Below are positions 1 through 64,000 of a DNA stretch of 64,000 nucleotides, piece after piece. The position numbers and the translations under genes were made by a program. Numbering within the stretch: position 1 is the first letter of the stretch; each line of letters begins with the position of its first letter. Source of the DNA: Verrucomicrobiota bacterium (GTDB lineage: Bacteria > Verrucomicrobiota > Verrucomicrobiia > Limisphaerales > AAA164-E04). The notes beneath the pieces were generated by a model that was not told where the DNA came from, did not search any database, and saw nothing but the letters and a program-made list of their open reading frames with translations. The stretch covers positions 3,456,001 through 3,520,000 of the forward strand of contig CP170459.1 of the NCBI GenBank assembly GCA_047947115.1, written 5' to 3'.

Positions 1-183
1 CGGGTACAGGATGTTTCATTTCTCAAGTGCCAATACTCGATCGCCAGCTCGAGAAACGAAGTTCCCCGCTGGAAGCGACAGTGCTCCGGCCCGTTTGGCA
101 CGGGTGGATACAATGGACCTTCTGGTCAGTTTGGATTCAGATGGCGGTTTCTCTGAAAACATATGTCTTCTGTGGCGCGTGGA

Positions 184-1515
184 TTATTGTAACTTGAAAC
201 TGAAGGTTTTTTTCTCACCGTTGCGGATGATTTTGATTTGGACCTCTGTTCCGATGGGGCGATTTCGCAGCACATGAGCGAATATTTCAGTTTCGCGCAT
301 GGACGTTGAAATGCCGTCGAATTCGATCAGAATATCTCCTGGTTTCAATCCCGCGCGATGGGCAACGCCGTGGTCGCCATATTTGCCGGTGTGTTCCACC
401 AGCAGAGCCAGTTTGTCGGGGGGCAGTTCATGCGCTTTGATTTCTTCATCGGTCATGTTGCGCATTTTCAATCCTCCTGCAGCCATGCGGCGAAGGTCCC
501 AACTGGTCGTGCGCCATCCGATATCCGACGTCCTGCGCCAACCTTTGGTGATGGGCAGTGTCAGCTCTATCTGCTCGTTTCCGCGCTGTGCCACAACTCG
601 AATCGTGGACGGTTCCTTTGCTTGGTGAATGACCCATTGCACGTCGGCAATGGACAGAATGGGTTGGCCCTCCATTTTCAGGATGACGTCGCCAGCCTTG
701 AAACCCGAATGATCCGCTGCCGAACCCGGAATCACCTTGTCCACCTTGGCAATTTCTTTGGGGTCCAAATTGATGCCAAGAACATCCGGCATGGGCCAGG
801 GGTAGATGGTTTTGTCATCTACATTGGTTCCCTTGGAACGAGCGAATCGCCGGTTGGCTTCGCCAACCATGTGGCAGTGGATGCAGCTTGCGGCCACCTT
901 GCCATCGAAATCCAGCCAAGGTTGAAAACGTCCTTCGAGGTGAGGGAACTCCTGGGGTATCTTGAACTCGCTGAACGGAGCCGTTTTTCCCGCCAGGGAA
1001 GCCTTGTTGGCAGGGTAAGCCTTGTGAAGGTCCAAGGCCCTTTGCATGGCCTTGGCAAAACCTTCGATCGAGATGTCCCGTTCCGCCTCTTTCTGGCTGG
1101 ATCGTGTTCCGTATCGGCCATACAGCGTTTTGTCGGCGTTCATGAAAAATGCGGCAAAGGTGAGGTCGTAATCAAAGTGAAACAAATTCAAATCGACGGA
1201 ATTACATTGGATCAGGCGCACTCGCACGAATTGATCCATCCATTCCTTCAATTCCTCTTCCAAACGGACAACCTGCCCGTCAAATCCGGCGCAAGCCGTT
1301 CAAGGAATACAACGAAACGTGACCAGCAATGGTTTGCCGTCCCGTTTGGCCTCGGCAATGGCCAGGTCCAGGTTGTTGTAGATCCAGAGACCCGTGGATT
1401 CGACTGTGCTTTTGTCGTTGCGAACCTTTTCGTCGCGGTTTTCCGCGGCTCCGGAAGAAAGCTTGCTTCCGAGCAACAAGCACCCGCAGATAAGTGTGAA
1501 CAATGATGTTTTCAT
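184..1515 (-). CDS. Thioredoxin-like (Trx7)/PDZ domain selenoprotein, 443 aa, Sec72 encoded by TGA at 1302-1300
   Basis: ORFs 1300..1560 and 184..1263 are in the same frame, separated by one TGA and 12 sense codons: LLVTFRCIP-TGA-TACAGFDGQVVRLEEEL. Signal-peptide-like start MKTSLFTLICG at 1515, thioredoxin-like AIAEAKRDGKPLLVTF, an SCIHCH motif and two PDZ domains (GSAADHSGFKAGDVI, AHRAGLKPGDIL). Confidence 0.85.
1263..1281 (-). promoter_or_regulatory. Putative SECIS hairpin of the Trx7/PDZ gene
   Basis: Minus strand GACGGGCA-GGT-TGTCCGTT, an 8-bp stem with a GGU loop, starting 19 nt after the TGA. Confidence 0.7.
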
Positions 1516-1651
1516 GTTGGATGTGTAGCGTATGATGCTCCTTCCCGATGTAATGCGCAATGTGAAAATTTATGGGGCGAATGCCGTTTTATCTGGCTAG
1601 AAACGTGAATCGCCCACATGGTGTTGACCGCTGATTGTTCCTGGAAAGTAA

Positions 1652-2680
1652 ATGCAAGCTCCGGATAGAATGGAATCACATCAACACATTCCCAAACAAA
1701 TGCTGGAAAGAAGAAGCCTCTTGGTGAAGGCTGATTCCACCAACGCCTATCGTCTCGTTCACGGAGTGGCTGATGGCATGCCGGGGTTGTTCCTGGATCG
1801 GTTTGGGGATGCCCTGCTTGCGTCCAAAGAAGGCCGTCTTCAAGCAAAGGAAGAGGCCCTGTGTCTGGATTGGTTTCATCTGCTTGGATCCGGGCACCTT
1901 TACTTGAAGAATCTGGATCGTCAGGTTCGGAAGTCCAATATTGAGCATGCTTCCCCCGAACGATGGAAAGGCGAAACGCAAGATCCCGCGAATCAAGTTC
2001 GGGAAAACGGGATTCGTTATGCCGTTCGGTTTGATGAAGGTTATTCGGTTGGAATCTTTCTGGATCAAAGAGAAAATCGACAGCGGTGCCTGCGGGGGAA
2101 GGTGACGAAAGGGTTTGAACTTCGCCCGCGGCAACAGTCAGCGGGGGAGGTTTTGAATACGTTTTCCTACACCTGTGCATTTTCCGTGTGTGTCGCTAAG
2201 GCGGGTATGCGAGCGGTGAGCCTGGATCTTTCTAAAAAATACCTGGATTGGGGCAGGGCCAATTTTCAACTCAATGACATGAACCCCGATGACCATGATT
2301 TCATTTATGGCGATGTGTTCGACTGGATGCGTCGGTTCAGGAACCGGGGCAGAAAATTTGCCGGGATCATTTTGGATCCCCCCACTTTTTCAAAAGCACC
2401 CAAGACGGGTAAAACATGGAAAGCAGAGCGGGATTATCCTGAGTTGCTGGCGATGGCGTTGGATTTGATGGAACCCGGCGGATGGATTTTGGCCTGTAAC
2501 AACACGGTTGGCTGGAGCGTGGATCGGTTTGAATCATCTGTCCGAGAATGTTTGGCGGCTCGCAGAGTGGATGTCGGTCGCTTTTACTCCGCGAGGCAGG
2601 GAGTGGATTTTCCGGTGACCGCGAAATCACCTCAATATTTGAAATCTGTCTGGATTCAGGTAGAACAGGTGCCACGATGA
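1652..2680 (+). CDS. Class I SAM-dependent rRNA methyltransferase (RlmI/RlmK-like)
   Basis: Motifs YRLVHGVADGMPGL, GIFLDQRENR, VLNTFSYTCAFS, ILDPPTFSK. Confidence 0.85.
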   Translation: MQAPDRMESHQHIPKQMLERRSLLVKADSTNAYRLVHGVADGMPGLFLDRFGDALLASKEGRLQAKEEALCLDWFHLLGSGHLYLKNLDRQVRKSNIEHASPERWKGETQDPANQVRENGIRYAVRFDEGYSVGIFLDQRENRQRCLRGKVTKGFELRPRQQSAGEVLNTFSYTCAFSVCVAKAGMRAVSLDLSKKYLDWGRANFQLNDMNPDDHDFIYGDVFDWMRRFRNRGRKFAGIILDPPTFSKAPKTGKTWKAERDYPELLAMALDLMEPGGWILACNNTVGWSVDRFESSVRECLAARRVDVGRFYSARQGVDFPVTAKSPQYLKSVWIQVEQVPR

Positions 2681-3708
2681 TTCCCGAACTATTTGAAAAC
2701 GAAACTCAGTTGCTTGAGCATTTTACCACACCGGATGCGAGTTTGGGTAATGTGGCCCGCTCGATTGATGGCCCCTTGGTGGTACTGGGCGCCGGTGGGA
2801 AAATGGGACCGACCCTTTGTGTGCTGGCCAAACGTGCGATGGAGGAGGCCGGGGTGGATCATCCGGTGATTGCCGTCAGCCGGTTTTCGAATCCAAACGA
2901 ACGTGCCTGGCTCGAGGGTCAGGGTGTTTCCACCCATACGGCGGACCTACTGGATCCAAAAATTTATGCTTCTCTTCCCGATGCTCACAACGTGATTTAT
3001 CTTGTCGGGCTCAAGTTTGGTACCCAGCAGAATCCGGAACTTACCTGGGCTGTCAACACCGTGGTCCCCATGCAGGCTTGCCGTCGATATGCGGGTGCGC
3101 GGATGGTGGCGCTTTCCACTGGTAATGTTTACCCGATGAGCCAGGTGTCCAGCGGAGGTTCGGTTGAAACCGATCCACTGACGCCGCTGGGTGAATACGC
3201 CAATGCCGCTGTGGCGCGGGAGCGTGTGCTGAGATACGTGGCCGCTGAATCGGATGTGACACTGGCGATCATGCGACTTAACTATGCCCAGGACTTGCGA
3301 TATGGTGTGTTGGTGGATCTGGCCACAAAAATCTGGAACAACGAATCCGTTGATGTATCCATGGGATACTTCAACGCCATTTGGCAGAAAGACGCCAACA
3401 TGGCCATCCTTCGCACACTGGATCTGGTTGCCAACCCCAAGAGTGTCTGGAATCTGACCGGTCCTGATGTGTTATCGGTTCGATCCGTTGCTCTAGCATT
3501 GGCAAAGGAGCTGGGGAGGGAATGTCAACTAAAGGGGGCCGAGGGTGAGACGGCGTTGTTGAGCAATGCTTCCGCGCTTTGGGCCCGTTTGGGTGCCGAT
3601 CTGACTCCGGTATCGGATGTCATCCGGTGGCTTGCAGCCTGGGTAAAGAGTGGCGGGCGACTCTATGGCAAACCCACCAAATTTGAGGTCAGGGACGGAC
3701 AATATTAG
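2677..3708 (+). CDS. NAD-dependent epimerase/dehydratase family protein
   Basis: Rossmann motif VLGAGGKMG, STGNVY and GEYANAA; start ATG 2677 overlaps the upstream stop (ATGA). Confidence 0.85.
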   Translation: MIPELFENETQLLEHFTTPDASLGNVARSIDGPLVVLGAGGKMGPTLCVLAKRAMEEAGVDHPVIAVSRFSNPNERAWLEGQGVSTHTADLLDPKIYASLPDAHNVIYLVGLKFGTQQNPELTWAVNTVVPMQACRRYAGARMVALSTGNVYPMSQVSSGGSVETDPLTPLGEYANAAVARERVLRYVAAESDVTLAIMRLNYAQDLRYGVLVDLATKIWNNESVDVSMGYFNAIWQKDANMAILRTLDLVANPKSVWNLTGPDVLSVRSVALALAKELGRECQLKGAEGETALLSNASALWARLGADLTPVSDVIRWLAAWVKSGGRLYGKPTKFEVRDGQY

Positions 3709-3731
3709 AATGCACGCACTGAATTCATCTC

Positions 3732-4805
3732 ATGTCTGATGTCCCGCAGATTCCATCATGGGTTCACGACAACCTTAAAAAGGGATTGGTCATTCCGGCT
3801 CATCCATTGGCATTGACCGAACAAGGGGCATGGGATGAGGCGGCGCAGCGGGCTTTGAGTCGCTATTATTTGGCAGCGGGAGCCGGAGGCCTGGCGGTCG
3901 GGGTGCATACGACTCAATTTGAAATCCGTGCCCCCGAACACCTGCTGCTGGAACCCGTGCTTCAACTGGCTGCCGAAACGGCAAAAGAAACAGACAGGGC
4001 TGCGGGCACACAGACTGTTTTGGTTGCTGGTATCTGCGGTCGCACGGAGCAAGCCTTGACCGAAGCTCAATGGGCACAAAAACATGGTTACCATTTGGGG
4101 TTGTTGTCGCTGGCTGCATGGAGGGATGCTTCGGAAGCGGACATCCTTCAGCATTGTCGTGAGGTTGCCCGGGTAATGCCGCTGTTTGGCTTCTACTTGC
4201 AACCAGCGGTGGGGGGGCGCTTGCTCAGTCAGGCTTTTTGGAGGGAGTTCGCAGATATTCCAAATGTCTGCGCCATCAAAATCGCCCCTTTCAATCGTTA
4301 CCAAACGCTGGATGTTATCCGGGCGGTTGCCGAGTCGGATCGTTGGCAGGATGTGGCGTTATACACGGGGAACGACGATCAGATTGTGGTGGATCTTTTG
4401 AGTCGCTGGAAGTTTCAGATCAATGGCGAAGAAAGGATTCTGGGGTTCAGCGGCGGTTTGTTGGGACATTGGGCTGTCTGGACCCATCAAGCGGTTCAAA
4501 TGCTGGCCTCCATTCAAACCATCCGAACCAACACAGGCATACCTCAGGAATGGTTTGCGTTGGCAAATGAGGTGACGGAATCGAATGCTGCCTTGTTTGA
4601 TGCGGCCAATGGGTTTCGAGGCTGTATCGCAGGAATTCAGCAGGTATTGTTTGAGCAGGGCTTGCTGTCGAGCCCCAGATGTTTGAACCCGAATGAGAGA
4701 ATGTCCCCAGGTCAGGCGGAATTGTTGGAAAAGGTCCGGAAGCAATATCCGCATTTGGTGGATGACGCATTTGTGGCCCAGTACAAGGATGAATGGTTAT
4801 CCTGA
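3732..4805 (+). CDS. Dihydrodipicolinate synthase (DapA-like) family aldolase/lyase
   Basis: IPAHPLAL, AVGVHTTQF, GFYLQPAVGG, Schiff-base region AIKIAPFNRY, LYTGNDD; co-oriented with the epimerase. Confidence 0.85.
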   Translation: MSDVPQIPSWVHDNLKKGLVIPAHPLALTEQGAWDEAAQRALSRYYLAAGAGGLAVGVHTTQFEIRAPEHLLLEPVLQLAAETAKETDRAAGTQTVLVAGICGRTEQALTEAQWAQKHGYHLGLLSLAAWRDASEADILQHCREVARVMPLFGFYLQPAVGGRLLSQAFWREFADIPNVCAIKIAPFNRYQTLDVIRAVAESDRWQDVALYTGNDDQIVVDLLSRWKFQINGEERILGFSGGLLGHWAVWTHQAVQMLASIQTIRTNTGIPQEWFALANEVTESNAALFDAANGFRGCIAGIQQVLFEQGLLSSPRCLNPNERMSPGQAELLEKVRKQYPHLVDDAFVAQYKDEWLS

Positions 4806-4825
4806 GGGAAACATCTCAAACACCT

Positions 4826-4950
4826 GAGGGGCCAGCTCACGCTTGAACCCACTTCAAGTCCACTGCACGGGAGTAGTCATCAGGTTGCAATGGAACCGCG
4901 ACCGGCGTGGGGCTCCCGGGCTTCCCGCGTTCCACCTCCGTTGCTCAGGC
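4826..4950 (+). repeat. Diverged partial solo copy of the 189-bp repeat unit
   Basis: gaggggccagctcacgcttgaacccacttc matches the array unit at 26/30; cccgcgttcc-N7-ttgctcaggc follows at similar spacing. Confidence 0.65.
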
Positions 4951-5082
4951 ATGACGCAAGGCGGAAATTCAAGAACGAGACCCGCGTGCCGGATCATCTC
5001 TGCAAGTTTGAAATGTTGATCTTCGTTCTGGCTGATGCAAGCGGTTGCTTTTGGTTTACGGTTTTGTTAGTAATGGTCGGCA

Positions 5083-6690
5083 GTGAATCATCCACAACAA
5101 AGGGCATCGATCCCGGATAAATTGCAGGCTTCTGGAGGCTTGTCGGAAGGGGTGGCAGCAAAAGTCCACCAGGACACTGCCATTCCGGAGGCTGAAGTCT
5201 TCGGTGTCGGCAGTTTTTTTCATCTGTTGGCCGAACCGGATGTCAAAGTCCGCGTCTGCAACGGGCTCGCCTGTCGCATGGCGGGTGCCGATGATGTCTT
5301 GAAAGCTGCCGAATCCGCCGTACTTCCCGTGAAAGCATGTTCCTGTCTGGCTGCGTGTGATCAGGCTCCGGCTGCATTGCGTGATCGAAGTGTGCTTTAC
5401 CGTATTTCCAAATCCCACATCGATGCGTGTGGTGGCGATTGGAAGGCGTTGGTCACGGACGCCACCAAAGCCGATCCTGAATTTCGGGGCATTGTTGGTC
5501 CGAGCGGTGCCGATCCGGATCAACGCGCCATCGATTTGTTGGGAGAAGCCGATTATACGGGACAGGCATTTGCCAAAGCCTGTGAGTCGGGTGCTGAGAA
5601 AGTCATCGAAGCCATTGACGGATCAGGACTTCAAGGACGTGGTGGAGCTGGATTTCCAGCCGGTTTCAAATGGAAGAGCGTGCGCGGGCAGGCTGAGCCG
5701 GTTCGGTATGTCGTGCTGAATGCCGATGAAGGTGAACCCGGAACATTCAAGGACCGTGAGGTGTTATTACGGCGTCCGGACAAGGTCCTTGAAGGATTGG
5801 CCATCGCGGCCTGGACGGTCGGGGCCAAGGAGGTCTATTGCTATTTGCGGGGAGAGTTTGAAGGTCCCTGGAGAGTGTTAAGCGCGGCGGTGCAACGCGT
5901 TGAAGAAGCGGGATTGTTTCCTGGTATTCGATTTCATTTACACGCAGGTCAGGGAGCATATATTTGCGGGGAAGAGACGGCATTGCTGGAAGCGCTGGAA
6001 GGAAAACGTGGACTCCCCCGGCTCAAACCTCCTTTTCCCACCGAGCAGGGATTGTGGGGCAAGCCAACCCTGATCCACAACGTCGAAACCATCGCCTGTG
6101 TTCCGTCCATCATTCAGCGCGGTGGAGATTGGTTCAAGCAACTCGGGCGCACCGGCGCCGGCAGCAAACTTTACTGTGTGAGTGGTCACGTGAAACATCC
6201 CGGCGTGTATGAAATGCCGTTGGGAGTGACCTTGGACGAATTGGTGGAGGAGGCCGGAGGTTATGAAGGAACCTTGAAATCATTTTCCCCGGGCGGCGCC
6301 AGCTCAGGCTTTCTGCCTGCGTCTGAGCGGACACGGCCATTGGATTTCAAGACCCTTTCGGAGGTCGGATCGATGCTGGGATCGGCGGGGGTGACCGTTT
6401 TGAATGACACCGTCAACATGGCCTGGGCTGCCCAATCACAGTTGATCTTTTATGAAGCGGAGAGTTGCGGGCAGTGTGCGCCCTGCAGAATCGGAACCCG
6501 GTTTCTGCGCGAAAACCTGGACAAGCATCTGGCTCGTTCCAAAGATGCACAGAGCCCCGATCTGCAGCCACTCGAACACGTGGCCGATGCCGCCTGGGAA
6601 ATGAACGAAGGTTCCATTTGTGGTTTGGGGCAGATCGCCGCGTTGCCGCTCACCAGTGCCATGAAATATTTTCCTGAAGACTTTGAATGA
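5083..6690 (+). CDS. NAD-linked formate dehydrogenase flavoprotein subunit, NuoE-like/NuoF-like (FdsG/FdsB-like) fusion
   Basis: N-terminal [2Fe-2S] CNGLAC...CLAAC, FMN/NAD motifs GLQGRGGAGFPAGFKW, NADEGEPGTFKD, GAYICGEETAL, and [4Fe-4S] ESCGQCAPCRIG...ICGLG. Confidence 0.9.
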   Translation: MNHPQQRASIPDKLQASGGLSEGVAAKVHQDTAIPEAEVFGVGSFFHLLAEPDVKVRVCNGLACRMAGADDVLKAAESAVLPVKACSCLAACDQAPAALRDRSVLYRISKSHIDACGGDWKALVTDATKADPEFRGIVGPSGADPDQRAIDLLGEADYTGQAFAKACESGAEKVIEAIDGSGLQGRGGAGFPAGFKWKSVRGQAEPVRYVVLNADEGEPGTFKDREVLLRRPDKVLEGLAIAAWTVGAKEVYCYLRGEFEGPWRVLSAAVQRVEEAGLFPGIRFHLHAGQGAYICGEETALLEALEGKRGLPRLKPPFPTEQGLWGKPTLIHNVETIACVPSIIQRGGDWFKQLGRTGAGSKLYCVSGHVKHPGVYEMPLGVTLDELVEEAGGYEGTLKSFSPGGASSGFLPASERTRPLDFKTLSEVGSMLGSAGVTVLNDTVNMAWAAQSQLIFYEAESCGQCAPCRIGTRFLRENLDKHLARSKDAQSPDLQPLEHVADAAWEMNEGSICGLGQIAALPLTSAMKYFPEDFE

Positions 6691-6707
6691 ACATTTAGAC
6701 GCAAGCC

Positions 6708-9440
6708 ATGACTGAAAATACAGCCATCCTGAATGGACATGAAATCCGGTTTGAACCGGGGGATACCATTCTTACCGCCGCCGAACGCATGGGGGTCGAC
6801 ATACCGACCTTATGCCACGACCCTCGTCTCAAACCCGCCGGGGCTTGTCGTACCTGCCTGGTCGAAATTAAAAAGCGCCCCAAACTCGCGCCCGCCTGTG
6901 CCACAGCCTTGACGCCCGGGATGGAAATCGTCACGCACAATGAACGTATCGAACGTCATGTGCGGACCTTGCTGGCCTTGTATCTCACCGACCATGCCGT
7001 CCACGGGGAAGCATCGATCGTCAGCGAGCAGGGTACGGGCAACAAACTCATCGATTTGGCGCGGGCTTATGATGCGCCATTGGATTGGCCGTCGCTGGAC
7101 AATATCCGTAAAGGCCGTCCTGAGGATGTGAATCCTTATGTGACGTTCCAGCCGGAAAAATGCATCGCCTGCGCGCGCTGCACCCGTTACTGCGCCGAGG
7201 TGGAAAGCGTCTCTGCCATCACCATGGCCGAACGCGGCAGTCGGACCACGGTTTTTACCGCCGATGGAAGATCCTTGATGGACACCACCTGTGAACTGTG
7301 TGGGGGATGCATCGATACCTGTCCGACCGGTGCCATGACGGAAAAGAAACCTCTGCTCGCCCGGGTGGATTCCTCCAAAACACTGAAAAAGGTCCGCACA
7401 ACCTGCAATTACTGTGGCGTAGGATGTCAGATGGATCTGAATGTCGATCCGGATGGCAATGAGGGACGCGGCAAAGTGGTCAAAGTCACGAGCCCGCCTC
7501 CAGGAACCACCACCAATGACGGCAACCTGTGTGTGAAGGGGAGATTTGCCTACGATTTCATTGATCACAACGAACGCCTCACGACGCCTCTTGTGCGCGG
7601 GGAAGACGGTAAATTGCACGAAGCCACTTGGGATGAAGCTTATCGCAGGGCGGCAGAAGGATTGATCAAGGTGTCCACTCAGCATGGACCGAATGCCCTG
7701 GGTTTTGTTTCCTCTTCCCGGTGTACGATGGAGGAAAATTACCTGATGCAGAAAATGTCCAGGGCGGTGTTCCACACGAACAACGTCCATCAGTGCGCGG
7801 CGACGTGACACGCTCCCACAGTGGCCGGTCTGGTCACTACCTTTGGTGCGGGTGCGATGACAAACTCGATTAATGAGATCCGAGGAGCAGATTTTCTGTT
7901 CGTGATCGGCAGCAACACGACCGAGGCTCATCCCATCATTGCGATGGAAATGAAGCGAGCGGTGCATCGTGGCGCGAAGCTGGTGGTGGCGGATCCGAGA
8001 TCGATTGATCTGACACGACTTGCTCATCGTCATCTCAAACTGACGCCAGGAACGGACGTCTGGTTGTTGAACGCCATGGCGCATGTGATCCTGGTGGAAG
8101 ATCTCATTGATCCGGTTTTCATTGAGCAACACACCGAAAATTTCGAAGCCATGAGGGAAGAGGCTTTGAAATATCCTCCCGAAGAAGCGGAAAAAGTGAC
8201 CGGCGTGCCTGCCGAGGACATCCGTGCGACGGCGCGTGAATACGCAACAACAGACAAGGCCGGGATCTATTACACGCTTGGCATCACGGAACACACCCAT
8301 GGTACGGACAACGTCTACTGCCTGGCCAACCTGGTGCTCATGACCGGACATTTGGGAAAACCTTCCTCCGGTATGAATCCGTTGCGTGGGCAGAACAATG
8401 TTCAGGGTGCGAATGATGCGGGTGCCACACCTATTTTTTATCCGGGTTATCAACGTGTGGATGATCCGGAAGTGCAGGCCAAGTATGAGGCTGCGTGGGG
8501 AACCGAGCTTTCGCCCGAACCGGGATTGAATCTTAATGTCATGATGAAAACCCTGGGCAAGGGCATCAAGGGGATGCTGGTCATGGGCGAGGACATCGTC
8601 ATGTCCGAACCCAATACCGCCAAGCTCGAAGCGGGTTTGAACAACATGGAATTTCTGGTGGTACAGGACATCTTTCTGAACGAAACAGCACGTTTTGCAG
8701 ATGTTGTTTTTCCTGCTTCTTGCTTCGCCGAAAAAGACGGCACCTTCACCAATTCCGAACGACGAGTTCAGCGTGTCCGTAAAGCGGTGGAACCACCAGG
8801 GGAAGCCAAGGCCGATTGGTCGATTCTGCAAAATCTTGCCAACGCATGTGGCGCGGGGTGGAATTACCGTCATCCGTCTGAAATCTATGCCGAACTGGCA
8901 CGCTATGCTCCACGGTTCAGTGGGATCAGTCATGATCGCATCGAGAAGGAGGGTGGGATTCAATGGCCTTGTCCAGATTCCTATCATCCTGGCACGACCT
9001 ATCTTCACAAAGGCGGCGTGCTGAGGGGGAAGGGATTGTTTACGCCCGTCACTTATCGTCCTTCAGCTGAACTGCCAGATCAGGACTTTACCTTGATTTT
9101 GTCCACAGGGCGCACGCTGTATCACTACAATGCTGCGACCCAGACACGCAGGGAGCCTGGACCTCATGGTAAACAACCGGAAGCATTTGTTCAGATTCAT
9201 CCAAAGGATGCGGGGCGTCGTTCCATTGAACATGGGGCGAGTGTGGAAGTGAGATCCAGGCGCGGGACCATTCAGGCAAAAGCTGTCGTGACACGGGATG
9301 TGCGTCGCGGATGTGTCTGGATGCCTTTTCATTTTGCCGAAGCCAAGGCCAATACCCTGACCAATGATGTCGGGGATGTGATTACCGGGACGGCCGAATA
9401 CAAGGTCTGTGCCGTGGAAGTGGCGGCGGTCCATGTGTGA
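6708..9440 (+). CDS. fdhF: Formate dehydrogenase alpha subunit (Mo/W-bisPGD), selenoprotein, 910 aa, Sec367 encoded by TGA 7806-7808
   Basis: ORFs 6708..7808 and 7821..9440 are in frame: NNVHQCAAT-TGA-HAPTVAGLVTTFGAGAMTNSI. N-terminal Fe-S domains, TTCNYCGVGC...LCVKG, LRGQNNVQG and EKDGTFTNSERRVQ. Confidence 0.95.
7820..7838 (+). promoter_or_regulatory. SECIS hairpin of fdhF
   Basis: AGTGGCC-GGTCT-GGTCACT beginning after an 11-nt spacer from the TGA, like the E. coli fdhF SECIS geometry. Confidence 0.9.
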
Positions 9441-9736
9441 GCCTTCCAAGGGAATGATTTTTTGGACTGCGGTGGTCACGACACCGTTCTGGATGCTTTA
9501 GGAAACGTAATCGTTCCCGACTGCTTGTCTCATACCATTGCCTCTTGACGGAAGTTTTTCATCTGAAAACCTACGCTTTTGGCAATTGAAGTTGGCCAGG
9601 GTATGCGGACCGTATTCAGAGCGGTGATGTTGTTTGACGCAGATTGGAGTGCGTGCAGTTGCATGGGTGCAGTGATTTTTGGTGCTTGTTCCGCCGGGCT
9701 TTTAGCCGTAAACTCTAGTCCAACTCCCAATCACTC

Positions 9737-10438
9737 ATGAAACGAAAACAGGCATTTACTTTGATTGAACTTCTCGTTGTGGTGGCCATTATTGCCATCC
9801 TGGCCTCCATGCTTTTACCCGCTCTGGCCGGGGCCAAAGTTTCAGCGAGAAAGGTGCTCTGCATGAATAATCAAAAGCAGATTTCGCTGGCAACCATCAT
9901 GTATGGGGACGATTTCAACGGTTACTTTCCGCCTGCGACCAATTCGGACCATACGGACTGGATCAAGAATATGATTCGGGCCGGCTATTTCGAAAGCTTG
10001 AAATCGTTTGAAGATCCCGCCGAACACGAGGGCCCCCATGATCATTCAAAATTGCGAAAGGTCACTATGCGAATGGATAATGGTGAGCGCGAGGAATTCA
10101 CCGCATCCTACGGAATCAACGAGCGATTGGCAGGACCGAATGGTGTGAAGATGCCCAAATTTCAAACCGTTCCGGAGCCGACTTCCAATTTCTTTTTTGG
10201 ATGTTCGACCTATTTTATCGCGCCCGACTGGGATCATGAGCGTGTTTACAATGCCGGTGGACCGCATCCGATTGGTTCGACCATCAACCCTCCCCAGAAA
10301 GAGTATGCCCGGCATGGTTCAGGGAGTGGATCCAAACCCGGTAGCGTGATCACTTATGTGGACGGGCATTCCAATTTCGAAAGCCAGGAGTTCATTCAAA
10401 AGGACCTGCAATGGTTCCAGGGGGATTCTCGTCGGTAG
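9737..10438 (+). CDS. Prepilin-type N-terminal cleavage/methylation domain protein (PVC-type)
   Basis: [38 protein letters not shown] and C-terminal RH...YVDGH. Confidence 0.9.
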
Positions 10439-10522
10439 TTCTTGACAGGATCGACAGGATAACCCGGATGCATATTTGGCGTGGGATTACCTTTCGAGGA
10501 TATGTGCCATGATGTGTCTTCC

Positions 10523-11632
10523 TTATCCCAGGATAATGCTGCGCAGTTTTTGATGGGCACTTGGCATGGGGTGGGCTTTGAGGGTTTTTATTGTTACCCA
10601 TTTTCCATCCGCAAGTTGGGAGGAAGGTTTTTCTGTCAGGAAGCCTTCAAAGCAATGGAGAGTGATGCGGTGGTGGGTGATCGTGTGCTTGATGGTGGTT
10701 AGAATGCTGAAGGTTGAAACTTGGATGCCTTTTTTCTGCAATGTCTCCAGACAGAATTGTAATGCTTCTTCAGGACTCATGATGACTGGCGAATCCGTGT
10801 TGTAGAATTCCCACAGTCCTTCGTTGTGTTCATCGGTGCCCTTTTGTTGCATCAGATATCGGTCATTGTATTTCAGGACATAAACAAAACGTTGTTGCTG
10901 AACCACAGCTCTACGTTTCGGCAGGTTGGGTAAATTGGCTACTTGTGACGTCATGTGGGCACCACAGGTTTTACTGAGAGGGCATTTGTTACATTGGGCG
11001 AGATTGCCCGGCAGGCAGATGGTGGCTCCCAGTTCCATGATGGACTGGTTGAGGTGACTGCAATTGCCGGCGGTTCTCGGGCGCATTAAATCGGCTTGAT
11101 GTACCCAGTGATCTGCCAGACCCCATAACTGGTTTTGAGTCTCACGGTCTTTCGGATTGGATTTGATGCTGTAATAGCGTGTCAACACGCGAATGACATT
11201 TCCATCCAGAATGGGTTTCGGTTGATCAAAGGCGATGCTGGCAATGGCTCCAGCGGTGTAGGGACCGATGCCTGGCAGGGATAGGATGGTTTCATGATCT
11301 TGTGGGAAATGGCCTTGATACCGGTCGCATGTCATCTTCGCCGCCTTGTGCAGCATGCGTGCCCTTCGGTAGTATCCAAGTCCTTCCCAGAGTTTCAGGA
11401 TGGTTTGCTCTGATGCTTCGGCCAGTGCCTGAATTGTTGGGATTTCTTTCATCCAGCGTTCCCAGTAGGGAATGACCGTGGCCACCTGAGTTTGCTGCAG
11501 CATGATTTCCGAAATCCAGATGGCGTAGGGATCGTGAGTTCTGCGCCAGGGCAGATCGCGTGCATGGGTTCGATACCACTTTAAAAGGGGGCGAACACAG
11601 TCTTTTTGAATGGTCTTGTTTGCCTTTTGCAT
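10523..11632 (-). CDS. mutY: A/G-specific adenine glycosylase
   Basis: RDLPWR, WISEIMLQQTQV, WEGLGYY, HhH LPGIGPYTAGAI, DGNVIRV, Fe-S CLP...CNKCPL...C and a C-terminal NUDIX-like domain. Confidence 0.95.
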   Translation of the reverse strand: MQKANKTIQKDCVRPLLKWYRTHARDLPWRRTHDPYAIWISEIMLQQTQVATVIPYWERWMKEIPTIQALAEASEQTILKLWEGLGYYRRARMLHKAAKMTCDRYQGHFPQDHETILSLPGIGPYTAGAIASIAFDQPKPILDGNVIRVLTRYYSIKSNPKDRETQNQLWGLADHWVHQADLMRPRTAGNCSHLNQSIMELGATICLPGNLAQCNKCPLSKTCGAHMTSQVANLPNLPKRRAVVQQQRFVYVLKYNDRYLMQQKGTDEHNEGLWEFYNTDSPVIMSPEEALQFCLETLQKKGIQVSTFSILTTIKHTITHHRITLHCFEGFLTEKPSSQLADGKWVTIKTLKAHPMPSAHQKLRSIILG

Positions 11633-11657
11633 CCGGGGTTTCTATGCTGACCGCTTC

Positions 11658-12599
11658 ATGACGGCCAAACCGATCACCACCTATACGTGCAAACTGACAT
11701 CCGGGCAAGCGGACAAGCTCCGTGGCGTGCTGGAAGCTCAGGGTTATGTTTTTCGAGAAGTGCCTTATTCGCAATTCGCCGGGGCCAAGGACAAACTGAA
11801 TGTGGTGTATTACACCTCTGGCAAACTGGTGGTGCAGGGGAAGGGGACGGATGACTTTGTTCGTTTCGTGCTGGAACCTGAGATTCTCGGTGAAGCACGT
11901 CTGGGCTATGAAAACGTCCTGGATCCGTCGCGTCTCGATCCCCGTATCGGTATCGATGAAAGCGGAAAAGGTGATTATTTTGGTCCGCTTTGTGTGGCGG
12001 GCGTTTATGTGAACGGGGACATGATCGATCACCTGGAACAGGCCGGTTTGATGGATTCCAAACGCATCGGCAGCGACAAACGGATCCAGGTGCTTGCCGA
12101 TGTGATTCGAAAAACGCCCGGTTGTCATTACACTGTGGTACCTATCGGGCCGGAAGCTTATAACCGCCTTCAATCCACCATGCGTTCTGTGAATGCCATC
12201 CTGGCATGGGGGCATGCACGCGTGATTGAAAACTTGATGAAGAGGAAGGACATGATGAAGCCCGCCCCGGTGCGGGCGATCAGTGATCAGTTTGCGCGTT
12301 CCAAGTCAACCGTTGCTGATGCGCTTATGGCCGGGGGACGTGAAATCGAATTGGTTCAGCGGCATAAGGCTGAATCCGATCTGGCCGTTGCGGCCGCGTC
12401 TATTTTGGCGCGTGATGCGTTTGTCCATCGCATGCACCAGTTGTCCGAAAAGTATGGCATCGAAATCCCGAAAGGAGCCAGTCAGCGAGTCATTGAGGTC
12501 GGTGCCGAGTTGGTGAGACGACATGGTGAAGCTGTCTTGAATGAGGTTGCCAAACGACATTTCAAGACGACACAGAAAGTGTTGGATTCCGTTACCTGA
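11658..12599 (+). CDS. rnhC: Ribonuclease HIII
   Basis: N-terminal TBP-like YTSGKLVVQG, IGIDESGKGDYFGPL, DSK, AVAAASILAR; start placed at ATG 11658 to avoid overlapping mutY. Confidence 0.92.
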   Translation: MTAKPITTYTCKLTSGQADKLRGVLEAQGYVFREVPYSQFAGAKDKLNVVYYTSGKLVVQGKGTDDFVRFVLEPEILGEARLGYENVLDPSRLDPRIGIDESGKGDYFGPLCVAGVYVNGDMIDHLEQAGLMDSKRIGSDKRIQVLADVIRKTPGCHYTVVPIGPEAYNRLQSTMRSVNAILAWGHARVIENLMKRKDMMKPAPVRAISDQFARSKSTVADALMAGGREIELVQRHKAESDLAVAAASILARDAFVHRMHQLSEKYGIEIPKGASQRVIEVGAELVRRHGEAVLNEVAKRHFKTTQKVLDSVT

Positions 12600-12615
12600 G
12601 TTGGAAGGAGATCGT

Positions 12616-12780
12616 TTTTTTGAACCGCAGATTTCGCAGATTCACTCAGATTTTTTGAGTAAAACTCAATGACGACGTATTTCAATCAGCCCGTAAAGCC
12701 CCGTTGTCCACCAGAGCAATCTGAAATCTTATTTCCCTGGATATATCTGCATTAATCTGCGAAATCTGCGGTTCAAAAAA
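12616..12780. repeat. 165-bp intergenic element with perfect 27-bp terminal inverted repeats
   Basis: ttttttgaaccgcagatttcgcagatt (12616-12642) and its exact reverse complement (12754-12780); lies between convergent genes. Confidence 0.85.
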
Positions 12781-12791
12781 TCCATGCCCGT

Positions 12792-13610
12792 TCAGCGCAA
12801 TCCTACCAGTTCCATGCGTCGGGCTGTTTCACGATAGGCTTCTTCCACCCATTGGACGATGCGTTTGGGGTTGGGAGAGTATTCCAGTTCGATCGAGACG
12901 ACTCCATCAAAGTTAAGCTCTTTGATGGCTTGGAGGTAGGGTTCGAACTTGACCACGCCTCGTCCCGGGGGAAGGTCACCGTGCACCTTGCCGTCGCAAT
13001 CGCTGATATGCACATGGATGGCATTGCCTTTGAGCTTTTTTACCTCGTTGGGTGAGGTGTCGGACAACACAAGGTGACTGATATCAATGTTGGCTTTGAC
13101 GCGTGGGTGCTTGCAGTCCTTGATAAACTTGGCCATGGATTTGACGTCGTTGAGCAGGCTCATTCGGAAGGGTTCCAGTTCCAGGGCGATGCTCACGCCC
13201 TTTTTGTCTGCGTAGTCACCGAGTTCACGGCAGGTTTCTATTGCCCAATCCCACTGTGCCTGTGGCGGGATGACTTCTCGTTGCCAGATGTATTCACCCA
13301 GCACCAGGAGGATGTTGTCCGCACCCCATTGGTTCGCGAGGTCGATGAATTTTTTGCAGCGTTCGACATGAAAGGCTCTGACCGGATCGTTGAAATCAAT
13401 CAGGCCCACTGCAACGACGGGCAACGAGATGATGGGGAGTCCAAGGGTGCGACAGGTCTTATGGATGGCTTTCGCTTCGCTTGGCTTCAGGGTGGTGGCT
13501 TCCGTGAAAATGTCCACGCAGTCAAAACCTATCCGGGCGATGTGTTCCAGTCCCGTCCGGGTGTCCATACCTGCCTGTTCGAATGCGCTGTTGATGATGC
13601 CTAGTTTCAT
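12792..13610 (-). CDS. Sugar phosphate isomerase/epimerase (TIM barrel) family protein
   Basis: IALELEP, NIDISH, HVHISD, PGRGVV, SIELE motifs. Confidence 0.88.
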   Translation of the reverse strand: MKLGIINSAFEQAGMDTRTGLEHIARIGFDCVDIFTEATTLKPSEAKAIHKTCRTLGLPIISLPVVAVGLIDFNDPVRAFHVERCKKFIDLANQWGADNILLVLGEYIWQREVIPPQAQWDWAIETCRELGDYADKKGVSIALELEPFRMSLLNDVKSMAKFIKDCKHPRVKANIDISHLVLSDTSPNEVKKLKGNAIHVHISDCDGKVHGDLPPGRGVVKFEPYLQAIKELNFDGVVSIELEYSPNPKRIVQWVEEAYRETARRMELVGLR

Positions 13611-13664
13611 AATCGTTTTTCGATGGATGATTCTCTGCTTGTTGTAACCAGATTTGCGAGGTTT

Positions 13665-14783
13665 TTAAAGAGGCCCTTCACTGAATCTTTCTTCCATGAT
13701 TTCGTTCAGTTTTACCATCCGGTGGGTTTCGGCGCTCAGATAGGCAGCCTCGACCAATGCCATGGTTTTCAAATTGTCTTCTCCGCTGATCTCCGGCTCA
13801 TTGCCTTCTTCCAGTGCAACGAGCAATTGAGCCATGGTGCCGATGAAAGCATCCGGAAACCAGCTCTCGGACCACGTGGGGGTTTGAAATGCCTCGTCAC
13901 CAATCGTTGCATACCGAATGGTGGAGGGGGATGTATAAGGCTCCTTGCACCATCCAATGTCTCCTATTGCCAGGCCTCTCAGGCCTTCAATGCGCCATTG
14001 GATTCCTATATCGGATGGGCAACCTTCGCGAGCCGGACCGGTCCAGGTATCGTCGATGCCCACGCATCGCATGCCGTTTGCGTATTCCAGAATGTAGTTG
14101 CAGATGCCGTCCTGGTGGGGAAAGGAGGTGCGTGGGTCGGGCCGAACACTGCAGAAAATGCCCTCCGGGTCGCCAAACCAATAGCGAAAGCAATCCAGAT
14201 GATGGATGGACATGATGCGCAGGGTCACCCAGCCGAGATCGGCTTGCCAGGGCATCCAGTGCGGGATCCCCCGCATGTCCAGCGTGGCCAGAACGGGCTC
14301 TCCGATGCTGCCGTTTTCCAGAAGGGATTTTGCGGCGCGGACGGATTGGTCGTAGCGCATGTTTTGATTCACAGCCAGGAAGATCCCGGCATCCTTGCAC
14401 AACTGAACCGTCTTCTTCGCCTCTTGGAAATCCATGCCCAGAGGTTTTTGAGCCAGGATTGCTTTGATATGATTCTTTTGGCAGGCCTTCTGTATCAGTT
14501 CGAATTGAGCGTTGGGAGGGACGGCGACGTCCAAGACTTGAATGCTGGTATCTTCAAGTAATTCATCCGGCGAGGAATGAACCGCTTTGATGCCATGACA
14601 TTCAGCCACTTCCCTTGCACGTTGCTCGTTGCGCGAGGCGATGGCGACGGGGTTGAAACCTGCCTTCCGGTAGGCGGGCAGGTGGCAGTCCATGACGATG
14701 AATCCGCTGCCTATGACCCCGATGGGCTGTTTTTTGTTCCTGGGAAGCTTGGCATGAATGTTGAGAGCGTTCGTATCGATCAT
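13665..14783 (-). CDS. Gfo/Idh/MocA family oxidoreductase
   Basis: IGVIGSGFI, AQKPL, VNQNMRY, SIHHLD motifs. Confidence 0.9.
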   Translation of the reverse strand: MIDTNALNIHAKLPRNKKQPIGVIGSGFIVMDCHLPAYRKAGFNPVAIASRNEQRAREVAECHGIKAVHSSPDELLEDTSIQVLDVAVPPNAQFELIQKACQKNHIKAILAQKPLGMDFQEAKKTVQLCKDAGIFLAVNQNMRYDQSVRAAKSLLENGSIGEPVLATLDMRGIPHWMPWQADLGWVTLRIMSIHHLDCFRYWFGDPEGIFCSVRPDPRTSFPHQDGICNYILEYANGMRCVGIDDTWTGPAREGCPSDIGIQWRIEGLRGLAIGDIGWCKEPYTSPSTIRYATIGDEAFQTPTWSESWFPDAFIGTMAQLLVALEEGNEPEISGEDNLKTMALVEAAYLSAETHRMVKLNEIMEERFSEGPL

Positions 14784-14801
14784 AATGCTTTTTGAGATGG
14801 G

Positions 14802-15812
14802 TCAATCGGTTTCCAGGTCCGAATGGTCCGATTCATCCCCCAGGACGTCCTGCAGACTGCTGAAAAAGGAGTGATGCTGTTCCTGGTTGGCGACGGGTTT
14901 CGGACTCGGCGGAGCAGGGGCCGGCTTGGGTGCCGGGACATTAACTGGTGCCGGTTTGTTGGTCATGGGGTCAGGAGGCGCAGCAGTTTGGGCTGATTGA
15001 TGTGCTGTTGACTCGTTTGTGTTGTCTTTTTTGAACACCAGGGTGGGGATGGGGGCATCCTGTTCTGTTTGATGGATGCGAATATGGCGCGCGCCTGTTT
15101 TGTTGATTTCCTGTTGCACCGTTGTTTTGGCGAGTGCCGGGTTGTTGCAATCCCGGGACAAGTGAGCCATGAAGATGTGCTGAAGTTGATCGGACACCAG
15201 GTGTCTGGCTGCTTCTCCTGCCGCATGGTTGCTGAGATGTCCGTGACGACTTGTGATCCGCTGCTTGATGCTCCATGGGCGTTTGGTGTCTTCCTGCAGG
15301 AGTTGGAGATCGTAATTGGTCTCCAATATCAATGCATTGGCGGGGCGCACCCGATCCAACACCAACCGCGTCGCATGGCCCAGATCTGTAAGAAAACCGA
15401 CGTTGCCGTGCGGGGTGCGTATCAGGAAACCAACCGGATCCTGGGCGTCGTGGGGAATGGAAAACGTTTCCACTTCCACATCCCCCACGTCAAAGGATTG
15501 TCCGGTTTGGAACACTTTGGCGTTGAATTTGGACTTGGTTTGACAGGAAATGGCATCAAGGGTCAGTCTGTTCGCAAACACTGGAATGCCCAGTTTGGCT
15601 CCGATCACTTTGAGGCCCTGAGTATGATCGGAATGTTCATGCGTAACGAGGATGCCATCCAATCGTTCGGGGGTACGGTCAATCGTGGCCAAACGTTCCC
15701 GGATCTGTTTGCCGCTGAAGCCGGCATCGATCAACAGGCGCACCCCATCCGTCTCCAAATAAGCGCAATTGCCTCTGGAACCGCTTCCCAAAATGGTCAA
15801 TCGAAAGGACAC
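14802..15812 (-). CDS. MBL-fold metallo-hydrolase (YycJ/WalJ-like) with a Pro-rich C-terminal extension
   Basis: LGSGSRGN, THEHSDH, PHDAQDP, TDLG, ETNYD, GHLSN, HLSRDCN. Confidence 0.88.
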   Translation of the reverse strand: MSFRLTILGSGSRGNCAYLETDGVRLLIDAGFSGKQIRERLATIDRTPERLDGILVTHEHSDHTQGLKVIGAKLGIPVFANRLTLDAISCQTKSKFNAKVFQTGQSFDVGDVEVETFSIPHDAQDPVGFLIRTPHGNVGFLTDLGHATRLVLDRVRPANALILETNYDLQLLQEDTKRPWSIKQRITSRHGHLSNHAAGEAARHLVSDQLQHIFMAHLSRDCNNPALAKTTVQQEINKTGARHIRIHQTEQDAPIPTLVFKKDNTNESTAHQSAQTAAPPDPMTNKPAPVNVPAPKPAPAPPSPKPVANQEQHHSFFSSLQDVLGDESDHSDLETD

Positions 15813-16049
15813 GACCTCAGGCTAGAGGTTGTGGGGGGAATCAGGCAACGAAATCTTGCATGCTGTTTCCCGATTCCCTTCTTTCACCACTAAAGAATGC
15901 ACGAAAAAGCGATATCAGATCTTAAAGTGTGTCGTTTGGGAAATTTTGCTCCAAATCGTGTGGCAATTCTCGCGACGTTCCCTATCATGCCCCCCGGATG
16001 GAGGTGAATCACCAGTTTATGCTTCATCCAATTGAGCCGATAAATCCTT

Positions 16050-19000
16050 ATGAGCGTTCACAGTTTCCTGCATTTGATGCGTCGGATGGGGGCATTGATG
16101 CTATGCCTCCACACGATTTTTTCTTTGATAGGACAAGAAGCGGACAATGAGGCGGAAACAGGAGTTCCACCGGCAATCCTGCCAGAAGTTACTTCATTAT
16201 ATGAATTGGATATCCAGGGGAACGAACGGATCAGAAATGGTGTTCTTGTAGAGGTGTCTGCGTATGTTTCTTATCATGATCCGGTGCTGGATGTGCTTTT
16301 TGTTCAGGATGATTCAGCCGGAATTTTTGTGGCTGCCAAAGATCCGGCCCTTGCCCACTTGCCTGTCGGTACTTCGGTTACGGTCAGTGGAGTTGCCGAG
16401 CCAGGAAAGTTTAAGCCCTACTTGAGCAAAGCAGAAGTTGTTCGCATGGACGAGGGGGTGATCACTCTCGATGCATTGGAGATTGATTTGCAGATTTTGG
16501 AAACCGGTCGATACGACGGGCAAATGGTTCAAGTTGCCGGGCGCGTGCGTTCGGTGGATGTAAACGGCCATTCACTGGCACTCAAACTCTTGAACCAAGG
16601 TCGTCCTTTTACGGCCTCTGTACGCGATTTTCCTGAGAATGTGGATGCTCAATCTTTAGTGGACAGTGTCATTGAAGTGTCTGGTGCATGCGGGTTCGAT
16701 TTTGACGGGAACGAATTGCTTTCTGTCCGGCTTTATTTGGACAAATTTGATCAATTGAAGATCGTCGTGCCGTCCGGGACCCATTTTGCTCAAGCTCCGT
16801 CCGGCAGGGTCCAAATTGAATCTTCCGAGGATATGCTCAGAGCATCCGGCGAACGCACCCTTCTTCATGGAAATTATCTGGGGCCCGCAGATGACGGGCA
16901 CTTTTATTTTCAAACTCCAAAACAGGGCTTTCTGGTGGAGCGAGCTCACTCAATTGAAATTTTGAAACGCGGGGATCCGATCGGTGTCCTGGGCTGGGTT
17001 CGATTGGAAACTGATGGGGCGATGATGCGGATTGAACAGCCCCTGGTTAAAAAGTTGGACTCCGGCAGTGTGTCGACCCTCGCGGAGCAGTCCACAGATG
17101 CGCTGACGGCATCTAATCTCAACCGATGGTTGAGTTTGAAGGGGAAGCTGATTGATGTGGAAACGGGCGATGGATTGCTTGTGTTTCATCTGGAGAGCAA
17201 CGGGAAACACATTGCCGCCATGTTTGGCGGGCATACGAATAAGGTCGAGTTGTTGGTTCCTCCCGCGGAAGGCAGTCTGCTGGAGGTCAGCGGGGTTTTG
17301 ACCGGGTTGCCATCGGAGCAAGGGATAGGCGAATTTCCTTCATTAAAACTCTATTCACTTTCGGATGTTGAAGTGCTGAGTCCCCCCAGTTGGTGGACGG
17401 TTGAAAGGATTACCTGGGCATTGGTTGGAGCTGCTTTGATCGGTTTTGCTGCCGTTGGGTGGAGTGTCTTGCTGAACCGACGTGTCAAACAGCAGACTTC
17501 CGCCTTGCGCCAGACTCTGGAGCAGGAGCGTATGGCGGAGGAGCGATATCGCAAGATTTTCGAATCAGCCCTGGACATGATCCTGTTGGCCGATCATCGA
17601 GCACACATACTTTCTATCAACCCTGCTGGAGTGGAGTTATTGCAGGACGAAGCTTCCTCATTCATCGGGAAATCATTTCTGGAGTGGGTTTATCTGGAAG
17701 ACCGGGGGAAGGCTGAAGAGGCTTTTGGGCTTGGGAGCAAGTCGGGGCGTGAACTGAGTATGGATGGGGAGGTGATCGAACTTCGCCTGGTGGCAAAAGG
17801 AGGGGATTCCGTCTACGTCGAGCTGAGTGTCCGGGGAGTGCTGTTGAGTGGAGGTACCTACGGGTATCAGTGTATTGCCAGGAATATTGACGAAAGGAAG
17901 CAGTCGGAAGCTCACCTGATCAAGGCGCGCAATGCCTTTCGTGATGCCAATCGAGCGAAATCGTCCTTTCTGGCAATGATGTGCCATGAATTGCGCACTC
18001 CGATGAATGGAGTCATGGGCATGACACAAATGCTTCAGCATACCAAGCTGGATGCGCATCAGCTGGAGCTAGCCAAGTCGATTCAAGTGTCTTCCGAGGC
18101 CATGATGAAGTTGATTTTCGATTTGCTGGATATTTCCAGAATCGAATCCGATCAGTTGAAATTGGCCGAAGAACCCTTCGATCTGGTGCAAGTCGTGGAA
18201 GATGCGCTGGCCACGCTTTATCCGGAATCGATGCGTAAGAAAGTGAATCTGACCTTGTATTGCCAGCCCCGCATCCCCAATCAGTTATTGGGTGATGCCA
18301 CCCGGCTGCGTCAGATTATCCTAAACCTGGTTGGAAACGGGATCAAATTCACCGACAAAGGGGGAGTGGCTGTTCATGTCACAGGTGAAGCCCAATCCAA
18401 AATGATTCATCAGATTCGATTTGAGGTGATTGACACTGGGATCGGACTGGGTGGATTGCGACAGCAGGATTTGTTTGAAGCCTTTGTGCAGTTGGATTCC
18501 TCGAATACAAGAAAATTCGGGGGAGCTGGATTGGGGTTGTCTATATGTAAACGAATTGTTCAAGCGATGGGAGGGGTTATTGGGGTGGAAGGGCAGACGA
18601 AACAGGGCGCCATCTTTTGGTTTGAGATCCCTTTCAAAATTGCTCATGCACATTCTTCCGTTCGCCTACCAAGGATCAGCTCTTCTGTGTTGGGGACAAT
18701 GGTTGACATTGTTTCCAATTGCGGACTGGTTTGTGACTTCTTCAGGATGCGATGCAAAGACCTTGGACTGTCTGCCCGCTACGAAACGCCGGATGAATTT
18801 TTGACCACACTTGAAAAAGTCTCAACGGATTCAGCCAAAGAGCCCTCCATTGTTGTGTTGGATCTGGAGTCTCTTTCAGGAGAATGGCTTAAGCGATATC
18901 AGGAAAATGTCGATAAGAAGGCCAGAGATCATGTGCGATGGGTCATGTTGTCCTCGCTGGAGGATACTAGCAATGGCTTGTCTCAAGTGATTCCACAACC

Positions 19001-19544
19001 TCAACTGCTTAGACTTTTGAAGCCATTGACAGAAACAGCGTTTCGGACGTTTTGTGATTTTATTTCGGATCAACAGCAGTTGCATGCTGAACAAGGAGTC
19101 CCGGGAAACTCGGAGTTGGCAGAGGGTTCCACATCAAGTGAAAAGGAACTGGCTTGTCGCGGATTGAAGGTGCTCGTTGCGGAAGATGATTTGATTAATC
19201 AGAAACTCATTCTCCTTTATTTGAAAAAAGCGGGATGTCTTTACGAAATAGTTCCTGACGGCAAGCAGGCCCTGGCCATGTTGGAGCAGAAGGCCTTTGA
19301 TGTGGTGTTGATGGATTGCAGTATGCCGGTTATGGATGGGTTTGAAGCTGCCCGGCAAATTAGAAAAAACCCTAACTACAACAGATTGAAAGTGATCGCT
19401 TTAACGGCGCACTCACTGAAAGGGGATCGTGAGCGTTGTCTGAAAGCGGGTATGGACGATTACATGGCAAAACCCTTGAATTTGGACAAGCTCACGGAAA
19501 AACTTTCCGACATCAAGTCGGCTTCTGTTGCAAACGGGCATTGA
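16050..19544 (+). CDS. Membrane hybrid sensor histidine kinase (extracytoplasmic repeats, TM, PAS, HisKA, HATPase, two REC domains)
   Basis: TM near PPSWWTVERITWAL, PAS YRKIFESALDMI, H-box HELRTPMNG, NLVGNGIKFT, DTGIG, GGAGLGLSI, terminal REC VLMDCSMPVMDG. Confidence 0.93.
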   Translation: MSVHSFLHLMRRMGALMLCLHTIFSLIGQEADNEAETGVPPAILPEVTSLYELDIQGNERIRNGVLVEVSAYVSYHDPVLDVLFVQDDSAGIFVAAKDPALAHLPVGTSVTVSGVAEPGKFKPYLSKAEVVRMDEGVITLDALEIDLQILETGRYDGQMVQVAGRVRSVDVNGHSLALKLLNQGRPFTASVRDFPENVDAQSLVDSVIEVSGACGFDFDGNELLSVRLYLDKFDQLKIVVPSGTHFAQAPSGRVQIESSEDMLRASGERTLLHGNYLGPADDGHFYFQTPKQGFLVERAHSIEILKRGDPIGVLGWVRLETDGAMMRIEQPLVKKLDSGSVSTLAEQSTDALTASNLNRWLSLKGKLIDVETGDGLLVFHLESNGKHIAAMFGGHTNKVELLVPPAEGSLLEVSGVLTGLPSEQGIGEFPSLKLYSLSDVEVLSPPSWWTVERITWALVGAALIGFAAVGWSVLLNRRVKQQTSALRQTLEQERMAEERYRKIFESALDMILLADHRAHILSINPAGVELLQDEASSFIGKSFLEWVYLEDRGKAEEAFGLGSKSGRELSMDGEVIELRLVAKGGDSVYVELSVRGVLLSGGTYGYQCIARNIDERKQSEAHLIKARNAFRDANRAKSSFLAMMCHELRTPMNGVMGMTQMLQHTKLDAHQLELAKSIQVSSEAMMKLIFDLLDISRIESDQLKLAEEPFDLVQVVEDALATLYPESMRKKVNLTLYCQPRIPNQLLGDATRLRQIILNLVGNGIKFTDKGGVAVHVTGEAQSKMIHQIRFEVIDTGIGLGGLRQQDLFEAFVQLDSSNTRKFGGAGLGLSICKRIVQAMGGVIGVEGQTKQGAIFWFEIPFKIAHAHSSVRLPRISSSVLGTMVDIVSNCGLVCDFFRMRCKDLGLSARYETPDEFLTTLEKVSTDSAKEPSIVVLDLESLSGEWLKRYQENVDKKARDHVRWVMLSSLEDTSNGLSQVIPQPQLLRLLKPLTETAFRTFCDFISDQQQLHAEQGVPGNSELAEGSTSSEKELACRGLKVLVAEDDLINQKLILLYLKKAGCLYEIVPDGKQALAMLEQKAFDVVLMDCSMPVMDGFEAARQIRKNPNYNRLKVIALTAHSLKGDRERCLKAGMDDYMAKPLNLDKLTEKLSDIKSASVANGH

Positions 19545-19595
19545 CAATGCTTTTCTGCCAAATTAGTTTCCTTCAACGTTTTTGAAATTAAAGTT

Positions 19596-19997
19596 ATGGC
19601 AGACGAACAACAGAACCCGCTAGGAGGAGCTGCTCCCGCAGACAGTGGCAAGGTGCAGCCCAAGAAGGAAACCGTCAGGATCAATCTTCCTCCGAAACCC
19701 ACTGCAGCACCGACAGTTAAGATTCCGGCTCCATCGGCTGCCGCTGCCGCGAAACCCGCTGCTGCCGCCCCTGCCGCCGCAGGAGGAGCTGCTGGTTCCA
19801 CCCAAAAGCTTCCGTCTGCCGCTCCCAAGGCAGCTCCTGCACCCGCAAGTGCCGCAAAATCTCCCGCAAAGCCATCCCCAGCCATGGCGCCACGAGCTTC
19901 GGCAGCAGCTGCTACTGTGAGTGGTGCTGACAAAGGGTTGGCTGTTGCCGCTATCATCGTGTCCTTGCTGGTGGCCGCAAGACTGTTCTTTCTTTAA
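19596..19997 (+). CDS. Hypothetical Ala/Pro-rich protein with a C-terminal transmembrane helix
   Basis: 133-aa ORF with KKETVRINLPPKP, a low-complexity linker and a hydrophobic tail; co-oriented with trxA. Confidence 0.7.
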   Translation: MADEQQNPLGGAAPADSGKVQPKKETVRINLPPKPTAAPTVKIPAPSAAAAAKPAAAAPAAAGGAAGSTQKLPSAAPKAAPAPASAAKSPAKPSPAMAPRASAAAATVSGADKGLAVAAIIVSLLVAARLFFL

Positions 19998-20062
19998 GGA
20001 GAGTGGCTTTACATTCAGTATACTGAGAAGAAATTTTAACTATTTAATAAGCACTACGCGAC

Positions 20063-20380
20063 ATGGAGAGTATTAACGAAGCAGATTTTAATGAGAAGGT
20101 ATTGAATGCATCACAACCTGCCCTGGTGGATTTCTGGGCTGAGTGGTGTGGACCATGTAAAATGCTGGCCCCTGTACTGGAGGAGTTATCCAGCGACAAT
20201 CAGGGTAAGATTAACATCTTCAAGGTGAATGTGGACCATAACCAGCAACTGGCTGTTCAGTTCAACATTCGCTCCATCCCAACCCTCTTGTTCTTCAAGG
20301 ATGGTCAGGTTCAAGAACAAGTGGTCGGGCTCAAGAACAAATCGGATTTGCAGGCGAGCATTGATCGCATTGCCGGTTAA
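20063..20380 (+). CDS. trxA: Thioredoxin
   Basis: DFWAEWCGPCKM, IRSIPTLLFFKDG, 105 aa. Confidence 0.97.
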   Translation: MESINEADFNEKVLNASQPALVDFWAEWCGPCKMLAPVLEELSSDNQGKINIFKVNVDHNQQLAVQFNIRSIPTLLFFKDGQVQEQVVGLKNKSDLQASIDRIAG

Positions 20381-20436
20381 AACCTGCCTCGGAACGACCT
20401 GTTGGTTGCCCGTGGTTAATCAGCGCGGAGACAGAT

Positions 20437-21438
20437 ATGGCGTTCCTTTTCAACGCGGGCCCGGCAGCGGTCCAGTCGGAATTTTATCACCAGCTTGGCA
20501 CCATGTGCCAGGCTGGTCTTTCTTTGCCCCAGAGCCTTGAAGCGCTGGATCGATCGCGCGGGTTTCGGGCTTATCAAAGTCGTATCCGGGATTGGCGTCA
20601 GTCCATAGAACGGGGAGAAACGTTCAGTGAGGCAGTGGCCCATTCCAAAGGCAATGTGCCTGAGTTCGATCTGGCATTGTTATATGCCGGCGAAAACTCG
20701 GGACGATTGGACGATTGCTTTCAGTTACTTTCTGAATATTACCGAACACGCGCTGAAAACATTCGGGAAACGAGAGGTCTGCTGGCATATCCCGCCTTGG
20801 TGGTGCACGCTGCGGCGTTCATTATTCCGTTTCCAGCTTTGTTTCAATCCGGTGATTTGGTGGCGTACGCCAAGGCTTCATTGGGTGTCTTATTGCCCAT
20901 TTACATACTGTTGTTTGTGCTGTCCTGGGCATTCAACGGTACCCGCGGAAACACTGTTCGTCGTTTTGTCGAATTGATTGTCTGCATGGTGCCGCTTTTG
21001 GGTGCGGGATTGAAGGCTCTGGCGGTATCCAGATTCAGTCTGGCCCTGGAAGCATTGCTCAATGCCGGAGTGTCCATCACGCAAGCCTGGACCATCGCAT
21101 CTCAGGCAAGTGGTTCACCTTCTCTTGCCTCCTGGGTGAAGTCCTTTCCTGAAGCGATGGATAGAGGGCAAACACCTTCCGAATGGATCGAGCATTGCTC
21201 CTACTTCCCGGAATTGTTCAGAATGTCCTACACCACCGGAGAGGCTTCCGGTCGTCTGGATGAGAACCTGAAACGCCTCAAGCGGATTTATGAAGAGGAA
21301 GGAAACCGCAAAATACGAACGTTTTCTCAATGGCTGCCGAGATTGATTTATTTCGGAATCATGTTCGTTATTGCCCGTTATATCCTTTCGTTCTGGACGG
21401 GATATTATGACAACATTTTTAAATCGACTGAATTCTAA
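20437..21438 (+). CDS. Type II secretion system F / PilC family inner-membrane platform protein
   Basis: Two T2SSF repeats (QLGTMCQAGLSL...AGENSGRLD; LEALLNAGVSI...TGEASGRLD) with TM segments. Confidence 0.88.
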   Translation: MAFLFNAGPAAVQSEFYHQLGTMCQAGLSLPQSLEALDRSRGFRAYQSRIRDWRQSIERGETFSEAVAHSKGNVPEFDLALLYAGENSGRLDDCFQLLSEYYRTRAENIRETRGLLAYPALVVHAAAFIIPFPALFQSGDLVAYAKASLGVLLPIYILLFVLSWAFNGTRGNTVRRFVELIVCMVPLLGAGLKALAVSRFSLALEALLNAGVSITQAWTIASQASGSPSLASWVKSFPEAMDRGQTPSEWIEHCSYFPELFRMSYTTGEASGRLDENLKRLKRIYEEEGNRKIRTFSQWLPRLIYFGIMFVIARYILSFWTGYYDNIFKSTEF

Positions 21439-21461
21439 AAAAGGAATGACTTAAAGGGACT

Positions 21462-22613
21462 ATGTGGACGATTGAGGAAATACAGGGAGACGCATCGCTC
21501 AGGGAAAAAGAGTTTCCGGTCTGCCGCGATCAGATTTTTTTGGGACACGCTGCTGTGTGTCCATTGCCCAGCAGGGTTGCCAATGCAATCCAACATTACG
21601 CAGGTGAATGCCAATACGGTGATCAGGAAGAAGCTGCCATGCGGTTGAATGCTGAAACCAGGGTGCTGGCCGGTAAATTATTGGGTGTTTCATCCAGAGA
21701 AGTCGCTTTGGTCGGTCCAACCAGTCTTGGGCTGAGTTTTGTGGCAACGGGTTTTCCGTGGCGCAAAAATGATCACATACTCGTGTACTTCGATGATTAT
21801 CCATCCAATGTTTATCCCTGGATGGCTCTGGCGGATTGGGGTGTGGAGGTGCGTTTCTTGAATACCACCGCTCCGGGACGTATTCGCCCCATGGATGTGC
21901 TGGGACAGATTGACGAAAGCACGCGCATGGTGGCATTGGCTTCCTGTCATTTTCTCAGCGGATTCCGGATCGAGGTCGATGCCATCGGTAAACTGTTGCG
22001 TGATCGGGGGATTGCTTTTTGTCTGGATGCCATTCAGACCATCGGCGCCTTTCCTACCCCCTTGGATCATGTTGATTTCATGGCTGCGGATGCCCATAAG
22101 TGGATGCTTGGGCCTTGCGCCGCAGGCTTGTTTGTGGTGCGCCAGCACATGCAGGATGTGCTGCGACCAACGACTTTTGGTTGGCACAATGTGGCCTGTC
22201 CGGACTTCGTGGCCGCAGAAGACTTTGAATTTCAAAAAGACGCACGCCGTTATGAAGCGGGAAGCCATAACTCCATGGGCATTGTCGGGCTGCATGCTTC
22301 TTTGAAAATGCTGAATGATCTTGGAGTGGATCAAATCGGAGCCGATTTGCTTGCCAAACGAACATTCCTGTGTGCCGGTCTGGCTGAGAAGGGCTTTCAA
22401 GTACTTCATCCAGATCTGCCCGATGAGAACGCAAGCGGGATTGTGACTTTCCACAAACCAGGTGAGGATATGGCTAAATTGCACCATGACCTGAAGGAGA
22501 AGCGAATTCTGACCTCGCTTCGAGTGGATCGGAAGGGACAAAAGTATATTCGTTTGTCTCCTCACTTTTACAATACATATGGGGAGTTGGAGCAGGTGGT
22601 CGGGGCGGTGTGA
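21462..22613 (+). CDS. Aminotransferase class V PLP-dependent enzyme
   Basis: LDAIQTIG, PLP lysine in ADAHKWMLGP, RYEAGS, IRLSPHFYN. Confidence 0.88.
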   Translation: MWTIEEIQGDASLREKEFPVCRDQIFLGHAAVCPLPSRVANAIQHYAGECQYGDQEEAAMRLNAETRVLAGKLLGVSSREVALVGPTSLGLSFVATGFPWRKNDHILVYFDDYPSNVYPWMALADWGVEVRFLNTTAPGRIRPMDVLGQIDESTRMVALASCHFLSGFRIEVDAIGKLLRDRGIAFCLDAIQTIGAFPTPLDHVDFMAADAHKWMLGPCAAGLFVVRQHMQDVLRPTTFGWHNVACPDFVAAEDFEFQKDARRYEAGSHNSMGIVGLHASLKMLNDLGVDQIGADLLAKRTFLCAGLAEKGFQVLHPDLPDENASGIVTFHKPGEDMAKLHHDLKEKRILTSLRVDRKGQKYIRLSPHFYNTYGELEQVVGAV

Positions 22614-22688
22614 GTCATTGTTTTCGGTCCAGATATGGGGTGTCCTCAATCTGGTGAAATCGACAACCTTTTATGGCGAATGTAAACA

Positions 22689-22720
22689 AAGCTGCCCGGT
22701 TCTTGCGAACCGGGCAGCTT
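22689..22720. terminator. Likely bidirectional intrinsic terminator
   Basis: aagctgcccggttc-ttgc-gaaccgggcagctt, a 14-bp perfect stem between convergent genes with A- and T-rich flanks. Confidence 0.8.
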
Positions 22721-22760
22721 GCTTTCGTTTCTTTATCTAACCAGGAATCAGAAACAAGGA

Positions 22761-24167
22761 TTAATAATCCACCGATGGCTGGAAATTTGGATATCCGGAA
22801 ATTCCGTGTTCTCCCACGTCCAAGCCTTCTTCTTCTTCCTGCTCGGTTACTCGCAACCCAACAACTGCCTTCAAGATGCCGAAGACAATCAGTGAGAAAA
22901 CAAAGGCAAAGGCGGAGATGGCAGCGGTCCCAATCAATTGAGTTACGAAACTACCACCGCCAAAGATGCCGACAGCCAAAGTGCCCCAGACACCGCAAAC
23001 ACCGTGAACCGAAACGGCACCGACCGGATCATCGATTTTGATGCGGTCAAAAAAGATCACAGACAGAACGACGAGCACACCGGCAACCGCCCCTGTGATC
23101 ACAGCAGCCCAGGGGGCGATGACATCCGCTCCGGCGGTGATTCCTACCAGGCCGGCGAGCATGCCGTTCAATGCCATGGAAAGATCAGGTTTTTTGAGCA
23201 CAACCCAGCTGAACAAAGCCGCAGCCAAACCGCCAGCACAACCGGCGAGTGCAGTGGTGACAAAAACCAGCGAGACACCGACCGGATCAGCACTCAATAC
23301 CGAACCTCCGTTAAATCCGAACCATCCAAGAAACAACATGAAGACACCAACGGTTGCGAGGGGCATGCTGTGACCAAGAATGGGTTTGATTTGTCCGTTC
23401 ACATATTTACCACGGCGTGAACCGAGCAGTAACACTGCAGCCAAGGCTGCGAATCCTCCAAAGGCGTGCACCAGGCTGGATCCGGCGAAGTCGGCGAATC
23501 CCATTTCGGACAGCCATCCACCGCCCCACTGCCATGAACCGGTGATGGGATATCCGATGGCCACCAGGATGGTTGCTCCTATCATGAAAGATCCAAGTTT
23601 GATGCGTTCTGCAACGGCTCCGGACACGATGGTGGCAGCGGTTGCTGCGAACATTGCCTGGAAGATGAAATCAGACCAGTAGGTGTAATCTGCGTATTGG
23701 TTCGTCAAGTTGGCCACTGCGTCGGCACCTTCCGCGAATCCATTGGGTATCGGGCTGCCCATGGCAAGGAATCCAGGGATTGTCCAGGCGTCTCCCGGAT
23801 ACATTGAAACGAATCCCCACAAGGCATAGGTCAAGACACCCATGGAAATGATAAACACGTTTTTGAACAGGATGTTGACCGTGTTTTTCTGACGTGTCAG
23901 GCCGCTTTCCAAGGTGGCGAATCCAAGGTGCATGATGAACACCAGAGCTGCCGATATCAGGATCCATAGATTGTCCACCATGAACTTGGGATAGGCGACC
24001 GGCATGGCCTGAAATTCCTCCATGGTGGTGAACGCAGGTGCTTCCTCCTCGGCTTCTGCTGCGACTTCCTCGACGGTGGCGGCGACTTCCTCCGCCGCGA
24101 TCAAATCAAATGATCCCAGGCTGGTCAGGCTGAAGATCAGGGCTAAAAATGTGAAAAGTTTTTTCAT
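22761..24167 (-). CDS. amtB: Ammonium transporter
   Basis: FQAMFAATAATIVSGAVAER, DFAGSSLVH, GWFGFNGGS, IDDPVGAVSVHG, EEEGLD. Confidence 0.96.
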   Translation of the reverse strand: MKKLFTFLALIFSLTSLGSFDLIAAEEVAATVEEVAAEAEEEAPAFTTMEEFQAMPVAYPKFMVDNLWILISAALVFIMHLGFATLESGLTRQKNTVNILFKNVFIISMGVLTYALWGFVSMYPGDAWTIPGFLAMGSPIPNGFAEGADAVANLTNQYADYTYWSDFIFQAMFAATAATIVSGAVAERIKLGSFMIGATILVAIGYPITGSWQWGGGWLSEMGFADFAGSSLVHAFGGFAALAAVLLLGSRRGKYVNGQIKPILGHSMPLATVGVFMLFLGWFGFNGGSVLSADPVGVSLVFVTTALAGCAGGLAAALFSWVVLKKPDLSMALNGMLAGLVGITAGADVIAPWAAVITGAVAGVLVVLSVIFFDRIKIDDPVGAVSVHGVCGVWGTLAVGIFGGGSFVTQLIGTAAISAFAFVFSLIVFGILKAVVGLRVTEQEEEEGLDVGEHGISGYPNFQPSVDY

Positions 24168-24225
24168 AGATTCTCTGTATTTGTCAGGTTTGCGGTAATT
24201 CGAAAGATGTTAGTTTGTGGTTTGA

Positions 24226-24576
<351 letters not shown>

Positions 24577-24611
24577 TTATAATGAGGTGTCATTTAAGAC
24601 ATCTCCCACTT

Positions 24612-24628
24612 AGCAAAGGGTGTGCCAA
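24612..24628 (-). promoter_or_regulatory. Sigma54 (-24/-12) promoter of glnK-amtB
   Basis: Minus strand TTGGCAC-ACCCT-TTGCT fits TGGCAC-N5-TTGC(A/T), about 48 nt upstream of the glnK ATG. Confidence 0.85.
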
Positions 24629-24906
24629 CGTGTTTTTTTGTGGTGTATGTGTTTTGTAACAAATTGGAAATCAGTGTTTAAAGTGTAAGTGGTTTGTTGG
24701 GTGGCTAGAAAATGTCACTCCTGGGGTGGTTAAAAATCGACAGCCTTTGTTTTTTTATACAGCCATTCAAAGAAATCCGTTAGAGAGGCTTTTTTAAAAG
24801 AACGGTGCATGGTCAGGAGGTAGCGGCCCACGAGTTCATGGTATTGACAACCTTCCTTCTGCCGTAGTTAAGTCTTTTCATACCCCGTTCGGAGTGACCC
24901 GGATTC

Positions 24907-27849
24907 ATGATGAGACATTTGAAGTTCAGCCCCATTACATTTTTACCGATGGTTCGTTGGTTGCAGTTGATGTTTGCCCTGGTTGCAACGGATGTCCTGA
25001 TGGGGGAAGAGGGGCGCGAGTCCGGCGTGGTCAATTCTGTGAAAGTGGAGTTTTTCAAGCATGAATCACCCGGAACGAACACTTGGCCTGAAGAAAAGGT
25101 GTTTGAATTCACAGCCCCTGCGATGGCTTTTGACCGCATTCCTCAGTGCTATAATGCAAACGGCATTCGAGACGATTGGCCAAATCCTTTATGGATCAAG
25201 GCATCCTGCAGGGTCGAAATGCCCGGTGGACGACACCGGTTTTTACTTCGATCACGACGAGCCGCACGTCTATGGGTGGATGGCGCCGTGATTGCTTCCA
25301 ATCCATTTCCGCCCAACATTCGTGATGGTCAGGATCCGGTGGAAAGGCCTTGCCTGGACCTCGGTCCGAATGTCCGGTTTCCCGCTCCAGGTGATCAGGA
25401 ATCGCTCATTGAGTGGGAGATCGAGGCGGGTTTCCATTTGATTCAACTTGAATTCTGTGTGGGCGGTTACGCCGGTAAAGAAAATTTGCGTCCGGAGACG
25501 GGGGAAACTCTGGTTGCGGTAAGTTACGAGGGTGATGCGACATTTTATTTGGTTGGCTCCGGTAATGGCATTGCGCTTACTGACGAGGCATGGCGGCGTT
25601 ATCACGCGCAAAGAAATGCGACTCTAGACCGAATGGATCAGGACAGGCGCCGTCAATTGGCCTCCAGCCATCAACATTATTGGAATAATAGACATGATCA
25701 TGCCCGGGCAGTTTGGGCCAAGATGACGGATCAGCCCGATTTCAACTCCCAAAGTATCGACACTTTGGTTGTCAAAAAAATACAAGAAGCCAATCGCACC
25801 CTGGCCGACGCTGGTCATGCGCCTCTGTTCAGGGACGGAATACAAAATGTTCAAAAGCTTCTATCGGATCGTTGCCTTTCTTGTCATGGTTCCAAAGCAA
25901 AGGGCGGCTTGAAACTGGATACATTGTCGAGTGCCTTGGAAGGTGGCGATTCGGGCAGGCCGGCCTTGAAACCAGGCAGGCCGGATGAAAGCCTGATGCT
26001 GCAATTGATCCAATCCGGCGACCCCGATGAACGGATGCCCCCGAAAGGAAAGGCGTTGAGTGAGCAGGAGGTCGACTTGTTGGAAGATTGGATCAGCAAA
26101 GGAGCCTCATGGTCCCAATCCATCATCAGTGAGCACGTCACTCCCATGCCTTTGACGGATGACTGGGAGTTTTTGCGGCGGGTAAGTCTGGATGTTCTGG
26201 GGATTCCTCCCAGTGAGGAAATGATTCGGCAATTTGAAGAGGACCGGTTGCCGGGCAAGCGATTGAGATGGATCGACCGCATGTTGAGGGACCCTCTCTG
26301 GGCGGATCATTGGGTTGGGTACTGGCAGGATGTGCTTGCCGAGAACCCGACCATTGTCAATCCAACCCTCAACAACACCGGCCCCTTTCGTTGGTGGCTT
26401 TATGAATCTTTTCTCGATAACAAATCCATGGATCGCATGGTGAGTGAATTGGTGATGATGGAAGGTTCCGTTTTTGGTGGTGGCCCGGCTGGGTTTGAAT
26501 TGGCCACACAAAATGATGTTCCCATGGCAGCCAAGGCCAATATTTTGACAACTGCTTTTCTGGGGGTGGATATGAAGTGTTCCCGTTGTCATGATGCGCC
26601 CTTTCATGATCATACCCAGAAGCAATTGTTCGGCATTGCGGGCATGCTGGCAGGGAAACCCATTACTGTCCCTGCCAGCAGCAGTGTTCCATTGGACCAA
26701 CCCCATCAAACCAAACGGAATGCATTGATCCGACTGTCCGTCAAGCCAGGCGATGAGGTGTCTCCGGCTTGGGAGTGGGATCAGTGGACGCCGAAAGAGG
26801 GTGTGGAATCTTGGCTGAACAATCCCAAAGACACCCGCGAACAACTGGCGTTTTTACTGACATCACCTCAGAACACGCGGTTCCCTCGCGTGATCGTGAA
26901 CCGCCTTTGGAAACGTCTGATGGGGAGTGGAATTGTGGAGCCGGTTGACGACTGGGAACATGCGGATCCAACTCACCCCGCATTGCTGGATTATCTGGCA
27001 CATTACTTTGTCCGCAACGATTACGATCTGAAGGCGGTGACCCGCTTGATTCTCAATTCCGACACCTACCAGCGCCGAACATCCCGGGAACAGGATGTGA
27101 TCCGCATGTTCGGTGCTCCAGGGCCCAGGCAAATGACCGCGGAACAAATCGTGGACACCTTGTTTGCCGTTACTGGAAAGCCAATGAATGTGGAACCCTT
27201 GACGGTTGATATAGGAGGAGGGCGATCCTGGGCCAATGCCGTTCACCTTGGCAATCCAAGCCGCGCTTGGATGTTTGGAGGTTTGGCCAACAATCGGGAC
27301 CGCCCCAGCCTGACTTTACCGCGTGTTCAAGCGGTTACTGATGTTCTGTCCGCATTCGGGTGGAGGGCATCCAGGCAGGAGCCTCTCACGGATCGAAAAA
27401 CTCCACTGACTCCCCTGCAACCGGCCATTCTCAACAATGGAACGATGATGACCTGGTTGACAAGATTGTCTGATGATCATCCGTTGACGGAAATTGCGAT
27501 GCAGGTCAAGTCACCCGGCGAATTGGTCGAACGATTATACCAGCGCATTCTGAGCCGTAAGCCGGATTTGATTGAAAAGCGTGAGGGGGTGTCTGCCATT
27601 CAGGAAGGGTTTTACGATCGAATCCTGTCGCGCACCATCTCCAGGACGGCCAGACCATCCAGACCGCCCTTGTATGTAACCTGGGCCAATCATCTTCAAC
27701 CCGAAGCCACGCACATTCAGTTGGAAGCCACACTCAAAGCAAAACAAGGAGATCCTCCCTCGCAACGTCTTGATCCTTCCTGGCGTGAGCGCATGGAGGA
27801 TCTGGTGTGGAGTTTGTTGAATCTGCCTGAAACCATTTATTATCCATGA
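24907..27849 (+). CDS. DUF1549/DUF1553 protein with a planctomycete-type cytochrome c domain
   Basis: CLSCHG...KGGLKLD...MPP...WISKGA, FLRRVSLDVLG, CSRCHD, RVIVNRLWKRLMGSGIV, PTHPALLDYLA. Confidence 0.9.
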   Translation: MMRHLKFSPITFLPMVRWLQLMFALVATDVLMGEEGRESGVVNSVKVEFFKHESPGTNTWPEEKVFEFTAPAMAFDRIPQCYNANGIRDDWPNPLWIKASCRVEMPGGRHRFLLRSRRAARLWVDGAVIASNPFPPNIRDGQDPVERPCLDLGPNVRFPAPGDQESLIEWEIEAGFHLIQLEFCVGGYAGKENLRPETGETLVAVSYEGDATFYLVGSGNGIALTDEAWRRYHAQRNATLDRMDQDRRRQLASSHQHYWNNRHDHARAVWAKMTDQPDFNSQSIDTLVVKKIQEANRTLADAGHAPLFRDGIQNVQKLLSDRCLSCHGSKAKGGLKLDTLSSALEGGDSGRPALKPGRPDESLMLQLIQSGDPDERMPPKGKALSEQEVDLLEDWISKGASWSQSIISEHVTPMPLTDDWEFLRRVSLDVLGIPPSEEMIRQFEEDRLPGKRLRWIDRMLRDPLWADHWVGYWQDVLAENPTIVNPTLNNTGPFRWWLYESFLDNKSMDRMVSELVMMEGSVFGGGPAGFELATQNDVPMAAKANILTTAFLGVDMKCSRCHDAPFHDHTQKQLFGIAGMLAGKPITVPASSSVPLDQPHQTKRNALIRLSVKPGDEVSPAWEWDQWTPKEGVESWLNNPKDTREQLAFLLTSPQNTRFPRVIVNRLWKRLMGSGIVEPVDDWEHADPTHPALLDYLAHYFVRNDYDLKAVTRLILNSDTYQRRTSREQDVIRMFGAPGPRQMTAEQIVDTLFAVTGKPMNVEPLTVDIGGGRSWANAVHLGNPSRAWMFGGLANNRDRPSLTLPRVQAVTDVLSAFGWRASRQEPLTDRKTPLTPLQPAILNNGTMMTWLTRLSDDHPLTEIAMQVKSPGELVERLYQRILSRKPDLIEKREGVSAIQEGFYDRILSRTISRTARPSRPPLYVTWANHLQPEATHIQLEATLKAKQGDPPSQRLDPSWRERMEDLVWSLLNLPETIYYP

Positions 27850-27850
27850 C

Positions 27851-29149
27851 ATGAAGATACCCCCGCTACCTAAGACTCTGACGCGACGTGCGTTTCTTTC
27901 CACCTTGGGAGCTGCCGGTGCGCATGTCACGATGCGTTCTGAAGTGGTTCCGGCGGGTGTGACCGCCTTTCCAAAGGGCAAGGCCAAAAGCTGCATCATG
28001 ATTTGGTTGGGAGGTGGGATGAGTCAGATTGATACATTCGACCCGAAAGTGGTGGGTGAATGGACAGAGAAACGTCCCGGATCCCAATACCCTTCCATTC
28101 CGACGAGTGTGCCGGGTGTCCGGGTTTGTGAGCATTTATCCGGCTGCGCGGGTTTGATGGATCGCATGACGATTGTCCGCAGCGTGCATCATGAAGTGAT
28201 TGACGAACATGGTGCCGCAGTGATTCGGGTGCACTCGGGGCGTCCCACCAGTGGAACGATTCAATATCCATCCATCGGATCCGTCATTGCGCATGAGCTG
28301 GGAAAAGCATCGGAAGATTTGCCTGCTTACGTGGTGGTTGGTTATCCCAATATCGCACGAGATCCCGGTTTTTTGGGAGCTGAACACGGTTACCTCTATG
28401 TGACCGACACCGCCGCCGGCCCAACCGGCTTGGCAAGGCCTTCGCATGTAAGTGATCAACGCCAGGCAAATCGTTCCGGATTGCTGGAAGGATTACGCAG
28501 AGATCGGGTCAAAGGTTATCCATGGCAGGACTACGACGGCATGGTCACGCGCAGCTTGCGATTGGCGGGTCCCAACTTCATGAACGTTTTTGATCTGGAC
28601 CGTGAATCGGCCGACATGCGCCAACGTTATGGCGGTGAATTCGGTCAACGATGTTTGTTGGCACGACGATTGGTTGAACGCGGCGTTCGTTTCGTTGAAG
28701 TGTCCCACAACCTGAACTTTGTGAATGGAACCGGATGGGACACGCATTTCGAAGGGCAACAACAGCAACACCTGCTGATTCGGGAATTGGATGGCGCGTT
28801 GTCTGCCCTGGTTTCGGATCTTGAGCAAAAAGGGAAGTTGGATGACACACTTGTTGTCATTGGAACAGAATTTGGTCGTCCGGCCCATTTTGATTCCAAG
28901 GGAGGTAGAGGACATCATGGTCGTTGTTTCAGTCTGGTGCTGGCAGGTGGCAGTTTGAAACATCAGGGCGCATATGGTGTGACCGATGAGCTGGGAATGA
29001 AAATTGTCGATTCCCCTGTATCAATCCCCGACTTTCATGCAACCGTTTATGCTGCATTAGGAATCAATCCTGACAAGGCCTTGTATGACGGAGATCGTCC
29101 GGTCCCCATCACCGATGGAGGGATACCCATCGGTGCATTGTTCGCGTAA
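27851..29149 (+). CDS. DUF1501 domain protein (Tat-like signal)
   Basis: TRRAFL, IWLGGGMSQIDTFDPK, CLLARRLVERGVRFV, WDTH, TEFGR; coupled to the DUF1553 gene. Confidence 0.93.
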   Translation: MKIPPLPKTLTRRAFLSTLGAAGAHVTMRSEVVPAGVTAFPKGKAKSCIMIWLGGGMSQIDTFDPKVVGEWTEKRPGSQYPSIPTSVPGVRVCEHLSGCAGLMDRMTIVRSVHHEVIDEHGAAVIRVHSGRPTSGTIQYPSIGSVIAHELGKASEDLPAYVVVGYPNIARDPGFLGAEHGYLYVTDTAAGPTGLARPSHVSDQRQANRSGLLEGLRRDRVKGYPWQDYDGMVTRSLRLAGPNFMNVFDLDRESADMRQRYGGEFGQRCLLARRLVERGVRFVEVSHNLNFVNGTGWDTHFEGQQQQHLLIRELDGALSALVSDLEQKGKLDDTLVVIGTEFGRPAHFDSKGGRGHHGRCFSLVLAGGSLKHQGAYGVTDELGMKIVDSPVSIPDFHATVYAALGINPDKALYDGDRPVPITDGGIPIGALFA

Positions 29150-29279
29150 GAGCCCAGCTCGACCAAGGCGGCACCTCAGAGCGAGAAGAACGCTTCTCTG
29201 GAGTGCTTTTGGCTCTTGAACCTACCTATCTGAAGGGACTTGTTGATCTTTTGGCGAAATTCGGGTAGTTCATATCTTT

Positions 29280-31085
29280 ATGAATTCCCGACTCAACTTG
29301 GCGGTTATTTGTACATTATTGTCGCGATCCCTGCAACAGTTGGCGCTGCTTTGTTTTTCTCTGTTGATTGCGTGGAGCCCCTTCCTCAGCTCGGCCCAAG
29401 AGCACGTGTTGCATTCCTTCGAATCGATCCGCCTTACGGACACCTATTTTTCGGAAGGAGCCAATGCTGGCGATCTGAATCAGGACGGACATCCTGACGT
29501 GGTGTATGGTCCATATTGGATTGAAGGTCCCGATTTTGAAAAAAAGCATGCCATATACGAAGCGGTTCCCCAACCGATGGAAGCTTATGCGGATCATTTT
29601 TTTGCATGGGTTTATGATTTCAATCGGGATGGGTGGGATGACGTGTTTGTGGTCGGATTTCCGGGCAAGCCAGCCTATGTTTATGAAAATCCAGGCAAAC
29701 TTAAGCAGGATGAATACTGGCCCAAACATGAAGTTTTTGATTCAGTGGGGAATGAATCTCCCCATTTTACTCAAATCGTAGGAGATGAAGTGCCCGAGTT
29801 GATTTGCACTCATCGCGGGATTTTTGGATACGCAACATTTGATTCGAGCAAACCCTTTGAAACATGGACGTTTCATCCCATTTCAGGTCGTATCACTGCC
29901 ATGCAGTTTGGGCACGGTCTGGGGGTGGGGGATGTGAACGGGGATGGTTTGTTGGACGTGATTTACCCGGGTGGCTGGTTTCAGCAACCTTCATCGAATG
30001 ACGGAGAGGGCCTTTGGACCCAACATAAAGCTTCCTTCTCAAACTCATACGGCGGGGCCGAAATGTATGCTTACGATGTCGATGGTGACGGGGACAATGA
30101 CATCATCACCAGTCAGGCGGCTCACGATTTCGGGCTTGCCTGGTATGAGCAGATAAGAGGTCCGGGTGAAGAAGTGATTTTTGAGGAACGATTGATCATG
30201 GGGTATCGCTCGGACCAGAATAAGTACGGGGTGGTGTTCAGCGAGCCGCACTCGGTAAATCTGGTGGATATGGATGGGGACGGTCTCAAGGATATTGTAA
30301 CCGGAAAAACCTATTACTCACATCATGAAAAGAGTCCGCTCTGGGATGCCGGAGCGGTTGCTTATTGGTTTCGTTTGCAGCGTACTCCTGAGGGGGTTGA
30401 TTGGATACCCTACCTTGCAGCGAGCGATACGGGGATAGGAAGGCAGGTGTCGGTGTCGGATGTCAATAAGGATGGATTGCCCGATATCGTTGTGGGAGGT
30501 ATGAAGGGAAGCCATGTTTTGTTACACCGTGTACGGAAGGTGGCTCCCGAAATCTGGCAGAAAGCGCAGCCGGAAGTTTATCAGTCGAAAGGCTACGTGC
30601 CGGCAGGAAGGAAGGAAGTGCCGGTCAATGCCCGGACCGGTTTGGCAGAGCACGCTTTAGAAGCGGAGTCCATTAGGATTGCCGGGCTTACCGCAGGCAA
30701 GGTTGTCATCCAGGATATGTCCAGCTTTCATGCCGACCGATGGAGCGGAGGTAAGCAGCTTTTTTGGTCCGGAGCCGAACCTAGGGCCAGGTTGCATCTG
30801 GAATTTGAGTTGGATAAGGCGGGGAATTACCAAATTGGAGCCAGCTTCACCACGGCGCGTGATTATTGTATCATCAATGTGTTGCTTGATAACAGGGCAT
30901 TGACCGAACCGATTGATCTGTTCGGGTATCCCGATGTGGAAACCACCGGGTTGCTCGAATTCGGTAGGCAGTCTCTGGAGGCCGGCAAACACCGGTTGAC
31001 TTTGGAAACCATCGGCATCAATCCTGCCGCGACCAAATACTACATGGTGGGAATGGATTTTTTAAGTTTGAAGCCAGTGGATTGA
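29280..31085 (+). CDS. Secreted FG-GAP/VCBS repeat protein with a C-terminal carbohydrate-binding-like domain
   Basis: Repeated DxNxDG motifs (GDLNQDG, DFNRDG, GDVNGDG, DVDGDG, DMDGDG, DVNKDG); C-terminal EAE...WSGGKQLFW beta-sandwich. Confidence 0.85.
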   Translation: MNSRLNLAVICTLLSRSLQQLALLCFSLLIAWSPFLSSAQEHVLHSFESIRLTDTYFSEGANAGDLNQDGHPDVVYGPYWIEGPDFEKKHAIYEAVPQPMEAYADHFFAWVYDFNRDGWDDVFVVGFPGKPAYVYENPGKLKQDEYWPKHEVFDSVGNESPHFTQIVGDEVPELICTHRGIFGYATFDSSKPFETWTFHPISGRITAMQFGHGLGVGDVNGDGLLDVIYPGGWFQQPSSNDGEGLWTQHKASFSNSYGGAEMYAYDVDGDGDNDIITSQAAHDFGLAWYEQIRGPGEEVIFEERLIMGYRSDQNKYGVVFSEPHSVNLVDMDGDGLKDIVTGKTYYSHHEKSPLWDAGAVAYWFRLQRTPEGVDWIPYLAASDTGIGRQVSVSDVNKDGLPDIVVGGMKGSHVLLHRVRKVAPEIWQKAQPEVYQSKGYVPAGRKEVPVNARTGLAEHALEAESIRIAGLTAGKVVIQDMSSFHADRWSGGKQLFWSGAEPRARLHLEFELDKAGNYQIGASFTTARDYCIINVLLDNRALTEPIDLFGYPDVETTGLLEFGRQSLEAGKHRLTLETIGINPAATKYYMVGMDFLSLKPVD

Positions 31086-31094
31086 AATTTGGTT

Positions 31095-32804
31095 TCAAGG
31101 AACTGACTTGTTCAAGGCTTCCAATCGAATGTTGATGTCATCCAGTTTGGTATCCAGATTCCCTGACTCGGCAATTCTTTTCATGCCCGACAATATGTTT
31201 TCCTTTTCGGAATAATCCGGATCTGCTTCCAGGAGGGTCTCCATTCTTTGGATCGCTGATTCCAATTTGCCGGCCTGACGATCGATTCCTGCGAGTTCCA
31301 GGAGGATTCTGTTCCTTTGTTGTGGGGTGGGTTTGAGTTTGAGCGCTCGTTCGTAGGTGTAAATGGCTTCCTCCTGACGATTCAAGGTCATGTATAGATC
31401 CGCCAACTTCTCGCAAAGAGCAGGATGCAGCTTGGACAAGGGATCACTTTCCAGGGCTCCAAGCACCACCGTTTTTTCCGCCCCATTTTGCAGTGCCTGA
31501 TTAGCCGCCAGAATGCGCACCCAGGCCAGCAACGGACTGTTTGCGCCTCCCAATTCCATTTGCAGCAGTTCGATGGGTTTGCTCAGAGGTAAATAGAGCG
31601 GGTCGCCAACGATGGTTGTCTGCCATGAAAGCACGCGCTGGCACGCATAGGCGGCTTCTCCGAAACTGAATCCCATGAGCAGGCGCTCAAAAAACACTGC
31701 AATATCCGGAGTGGCGCCCAAGTAGGGCTCGTATACGCATCCCATCGTCGCTGTCGCCCCTTTTGCCAATAAGGGGCCTGCCCAATGCTTGTCGGAGGTG
31801 CGCAGTTTGGCGGCGCTTTCGGAATGCAGATGGTAAGCGATGGCTCCGGGCATGAATTCCACTTCTTCGCGAGTGAATGGCCCCGTGACGTGCGCTGTAT
31901 ACCATCCGGCGTAAAAGGCGATTTGACTCATTGGAAATCCCTCGGAAAAGAGGTTTTCCTGGTCGTCAAGGGTAGTCTCAAATCCGGCTTTGGCGGCAAG
32001 TTGGGCCGCAGATCGAATCCAGTTGTCGCCCAGTAAATAGGAGCCGGTGCGGATGCCCCTAGCGTCAAAGTAGGTCCTTCCCCACAATCCTTCCTTCTCG
32101 GCTTGGATCGCTTTGTCAACAAGCCCTTTGGCTATCTCCGGAGTCGGTCCGTCCAGTCGGCTGACAATCATGACGCCGTTCTCCGGATGGAGATCCGTGG
32201 CTTTTTGCGTGGCATAAAGCGGGTTTTCGATGGGGCCGGCCAACACAAGGCGCTTGGGATCCCGACCGAACCAGGACAGTTCATGATCCACTGCGGCACC
32301 GTTGAATCGGAGTTCCACGCGCATGGATTCCGTGGCGTCTTCATGCAGATTCGGATCGCCTTCAATGCGTACTGGAATGCCGTAACAGAGGACCAGATAG
32401 CGGATCTTGGATTTTTGAAGATTCTGATACACCGTTCCCGGACGTTCGCGTGTTGCCGGGACGATTTCGTAATCGGTGTCAAAGAATTCCCGATCCTTGA
32501 ATATCTGAAACAGGGGATCGTGCAATGTTTCGTTGAAATCTTTGCGGGAAATGGTTTCCTCTTTGCTCAATTCAAGCCCGATCAGGTGGTTCTCCGGGAT
32601 ATTTCGAACGTCGGCATAATGATTCGCCACAGATTTGGATTCCGGCATGGCGCTGTTGTAAATCACCACCACACTTTTCTCCACGCCCGTTACTTCCGCT
32701 CTGAGGACCACTGATGCGGCGAGGTTGATGCCGGCCAGGATCAGGTAGATCAGGTGGCTGGATGCCAATGAATTGTAGAAACGGTCAAGTGAATGGGAAT
32801 GCAT
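31095..32804 (-). CDS. TIGR03790-like family protein with C-terminal TPR
   Basis: VVIYN...SVANHYA, YLVLCYGIP, SRLDGP, FYAGWY, GAIAYHLHS, GCVYEPYL, VGDPLY, followed by TPR-like helices. Confidence 0.8.
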   Translation of the reverse strand: MHSHSLDRFYNSLASSHLIYLILAGINLAASVVLRAEVTGVEKSVVVIYNSAMPESKSVANHYADVRNIPENHLIGLELSKEETISRKDFNETLHDPLFQIFKDREFFDTDYEIVPATRERPGTVYQNLQKSKIRYLVLCYGIPVRIEGDPNLHEDATESMRVELRFNGAAVDHELSWFGRDPKRLVLAGPIENPLYATQKATDLHPENGVMIVSRLDGPTPEIAKGLVDKAIQAEKEGLWGRTYFDARGIRTGSYLLGDNWIRSAAQLAAKAGFETTLDDQENLFSEGFPMSQIAFYAGWYTAHVTGPFTREEVEFMPGAIAYHLHSESAAKLRTSDKHWAGPLLAKGATATMGCVYEPYLGATPDIAVFFERLLMGFSFGEAAYACQRVLSWQTTIVGDPLYLPLSKPIELLQMELGGANSPLLAWVRILAANQALQNGAEKTVVLGALESDPLSKLHPALCEKLADLYMTLNRQEEAIYTYERALKLKPTPQQRNRILLELAGIDRQAGKLESAIQRMETLLEADPDYSEKENILSGMKRIAESGNLDTKLDDINIRLEALNKSVP

Positions 32805-32808
32805 GATA

Positions 32809-33633
32809 TCAACTCAAAACAGATTGAGGCGTAATCGCCAGTTTTAATCCATCATATGCCAGGCTCACCCCGGGCGGTAACTCGGCCTGATGAAGGTCGT
32901 GATCGTAATCGTGTGTCAAATGAGTGAACCAGGTCTGCTCCGCGCCAATGCGTCTGGCTGTGGTAAGTGCTTCGTCGTAGCACATGTGAGTCGGGTGAGG
33001 CTGGAAACGCAAAGCATCCAAAACGACCACAGGGATCCCTTGGACCTGTTCGATGATCTTCTCAGGGACTTCTTTGCAATCGGTGAGATATGCCAGCAAG
33101 GGATTGCCTCCGATGCTGAAGATGTAGCCGAAAGAAGTCATTTTACCGTGGGGCAACGGCGCCGGTGTGATATCAAGGTTTCCAATGGAAAACGGTCCGT
33201 CCACCGTTCTTGGGTCGGGATGAAAATACCCTTTGAAGATGGGGCCTCCATGAAAGGCGTATTCGAACACCCGTTTGATGTGTTTAAAAGCTTCCGCGCT
33301 GGCGTAGACTGGCAGGGGCTTGTCTGCTTGATGACAAAAGCGGCGGCAATCGTCCATACCCATAATATGGTCGGCGTGCGCGTGGGTGATTAATACGGCA
33401 TCCACCTGCTTGATGCCCTCCCGTAATACCTGAATACGCATTTCAGGGGTCGTGTCCACCAACAGTCGCACCTGGCTGGTCTCTACATAAATGGATGGGC
33501 GTGTACGGTGGTTCTTGGGGTTGGCCAGGTACTCTTCAGGATAGTCCGCTCCGATGATGGGCACTCCCTGAGAGGTTCCGGATCCCAAAAACACGACATT
33601 TAACTGCTCATCTGTCAATTCTGTGTCTGTCAT
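32809..33633 (-). CDS. MBL-fold metallo-hydrolase (PhnP-like)
   Basis: [36 protein letters not shown]. Confidence 0.9.
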
Positions 33634-33694
33634 TTACGTTTTAACTTGGCGAAAACCTAGCACGGAAGGCAAATTGGTCACGATCTTTTATTCG

Positions 33695-35386
33695 ATGTTA
33701 ACCACGCTGCGCATCAAGAATCTTGCCCTGGTAACCGATCTGACACTGGAACTCAGACCGGGGTTCAATATTGTCTCCGGTGAAACCGGGGCCGGTAAAT
33801 CCATTATTATCGGGGCCTTGAACCTGATTCTCGGGCAGCGCGCGGATCGATCACTCATCCGTTCGGGGGCGGATCAGAGTGTAGTGGAGGCCGTGTTTGA
33901 GGTTAAACCGATCAAATCACTGCTGGACCCCGTCCTGGATGATCTGGGGCTTGAGCCCTGCGAGGACGGGGTGTTGATTCTTAAACGGTCCATCAAGGCG
34001 GTTGGGGCAAATCGACAGTTCGTCAACGGATCTCCCACCACCCTCGAGGCATTGGAACACGTGGGCCAGTTTCTGGTGGACATGCATGGCCCACATGATC
34101 ATCAATCCCTGCTGGATGGCGCCCGCCAGTTGGAGATCCTGGACGCCTATGGCAATCTGGAACCCCTTCGACAGGCATTTGAGGATTGTCTGATGGAATG
34201 GCGGCACTTGGAAAACCACAAGGCCTCACTCTTTGTCGATGAACAAACCTATGCGCAACAGCTGGAGTTGCTCAGGCATCAGGTTCGGGAAATCGAATCG
34301 GCCCAGCTCGATCCCAAAGCCGAGGAAGAACTCGAAGCGAATTACGAGCGAACCCTAAACGCGGCAAAGTTGCTGGAGCTTGGACAGGGAGCACTCTATG
34401 CATTGAACGAACAGGATGGATCCCTCTGGGATATCTCCGGATCGATCGGGCGCGCCATTGATTCCATTTCCTCACTGGATGGACGGGGGAGCGAATTGCA
34501 TGAGTTGCACCAACAATGCACCCAGAGTGTGGCCGATTTGGAACAGGCTCTCTCCAACTACGTGGACGGGTTGGATCTGGATCCCGCGATGCTGCACGAG
34601 ATGGAGGAACGTATTTCGGTCATACAATCGTTGAAGCGCAAGTATGGGCCAACACTCGAACAGGTTATTGAATTCGGTAAAAAAGCGGCTGCCAAGCTGG
34701 AAGAGTTGGAGTCTCGCGAAGAGACCCTGGCTCATTTGAACGCCGACATTGAAAAGCAGATGTCCAAGTTATCTGCGGCAGGAAAAAAACTGTCCAGGGC
34801 GAGGCAGGCATTGATTCCCGATTTGAACAAGGCGGTCGTTGCCGAGTTGAAGGACCTTGGATTCAAACAAAGCCGCTTTGATGCAAGCTTGACCACCCAG
34901 CCTGTTCTGTCCAGCAAGACCGGACACATTCAGGCGACCGTGACCGGTCTGGATAAAATCGATTTCCAATTCGGTCCCAATCCAGGCGAGCCCATCCGTC
35001 CGCTCAAGCTGATTGCTTCGTCCGGTGAAATGGCACGTGTGATGTTGGCGTTAAAATCCGTTCTCGCCGAACAGGACCGCGTGCCTTTACTGGTATTCGA
35101 CGAGGTGGATGCCAATGTGGGCGGCGAGACAGGAAAGGTGGTGGGTGAAAAGATGAAGCAAATCGGTCAACGCCATCAGGTGATTTGTATTACCCACCTC
35201 GCTCCCGTGGCTGCTGCCGCCCCTCATCATTTTTTGGTGGAAAAGATCGAGAAAGACGGACGCACCGTGTCGGAAATCAACGAACTTTCAACCAAGGACC
35301 GTGTGTTAGAAATTGCACGCATGCTGGGTAGTGGCGGTAAAGCGGCCATCAAACACGCCAAAGCTTTGCTGGCCGGCGAGGAATAA
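33695..35386 (+). CDS. recN: DNA repair protein RecN
   Basis: LRIKNLAL, Walker A GETGAGKS, HGPHDHQ, ASSGEMARVMLALK, FDEVDA, CITHLAPVA; start taken at ATG 33695. Confidence 0.95.
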   Translation: MLTTLRIKNLALVTDLTLELRPGFNIVSGETGAGKSIIIGALNLILGQRADRSLIRSGADQSVVEAVFEVKPIKSLLDPVLDDLGLEPCEDGVLILKRSIKAVGANRQFVNGSPTTLEALEHVGQFLVDMHGPHDHQSLLDGARQLEILDAYGNLEPLRQAFEDCLMEWRHLENHKASLFVDEQTYAQQLELLRHQVREIESAQLDPKAEEELEANYERTLNAAKLLELGQGALYALNEQDGSLWDISGSIGRAIDSISSLDGRGSELHELHQQCTQSVADLEQALSNYVDGLDLDPAMLHEMEERISVIQSLKRKYGPTLEQVIEFGKKAAAKLEELESREETLAHLNADIEKQMSKLSAAGKKLSRARQALIPDLNKAVVAELKDLGFKQSRFDASLTTQPVLSSKTGHIQATVTGLDKIDFQFGPNPGEPIRPLKLIASSGEMARVMLALKSVLAEQDRVPLLVFDEVDANVGGETGKVVGEKMKQIGQRHQVICITHLAPVAAAAPHHFLVEKIEKDGRTVSEINELSTKDRVLEIARMLGSGGKAAIKHAKALLAGEE

Positions 35387-35394
35387 TACAACTC

Positions 35395-35572
35395 GGAGAA
35401 GAGCAAGCTCCCGTTTGCGCACACTTCAGACCTTGTGGCGTTCAGGATCCGTTAAGTGTGCGAAGGAAACGCGGTTGGTGTTCGGGAACCGAGATCTACC
35501 CGCGTTCCGTGGTTTTTTGGTTGGCGATACTTTGAGGGAGAAGTTTGGGATCGAGGTGGAACTCGTCCCTCC
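35395..35572 (+). repeat. Diverged full-length solo copy of the 189-bp repeat unit
   Basis: cacttcagaccttgtggcgtt (20/21 vs array), cccgcgttccg, and aagtttgggatcgaggtggaactcgtccctcc (27/32) occur in the same order as in the array. Confidence 0.75.
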
Positions 35573-35583
35573 ATTTTAATGAA

Positions 35584-35612
35584 AAAGCGGGAAGGCATTG
35601 CCTTCCCGCTTT
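35584..35612. terminator. Bidirectional intrinsic terminator
   Basis: aaagcgggaaggca-t-tgccttcccgcttt between convergent recN and the LamG gene. Confidence 0.85.
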
Positions 35613-35636
35613 GTGATTTCAAATGATGTGCCTCGA

Positions 35637-38600
35637 CTAGTTTGGTGCAACCACCACATTGTCGATGTAGAACCCGGCGCCTTCACCCACACTGTCGGTC
35701 ACCAATCGGAATTCGAGACGAATCTTTCTTCCAGCGTTGGCTCCTGCAAGGCGAACACTTCGGTCCGTCCAGGCATTGGTGGCTCCGGCCATGACCCATA
35801 CCTGTTCGATCAGGTTACCCGATTCATCGAGTACGTTGACACTGACATTGTGGAATTCAATGTCCGTATCCACCTGATGAAATTCGGAGAAAGTCAGGTT
35901 GGCGATCGGTACTTCGGTCAAATCGATGACCGGCGACAGCAACCACGCATCGGAATTTTGCTCGAAATTTCCGTCCAGATCCGTTGCATAGGCATTGCTG
36001 CCTGAGGCGGCACCGTTGGGGCCGGAAGTCGGTGTTCCCAGTTCCCATTCGTCCTGACTGCCACCATGTGTCCAGCCGGGAGCTCCGGATTCGAAGTCGT
36101 CTTCAAATACAGGCGGCGGCGGCAGTGAAACGATTTGATAGAAGCCAGCGCTTTCCGGTGCGGCGAATGTGGTGGTGAAGTTCCCATCCCCCAAGTCCTG
36201 CATGTTCAATCCCTCGAGATCACTCCAGGGATCGTTGATGCTTGCTTTGGCTTGTACAGCGTGGGTGCGGGTTGTGAATGGCGTGAAGAAGTTCAACGTC
36301 AAGTTGCCTCCGTCAGCGCCAAGTGATTGAATGGATATGGGGTCCAGCTCTTCCGATAAGGGTTTGCCGCTTAATCCATTGGCGTAAATGGACAGGATGT
36401 CGTTGTTGGACAGAGCGCGTTGCCAGATACCCAGGTCATCCATGCCGCCTTGGTATGGGCGGTTGATCCAATTATCATCCTCGATTTCATAATTCCCCAA
36501 TACGAGCGGCAATGAGGTCAATTCACCTAATTGTCCTTTTACGGGGGCGCCTACAGGTTCTCCATTCTTGTACCACTGGATGGTTCCGTTGCGGGCGACA
36601 TAGGCGAAGTGCTGCCAAAGCTCGGCATCCACTGTTCCCCCCGGCGAAGAGTAGGGGGTTTTGCCGATGCCATGCACGCGGGCGACACCCCCATTGATCA
36701 ACACGAAGTCGTAGTTGACGTCCTTGCGAATCACGCGATCAAAGTCGGAACCCCCGGAGAATAGAACCGGGTTCAACCAAACAGACACCGTGGCTTCGGC
36801 TGCCAGGTTCAATGAATCACTGTGGGGCACTTCTCCGAAATCGTTGTCACCATCAAAGAACAAAGCGCCGCCAATCACTCCTGGCTGGTAAGCTCCTTCT
36901 TCAAAGTTTACCAGCGTGGCGCTGTTGTTGTTGCCGCTGGAGTCTTCCAAAGTGGTTCCCGATGTTTCGTCAAAGGTCAGGTGCAGTGCCAATCCACTGG
37001 TGATCGATCCCAACTCTTCCACCGTGAGCACGGCAGGTTCGCTGATGGTACTGCCTTTGGCGTTTGAGATTTCAACCGTGTAGGCACCTGCATCGGCGGG
37101 AAGGATACGGGTGAGGGTGAATTGACGTCCGGTTGCTCCATCAATGGCTTGTCCTTTGTGCATCCATTGATAGGAAACCGGTCGAAGTCCTGTAGCGACG
37201 ACACTGAATGTGGTGGAAGTTCCTTCCAGTTTCTTTTGTCCTGCCGGCTGTACTTCGACAACAGGTGCTCCTGCAATATCTTTGCCAGCAAGTTCCAGCA
37301 CTTCGGCTTCACTGATGGGACGTTGCCAGATGGACAACTCATCGAGTGTTCCATTCAGGTAACGGAGAGCGGTGTCCACGTCATCATAAGATCCGATCGT
37401 CAGAGGCAGATCATTGGGGACACCGAGGGTTCCGTCGGCGGGGTCCGCCATGGGGATGCCGTTGCGATAGAGGGTGACCGTGCCGTTTCGGTAAACCACG
37501 GTGATGTGCTGCCATTCCTCAAGCTGTATGGATCCTTGCGGGGCATTGATCTCCCAACCGCCTTTCGCCACACCGCCACCATCATTGCCAGTACCGGCCC
37601 GAACCGTGAATGTGCGGGTAACCGTGCCCGGATCATTGACGATGCGGAGGCCAAGGTGGTTGCCTTTTCGAAGGATATAGCTGGATTCACGTGTGTAGTT
37701 GCCGGCGTCTTCAATTTCTCCATAGGAGCGAAGATTGACCCAGAACGCGATGGAAGCCTCTCCTGTCAAAGCGTTCAATGAATCGCTGTCGGCAACTGCG
37801 ACAAACGCTCCAGCCCCGTCAAAATCAAGTCCATTATCCACTTGTGCGTTGGTAAATCCGTTGCCGGCAAAACCGAGCAGTTCGCCATCATTGCCGTTGG
37901 ACGAACCATCGGCTGCCGTTCCGCCGTTGCTTTCGTTGAAACTCCAGTACGCGACGCGTCCGGTATCCAGTCCGGTAACCGGAGTGACAGTAACCGTCGC
38001 GGAATCGCTGCGGATTTCCCCGGCGTCATTACTGATCACGACGCTGTAATCACCTGCATCGGCCGTGGTGACATCGGTGATCAACAAGGTGTCGGTTGTT
38101 TGTGAACGAAGGATTTCATCGCCGCGATACCAGAGGTAGCGCAGGGGAGGGGCTCCATCGCCGCTTGCTTTCAAATTGAGAGTGCTCCCTTCGAACACGA
38201 TGGCGGATTGTGGATGGCTTACAACCGAAGGCGGACCTTCGGGTTCGCTGCCTGCAATGATGGTGCCGATCTCAGCTGCGTCGAGAGCTCTATTGTAAAT
38301 CAACAATTGATCCATCGCCCCATTGAAGTGATTGCCGCTGTCATCTGAACCGATGTAAAGTGTCATTTGAGCGTCGTCGATGGGGCCGCTTGAGTCTACG
38401 GAACCCTTGAGTTCGCCATCGATATAAATGTGGGCTTGTGAGCCGTCAAACACACCGGCAATGTGATGCCAGACATCCGCATCAAAGGATTGACCGGAAG
38501 TAGCAGTTCGATTGGCTCCACCATCTTTGATGAGGAAGTTCATGCCACCATTACCGACCCCTTGGAGAAAGAAGTAGCTGTTACCCTTTTCCAGCATGCG

Positions 38601-38960
38601 GTTTCCGGCGCCACCCGCATCCAGAGGCACGTTGGATTTGAACCAGGTCATGATGGTCATGGCGGTGTTGATGTCGCCTCCTATGGCCGGATCATCCGGA
38701 ACTTCGATGTGATTGCTTCCGTTGAAGGCAATCGCGCCGCCATCCCTTCCGACCAACCAGTGGGACGAGTCGTTGTCGAAACCAATCAAGTCTCCGTTCA
38801 ATCCGTTGACGCTTTCGGAAGCAACCAAGCCGCTCGTTTCGTCGAAGTCCCATTGGGCCACGAGGCCGTCGGAGACCGCCGGCTGGGCTGCTGAAGCTGG
38901 CAAGGTATACACGCCTGCCAGAGCGACTGCAATAGCCGCATTACGTAGTGTTCGTTTCAT
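35637..38960 (-). CDS. Secreted protein with three LamG-like jellyroll domains, two Ig-like domains and a C-terminal MAM-like domain
   Basis: Signal peptide; repeated LVAQWDFDE/VAYWSFNE/LHLTFDE...WHHI/WQH...RAL; Ig segments YLWYRG...DAGDYSV and YQWMHKG...DAGAYTV; C-terminal DDFESG...LLSPVIDL. Confidence 0.88.
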   Translation of the reverse strand: MKRTLRNAAIAVALAGVYTLPASAAQPAVSDGLVAQWDFDETSGLVASESVNGLNGDLIGFDNDSSHWLVGRDGGAIAFNGSNHIEVPDDPAIGGDINTAMTIMTWFKSNVPLDAGGAGNRMLEKGNSYFFLQGVGNGGMNFLIKDGGANRTATSGQSFDADVWHHIAGVFDGSQAHIYIDGELKGSVDSSGPIDDAQMTLYIGSDDSGNHFNGAMDQLLIYNRALDAAEIGTIIAGSEPEGPPSVVSHPQSAIVFEGSTLNLKASGDGAPPLRYLWYRGDEILRSQTTDTLLITDVTTADAGDYSVVISNDAGEIRSDSATVTVTPVTGLDTGRVAYWSFNESNGGTAADGSSNGNDGELLGFAGNGFTNAQVDNGLDFDGAGAFVAVADSDSLNALTGEASIAFWVNLRSYGEIEDAGNYTRESSYILRKGNHLGLRIVNDPGTVTRTFTVRAGTGNDGGGVAKGGWEINAPQGSIQLEEWQHITVVYRNGTVTLYRNGIPMADPADGTLGVPNDLPLTIGSYDDVDTALRYLNGTLDELSIWQRPISEAEVLELAGKDIAGAPVVEVQPAGQKKLEGTSTTFSVVATGLRPVSYQWMHKGQAIDGATGRQFTLTRILPADAGAYTVEISNAKGSTISEPAVLTVEELGSITSGLALHLTFDETSGTTLEDSSGNNNSATLVNFEEGAYQPGVIGGALFFDGDNDFGEVPHSDSLNLAAEATVSVWLNPVLFSGGSDFDRVIRKDVNYDFVLINGGVARVHGIGKTPYSSPGGTVDAELWQHFAYVARNGTIQWYKNGEPVGAPVKGQLGELTSLPLVLGNYEIEDDNWINRPYQGGMDDLGIWQRALSNNDILSIYANGLSGKPLSEELDPISIQSLGADGGNLTLNFFTPFTTRTHAVQAKASINDPWSDLEGLNMQDLGDGNFTTTFAAPESAGFYQIVSLPPPPVFEDDFESGAPGWTHGGSQDEWELGTPTSGPNGAASGSNAYATDLDGNFEQNSDAWLLSPVIDLTEVPIANLTFSEFHQVDTDIEFHNVSVNVLDESGNLIEQVWVMAGATNAWTDRSVRLAGANAGRKIRLEFRLVTDSVGEGAGFYIDNVVVAPN

Positions 38961-39267
38961 GCTGATAGCAGTTAGTGATTTGTAGTTCTGGATAAGAGTT
39001 TTGATTCAATCAGATTCAGGGTTGATGCGCAAGGGGAAGATTGAGCCCTCACAGGCTCCAAGCACCGGTAGGACGTGCTGTCCCCGGCGCGTCACCTTGT
39101 AGTATCCATAGGTTCGAAACAGGCTCGTTTTGGGAAGCCTGTGGTATTTGAATACCCTCATCCATCCATCATTGCACAGGACGGGATGATCAAATCTACC
39201 TTGCCGCCCCAACGCGTGCACAGTATTGGCCTGACGTGGTGTGTTTCCTTCACTATGATCAAAGCCC

Positions 39268-40806
39268 ATGAAAAAACGGTTCTTTTGGGTGTTTCTGATG
39301 TGTTGGTGTTTTGTCGTGAAGTCTTTCGCAACGGATAAGAACTTCTACGGCATTCGAGCGGTGGATGCTCAAACCAAACGTGGAGTTCCATTGATAGCAT
39401 TAAAGACCGTGCACCATGTTTCTTATTGGACGGATAGCTTGGGGTATGTGGTGGTGGACGAACCCGGGTGGTATGATCGGGAGGTTTACTTTTATGTGAG
39501 CGGTGATGGATATGAGGTGGCCACGGATGGCTTCGGATATCAAGGAGTGCGCCTGAAACCCAGGGCTGGTCAAATCGATGAAATCGTCGTCCGACGCACT
39601 CAATTGGCTGAGAGGATGTATCGCATCACGGGTGCGGACAAATATCGAAATGCGCAGTTGCTGGGGATTGATTTGCCTTATGAGAGTTCATGGCCGGATG
39701 GAAATGTGGTCGGCCAGGATTCCGCCCAGGCAAAGGTTTATAATGATCGCATATATTGGTTCTGGGGAGATACGTCGATTTTTCGATATCCTTTGGGCAA
39801 TTTTAGAACTGCAGGGGCTTATTCCCTGAAATCCGGGCAAGGTGGTCTTTCACCGGCTCAAGGGATTTTGTTGAACTATTTCGTTGACGAAAACGGAACG
39901 AACGCCGGGATGTGTCCGATGCCTCCGAATGGAAATCTGATTTGGATCGATGGATTACTGGTGGTGAAAGATGCAAATGGTAAAGAAAGAATGGTGGCGC
40001 ACTATTCCAAGCGAAAATCATTGTCGGAACAAATGGAACATGGCCTGGTTGTTTTTGATGATACGACCCAGCGATTCGGGTTGTTGAAAACATTCGAACA
40101 GGAAAATACTTGGCAACATCCCCGAGGGCATCCGATACGTGTTGCTTTTCCCGAGGGTGATTTCTTTGTTTTCGGAGATGTATACTATCACATCCGTGTG
40201 CCGGCTGATTGGGAAGCTGTTCAGGATCCAAACCAATATGAAAGTTTCGGACCGGACGATAGTGGTTCGTTGCATCTTCAATGGCGAAAAGGCAAACCGC
40301 CTCTGACGGTGAAACAAGAGCGAGCAGGCATTGATTCAGCTTCCATGCCTGAGGGCGACGCCTGGTTGCAGCCGAAGGATGTGATGACAGGGATGCCCAT
40401 CGTTCTCCACCGTGGCTCCGTTCGGTGGAACAAGCATCGTCAAATGTATATCATGATTGCCAATCAGATCGGTGGTGACTCCATGTTGGGTGAGGTTTGG
40501 TATGGAGAAGCCTCACGCCCGGAAGGTCCATGGCAAAAGGTAATCAAGGTGGCAAGTCACGCAGACTATTCCTACTACAATCCAGTGCACCGTGAATTCT
40601 TCGATCAGGAAGGCGGACGGATGATTTACTTTGAAGGCACCTACGTGACGACCTTCTCAGGAAATGAGCATCCCGTGCCACGTTACGATTATAATCAATT
40701 GATGTATCGCCTGGATCTGGATCATCCGGGTTTGGCCGATGTGCGACAGGCCTATGACGAGCGAGGCCAGAATGGTCGGGGTGTCACTTGCTCTCCGGCT
40801 GAATGA
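39268..40806 (+). CDS. Conserved hypothetical secreted protein (possible beta-propeller)
   Basis: 512-aa ORF with a signal peptide and motifs AERMYRITG, YWFWGDT, YFEGTY, RYDYNQLMYRLDL. Confidence 0.75.
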   Translation: MKKRFFWVFLMCWCFVVKSFATDKNFYGIRAVDAQTKRGVPLIALKTVHHVSYWTDSLGYVVVDEPGWYDREVYFYVSGDGYEVATDGFGYQGVRLKPRAGQIDEIVVRRTQLAERMYRITGADKYRNAQLLGIDLPYESSWPDGNVVGQDSAQAKVYNDRIYWFWGDTSIFRYPLGNFRTAGAYSLKSGQGGLSPAQGILLNYFVDENGTNAGMCPMPPNGNLIWIDGLLVVKDANGKERMVAHYSKRKSLSEQMEHGLVVFDDTTQRFGLLKTFEQENTWQHPRGHPIRVAFPEGDFFVFGDVYYHIRVPADWEAVQDPNQYESFGPDDSGSLHLQWRKGKPPLTVKQERAGIDSASMPEGDAWLQPKDVMTGMPIVLHRGSVRWNKHRQMYIMIANQIGGDSMLGEVWYGEASRPEGPWQKVIKVASHADYSYYNPVHREFFDQEGGRMIYFEGTYVTTFSGNEHPVPRYDYNQLMYRLDLDHPGLADVRQAYDERGQNGRGVTCSPAE

Positions 40807-43800
40807 TCTGAAGCGGGTTGGTGAAGCGATCGTTTGTGATTTGGGAAAGTGTTCCGTCCGGCCATCGTACGTCAACTTGCTGTAATTTGTCTGGTGACGT
40901 GGCAAACAGAGTCGGGGAAGATTGGCTGAGGTAGCCGTTTCCGGCATAGATTTCGCGAACTTCTGTTTTTCCGGAAGTGTGCCGGATGGTGATGCGTGAT
41001 CCAATGCCATGCTGATTTCCCGGTCTGCCCAGGAGCCGGATGCCGAGTGGTTGCGATCCGTAAACGGCCTGGTTGATGAATGCCAACAAACGATCGTTGT
41101 TCTGGGTGGCGACCAGATCAGGCCAACCATCCGCATTCAAATCCGTAATCGCAAGACCCTTTCCATCGCCACCGACTTGAAAGCCGGTTTGTTCGAAATC
41201 CTGGATTTGAAAAACTCCATTGGAATCAAATACGCCAGAAAAACCAATGCCGCCGCGCCATAAACCGGTTTCGGGTTCCCGGGTGTAGAAGTTTTGAACG
41301 CCATAGTAGTCGAGTTGACCGTTTCCATCAAAATCGGACACCACGGTTCCATAGCCAGGCGAGGCTTGAATCAACCGAGGAAAGGCTTTCCAATCAAACG
41401 AACCCTTGCCGCCATTGATGAGGATGCCCGACTCGAAATGATTGGCCAAATACTGCCGGGCTGAATTGAGTTGGTTCACCGGGTAGATCTCATTGAGTTT
41501 TGACGATGCAAATTGACGAAAAGTCGGAAACTTCTCTCTCAACCAGGGCATGACCCCTCCTGCAAAACTCAAGCCACGAACAGGAAGGTATCCTTGGTCT
41601 CCTTTGTGAACCTCGATCAGGAAAGGGCGATTGGTTTGATCCATCGCACCATAAAGCAGGATGGCGGGATTGTTTTGACTGGCTGTTTGATACTTCGTGT
41701 TCAAACCGACGTTCATGACCACATAATCCATGTCGCCGTCTTTGTCCACATCCGCGCCGTTGATGACGTTCCACCAACCCAGGCGCCCGGAAAGCTTTCG
41801 GTTTTCGGTTTCGTCCGCCAGTTTGCCGTTGTGGTTTGCAAAGCATTTCACTGGTCCCCATTCAAGTGTGAGCATCAGGTCGAGGGTTCCGTTGGAATCC
41901 GTGTCCGTCCAAAGCGCCGAGGTGACCATTCCGACGGACCGAAGGCCGGGGGCAATTGTGTCCGTGACATCTACGAAGCGTCCACCTTCGTTCCTCAGTA
42001 ACCGGCTTTCCGGAGTGGTCGGGTAATGGGCTGGAACGACGCGTCCTCCGATGAACAGATCCAGATCTCCATCGGCATCAAAATCTGCAGCGACTGCGGG
42101 GCCGCTCGAGATTGGTTTTTGGGGGAGCACCTCTTCAGGAGCCACGGTAAATTTGCCTTTCCCGTCATTCAGGTAAAGCCGATCATTCAAGACGGGATCT
42201 CCCGGGTTGCATTCCACACCGCCACTGGAGACGAACAAGTCAAGATCTCCGTCCAGATCTACATCCAGCCACAAGGGCGCCATGTCTTCGTGGCGTTGGT
42301 GGGAGTTGAAAATGATTTGATTATCAGTGTCTTTTTCAAAATGTCCCGGGCTTATCTGGATAAAAAGAGCTCCGGGCTGTCCGGATGCACCCGCCAGATA
42401 GACGTCTTCGTCTCCGTCACCGTCCACATCTCCCCAGGCCATGCCTCCCCCGAGTTGCGAATGTTTGGACGGTAATAAAGGCTGACGTTGCCGGTCTTCA
42501 AAAATCGTCTCCTGATGTTTGAAATCGAGACCGATCTGCCGGCTCATTTCGATGAAGCGTTTTCGAGGCCTTTCTGTCGTTGGAGCGGCTTGTCGGGTGG
42601 TGGTTTCTTCAATGGTGTAACGCAGGTTTGTTTGCAGGTTGGTGAAAACCTGCTGAACGCCGCTGGGCCAGTTGACGGTCAATTTGCTGATAGTCTTCTC
42701 ATTTCCCAGTCCAAAATGCAGACTTGGTTCGTTGCTGGCCAGGAAACCTGTCATGGGATTGAGCTGTCGAATCTGAGTGCCCAGCTTTTCACTCTCCACA
42801 TGAACAACGGCCCCCAGGCCATACCGATTACTTGGAGTTCCTTTCAGTCGAATGGTGATACGGTTTCCGGAATGGCTGTTGTTTCTGTAAATGCCGACGG
42901 GTTCATTGAGGTCTGCGGTCACCAGGTCCAGGTCGCCGTCCCCATCGAGGTCTCCATAGGCTGCCCCATAACTCATGCCCATATGATCCAGACCCCATGC
43001 TTTGCTGGTATCTTTAAAGATCAGGTCTCCATGGTTTTTAAAAGCGAAATTCTGTTCCCTGAGAGGCGGTGTGTCTTTCCAAAGGTCCCATTCGGTTTTT
43101 CCTATCAGCATGGAAAGTGATATGGGCATGTCGGCGTCGGTTGACATGCGGGATGCGCCGTTGGTGGTGAACACGTCAACCCGGCCATCGTTGTCAAAAT
43201 CCGCCAACTTGATGGCCCAGGTCCAGTCGGTCGCTGCCAGGTTTGCCATGAATGCGACTTCCATGAACCGATCGGTTCCAGTATTCAGGTAAAGCGTGTT
43301 GTGCGATGTTTGACGTGGCCAGACATTTTCCAGAAACCACCGGCGATCGCCCATTTCGCCATTGCTGATGTGCCATTTGTAATGTGTGGTGGCCATCATA
43401 TCCGCACTCATGAAATCAAGCCGCCCGTCGTTGTTCAGATCGGCACAGTCAGCACCCATGGAAGACCAGGTCGTGTAAGGCATCACATCGGCAATGACAT
43501 CTGTGAAAGTCCCGTCGCCATTGTTGCGGTAAAGATGATCCGGATCCGTGAAATCATTGCCTACATAGAGGTCGATTTTGCCATCCGAGTTGTAATCCCA
43601 CCATGTAGCCGAAAAACCGTGACCGTTTTCTGTGATGCCTGCCTGGACGCTGACATCGGTGAACGTGCCGTCCCCGTTATTGCGAAACAAACGGTCAGGG
43701 CGTCCGCAGGTATCCGCAGTGTAGCTGTTGGGACCGGTCTGGCGCAGGTGATAATACTTTTCGTGCTCCGCTAGGATGTAGGGGCGGCCGTTTTTAAATC

Positions 43801-44521
43801 CAACGGGCGGTTTTTGGGGGCGGCCGCCGGGACGAACATACCGATAGGTCAACACAAAGACATCCAGATCACCGTCATTGTCGTAATCGGCAAAAGTCGG
43901 AAAGATACTGGCATCTACCATGTCCAGACCGCAGGCAGCGGCAGATTCGGTGAATGGTTTCCCTGCGCCCTGATTGATGAAAAGTTGATTGGGGGCGTCA
44001 TAATTGCAGACATAGATATCCAGATCTCCATCGTTATCGATGTCTGCCATGGCCGTTCCCGCTCCCCATCGATCCTCACCCGATGTGTTGGATGCTTCGG
44101 TCATGTCCTTGAACTTAAAAGGTGTCTCCTGAATGTAGAGTCGATTGGATTCAGGTGCGTTGACAAGGTAAAGGTCGGGTTTTCCATCACCATTGACATC
44201 GCCGATTGCGATTCCTCCGCATACGGAGCCTGCGTAATTCAGGTAGCTCTTGGGATGGTCCAGGATCATGTTGTTGGAGAAATGCACGCCGGTGTCATCT
44301 GGCAGTAATCGTTCGAACAATGTGGCGGCAGAGATTTTTTGCGACCGGGGTGACAGGGGGGCTTGATGGATTGTGCCATTTGACATGTCCGCAGATTGCA
44401 TGGAACTCACTGCAAGACAGCATCCAAACAGAACCCCTGCGACGAAGAACCAGTCAACCAAGCAAGAACGTTCCCCGGTGGGGAGGGGCGTGAGATGCTG
44501 CCTGGTCAAATGAAGATTCAT
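40784..44521 (-). CDS. CRTAC1-like FG-GAP repeat protein with two ASPIC/UnbV domains
   Basis: Many DxDxDGDLD repeats; ASPIC-like GFLASNEPSLHFGLG...VNWPSG and GNGYLSQS...VRWPDG. Start moved to ATG 44521 because the track start lies inside the repeat array. Confidence 0.88.
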   Translation of the reverse strand: MNLHLTRQHLTPLPTGERSCLVDWFFVAGVLFGCCLAVSSMQSADMSNGTIHQAPLSPRSQKISAATLFERLLPDDTGVHFSNNMILDHPKSYLNYAGSVCGGIAIGDVNGDGKPDLYLVNAPESNRLYIQETPFKFKDMTEASNTSGEDRWGAGTAMADIDNDGDLDIYVCNYDAPNQLFINQGAGKPFTESAAACGLDMVDASIFPTFADYDNDGDLDVFVLTYRYVRPGGRPQKPPVGFKNGRPYILAEHEKYYHLRQTGPNSYTADTCGRPDRLFRNNGDGTFTDVSVQAGITENGHGFSATWWDYNSDGKIDLYVGNDFTDPDHLYRNNGDGTFTDVIADVMPYTTWSSMGADCADLNNDGRLDFMSADMMATTHYKWHISNGEMGDRRWFLENVWPRQTSHNTLYLNTGTDRFMEVAFMANLAATDWTWAIKLADFDNDGRVDVFTTNGASRMSTDADMPISLSMLIGKTEWDLWKDTPPLREQNFAFKNHGDLIFKDTSKAWGLDHMGMSYGAAYGDLDGDGDLDLVTADLNEPVGIYRNNSHSGNRITIRLKGTPSNRYGLGAVVHVESEKLGTQIRQLNPMTGFLASNEPSLHFGLGNEKTISKLTVNWPSGVQQVFTNLQTNLRYTIEETTTRQAAPTTERPRKRFIEMSRQIGLDFKHQETIFEDRQRQPLLPSKHSQLGGGMAWGDVDGDGDEDVYLAGASGQPGALFIQISPGHFEKDTDNQIIFNSHQRHEDMAPLWLDVDLDGDLDLFVSSGGVECNPGDPVLNDRLYLNDGKGKFTVAPEEVLPQKPISSGPAVAADFDADGDLDLFIGGRVVPAHYPTTPESRLLRNEGGRFVDVTDTIAPGLRSVGMVTSALWTDTDSNGTLDLMLTLEWGPVKCFANHNGKLADETENRKLSGRLGWWNVINGADVDKDGDMDYVVMNVGLNTKYQTASQNNPAILLYGAMDQTNRPFLIEVHKGDQGYLPVRGLSFAGGVMPWLREKFPTFRQFASSKLNEIYPVNQLNSARQYLANHFESGILINGGKGSFDWKAFPRLIQASPGYGTVVSDFDGNGQLDYYGVQNFYTREPETGLWRGGIGFSGVFDSNGVFQIQDFEQTGFQVGGDGKGLAITDLNADGWPDLVATQNNDRLLAFINQAVYGSQPLGIRLLGRPGNQHGIGSRITIRHTSGKTEVREIYAGNGYLSQSSPTLFATSPDKLQQVDVRWPDGTLSQITNDRFTNPLQIIQPESK

Positions 44522-44589
44522 GATCTGGTCCGCGTATTTTATGGAGAGCATCAAGTGCAACAAGGATTTTCCGGTCAAGTCCAAGAAAT

Positions 44590-45855
44590 TGGAGGGTCCA
44601 GCGCCTGCTTGAACCCACTTCGGACCTTGTGGCGTTTGAGGGCCGGTCATTGTTCCGTGGAAAAGCTGTTGGCGATCGAATCGCTGTGGTCTGCCCGCGT
44701 TCCGGTTGCTTTGCTCAGGGGGGAGGTAAAGGGGTAAGTATGGGAACGGGGTGGCACCCGTCCCTCCGTTGTAAACAATGGAGGGTCAAGCGCCTGCTTG
44801 AACCCACTTCGGACCTTGTGGCGTTTGAGGGCCGGTCATTGTTCGGTGGAAAAGCTGTTGACGATCGAATCGCTGTGGTCTGCCCGCGTTCCGGTTGCTC
44901 TGCTCAGGCGGGTGGTAAAGGGGTAAGTATGGGAACGGGGTGGCACCCGTCCCTCCGTTGTAAACAATGGAGGGGCAAGCGCCTGCTTGAACCCACTTCG
45001 GACCTTGTGGCGTTTGAGGGCCGGTCATTGTTCGGTGGAAAAGCTGTTGACGATCGAATCGCTGTGGTCTGCCCGCATTCCGGTTGCTTTGCTCAGGGGG
45101 GAGGTAAAGGGGTAAGTATGGGAACGGGGTGGCACCCGTCCCTCCGTTGTAAACAATGGAGGGGCAAGCGCCTGCTTGAACCCACTTCGGACCTTGGGGC
45201 GTTTGAGGGCCGGTCATTGTTCAGTGGAAAAGCTGTTGGCGATCGAATCGCTGTGTGCTGCCAGCGTTCCGGTTGCTTTGCTCAGGGGGGAGATAAAGGG
45301 GTAAGTATGGGAACGGGGTGGCACCCGTCCCTCCGTTGTAAACAATGGAGGGGCAAGCGCCTGCTTGAACCCACTTCGGACCTTGTGGCGTTTGAGGGCC
45401 GGTCATTGTTCCGTGGAAAAGCTGTTGGCGATCGAATCGCTGTGGTCTGCCCGCGTTCCGGTTGCTTTGCTTAGGGGGGCGTAAAGGGGCAAGTATGGGA
45501 ACGGGGTGGCACCCGTCCCTCCGTTGTAAACAATGGTGGGTCAAGCGCCTGCTTGAACCCACTTCGGACCTTGGGGCGTTTGAGGGCCGGTCATTGTTCT
45601 GAGGAAAAGCTGTTGGCGATCGAATCGCTGTGGTCTGCCCGCGTTCCGGTTGCTTTGCTCAGGGGGGTGGTAAAGGGGTAAGTATGGGAACGGGGTGGCA
45701 CCCGTCCCGCCGTTGTAAACAATGGAGGGGCAAGCGCCTGCTTGAACCCACTTCGGACCTTGGGGCATTTGAGGGCCGGTCATTGTTCGGTGGAAAAGCT
45801 GTTGCCGATCGAATCGCCGTGGTCTGCCCGCATTCCGCTTGGCGTTGCTCAGGCG
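44590..45855. repeat. Tandem array of ~6.7 copies of a 189-bp REP-like unit
   Basis: Anchor gcgcctgcttgaacccac starts at 44601, 44790, 44979, 45168, 45357, 45545 and 45734 (period 189, one 188). Confidence 0.97.
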
Positions 45856-45873
45856 AGGGAGTTCCTCATTGTT

Positions 45874-45909
45874 AAAAAGAAAAGCCCGTCCGCTGGGTAG
45901 CGGACGGGC
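45874..45909 (-). terminator. Intrinsic terminator of the LamG/PA14 gene
   Basis: Minus strand gcccgtccgct-accc-agcggacgggc followed by ttttcttttt. Confidence 0.88.
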
Positions 45910-45940
45910 GTGATTAAAGGTCGTTCTTTAGATTGCTCGA

Positions 45941-48832
45941 TTACTCGGCAATGTAGAACTGGGCAGCCTGATCAGGAGACACCGAGTAAGGTGAGGTGGC
46001 TCCGGCCACTGCACTGTAACTTCCGTTGACAGTGGCAGAGGATTTCAGTGTGCCAGTGAACTCAATGACAACGCTTCCGTCTTGCAGTGCGACTGAGCTG
46101 ATGGAACCGCCACCGGTGCTACCGCCACCGATTTCGGTGTCGAAGTCCCAGTGAGCCACCAGGCTTGCAATGTCAGCAGGAGAACCGCCGCCGGCGATGC
46201 CCTTCAATTCTGCTTCAGTCAATGCCTTGGAGAAGATCGCGAAGTCATCATAGACAGCGCGGTCTTTGTTGCCAAGGTCAGCTGCAGAACCAATGAACAA
46301 ACCGGTCACATCGGCGGTCAGCGGATCTGCATCCACACCATCGAGGAACAATTCGCCATCAATACGGATTTCCTTTACGCCACCCTTCTTGGAGAAGGAA
46401 TACAAGTGCCATTCGCTCGTGAAGTCAGGATTGTCATCGAAATCAGCGAGCGGAGCATTGATGCGTTGACCAGGAGATGCACAGCAGCCCTGGGTGTCGA
46501 AGTAGATCTGACCGTTACTCCAAGGCAAGTGAGCTTGGAATCCACGGTTTCCGGAACCAGCGGAGTTCGCGATCCAGACTGCTGAGTTGTTGGCGATCGT
46601 GTGCTTCTTGCTCCACAATGCAACGGTGATTTCGTCGGCAGCGAACAGCGGGTTCAACCAATCGTACTCGGTTACGATAACGGAACCGCCTTCAGGGGTC
46701 AGGTCAAGACCACGATCACCAGGTTTGCCAGAGCGTCCTTCACCATCAGCTGTGGAGACGGCGTTGCCGATCACCAAGCCAGGGTATCCACCGACGTTGT
46801 CCAAAGTAGGACCGCCGTATGCCAGGATGCTGAAGCTCCAATCCATGGTGGCAGGATCGCCAACAGGATCTGGATAGGTCAGCGTAACGTTCACGGTTTG
46901 ACCGGAAGGCCAAAGCTCGGTTGGGGTGTAGGTCAGGGTGGCCACTTTGCCTTCGAGGTTCAAGCTTGTTTCGACCTCGGTGCCGTTCACTGACAGGCTG
47001 GTGTTAGCATTCGTCCAAGCAACAGGACCGTTGTTGTGCACCACGGTGATGCCAGTTGTGGCAGGATTGCGGTCCGTTGCGCCATCAGCAGGAGTGATCG
47101 TGCCGAAGGAACCACCAGGAGGTGTGAGCTGAGGTGTAGCAGAGCTCAGGAACTTGCCAGGAATAGGCTGCAAGTTGGCTGCAGGGGTGTCGTCGTTGAC
47201 GTTACGCCAAGCAACCTGGGCGAAGTCGCCGCCGCCGCCCTCTTTGTAGAGAACCTGGATGAAGTATTTTCTGCCCGCGGTCATGGAGATCGGGGTGAAG
47301 GTGGTTTGATCGGCACCCACTTCTAGGAAAGCGTTACAGCAACCAGGCTCTTCAGCTTGGAATTGCAGGTTGGCTTCATCGTCGTCTGTGCTGATCCACA
47401 ATTCGGAAGCGTCGTCCGAACGCAGGAAGAAGTCGTATTCGCCGGTTTCTTCAGGAGTGATCCAACCTTCGATGACAGCACCATAGTTGTCGTTGCTGTC
47501 ATTCGGGAAGATATCACGGCTGTTGAATGAGAAAACAGGTCCCATGAAATCCCAGTCGTTGGGATAGCGACCATCGTCAAACAGACCGACAACAGGAGTT
47601 CCACCGATACCATACCAGGCTTTGAAGGTCAGGATGCCTTCGGTGCCTTCCACACAGGTGTAGATCTTGCCGCCTGAGTTGTCAGGGATGCTGTTTTTGG
47701 ATTCATCCGTGATGTTGGAAGCAGTGACAGTGTAGCTGGAAGCTGGATTCTGCCGAGCGGTGACGATTGTAATCACACCCTTTTTGTGGGTGATGCTTTC
47801 AATGGCCACAGAGGGGTCAATGGTATAGTTACCAGGATCTGTTGCAGATGCTTCGTCCAATTTTTCGGAGAAGGTCATCGTGATGGTGTTCAGGGAACAA
47901 TCGGTCTCCACAGACACGAACGCAGGATCGGTTGTATCGTTGGGATCGGTTCCTTTTTCGAACTCGGCCAAGTTGTTGTCTCCATCGCCATCAGGATCCG
48001 TGGTGGCATCCGAAGCGTCATTGATATCGAACCCGAACTGCTCTTCCCAGTAATCAGGCAGACCATCGCTGTCAGTGTCAACAGGAGCCTGGAAGGGGGA
48101 TCCACCATTGACTAAGAGTTGGATTTCTTCCTGTGTCAAAGCACCTTTGAAGATGGCGAAGTCGTCAATGATTCCATCGGGCTGATTTTCGTCACTTGCT
48201 GCACCGATGAACAATTGAGTCACGTCGGTGGAGAGTGGTGTTGCATCGTCAGACTCAATCAGGATTTGACCGTCGACATAAACTGTTTTGCGCCCTTCGT
48301 CTTTGACAAAAGCGTAGTGATGCCATGTTTCGGCCCAGTCAATGTCCGGAGCAGCATTGACACGTTGTGTGCCTGCTGCACAACAGCCCATGGTGTCAAA
48401 GTAAATGTTCCCGTTGGACCATGGAATGTGGAACTGAAAATGACGCCCTTGAGTTTCTGATACTGCCCAGAAGCTACTGCTGTCGATATTGGAGAAGTTT
48501 TTCTGCCACACGACGATGGATACTTGATCCTCCTCAGCTGCGAGATTCATGGGGTTGTCTTCGCCTTCCGCTTCAAGCAAAAGGTAACCGGCGTTCGCCT
48601 CGGAGACATCAAAACCGTTGCCGCCTCCGTTAGGACGACCATCGCTCACGACTTGAGCGTCTCCGACGATGATTCCGGTGTATTTGCCGTCGGCCGAACG
48701 GAGTTCATCCCCGTTTGGTTGCGAATTAAAGTCCCATCCGGTCACCAATTGGGCCGCATGGACTTGCGCTGTTGTAGCTCCAGCAGAAGCCAATAAGGCG
48801 ACTGCGAGCCATTTTGTTAATTTATTTCTCAT
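45941..48832 (-). CDS. Secreted LamG / TSP3-like / Ig-like / PA14 / LamG protein
   Basis: Signal peptide, two LamG domains (FQxHxPWSNGxIYFDTxGCC), DTDSDGLPDYWE Ca-binding repeats, PA14 NYG...GWITP...RSDDASELW...KEGGGGD. Confidence 0.88.
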   Translation of the reverse strand: MRNKLTKWLAVALLASAGATTAQVHAAQLVTGWDFNSQPNGDELRSADGKYTGIIVGDAQVVSDGRPNGGGNGFDVSEANAGYLLLEAEGEDNPMNLAAEEDQVSIVVWQKNFSNIDSSSFWAVSETQGRHFQFHIPWSNGNIYFDTMGCCAAGTQRVNAAPDIDWAETWHHYAFVKDEGRKTVYVDGQILIESDDATPLSTDVTQLFIGAASDENQPDGIIDDFAIFKGALTQEEIQLLVNGGSPFQAPVDTDSDGLPDYWEEQFGFDINDASDATTDPDGDGDNNLAEFEKGTDPNDTTDPAFVSVETDCSLNTITMTFSEKLDEASATDPGNYTIDPSVAIESITHKKGVITIVTARQNPASSYTVTASNITDESKNSIPDNSGGKIYTCVEGTEGILTFKAWYGIGGTPVVGLFDDGRYPNDWDFMGPVFSFNSRDIFPNDSNDNYGAVIEGWITPEETGEYDFFLRSDDASELWISTDDDEANLQFQAEEPGCCNAFLEVGADQTTFTPISMTAGRKYFIQVLYKEGGGGDFAQVAWRNVNDDTPAANLQPIPGKFLSSATPQLTPPGGSFGTITPADGATDRNPATTGITVVHNNGPVAWTNANTSLSVNGTEVETSLNLEGKVATLTYTPTELWPSGQTVNVTLTYPDPVGDPATMDWSFSILAYGGPTLDNVGGYPGLVIGNAVSTADGEGRSGKPGDRGLDLTPEGGSVIVTEYDWLNPLFAADEITVALWSKKHTIANNSAVWIANSAGSGNRGFQAHLPWSNGQIYFDTQGCCASPGQRINAPLADFDDNPDFTSEWHLYSFSKKGGVKEIRIDGELFLDGVDADPLTADVTGLFIGSAADLGNKDRAVYDDFAIFSKALTEAELKGIAGGGSPADIASLVAHWDFDTEIGGGSTGGGSISSVALQDGSVVIEFTGTLKSSATVNGSYSAVAGATSPYSVSPDQAAQFYIAE

Positions 48833-49078
48833 AAGTTACACTATTTTGAGTAAGTAACGTTTGGGTTTCACTGCAACGTTCACCAAATTACAGCCAACGG
48901 GTACACGGCACACACGGTTTATTTCGCCGCGTACCCGTTGCACTGATATCATTGGTGAGAAGGCATCCTGCTAAAAAAACAGGCCCAGTGTCAAGAATGG
49001 AACTTCTGCAAGTAGAAAAATGTAAAAAATTCAACCTAAGTGCTTGATGAGAGTAAATCGGAAGCCTTTTCGGATGCC

Positions 49079-52000
49079 TCAGGGCTGCATTGCAGGCAGT
49101 GTGAATGCCCTTTTCTGGCGATATCCATTCACTCGTTGCTGGATCTGTGTGGTTTGCTGGCTTCCGGATGGAAGATGTTGCAATGCTCTTTGGGCTGTTC
49201 GTATGGCCAGATCAAATTGACCATCGGCTGCATAGGCCGCGGCGAGGACATCCAATGTTTCCGGCGCCTGGTTTCCGGTTTGCTCGCATGCCTTCCTGGC
49301 AAGCTGAATGGCTTGAGAGGGGCTCAACAGTTCCGGCTCCGGAGCAGTTGCCAACAGCCATCCCAAAGCAGCGGTGGCTCTCAAATGTTCCGCATCCATC
49401 TCCAGAACCCGGCGATAGTCGGCCATCGCAGATTTGAACCGTCCCGAGGACTGGAAAAACATGGCTCTCGCGTATGGGTGTTCGGTGTCGTGTGGCGCGA
49501 GTCTGATGGCTTCGTTGAATAATTCTTCCGCCAAGGAAACATCAGAGGTCGAGGCTTCCATTGCCGCATTTCTGCAGAGAAGGGATGCCCTTTCTTTTTC
49601 GCCTGGATGGATCAGCTCTACCTTGGCCAGGTAGTCGGCCAAATCGGAAAAGCGTTTCTTTTCTCCCAGGATGGTTGCCAGAGCCAAATGGTCGGGAGGA
49701 TAGGGTTCCACATACCATCTGCCTGCATAGGGAACCGCGTGCTGCCGGTCATGACCTTGGCGGAAAAGTGTTTGGGTGTCTGTGGTCAGGGTGTCCAATG
49801 TCGGGCTGCCTTCGTAAAATGCCAGCAATCTGTTTTCTTCATCGAGCAGGAGGGAGCAGGGGATGGACCAGGTCCATTGTCTGCCAAGGATGGTTTCACG
49901 CGCGGCATCTGCAATTTCCATCAATGAAGAGGTTGCCAACCCGCTGTTCAGGGTCCAGTTTTGGCGGCGCCACATGCGCTGCACGGTGCTCATTCGCTCA
50001 GGCGACGGTTTGTTCAGGTCATCCAGGTTCAGCGGTAAAATATCCAATCCCTGCTTGGACAGGTTTTCTTGATGCCGGTTGAGCTGGGTGAGTTCCTGGA
50101 CGCATGGCAGACACCAGGTCGCCCACAGGACGATCAACTTCCTTCGGCCAGTGGCGGTTAACTGTTTGTCAGTCCCTTCTTTATCCACGTAAGAAATCGT
50201 TGGCAAGGGCAAGGGACTGTGAGGAATCATTCTACTGACTTTTGGTGCGGGCAAATCCGGGGCTTTGGACGGTATCAGGTTCTGCCGGATTCGGGGCGAG
50301 CCCAGCGAGGTGGGTTCAGCCTCGTTTTGAGTCAGTTGCAGGAGCGTTGCGTTTGCCGGAGGTGTCCAGGATTGGTTCCGACCATTGGGCCAGCGCACTT
50401 TGATGGTTGATACGGAGCCGTCCGTCCCCAGGCCGAAATGCAGGCTCTGGCTGGACTGTGCCAGGTAACCTTCACCGGCCCTCAAAGTGCGCACCTGACG
50501 TTGCCCGGCAGCATCAACAACCTCGACTCTTGATCCGATTCCATGCCGGTTGCCATTGAGACTTTGCAATTGGATGCGGAGGGATTTTGCTGCCGAATGA
50601 TTGTCGTTTCGAAGAAATCTAAGCCGAGGTGCAGTGCGCTGAGTGATCCAGAGATCCAGATCTCCGTCATGATCCCAATCGACCAGAGCCATGCCCCGGC
50701 CGTCCGCAGGGGAATCAAATCCGGTCAAGGCAGACACCCCCGCAAATCTTCCATCCCGGGTGTTCAGAAAGGCGACGTTGCGTTCGTTTCCGCTCCAGTT
50801 ATGCCCGCTTTCGACCAGATCGGCGGTGGCTTCCCATGCGGCGAGGTAGCCGTCGGCCGAGTTTTCGGTCTGGTTGTTGGTGGGGGCTTCCTCCGGTGAT
50901 TGCGACGTGACCCGCCGCCAGAAGAAACTTCACAAATCCCCGGTATCGGGCGTACCGGTGACCATTCCATTTGCCACAATCAGGTCCTCCCACCCATCAT
51001 TATTGAAGTCGACAAAATTTGAACTCCATGCCCAGCGTCCGAGAGTGACACCCGCTTCCTCGCTGACATCCAGAAAGGTTCCGTCCCCCTGGTTTGAAAA
51101 CAGGCTGTTTCCTCTGGCGTGTCGTTGAAACCCGGATGCATCCTGTCCGTCGCGGTAACGGCGCTGAAATGCGATGCGATTGCCCGCCGAGGAGAACATG
51201 TTTCCCACATAGAGGTCCATCCAGCCGTCGCGGTTGAAATCCCCCCAACTCACCGACATGCCCGCTGACAAATCTTCCACGCCTGCTTGTGCGGCGATGT
51301 CGGTGAAGTGACCTCCGTCATTGCGATACAAATTGTTTCTTCCAAAATCATTGGCAACGTACAAATCAGGATCCCCGTCATTATCAAAATCCTCCCAAGA
51401 AGCGGCGTAGCTGAATCGTTGGTTGTTCTGATTCAATCCTGTTTCGGTCGTGACATCGTCAAACTGCCATCGCCGGTTTCGAAGCAGGAAGTTCTGCACG
51501 CCATTGTTTGCGTCGTGGTAGGGCATGGGGCGTCCCAGACCTAACCGGTCTCCGGATCGATCATAGTAGCCGCACAAAAAAACGTCCAGCAGACCGTCCA
51601 CGTCATAATCGATGGCTGAGATTGAGCGTATGATGGAGTTCGAAGAGAATTGAGTGCGTCGTTCGAAATGTCCCGTTCCATCATTGGCAAAGAACAGGAC
51701 ATGGCGACCGGATGCCATGACCAGATCCAGATCTAGATCATTGTCCAGATCCACCAGCAGCGCGCTGGCGGTGGGTTCCAGATAATCCAGCCCTGCTTCC
51801 GCTGACGCATCCAGGACGGTACCATCTTTGTTTTGCATCAGCAGTCGATTGGGCAGGCCTCCAGGTTCGCAGACGTAAAGATCTTCCAATCCATCCCCGT
51901 TGACATCGCCGACGGCCAGTCCGTGGGGGCCGGTGACGTCCAGCGTGAAACGCCAGTCCAAATGCTTTCGCCAATGATCGATGCCTCGGAGCAGTGGATC

Positions 52001-52825
52001 CTCCGAATCAGGTGTCCACCCCATGACCGATGCCGTGCAGTCGGCAAACCATGGCGTGTTCCGGTGCGGGGACGTGACTTCCTCATAATCCAGCACTCTG
52101 AGTTCGGTTAAAAGCGGTAGGCCTCCCGGTTTTTTCGCCTGCACCCAGGTACATTCCCAGGTTGCATGCTGCTGCAACGTCACACCGTTTCCGTGACCGT
52201 GAGATTCAACGATCACCACCGTCGTGCTGGTAACCTGGTCCACCGCCACTCGAACGGTTTTGAAATGCATGTCAAAATGCAGGAAAGGAGAATTGTCCGA
52301 TACGTTTATGGGAGATGTCAACTGGATCAACGCCTGTGTGAATCCCGATTGGTTTTGGAAAGCTTTCGGGGCATCGGATGGTTGATTTCTCCGATGCCGC
52401 CAAACTTTGAGCGTGCCATCGTCGAAGCTGAGGGCTTGAGGAGAGGGGCGCAAGGCATCTCCGCTGAAACTGTCGTTGATCATATCGGCCAGGTGCTCCT
52501 GCAGGGCCCGGTTGCCTGCGTGCATGGCCTTGTTCATCTGTTTGAACTGGATGCCTGTTGCGTCGTTGATGACTTCGGTCACCCAGCCATCTGCTCTGGG
52601 GTCGAGGTGCTCCATTTCCCGCGCCACTTCGGGTGCGACCTTCGATTCCGTCAATCCCAGAATTGGAATCGAAGTTTCGCTGACAGGTGACTCCGCTGCC
52701 TTTGCACGAAGGTTGCCAGATCCAATCAACAGGCAGCAAACGAGGGCAAATAGTAACCTGCCCCAGGGCATCCGTGTTTCAGCATGACGGTTCTGATGGA
52801 GGATACTTCTATGGGATTTGTTCAT
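49079..52825 (-). CDS. Secreted FG-GAP/ASPIC-UnbV - TlpA-like redoxin - TPR protein, 1248 aa, with an in-frame TGA (putative Sec632) at 50932-50930
   Basis: ORFs 50930..52825 and 49079..50737 are in frame and joined by 64 stop-free codons (SFFWRRVTSQSP...NWSGNERNVAFLNTRDGRFAG) that continue the FG-GAP pattern. Downstream are ASPIC (GEGYLAQS...HFGLG...VRWPNG), WATWCLPC and TPR repeats. Confidence 0.8.
50888..50926 (-). promoter_or_regulatory. Putative SECIS of the FG-GAP/ASPIC gene
   Basis: After the TGA and an 11-nt spacer: GCGGCG-GGTCA-CGTCGC (50918-50902), with a possible lower stem TTCTTCTG/CGGAGGAA. Confidence 0.7.
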
Positions 52826-53141
52826 ATCTGGTGTGCGGGCATTCTACCGAGGTCTGCTTTTCATTCAAGTTCGAAACTTTACCCCCATGGCAAGGGGATA
52901 CTTGGGGTGGGGCGGGTGCTGATGGGGACTGACATTTCTTTGTTTGATGGATTTGGTCTTGAGGGTGATCCGGATAAAAGTGATTACAGAAATGAACTGA
53001 TCGCCCACTGTGGCTTAAACATGGACATTTTCTGGTAACCTTCAGTATGATTTTCTCATCACTAATCTAAGTATACTCGAATTCGGGGCAATCTGGATTC
53101 CCGTGAGGCAAGTGGCGGTTTATTTGGGTGGTGCATGTTAT

Positions 53142-54611
53142 ATGTTTGATAGTCAGAAAAATAGAGAGAACTTCGCAGGCCTGTTGACTTTACTGTGCGT
53201 TTTAAGCCTGGTGTCCGTTTTGGTGGGGCCGGGTTGTGTGCGTCCTGTGGGATCCCATATGGGACAACATGGGGTGCAAACGCCCGATCAGTTTGGGGGA
53301 CAAGGAGCTTCAGGTCCGGCGTTTGAAGATGGATGGATTACTGATTTTCAAGATGCCTCATTGGAAGCCCTCATCGAGGAGGCGCTGGAGCGCAATTACA
53401 ATCTCCAGGCCGCTGCTGCCCGGTTGGAAGCGGCTCACGCCTCTTTTCAATCCGCCAATGCCGGTTGGAAACCCACTCTCAATCTGAGTCAAAGCGATTC
53501 TCGTAGCAAGACCGTGTTCAATCCGTTTGCCGGTGAATTGCAGAGCCGTTATATCAATCGGTTCGACCTTGGTGTCAACCTGTCCTGGGAGCTGGATATC
53601 TGGGGGCGACTTCGCAGTCAAAGCCGTGCCGCGTTTGCGGATCTGGAAGCGGCTGAAACCATTTACATGTCCGCCTACTTGTCGCTTGCGGCCAATACGG
53701 CGGCCGCCTGGTTCAATCTCATTGAATCGGAATTGCAGGTTAAGTTGAACGAGGAAACATTGGAGAGTTTTGAAGCGAACCTTCAGGTGGTGGAAGAGTC
53801 CTTTAGACGAGGCATCCCAAACCGGGCGCTTGATGTGCGTTTGACCCGCGCCAACGTTGAAAGCGCGCGCAGCAATCTGGCTGTGCGAAAGCGCCAGCGC
53901 GATGCAGCCAAACGTTCTCTTGAGACGATTCTTGGAAGGTATCCGTCGGCGGAAATGGAAGTGAGTCATGCTTTGCCGGTGATCCGTCATGCGGTGCCCA
54001 CGGGTTTGCCTTCCGAATTATTGCTGCGGCGGCCTGATATCCTGACTGCCGAGCGTCAGCTTGCTGCTGCAACGGAACGTCTCAAAGCTTCGCGTCGAAG
54101 TCTGTTGCCATCCATTCGGTTGACATCATCCGCCGGAACAACGAGCAATGAACTTGCGGATCTGCTCGATCCGGAGCGCTTGGCAATATCTTTGGCAGGG
54201 TCCATTTCTCAACCGCTCTACCAGGGGGGACGTTTGCGTGCCAATATTCGTTTGTCGGATGCCCGGGTGAAGGAATCCATGGCCCAGTTTTCGCAGACCG
54301 TCCTGACCGCCTTTCAGGAGGTTGAAACATTACTGGCTGCCGAACATTTTTTACAGGAACAGGAAGCGGCCCTCCGTGCCAGTGCGACCGAATCCATGGA
54401 AGCCGAGCAGCTTGCCAAGGAACAGTATGAGCGGGGATTGGTGGACATCATCACCGTTCTGGAATCCGAAAGACGGGCTTTCAACGCGCGCAGTTCCTTG
54501 TTGAACCTGTCCAATTTACTTTTGCAGAACCGGCTCGACCTGTATCTGGCTCTCGGCGGACATTTCTCTCCTGAGCGTCCTGTCGATGCCACCGAGGAAA
54601 AAGAGCATTAA
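53142..54611 (+). CDS. RND efflux outer membrane lipoprotein (NodT/OprM/TolC family)
   Basis: Lipobox-like LVGPGC, SWELDIWGRL, GLPSELLLRRPDI, LYLALGG; start uncertain (53103 or 53142). Confidence 0.92.
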   Translation: MFDSQKNRENFAGLLTLLCVLSLVSVLVGPGCVRPVGSHMGQHGVQTPDQFGGQGASGPAFEDGWITDFQDASLEALIEEALERNYNLQAAAARLEAAHASFQSANAGWKPTLNLSQSDSRSKTVFNPFAGELQSRYINRFDLGVNLSWELDIWGRLRSQSRAAFADLEAAETIYMSAYLSLAANTAAAWFNLIESELQVKLNEETLESFEANLQVVEESFRRGIPNRALDVRLTRANVESARSNLAVRKRQRDAAKRSLETILGRYPSAEMEVSHALPVIRHAVPTGLPSELLLRRPDILTAERQLAAATERLKASRRSLLPSIRLTSSAGTTSNELADLLDPERLAISLAGSISQPLYQGGRLRANIRLSDARVKESMAQFSQTVLTAFQEVETLLAAEHFLQEQEAALRASATESMEAEQLAKEQYERGLVDIITVLESERRAFNARSSLLNLSNLLLQNRLDLYLALGGHFSPERPVDATEEKEH

Positions 54612-54639
54612 TCACCTTTAAGAACGACCATTTAGTGAC

Positions 54640-55923
54640 ATGCAGAAATTATTGAAATGGGTTGCCCCGGCCGTGTTTCTGATGCTGTGCATCGGCATTG
54701 CTTCAATCCTGATGGCGACCAAACCCGAACCGCAGCGACGGATCCCACCGACTCCCGTTCCCACAGTGAATGCCATGCGGCTGGCGAAACAGACTTTTCA
54801 GGTCATTGTTCCGTCCCAGGGTGTTGTGCAGGCTAGAACCCGCAGCTCACTGATTCCCCAGGTGAGCGGAGAGATTACCTGGATCTCTGAAAGTTTCAGG
54901 TCGGGTGGTTTTTTCAAGCCGGAAGAAGAACTTGTAAAGATCGATCCACGTGATTATGAGACCGCCTTAGTGGTGGCCAAGGCGACCCTGGCCCAGCGCG
55001 CCAGCGCCTACGAGGTTGAAAAGGCCCAGCATGAACAGGCCAAGGTTAATTGGGGGCGACTCGGAAATGGAGAAAAAGCCTCGGCGCTCGTTCTGCGGGA
55101 ACCTCAACTCGCCGAAGCCAAGGCCCTGATGGAATCCGCAGCCGCCAACGTTGAGCGGGCTGAACGTGATCTGGAACGGACCGTGATCAAAGCGCCCTAC
55201 GAAGGTCGCATCATGGAGAAGAACGTCGATGTGGGGCAGACCGTCTCGCCGGGAACCACCCTTGCCGAAATCTTTGCCACGGATTATGTGGAAATCCGAT
55301 TGCCCCTGAGGAATGAGCATCTTGATTTTGTCGATCTGCCCGAAATGTTCAGGGATTTGAAGCCGCAAGAATCATTGCTCCGGCCGGCCGTGCGATTGAC
55401 GGGGCAATACGGCAGCAGGGATGTGACATGGAACGGACGGGTGGTCCGCACTCAAAGTGCCTTCGATGCCCGGAGCCGGGAACTGTTCGTGATCGCTCAG
55501 GTTGATGACCCTTATGGAAAAGTCGACGAGGAACATCCGCCGCTCAAGATCAACCAGTATGTGCGTGCGGAAATTCAGGGTGACCAGTTGGAGGATGTTT
55601 TTGTGGTCCCGAGGGCTGCATTGAGGAACAACGACGAAGTGGTTTTGATTGGAAAAGACAACAAGATCATCCGTCGAGCGGTGGAAGTGATCTGGAGACA
55701 GGGGGAGCAGGTGGTGATCAGGGATGGTGTTACGGAAGGCGAAGTGTTGTGCCTGTCCTCATTGCTGTTTGCCGCCGACGGGGCCGAAGTGAGGCCTGTG
55801 ATTGAGGGGGAACCGGTCATGATGCCGGACGGCAAGGGCAATCGGGTTCGTCAGGGAAAAACGGAGGAAGGCAAACCCGGTAACGCAAGTCAAACGCAAG
55901 CAAATCAAACAAAGGAACCCTGA
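54640..55923 (+). CDS. RND efflux periplasmic adaptor (MFP)
   Basis: N-terminal TM, PQVSGEI, LERTVIKAPYEGRI, VVPRAAL. Confidence 0.92.
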   Translation: MQKLLKWVAPAVFLMLCIGIASILMATKPEPQRRIPPTPVPTVNAMRLAKQTFQVIVPSQGVVQARTRSSLIPQVSGEITWISESFRSGGFFKPEEELVKIDPRDYETALVVAKATLAQRASAYEVEKAQHEQAKVNWGRLGNGEKASALVLREPQLAEAKALMESAAANVERAERDLERTVIKAPYEGRIMEKNVDVGQTVSPGTTLAEIFATDYVEIRLPLRNEHLDFVDLPEMFRDLKPQESLLRPAVRLTGQYGSRDVTWNGRVVRTQSAFDARSRELFVIAQVDDPYGKVDEEHPPLKINQYVRAEIQGDQLEDVFVVPRAALRNNDEVVLIGKDNKIIRRAVEVIWRQGEQVVIRDGVTEGEVLCLSSLLFAADGAEVRPVIEGEPVMMPDGKGNRVRQGKTEEGKPGNASQTQANQTKEP

Positions 55924-58900
55924 TGCATGGCATGATCGCATGGTTCGCGCGCAATGGCGTGGCGGCAAATTTATTGATGGTTGCCATTCTTTTGGCGGGC
56001 GTGAACACGCTTTTCAAACGGATGCCGACCGAGGTGTTTCCTGAATTTGAACTGGACATGATCACTGTGTCCGTGCCTTACCGGGGATCAACGCCTGCCG
56101 AAGTGGAAGAATCGATCGTGATCAAAATCGAGGAAGCCATCCAGGATATTCAGGGAATCAAAAAGATCACCTCCACCGCATCGGAAGGTGCCGGATCGGT
56201 CACGATTGAAGTGGACAAGGGATATGATTCGCGTGAGTTGCTGGACGACATCAAGAATCGGGTGGATTCCATCAACACCTTTCCGGCAGAAACCGAAAAA
56301 CCGATCATCAACCTGGCGCAGCCCCGAGGCGAAGTGATCACTGTCGTTCTGGCGGCGGACATGCATGAGAAGGACCTTCGGGTGTTGGGAGAACAGGTTC
56401 GGGATGAAATATCCAATTTACCCAACATCACCCAGGTCGCTCTGCAAGCTGTCAGGCCTTACGAAATTGCGATCGAAGTGTCCGAACAAACCTTGCAACG
56501 GTATGGGCTCACGCTGGAAGGCATTGCCCAGGCGGTGCGTTCGACATCCATTGATCTGCCGGCCGGCGCGATCAAAACCGAAGGAGGCGAGATTTTGCTG
56601 CGCACCAAGGGGCAGGCTTATGAAGGAAGCGAATTTGCCGACATTGTATTGTTGACCCGAAACGATGGCACGCGCATTACCTTGGGAGACATTTCGAACA
56701 TCAACGACGGGTTTGAGGAAACACCGCTCTTTGCGCGCTGGAATGGCAAGCCCTGCGTGATGATCGCCGTGGCACGTGTCGGGGATCAGAACGCCATTGA
56801 TCTGGCCAATACGGTCAAGGATTACCTCACCGAGCGACAAAAGAGTTTGCCGGACGGAGTGGATTTGGATTTTTGGAACGACCGCTCCCAGATTGTCATC
56901 GGGCGTTTGAATACACTGCTTACCAGTGCGCTGCAGGGTGGTTTTTTGGTTTTTCTGGTGCTTGCCTTGTTTCTGCGGTTGTCTCTTGCGATTTGGGTGT
57001 GTGTCGGCATACCCGTTGCGTTCATGGGGGCCATTGCCTTCATGCCTCAGCTTGGTGTGACCATCAATATCATCAGCCTTTTCGGATTCATTCTCGTGCT
57101 GGGTATTGTCGTGGATGATGCCATTGTGACCGGAGAAAACATTTTCAGCCACTTGCAACATGGGGACGATCCCACCAATGCGGCGGTGACGGGGACGCAG
57201 GAGGTGTCGGTGCCGGTGGTCTTCGGTGTGTTGACCACGGTGGCGGCATTCACCCCCATCATGATGATTGACGGGTTTCGCGGGAAGATATTTGCCCAGA
57301 TACCGCTGGTTGTCATTCCGGTGCTTTTATTCTCACTGGTGGAATCGAAACTGATTCTTCCCGCTCATTTGAAACATATGCGGATTCGCAATCGTGATCG
57401 GAGCAAGTTGGGTTTTTTGACCCGTTTTCAGCGTGTTTTTGCCGATGGTATGGAAGCGTTTGCACGAAATGTATATCGGCCTGTTCTGGCTTTGGCGATG
57501 AAGTATCGCTATCTGACCTTGTCCGGTTTTATCGGGATTTGCCTGGTTCTATTCACATTACTGGTCAGTAACCGCATGATATTCGTGTTTTTTCCACGTG
57601 TTCCGACCGAACGGATCACAGTTCGATTGACGATGCCGCAGGGGACGCCCTCCGAAGTGACCCAGGGGCATGTGAACCACATTTTGGCCAAAGCTCGTGC
57701 ATTGCAGGTGAGAGAGGATTACAAGGAGCCTTCGACCGGTGAAAGCGTGATTGAAAACATCTTGGATGTCGTGGGGGCGTCGGGTTTCACCGGGGGCAGG
57801 GGGCGGAGTTCTGGACAGACCAACGTCGGTGAAGTGGCAATGAACATCACCGAGGCCGAAAGTCGCCAGAATCCATTGACGAGTCAGGACATTGTCGGGG
57901 AATGGCGCCAGTTGATCGGTTTGATCCCGGGGGCTCAGGAACTTAGTTTCCGGGCGGAAATTGGTCGTGCGAGTGATCCGATCGACATCCAGTTGACCGG
58001 TCCCAGTTTTAATGATTTGCAACTGGCAACCGAGGAGGTCAAGGAGCGCCTGGGGCAATACCCGGATCTTTTTGATATCATGGACACGTTTCAGGATGGC
58101 AAACCCGAGCTGAAAATGAAGATCAAACCGGAAGCGGAAATGCTTGGTTTGAGCATGACAGACCTGGCTCGCCAACTCAGGCAATCCTTTTTTGGCAGCG
58201 AAGCTCAGCGTATCCAGCGCGGACGCGAAGACGTGCGTGTGATGGTTCGTTACCCGTTGGATGAGCGTTCTTCTTTGGCCAACCTGGAATCGATGCGGGT
58301 TCGCACGCCCCAGGGCCAGGAAGTGCCGTTTTCCGCCGTTGCCAATGTCGAGCAGGGACGCAGTTTTTCATCCATCACCCGTATCGACAGGAACCGCACC
58401 ATTCGTGTGACGGCGGATGCCGACAAGGAAAAGGCGAATTTGCAGGTCATCCAGGAGGATATCATCAAGTTCATGCCCGAAATTGTCGCCAAATTCCATG
58501 GAATGAGCTTTTCTCTCGAAGGTGAAGCCCGCGAACAGGAGGAATCCTTTGCCAGCGTCTGGTTGGGATCGATCTTTGTCATCTTCACCATCTACTCGCT
58601 GCTGGCCATCCCGTTCAGATCTTATGTTCAGCCCTTGATTGTCATGTCGGTGATACCATTTGGAATAGGGGGAGCAATTGTCGGTCATTTGGTCATGGGG
58701 CATCATCTCAGCATCATGAGCGTTTTTGGGATGCTGGCTTTGTCCGGCGTGGTGGTGAACGACAGTCTGGTGCTGGTGGATTACATCAACCGCAAGCGGC
58801 GTGAAGGTGTTGATCTGCATGATGCGGTGAGCAATGCCGGTGTTGCCCGGTTCAGGGCGATCATGCTGACTTCCTTTACAACCTTTGCCGGGTTGATTCC

Positions 58901-59117
58901 GATCATGTGGGAAAAGAGCACCCAGGCACAGTTTTTGATCCCGATGGCCATTTCATTGGGTTGGGGAATTTTGTTTGCCACTTTTATCACCCTGTTGCTG
59001 GTCCCGATCAATTACCTGCTGCTTGAGGATATCCAGCGGGGAGCCCGCCGATATTTTCGGTGGCAGTTTGGCCTGAAACCCGAAGATTCCAAGTCCGTCA
59101 AATCTGCTCATGCTTAA
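55923..59117 (+). CDS. RND efflux permease (AcrB/AcrD/AcrF family)
   Basis: 1064 aa, ANLLM, GIVVDDAIV, GVVVNDSLV, RFRAIMLTS; translationally coupled (TGATG). Confidence 0.95.
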   Translation: MHGMIAWFARNGVAANLLMVAILLAGVNTLFKRMPTEVFPEFELDMITVSVPYRGSTPAEVEESIVIKIEEAIQDIQGIKKITSTASEGAGSVTIEVDKGYDSRELLDDIKNRVDSINTFPAETEKPIINLAQPRGEVITVVLAADMHEKDLRVLGEQVRDEISNLPNITQVALQAVRPYEIAIEVSEQTLQRYGLTLEGIAQAVRSTSIDLPAGAIKTEGGEILLRTKGQAYEGSEFADIVLLTRNDGTRITLGDISNINDGFEETPLFARWNGKPCVMIAVARVGDQNAIDLANTVKDYLTERQKSLPDGVDLDFWNDRSQIVIGRLNTLLTSALQGGFLVFLVLALFLRLSLAIWVCVGIPVAFMGAIAFMPQLGVTINIISLFGFILVLGIVVDDAIVTGENIFSHLQHGDDPTNAAVTGTQEVSVPVVFGVLTTVAAFTPIMMIDGFRGKIFAQIPLVVIPVLLFSLVESKLILPAHLKHMRIRNRDRSKLGFLTRFQRVFADGMEAFARNVYRPVLALAMKYRYLTLSGFIGICLVLFTLLVSNRMIFVFFPRVPTERITVRLTMPQGTPSEVTQGHVNHILAKARALQVREDYKEPSTGESVIENILDVVGASGFTGGRGRSSGQTNVGEVAMNITEAESRQNPLTSQDIVGEWRQLIGLIPGAQELSFRAEIGRASDPIDIQLTGPSFNDLQLATEEVKERLGQYPDLFDIMDTFQDGKPELKMKIKPEAEMLGLSMTDLARQLRQSFFGSEAQRIQRGREDVRVMVRYPLDERSSLANLESMRVRTPQGQEVPFSAVANVEQGRSFSSITRIDRNRTIRVTADADKEKANLQVIQEDIIKFMPEIVAKFHGMSFSLEGEAREQEESFASVWLGSIFVIFTIYSLLAIPFRSYVQPLIVMSVIPFGIGGAIVGHLVMGHHLSIMSVFGMLALSGVVVNDSLVLVDYINRKRREGVDLHDAVSNAGVARFRAIMLTSFTTFAGLIPIMWEKSTQAQFLIPMAISLGWGILFATFITLLLVPINYLLLEDIQRGARRYFRWQFGLKPEDSKSVKSAHA

Positions 59118-59134
59118 ACACAGGAGACAATGAC

Positions 59135-59482
59135 ATGCCATTACTGCGCCTTCAAACCAATCTCGATCTTGCCCCGGAACATCAATCAGCCCTTTCAGCC
59201 GCGCTCAGTCAAAAAGCAAGTCAGTGGATCGACAAACCTGAAGATTACGTCCAAGTCATACTTGAAACCGGTGTGACGATGCGATTTGGAGGGACCGAAG
59301 ATCCTACTGCCTTTGTCGAGATAAGGAGTCTCGGATTTTACGGGCTGAACCAGGCCGAGATCAGCCACGCCTTATGTGATTTTCTGGATGCTGAATGCTC
59401 TATTTCACCGAACCGGGTTTTTATTAATTTCTTTGATCTGGCCCGTGAAAACTGGGGGTGGGACGGAAAGACCTTTGGGTAA
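59135..59482 (+). CDS. MIF/phenylpyruvate tautomerase-like protein, 115 aa
   Basis: RBS aggaga, start M-P (Pro1), KPEDYV, FGGTEDPTAF, RVFINFFD...WGWDGKTF. Confidence 0.85.
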   Translation: MPLLRLQTNLDLAPEHQSALSAALSQKASQWIDKPEDYVQVILETGVTMRFGGTEDPTAFVEIRSLGFYGLNQAEISHALCDFLDAECSISPNRVFINFFDLARENWGWDGKTFG

Positions 59483-59536
59483 TAGTTTACCCCATCCCTT
59501 CAACTCGGAATACAAAGTCCCGCCGGATCCTGTTCT

Positions 59537-59764
59537 TTATTTGGTCGCTGGCTTTTCGGTTTCCAGGTCCTCATCATCGGTCGAGACTTGGTTGTTTTCA
59601 GGCTCCGGAGAGAGGTGCTGAGCCCGGCTGTCGAGTGGATTGGAGTAGTGCATTTCCACATAATTTGGTTCAGCGCTTTCTTCCGAGACCGGATCCATGT
59701 TCCAGACCAAAAGGAATGCAACGGCCAAAAAAAACAATGGTAATGGTGCTGTTTGTTCGGACAC
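59537..59764 (-). CDS. Small hypothetical protein (hydrophobic N-terminus, acidic tail)
   Basis: 75-aa ORF filling the intergenic gap; no recognisable motif. Confidence 0.35.
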   Translation of the reverse strand: MSEQTAPLPLFFLAVAFLLVWNMDPVSEESAEPNYVEMHYSNPLDSRAQHLSPEPENNQVSTDDEDLETEKPATK

Positions 59765-60031
59765 AGTGCTTTAGCTTGTTTGTTGGTTTGTGTTTTCCTG
59801 TCTAGGTGAATCAACGTTTCACCTCTTTCGGTCAGGTTATCGGCAGTTGAGGCCGGAACTTTAGAATTTTATTTTTGGAATGGACCGGATGGCTTTTTGC
59901 GTCCCATGAAGGCGGTTTGATAATTTTTTCAGCTTTCTTCTAATACCTTTCGTGGTTGGATGTCTTATTCGCATGAGAGAAACAAGCGGATCAGGTGTAT
60001 GAACCTGAGTTAAGGAACAACCAGAAACCGA

Positions 60032-60592
60032 ATGAGGACTGTGTCGACATCGGACCCAGGCAACAAGATGGTGAGTATCGCCGAGACATTGGAGGCTCTT
60101 TTCGAGTCTTTGGAATCGCCTTTGCTTGCCTACGCCTACCGGCTGACCAAGTCCGTTGAAGTGGCACAGGATCTGGTACAGGAATCTTTTCTGAAGCTTC
60201 AGGAACATTTTCACAAGGTCAAAGAACCCAAACCATGGCTGTATCGAACCGTTCACAATCTCGCCGTCAATCATCATCGCAAGACCCATCGTATGGTGAC
60301 CATGCAACATCAGGACAAAGAAGGAGACCTTGTGGAAATGGAAACCAAGGACGACGGGATGTTGCCCGATGAATCGATTGTGCATCAGGAGGCCCTCGGT
60401 ATGGTGCGTTTGAGCCTTGAAACATTGGATTTGCGGAGCCGCGAATTGGTTCGCTTGAAGTTTGAAGAAGATATGACCTATCGCCAGATCGCTGAAAAAA
60501 CAGGTCTATCGGTGAGCAATGTTGGTTATGTGCTTCACCACGCCGTGAAGTCACTGTCCATTGAACTTAAAAAGTTAGGAGTTGGAACATGA
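60032..60592 (+). CDS. ECF RNA polymerase sigma-70 factor
   Basis: AQDLVQESFLKL, WLYRTVHN, MTYRQIAEKTGLSVSNV. Confidence 0.92.
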   Translation: MRTVSTSDPGNKMVSIAETLEALFESLESPLLAYAYRLTKSVEVAQDLVQESFLKLQEHFHKVKEPKPWLYRTVHNLAVNHHRKTHRMVTMQHQDKEGDLVEMETKDDGMLPDESIVHQEALGMVRLSLETLDLRSRELVRLKFEEDMTYRQIAEKTGLSVSNVGYVLHHAVKSLSIELKKLGVGT

Positions 60593-63500
60593 AAGATCCC
60601 TTACCCCCATATGAAGACATCGAGGTCCAACTGACCGCGCTTCTTCTCGGTGAAGTTGGTGAGGAAGAAGCCCGAAGATTGCATGCCAAGATAAATTCGG
60701 ATCCGGCGTTGCAAGCCTTGCATCAGGAGCTCAAAGCCTCCACGGAATTGATGTTGGAAGCGGCCCAGGTGGGCTTGTGTGCGACCTCGGCTGATGAGCA
60801 GGCTCCCGTTCAAATGTCCGAAGACCGAAGACAGGCCTTGTTCGAATCATTCCGTAAAGAGGAGTCCGTAAACGTTCACTCGGGTAGTAAAGTGGTCCGA
60901 GGGATTCCCTGGTTTGTGCCGATGGGCATCGCTGCCGCGTTGATCGCGCTGATGTGTGTGACCAGTATGTTCCTGAACACCAAATCAGTCATGGGATCCA
61001 TCCGCAATGAGTTGGCTTCCATCGAAAAGCTCCGCGAATCCAATGTTGAAAGGGGATTCACCCACACCACCGAACTCTTCAGTAATGCGCCTGTTTCCTT
61101 CACTTCCGGGCAAGATGCGACAGTTCCTGCCGACGATTTTTATGTTTTAACACCTCAGGCGCCTGAGTCGGAGGTGACGGCAAAGCCACCCATGATCCGG
61201 AGACAGGAAACATTAAGTCGATTGGAAGACCTGCCTGCGACCCGACTTGCCCGCCGTCAGGTTTCAGTCGGCACGATGCAAGCCCAAACAGAGAACGCGG
61301 TTGCCTCGCCAGATTCCACGTCGGAGTCGTCCCGGGTGCGTGAATCACTGATGGGTTTTGGTTTGGAACGGGGCAACGTAAGTGACGCACTGGAGTCAGA
61401 AAGCCTGACCCGGGCATACAAAAATGAACTGCCCGGCATCCAGGCTGAAAATGAAGTTCAGATGCAACGCAATTTCTCAAAAGGCGTTTCCCCTGCCGAT
61501 TCAAAGGACTCTCTCGGGATTTTATCCAAGGCACCGGAGTTAAACAACCGTCCACAGATGGCAGCCGAAACCGGAACCCTGTCCTTGGGGCGACCTGCCT
61601 CCAGTCCGGCTGAGGGGCTTGCCGCAGGAAATATGTTGGCGAATGAGTCAGGGGAGGAAAGGTTTTACTTCAAGGCAGGTTTTGCCGGAAAACCCGATGA
61701 AGAACCTACAGTTCGATATAGAGATCAAAAGAGGACTGCCGAATCGCTTGAATCTGGATTTGGTGACCATCCAACATGGGGGATTCGTGAAGAGCTGTCA
61801 CCGCAAGAAAGTGTGGTGAACCGAGTTGACGACAGTTCCAATGACACTGGATCCTTGGATTTATTTGGTGTGCCGGCAAGCGAAGATACTCCTTTCGATG
61901 ATGTGCGAGGTGGATATGGAATCAACGTGGATCAAGATTTTTCGGTGCGCGACAAAGGCTTTGTGCAGGGGGTAGGGGGATTGCCCGCCGGAACAAGCGA
62001 TGTGCCGGCTGGTAATACTTTTGCGAGTGGCGAAGGTTCAGTATGGGCACTGGCAGACGATGGGCTGGGCGTTTCGGGAGGGCTGGGCGGTGGAGGTGTT
62101 GTCGCCGGTAATGCAGCCAGAGGTGGATCATTAGTTGAAGGATATGAACTTGAAAGCCGGGCGAAGGTTGATTCGTTAGGTGGGATGCAGAAGCATTTCG
62201 GTCGTGCTTCCGGTAATGCTTTCTTTCAATCGGAAACCATGCCTGGCGTTACCGAGCCTGATCAGGTCGCGCGGTTTGATGATAGGGCGACCGTTGTTGA
62301 TTTTTCGGTGGCCAGTTCTAATGCCCAGTTTGCGGAATGGGAGGAGCAGGTCATTGCCGAAAAGGAAATCGATTTGAGTAGCGATGGACTTGAACTGGCA
62401 GAAAACAGGAAATCTGTCAGTTCACCAGTTGATACCGCTGAATCCGTCGCATCCCTGAAGCTCAGTCAACAAATCGCCCCGGCCCCGGAAAGAGGTCGTG
62501 GATCACGACAACTCGGTGAGCAACAACAAAACATTCTTCAGCGCCGCTTGGAGCTGGGTGACACCTTTCAAGGACAGGTTCAAACCCTGAATAGAGGATT
62601 GACAACAGTTGCCGATAAAAACAGTGCGGTTGACTTTACTCCGCAAGTTGCATCGTCAAACGGATTGGATGCAGGGCTCGACTTTGACGCCGACGCCCCT
62701 CTTGACAGATCAGTCAAGGAGCTCTCGAGATTTTACGATGCAACGCGCAGCTTATCCAGTTTGGGAGAACAAATCCTGCCCGGCCCCCCTCAGGGTGAAA
62801 TCCAGGCACCTTCCCTCGGCATCGGGGAATCAAAACGATTGGGGGAAATTGCTCTGAAACAGGCAAAACCGGATGAGGCCGTCAAGCAGTGGTTCGCATC
62901 GCCATTGTCACCAGCTGTTGTCGAACCTTCAGGTTCCAGATCGGATGACACGGCATTAAGTCTGCTTGGGAAAAAACGTTCCATCTCCAAACCGCTGGCC
63001 GGAGCCAATGTGGAACACCGGCCGGAACAGGATGCCGGTGACGAAGCCATTTCGACATTTTCACTCAATGTTTCCGATGTTTCTTTCAAGCTGGCGCAGG
63101 CGGCTTTGGATCAGGGACAACTGCCAGATCCTGAAAGTATCCGAAGCGAGCAATTTCTGAATGCTTTTGACTTTCGCGATCCCGCGCCTTATTCGGGGCA
63201 GGCGATTGGTTTCAACTGGGAAGTGGCACGTCATCCGTTCGCTCATCATCGCAACGTTCTGCGTCTCGCTTTGAAGACTGCAGCCACCGGACGCGAAACG
63301 GGGCGTCCCATGAGTCTGACCCTGTTGTTGGATAATTCTGGATCGATGGAACGAAGTGATCGCCGGGAGATTCTACGTCAGGCGCTGGATGTTCTGAGTC
63401 AAACATTGAGCGAACAGGATAAGATCAGCGTGGTCAGCTTCGCCCGCACAGCGCGGCTTTGGGTGGATGGTGTGCCGGGTGGTTCGCCGGGTTCGGTGTT

Positions 63501-64000
63501 GGAACCCGTGCAAAAGCTGGTTCCCCAAGGAGGCACCAATCTCGAAGAGGCGCTGAATGTGGCCTACGAGGTGGCGCAGAATCATTACCTTAAGGACGGC
63601 GTGAACCGGGTGATTTTACTGACAGATGGCGCAGCCAACCTGGGCAACGTCGATCCCGAAACACTTAAACAAAAAGTCGAATCAGAGCGTCGTCGCGGTG
63701 TGGCTTTCGATTGTTTTGGCATTGGATGGGACGGGTTGAATGATCCGATGCTCGAATCGCTTTCACGAAACGGCGATGGCCGGTATGCTTTCCTGAATGA
63801 TCCTGCTGTGGCGGGGCATGAATTTGCCGGTCGTCTGGCGGGTGCTTTGAATGTGGCGGCCTCCGATGTGAAGGTTCAGGTGGAATTCAATCCGGGCCGG
63901 GTCGGAAATTGGAGGCAGATTGGATACGCCAAACATCAGTTGACGAAAGAACAATTCAGAGACAACACCGTTGATGCCGCCGAAATAGCCGCTTCCGAGG
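60589..64000 (+). CDS. Anti-sigma-like N-terminus + TM + long low-complexity linker + YfbK-type vWA domain protein (3'-truncated by the window, >1130 aa; absent from the ORF track)
   Basis: ATG overlaps the sigma stop (ATGA). Read by hand: MKDPLPPYEDIEVQLTALLLGE..., TM WFVPMGIAAALIALMCV, STFSLNVSDVSF, MIDAS LLLDNSGSM, GGTNL, RVILLTDG; no stop found to the window end. Confidence 0.88.
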   Translation, partial: MKDPLPPYEDIEVQLTALLLGEVGEEEARRLHAKINSDPALQALHQELKASTELMLEAAQVGLCATSADEQAPVQMSEDRRQALFESFRKEESVNVHSGSKVVRGIPWFVPMGIAAALIALMCVTSMFLNTKSVMGSIRNELASIEKLRESNVERGFTHTTELFSNAPVSFTSGQDATVPADDFYVLTPQAPESEVTAKPPMIRRQETLSRLEDLPATRLARRQVSVGTMQAQTENAVASPDSTSESSRVRESLMGFGLERGNVSDALESESLTRAYKNELPGIQAENEVQMQRNFSKGVSPADSKDSLGILSKAPELNNRPQMAAETGTLSLGRPASSPAEGLAAGNMLANESGEERFYFKAGFAGKPDEEPTVRYRDQKRTAESLESGFGDHPTWGIREELSPQESVVNRVDDSSNDTGSLDLFGVPASEDTPFDDVRGGYGINVDQDFSVRDKGFVQGVGGLPAGTSDVPAGNTFASGEGSVWALADDGLGVSGGLGGGGVVAGNAARGGSLVEGYELESRAKVDSLGGMQKHFGRASGNAFFQSETMPGVTEPDQVARFDDRATVVDFSVASSNAQFAEWEEQVIAEKEIDLSSDGLELAENRKSVSSPVDTAESVASLKLSQQIAPAPERGRGSRQLGEQQQNILQRRLELGDTFQGQVQTLNRGLTTVADKNSAVDFTPQVASSNGLDAGLDFDADAPLDRSVKELSRFYDATRSLSSLGEQILPGPPQGEIQAPSLGIGESKRLGEIALKQAKPDEAVKQWFASPLSPAVVEPSGSRSDDTALSLLGKKRSISKPLAGANVEHRPEQDAGDEAISTFSLNVSDVSFKLAQAALDQGQLPDPESIRSEQFLNAFDFRDPAPYSGQAIGFNWEVARHPFAHHRNVLRLALKTAATGRETGRPMSLTLLLDNSGSMERSDRREILRQALDVLSQTLSEQDKISVVSFARTARLWVDGVPGGSPGSVLEPVQKLVPQGGTNLEEALNVAYEVAQNHYLKDGVNRVILLTDGAANLGNVDPETLKQKVESERRRGVAFDCFGIGWDGLNDPMLESLSRNGDGRYAFLNDPAVAGHEFAGRLAGALNVAASDVKVQVEFNPGRVGNWRQIGYAKHQLTKEQFRDNTVDAAEIAASE

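Follow-up and report, generated by a model that had tools for sequence, protein, structure and literature searches.

A very likely selenocysteine codon in a large propeller-redoxin gene of a Verrucomicrobiota bacterium

Results and discussion

Read-through gene

The window (the whole stretch of 64,000 nucleotides from contig CP170459.1 of a Verrucomicrobiota bacterium) contains an in-frame TGA at 50932-50930 which, judging from sequence comparisons, can be regarded with high confidence as a selenocysteine (Sec) codon. This TGA was the sole internal stop when the frame 52825-49079 of the minus strand was translated, and it very likely joins two ORFs into one likely exported protein of 1248 residues (Table 1). 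The ORFs as called are 50930-52825 (631 aa) and 49079-50737 (552 aa). They are separated by 64 open codons, and the downstream ORF starts at a GTG corresponding to residue 697 of the read-through protein. The residues before and after the TGA are NGMVTGTPDTGDL and SFFWRRVTSQSP, respectively. The single broken frame, the 64 stop-free codons and the GTG opening described in the original prediction were all recovered, and its single long, probably exported chain was likewise supported. Homologs with a sense codon at the TGA site are full-length single chains. RNA contigs from three runs cross the TGA position, showing cover and not codon letters; they stop at 52801-52820, and 52862-53048 is without RNA cover. 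Promoter-like sites such as that upstream of Met1 numbered 5, compared with 2.9 expected.

Table 1. Features of the read-through gene and related elements in the window
Feature	Position	Strand	Basis
Read-through gene, 1248 codons, one internal TGA at codon 632	49079..52825	-	Frame, homologs, RNA contigs
In-frame TGA, very likely Sec632, first residue of helix	50930..50932	-	Comparative data, model
SECIS hairpin, 6-bp stem (50918-50913 with 50907-50902), loop GGUCA	50902..50918	-	Fold, covariation
Promoter-like site TTGAAT-16-TAGAAT just upstream of Met1	52841..52868	-	Consensus match only
Probable export signal, hydrophobic at about residues 24-36, then AxA-like site	52694..52825	-	Sequence
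NTF2-like (SnoaL/cystatin-like) domain, about residues 78-252	52070..52594	-	AF2 model, fold comparison
Seven-bladed FG-GAP beta-propeller, CRTAC1-like, about residues 260-740	50606..52048	-	Pfam, model, Foldseek
Blade 6 insertion of two helices, lying between strands B and C, residues 632-672	50810..50932	-	Model, conservation
ASPIC/UnbV domain, residues 762-825	50351..50542	-	Pfam PF07593, E 6e-18
TlpA/ResA-like redoxin, WCLPC C905/C908 at 50113-50102, conserved proline P989	49760..50206	-	Pfam, Foldseek
TPR array	49118..49690	-	Pfam TPR_1/TPR_2/TPR_14, helical repeats in model
Next gene, secreted LamG-PA14-Ig protein, candidate client/partner	45941..48832	-	246 bases downstream
Reference: fdhA (formate dehydrogenase alpha) Sec codon and SECIS	7806..7844	+	Domain match, hairpin

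Conservation of the TGA

The same TGA was observed in a paralog of the same genome (52 % identity over 200 residues around the site), and one TGA was present in 15/15 matches from the same order and in 150/150 of the matches listed from a second order (best 150 of 213). Among the metagenome matches listed (at least 120), 120/120 had TGA, with a search pattern that also permitted TAA, TAG, TGG, TAY and TGY at the site. The TGA is thus not limited to one strain or assembly. When genomes were searched with any codon permitted, TGA was found in 48/120 matches, Gly in seven (mostly Acidobacteria) and TAA, TAG, Trp or Cys in none; such counts for and against treat kin as separate, and related copies are not independent. 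The family also occurs in Planctomycetes and Acidobacteria, with up to 15 divergent copies per genome in the second order (Verrucomicrobia). Its distribution is patchy. A phylum-wide draw of 300 other genomes gave no match to a single-protein query whose first pass scores few candidates.

A conserved Cys at the Sec position of homologs is the usual criterion for selenoprotein prediction. Here, the residues at the site among 120 proteins listed were chiefly Asp (27), Ser (22), Asn (19), Glu (13), Gly (9) and Cys (7), the last at five separate tree positions, and Cys was found in 0/120 and 0/120 matches of the DNA scans. The residue in non-Sec relatives is mostly Asn, Asp, Ser or Glu and only rarely Cys, which is unusual. 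Because no invariant Cys is found in relatives, the site would suit a helix-capping residue no less than a catalytic one. The Sec state changed at least 11-15 times on the tree.

A genuine stop at the TGA (two genes, a pseudogene or an assembly error), or its non-Sec readthrough as Trp or Cys, is very improbable and by now largely refuted. The gene is split by public callers (footnote to S9 Table of PMC4807772), and an ATG lies 30-39 codons downstream in 53/168 copies, as two genes would allow. However, 60/168 copies have no ATG within 110 codons, Y660, W664 and E681 are conserved beyond the hairpin and before any start, and the export signal is on the first half only. In addition, TAA or TAG replaced TGA in neither the 120 metagenome matches listed nor the 120 genome matches, and Trp was never at the site (120 proteins listed; 120 genome matches). 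The hairpin and the sel genes, described below, also bear on this alternative.

SECIS hairpin

A 6-bp stem with loop GGTCA, 11 nt after the TGA and with a geometry near that of the formate dehydrogenase SECIS of the window, was found as originally claimed. The stem is GCGGCG/CGUCGC, the energy is -9.0 kcal/mol, the distance from UGA to loop is 17 nt, and loop positions 1 and 4 form a pair. In fdhA (TGA 7806-7808), an 11-nt spacer is followed by a 7-bp stem and loop GGUCU, with 18 nt from UGA to the start of the loop. The bSECIS model (PMC13188914) specifies a loop of 3-9 nt, a stem of 4-16 bp, G in the first two loop positions, a spacing of 16-37 nt and an energy of -7.5 or better, and the corresponding values here were 5 nt, 6 bp, GG, 17 nt and -9.0 kcal/mol. 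The 35-nt fold gave a z of -2.0, and since 5/200 shuffles did equally well, folding by itself provides modest evidence only. An Rfam gathering scan of the window yielded no match.

When copies were compared, the hairpin proved conserved and covarying in TGA copies. The complete 6-bp stem was present in 155/168 TGA copies versus 4/72 sense-codon copies, 98.2 % of cells were paired, and double changes numbered 60 versus 8.0 in shuffles and at most 3 in slid controls. The loop 1-4 pair was found in 136/142 TGA copies (permutation mean 107, maximum 117) versus 11/72 sense copies. This confinement of the covariation to TGA copies argues against a true stop. A longer lower stem was predicted for this copy and was rejected, as the flanking pairs form in only 14-24 % of TGA copies.

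In a survey of 612 stops of the genome with at least 150 open codons on each side, a SECIS-like hairpin (cut-off -7.5 kcal/mol) was located behind 5/294 TGA versus 0/318 TAA/TAG codons. Three of the five belong to the propeller gene, fdhA and a UxxC redoxin. Of the other two, the TGA at C1:847169 has a strong hairpin and simply closes an ordinary gene, and nothing at the last one pointed to a read-through gene.

sel genes

The genome itself contains selA, selB, selC and selD. In the second order, selA was present in 39/39 carriers of the family gene versus 34/212 non-carriers (background 73/251), and 0/178 selA-less genomes had the gene, which again argues against a true stop. Another carrier set had selA in 43/46 genomes, with selB, selC or selD in the remaining three. 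In the own order, selA was seen in only 7/9 carriers. Genome G397 has selC, selD and a cut selA, with the family gene directly upstream of selC-selD-selA, and in genus g151 the gene is directly upstream of selC-selD-selA(-selB). In the MAG G477, also a carrier, no selA, selB, selC or selD was found, as a true stop would permit; its contig ends 480 bases past the gene, where relatives carry the sel cluster. Apart from this MAG, the expected co-occurrence with sel genes was borne out. As selA was also present in 41/50 genomes with sense-codon copies, the sense-codon control, which covered 50 of the 72 sense loci, does not discriminate. Together, TGA conservation, hairpin covariation and the sel genes of carriers support the predicted Sec recoding through an fdh-type SECIS.

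Domain architecture

The protein could start at Met1 or Met19. A hydrophobic N-terminal segment was present in 82/91 relatives with a complete N-terminus, 36 of them with a lipobox-like Cys. The NTF2-like domain (AF2 pLDDT 90.2) aligned with 3rob (VIA-align Z 12.2, rmsd 2.8, 129 aligned) and with many further NTF2-like folds at Z 10-13. The propeller has five Pfam FG-GAP_3 matches, the count of seven blades following from the strand pattern of the model, and its best Foldseek match was murine CRTAC1 (9etn; E 9.7e-24). Pfam matches also supported the predicted fused WCLPC redoxin and TPRs, in addition to ASPIC; Redoxin scored above the Pfam cut-off and Foldseek matched TlpA (1jfu) and ResA (2f9s).

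Sec632 had been placed in an FG-GAP repeat loop. Instead, the model puts it at the helix start in the blade 6 insertion (DSSP helices H563-573 and H585-603 in model numbering, +69), on the face of the propeller opposite the DxDxDG calcium loops. Column conservation gave the insertion motif D-L-U-S-F-F-W-R-x-V-x-x-x-S-P ... Y-x-x-x-W, and the position of Sec outside any CxxU motif was upheld. The suggestion that selenium chooses between long and truncated working forms looks unlikely on the model, because a chain ending at 631 would lose most of blade 7 together with half of blade 6.

Sec and the CxxC of the redoxin

Sec lies 273 residues from the redoxin cysteines along the chain, on another domain. 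The CxxC was kept in 87/87 TGA copies, 20/125 copies with other residues and 2/5 Cys copies, and both cysteines and the redoxin proline were strictly kept in all 87 Sec copies. In 11 independent pairs, Sec and CxxC went the same way on average 5.5 times and opposite ways 0 times (median p 0.03), and half of the pairs showed no difference. A further 21/21 paralogs had the CxxC. This co-retention supports a functional tie between Sec and CxxC, as the original prediction of one module had it. Proteins of Sec-less lineages are probably non-redox binding proteins, since Sec was swapped for Asn, Asp, Ser or Gly caps and the CxxC was mostly lost. Cys 684/685 was considered as the resolving residue and rejected; it occurs in 51/87 Sec copies, is absent here and fails the independent-pair test.

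Our best explanation, held tentatively, is that Sec632 and the protein's own CxxC form a redox relay for cell-envelope disulfides, possibly those of neighbouring LamG proteins. SelB would bind the GGUC-type hairpin and deliver Sec-tRNA at the UGA. The protein is predicted to be exported and to fold into five parts (NTF2-like domain, propeller of seven blades, ASPIC sandwich, redoxin, TPRs). Sec would begin a helix of the insertion, on the propeller face away from the calcium loops. As co-retention suggests, Sec may then attack, or be oxidised by, a substrate, C905/C908 may recycle Sec, and a DsbD-type membrane protein would re-reduce C905/C908 (a DsbD_TM gene is present in the genome). Disulfides of cell-envelope proteins would thereby be made, reduced or shuffled.

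It is unlikely, in our estimate, that Sec is instead a ligand or sensor (for a soft metal, metalloid or oxidant) on a mainly binding or adhesin propeller, with the CxxC keeping the selenol reduced. The replacements D, N, S, E, G, H, A and M include several metal ligands, nearby aromatic and arginine residues remain conserved after Sec loss, no enzyme name is attached to CRTAC1, the nearest solved fold, and the repeated changes of Sec state show that the Sec-less scaffold is useful. However, the two cysteines and the proline kept in every Sec copy suggest turnover, and the surroundings of the site yielded no further soft ligand that is conserved.

A Sec enzyme acting on small molecules (peroxides, sulfoxides, or halogenated or sulfur compounds from algal matter) is not a likely reading either. 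Its site would be formed by the NTF2-like pocket and the propeller face, and the fused redoxin would recycle it. The presence of the NTF2-like domain fits such an enzyme, the number of divergent paralogs per genome suggests many specificities, and sulfatases, esterases and a peroxidase are among the scattered neighbours of family genes. Against it, no enzyme family was matched, no metabolic operon recurred, and TPR arrays typically indicate protein partners.

Neighbouring LamG genes

The last step of the disulfide relay is its weakest and comes from gene neighbourhood: substrates would be exported proteins gripped by the TPRs and the propeller, with LamG proteins bearing vicinal Cys-Cys pairs as first candidates and possibly clients. 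The LamG-PA14-Ig neighbour has such pairs at 150/151, 498/499 and 783/784, two of them in the motif YFDTxGCC. Both paralogs of the genome directly precede LamG genes with this motif, which occurs in 3 of the genome's 32 LamG ORFs, 2 of the 3 following the Sec paralogs. The arrangement of Sec gene and CC-LamG gene was also observed in genomes G541, G664 and G668. The Cys-Cys motif was present in 26/39 carriers versus 9/212 non-carriers of the second order (absent in 13 carriers) and in 8/9 carriers of the own order. However, 7 genomes had the motif where neither selA nor the Sec propeller gene was found, only 3/71 motif sites in carriers, compared by eye, had a listed Sec gene at a distance of 6 kb or less, no conserved neighbour or operon was found among 521 flanking ORFs, and these genomes harbour many LamG genes (95 to at least 150 matches). 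A TGA inside one LamG match of genome G869 was rejected as Sec as it has no hairpin.

A bolder version of the relay seems doubtful to us. In it, giant envelope selenoenzymes, Sec-first and not derived from Cys forms, would carry a propeller Sec recycled in cis by the fused thioredoxin, and would form or preserve the vicinal disulfides of abundant LamG surface proteins. Less probable still is selenium or metalloid capture, in which surface LamG vicinal thiols would bind a selenite-like ion and the CxxC of the selenoprotein would release it for uptake. The family gene upstream of the sel cluster in genus g151 and a CC-LamG gene directly downstream of selA in genome G680 are in line with capture, as is the far deeper RNA contig cover of the LamG neighbour compared with the Sec gene, although contigs cannot rank genes. 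However, simple co-transfer also predicts linkage to sel genes, no transporter recurs nearby, 48 genomes yielded no version of the LamG Cys-Cys motif with TGA, and 7 genomes have CC-LamG genes where selA was not found.

Relation to known systems

The original prediction did not know the family as selenoproteins. However, a supplement of 2016 (PMC4807772 S9 Table) names four probable members among its selenoprotein candidates. These P1/P2 ASPIC-FG-GAP candidates have the same domain names and were split in two by IMG, a SECIS was predicted in 3/4, and their closest match, from Acidobacteriaceae, has Gly in place of Sec, as also seen here. They are very probably the same family, with the same UGA position suggested by the domain names and the Gly homolog. 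The four rows that they occupy in that table give neither covariation nor distribution, and neither a link to the redoxin nor a structure. Among the 119 prokaryotic selenoprotein families of a 2026 catalogue (PMC13188914 Table 1), none is entered under FG-GAP, ASPIC or propeller, no selenoprotein model of NCBIfam 20.0 matched the read-through protein, and no paper on the family was found among the matches listed for main-text literature on selenoproteins with FG-GAP, ASPIC or propeller domains.

The gene shares with known SelB/SECIS genes (fdh alpha; bSECIS, PMC13188914) the UGA and in-frame hairpin, 17-nt spacing, 6-bp stem, 5-nt loop, G then G/U and the loop 1-4 pair. In contrast to these genes, the host protein is a 1248-residue propeller and no known oxidoreductase, and Sec is in no listed motif. 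Cys homologs of selenoproteins are described as far more abundant (PMC13188914), whereas in the propeller family Sec copies exceed Cys copies. The protein has the FG-GAP propeller followed by the ASPIC beta-sandwich of CRTAC1/ASPIC-UnbV (PF07593; 9etn) and can be placed there by fold (murine CRTAC1: TM 0.71 over target, phmmer E 3.5e-18, 18 % identity). Its additions relative to CRTAC1 are the NTF2-like domain, the helices inserted into blades 5 and 6, Sec, redoxin and TPRs; other ASPIC-type paralogs of this genome are without the DLxSxxWR insertion. The redoxin belongs by domain with the TlpA/ResA/StoA thioredoxins (common thioredoxin fold, WCxxC, conserved proline, probable export), with an NCBIfam TlpA score of 47.7 of 230 bits and TlpA/ResA/DsbE equivalog cut-offs not reached. 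Unlike the catalogued UxxC/UGC redoxin selenoproteins, it retains both cysteines, and Sec is on a distant domain.

Conclusions

The decoding route is textbook, and the novelty is in the protein. If Sec is confirmed, a large family that the catalogue of 119 families lacks, and whose genes are cut in two by gene callers, would, with up to 15 copies per genome, be a major share of the selenoproteome in many Verrucomicrobia. As the family breaks the conserved-Cys rule of most selenoprotein searches, other families may be similarly hidden. The functionally obscure CRTAC1/ASPIC-UnbV fold gains a marked reactive site and candidate partners, namely the CxxC of the same protein and the LamG neighbours with Cys-Cys pairs. 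If the doubtful LamG-disulfide version were true, it would mean extracytoplasmic selenium-dependent protein maturation, invisible to Cys/Sec-pair searches.

Read-through frame and hairpin

When the minus-strand frame at 52825-49079 was translated, the TGA at 50932-50930 was the only internal stop, and read-through gave a product of 1248 residues. The 64 codons between it and the next called ORF are open, and the GTG start of that ORF falls at residue 697, within a propeller strand; the original prediction of one frame broken by a single TGA was borne out. So was the predicted hairpin of near-formate dehydrogenase geometry: a 6-bp stem with loop GGUCA lies 11 bases 3' of the TGA, and the formate dehydrogenase alpha gene in the window has an element of the same kind with its loop one base farther from the TGA. 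Among 612 genomic stops with at least 150 open codons on each side (294 TGA and 318 TAA/TAG), a SECIS-like hairpin followed five TGA and no TAA/TAG. We consider it very likely that this TGA is a recoded Sec codon. Because a product ending at residue 631 would be missing part of the propeller, it is unlikely to be a working isoform.

The source genome (G000; 6.08 Mb, 95.8 % complete) has adjacent selA and selB, tRNA-Sec, and a selD which itself contains one TGA. RNA contigs from three estuarine runs extend across the TGA and over the Sec gene; they come from a slightly different strain and indicate presence only, and library DNA may contribute. No RNA contig from any of four runs covered 52862-53048.

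Other in-frame TGA codons were also observed (Table). PMC4807772 describes, for planctomycete P1, the operon type seen in the window, a nuoEF-like gene followed by Sec formate dehydrogenase alpha. The exported redoxin is a second probable selenoprotein, of a known kind. In the case of the two near-identical repeats, recoding is improbable, as they resemble a repeat protein read in its antisense frame.

Table. Coordinates of the features discussed (C1, contig of G000; L, metagenome or genome loci)
Feature	Location	Remarks
Sec propeller gene	window 52825-49079 (-)	TGA 50932-50930
nuoEF-like gene, then Sec formate dehydrogenase alpha	window 5083-9440 (+)	TGA 7806-7808; two called ORFs
Exported redoxin	C1:5420377 (-)	VFASW-U-AGC (UxxC) and hairpin
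Repeats	C1:5357427, C1:5356134 (-)	TGA at same place in long open frames
Sec propeller paralog	C1:5559634	
Sec propeller gene directly upstream of selC-selD-selA-selB, genus g151	L274:7279-12833 (G397), L276, L277	
FG-GAP proteins	window 40784-44650 (-), 29280-31085 (+)	one with two ASPIC domains
Secreted LamG-PA14-Ig protein, vicinal cysteines	window 45941-48832 (-)	three Cys-Cys pairs; next gene after Sec gene; conserved in G541, same genus as G000
Secreted vicinal-cysteine LamG genes	C1:5562100-5565054; C1:2001956-2008090	

Codon at the site and hairpin covariation

The TGA is conserved beyond this assembly and strain. The paralog in the same genome (52 % identity over 200 residues around the site) has the same TGA, and the pair that closes its stem shows a compensatory change. 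A metagenome pattern permitting TAA, TAG, TGG, TAY and TGY besides TGA returned TGA in all 120 matches listed (115 distinct; GC 37-75 %) and none of the others. When any codon was allowed in species genomes, the 120 matches listed had TGA (48), Asn (35), Ala (7), Gly (7), Glu (6), Met (6), Ser (5), Asp (4), Tyr (1) and Arg (1), with no Cys or other stop codon; the TGA copies came mostly from Planctomycetota, Verrucomicrobiota and Acidobacteriota records. Whole-genome searches found TGA in 15/15 matches, from 9 of 251 genomes, in the order of the source genome. In a second order, around an Akkermansiaceae MAG, 39 of 251 genomes contained 213 matches, with as many as 15 in a single genome; all 150 matches listed have one TGA each. 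A phylum draw of 300 genomes gave no match. Among the 120 best full-length proteins, whose weakest entries include about ten from outside the family, the site residue was D (27), S (22), N (19), E (13), G (9), C (7), L (6), A (5), H (5) and a few others.

All six stem pairs formed in 155 of 168 TGA copies versus 4 of 72 sense copies that share the amino-acid motif; the search pattern itself sets some of the 5' arm and, for one pair, the purine/pyrimidine class. Across 143 distinct TGA rows, 98.2 % of cells were paired, with 60 double changes versus 8.0 in shuffles, a test that kin sequences inflate, and at most three in slid-partner controls. One pair varies as A-U, G-U, G-C, C-G, U-G and U-A, so that the amino acid encoded there changes as well. 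Positions 1 and 4 of the loop are paired in 136/142 TGA copies (GGUC, CGUG, AGUU) versus 11/72 sense copies; they correspond to the N1-N2 pair in the bSECIS model (PMC13188914, legend of Fig. 2). The hairpin is conserved and covarying, and is under selection in TGA copies only.

The base after UGA was A in all 168 pattern-found TGA copies, Ser being always AGY and never TCN. AGY Ser is also found in sense copies and two further paralogs have G after UGA; therefore A at this position is not Sec-specific.

Co-occurrence with sel genes

The expected association with sel genes held throughout the second order, for which a carrier had been picked as the centre genome: selA was found in 73 of 251 genomes including all 39 carriers (34 with a listed TGA match), and the Sec gene in none of the 178 selA-less genomes. 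Of 46 pattern-scan TGA genomes, 43 also have selA; among the remaining three, two have selB with selC and one has selD with partial selB. The association was incomplete in the order of the source genome (selA in 7/9 carriers versus a background of 90/251), where no sel gene was found in carrier G477, whose contig ends 480 bases after the Sec gene. Counting against selA discrimination, 41 of the 50 sense-codon genomes searched (of 72) have selA. In G397 the Sec gene lies directly upstream of selC-selD-selA in a cluster cut by the contig end, and an apparent Sec-gene tail occupies the same place upstream of the sel cluster in G527 and G627. Genus g151 has the Cys form of selD versus the UGA form in G000.

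Protein architecture and the fused CxxC

An AlphaFold2 model of residues 70-1248, with Cys replacing Sec (pLDDT 92.8, pTM 0.91), consists of an NTF2-like domain, a seven-bladed FG-GAP propeller with ASPIC sandwich (nearest structural match, murine CRTAC1), a TlpA/ResA-like redoxin and TPRs. An FG-GAP loop had been proposed for residue 632; in the model it instead starts one helix of a two-helix insertion, located in blade 6 between its second and third strands. By general propeller geometry, loops between these strands would face opposite the DxDxDG calcium loops, on the usual ligand face. Of 91 relatives whose N-terminus is complete, 82 have a hydrophobic signal-like segment, with a lipobox-like Cys in 36. 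G000 contains many FG-GAP-type paralogs; the two further FG-GAP proteins in the window lack the Sec insertion motif.

Among rows with enough flanking sequence, the redoxin CxxC (WCLPC, C905/C908, in the window protein) was found in 87/87 TGA copies, 20/125 other-residue copies and 2/5 Cys copies; 21/21 further paralogs also have it. An unrooted tree from which the site and the redoxin were excluded shows 15 changes of the Sec state, at least 11 of them on supported branches, and sense copies nested among TGA copies; this would fit an ancient Sec with repeated loss. In 11 independent pairs, CxxC followed the Sec state on average 5.5 times and never went against it (median p 0.03). Since all TGA copies have CxxC and the pairs are one-way, Sec appears to require CxxC and not the reverse, the pattern expected of a recycling relay. 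G000 has a DsbD-type gene. An extracytoplasmic Sec/CxxC redox relay, which would act on exported proteins, is the best mechanism we can offer, and we propose it tentatively.

In four related metagenome loci (L033, L043, L063 and L068), a SCO-family copper chaperone-like gene, recognized by sequence motif, lies divergently upstream of the Sec gene. A TlpA-ScoI mixed-disulfide structure exists in the PDB.

LamG neighbours

The gene following the paralog is also a LamG gene, with YFDTxGCC. Of 32 LamG ORFs in G000, five have Cys-Cys and three YFDTxGCC. The motif, Y-[FW]-D-T-x-G-C-C (other forms GGNDKWCC and xEExGCC), has 99 sites in 35/251 genomes of the Verrucomicrobiales order, and was found in 26/39 carriers versus 9/212 non-carriers, including 2/34 selA-positive non-carriers; it is in 8/9 own-order carriers, a count without a control. 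Genomes G664 and G668, from another order, have the same gene pair, as does G680 in divergent arrangement; in G680 a Cys-Cys LamG gene also directly follows selA. Very deep RNA contigs cover the window copy, and no family description of such proteins was found. Cys-Cys LamG proteins are a lead as candidate client of the Sec protein. Against this link, seven genomes have the motif with neither selA nor Sec gene found, a listed Sec gene is beside only 3/71 motif sites in carriers, and neighbours are unrelated at most Sec-gene copies; the co-occurrence could stem from shared ancestry.

Standing of the family

The proposal that this is no characterised selenoprotein family stood in part. No NCBIfam 20.0 selenoprotein model matches the protein, and a term search of the main text and part of the supplement of PMC13326102 gave no match. 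The method in PMC12013277 discards candidates without Cys homologs. Four 'ASPIC UnbV; FG-Gap' selenoprotein candidates from two planctomycetes, with a SECIS predicted for three and Gly carried by the closest homolog, are in S9 Table of PMC4807772, and very probably belong to this family. The Sec propeller family is widespread and uncatalogued, yet flagged once before. Its decoding route is ordinary; what is unusual is the scaffold, how rarely Cys homologs occur, the number of copies and the link to the fused CxxC.
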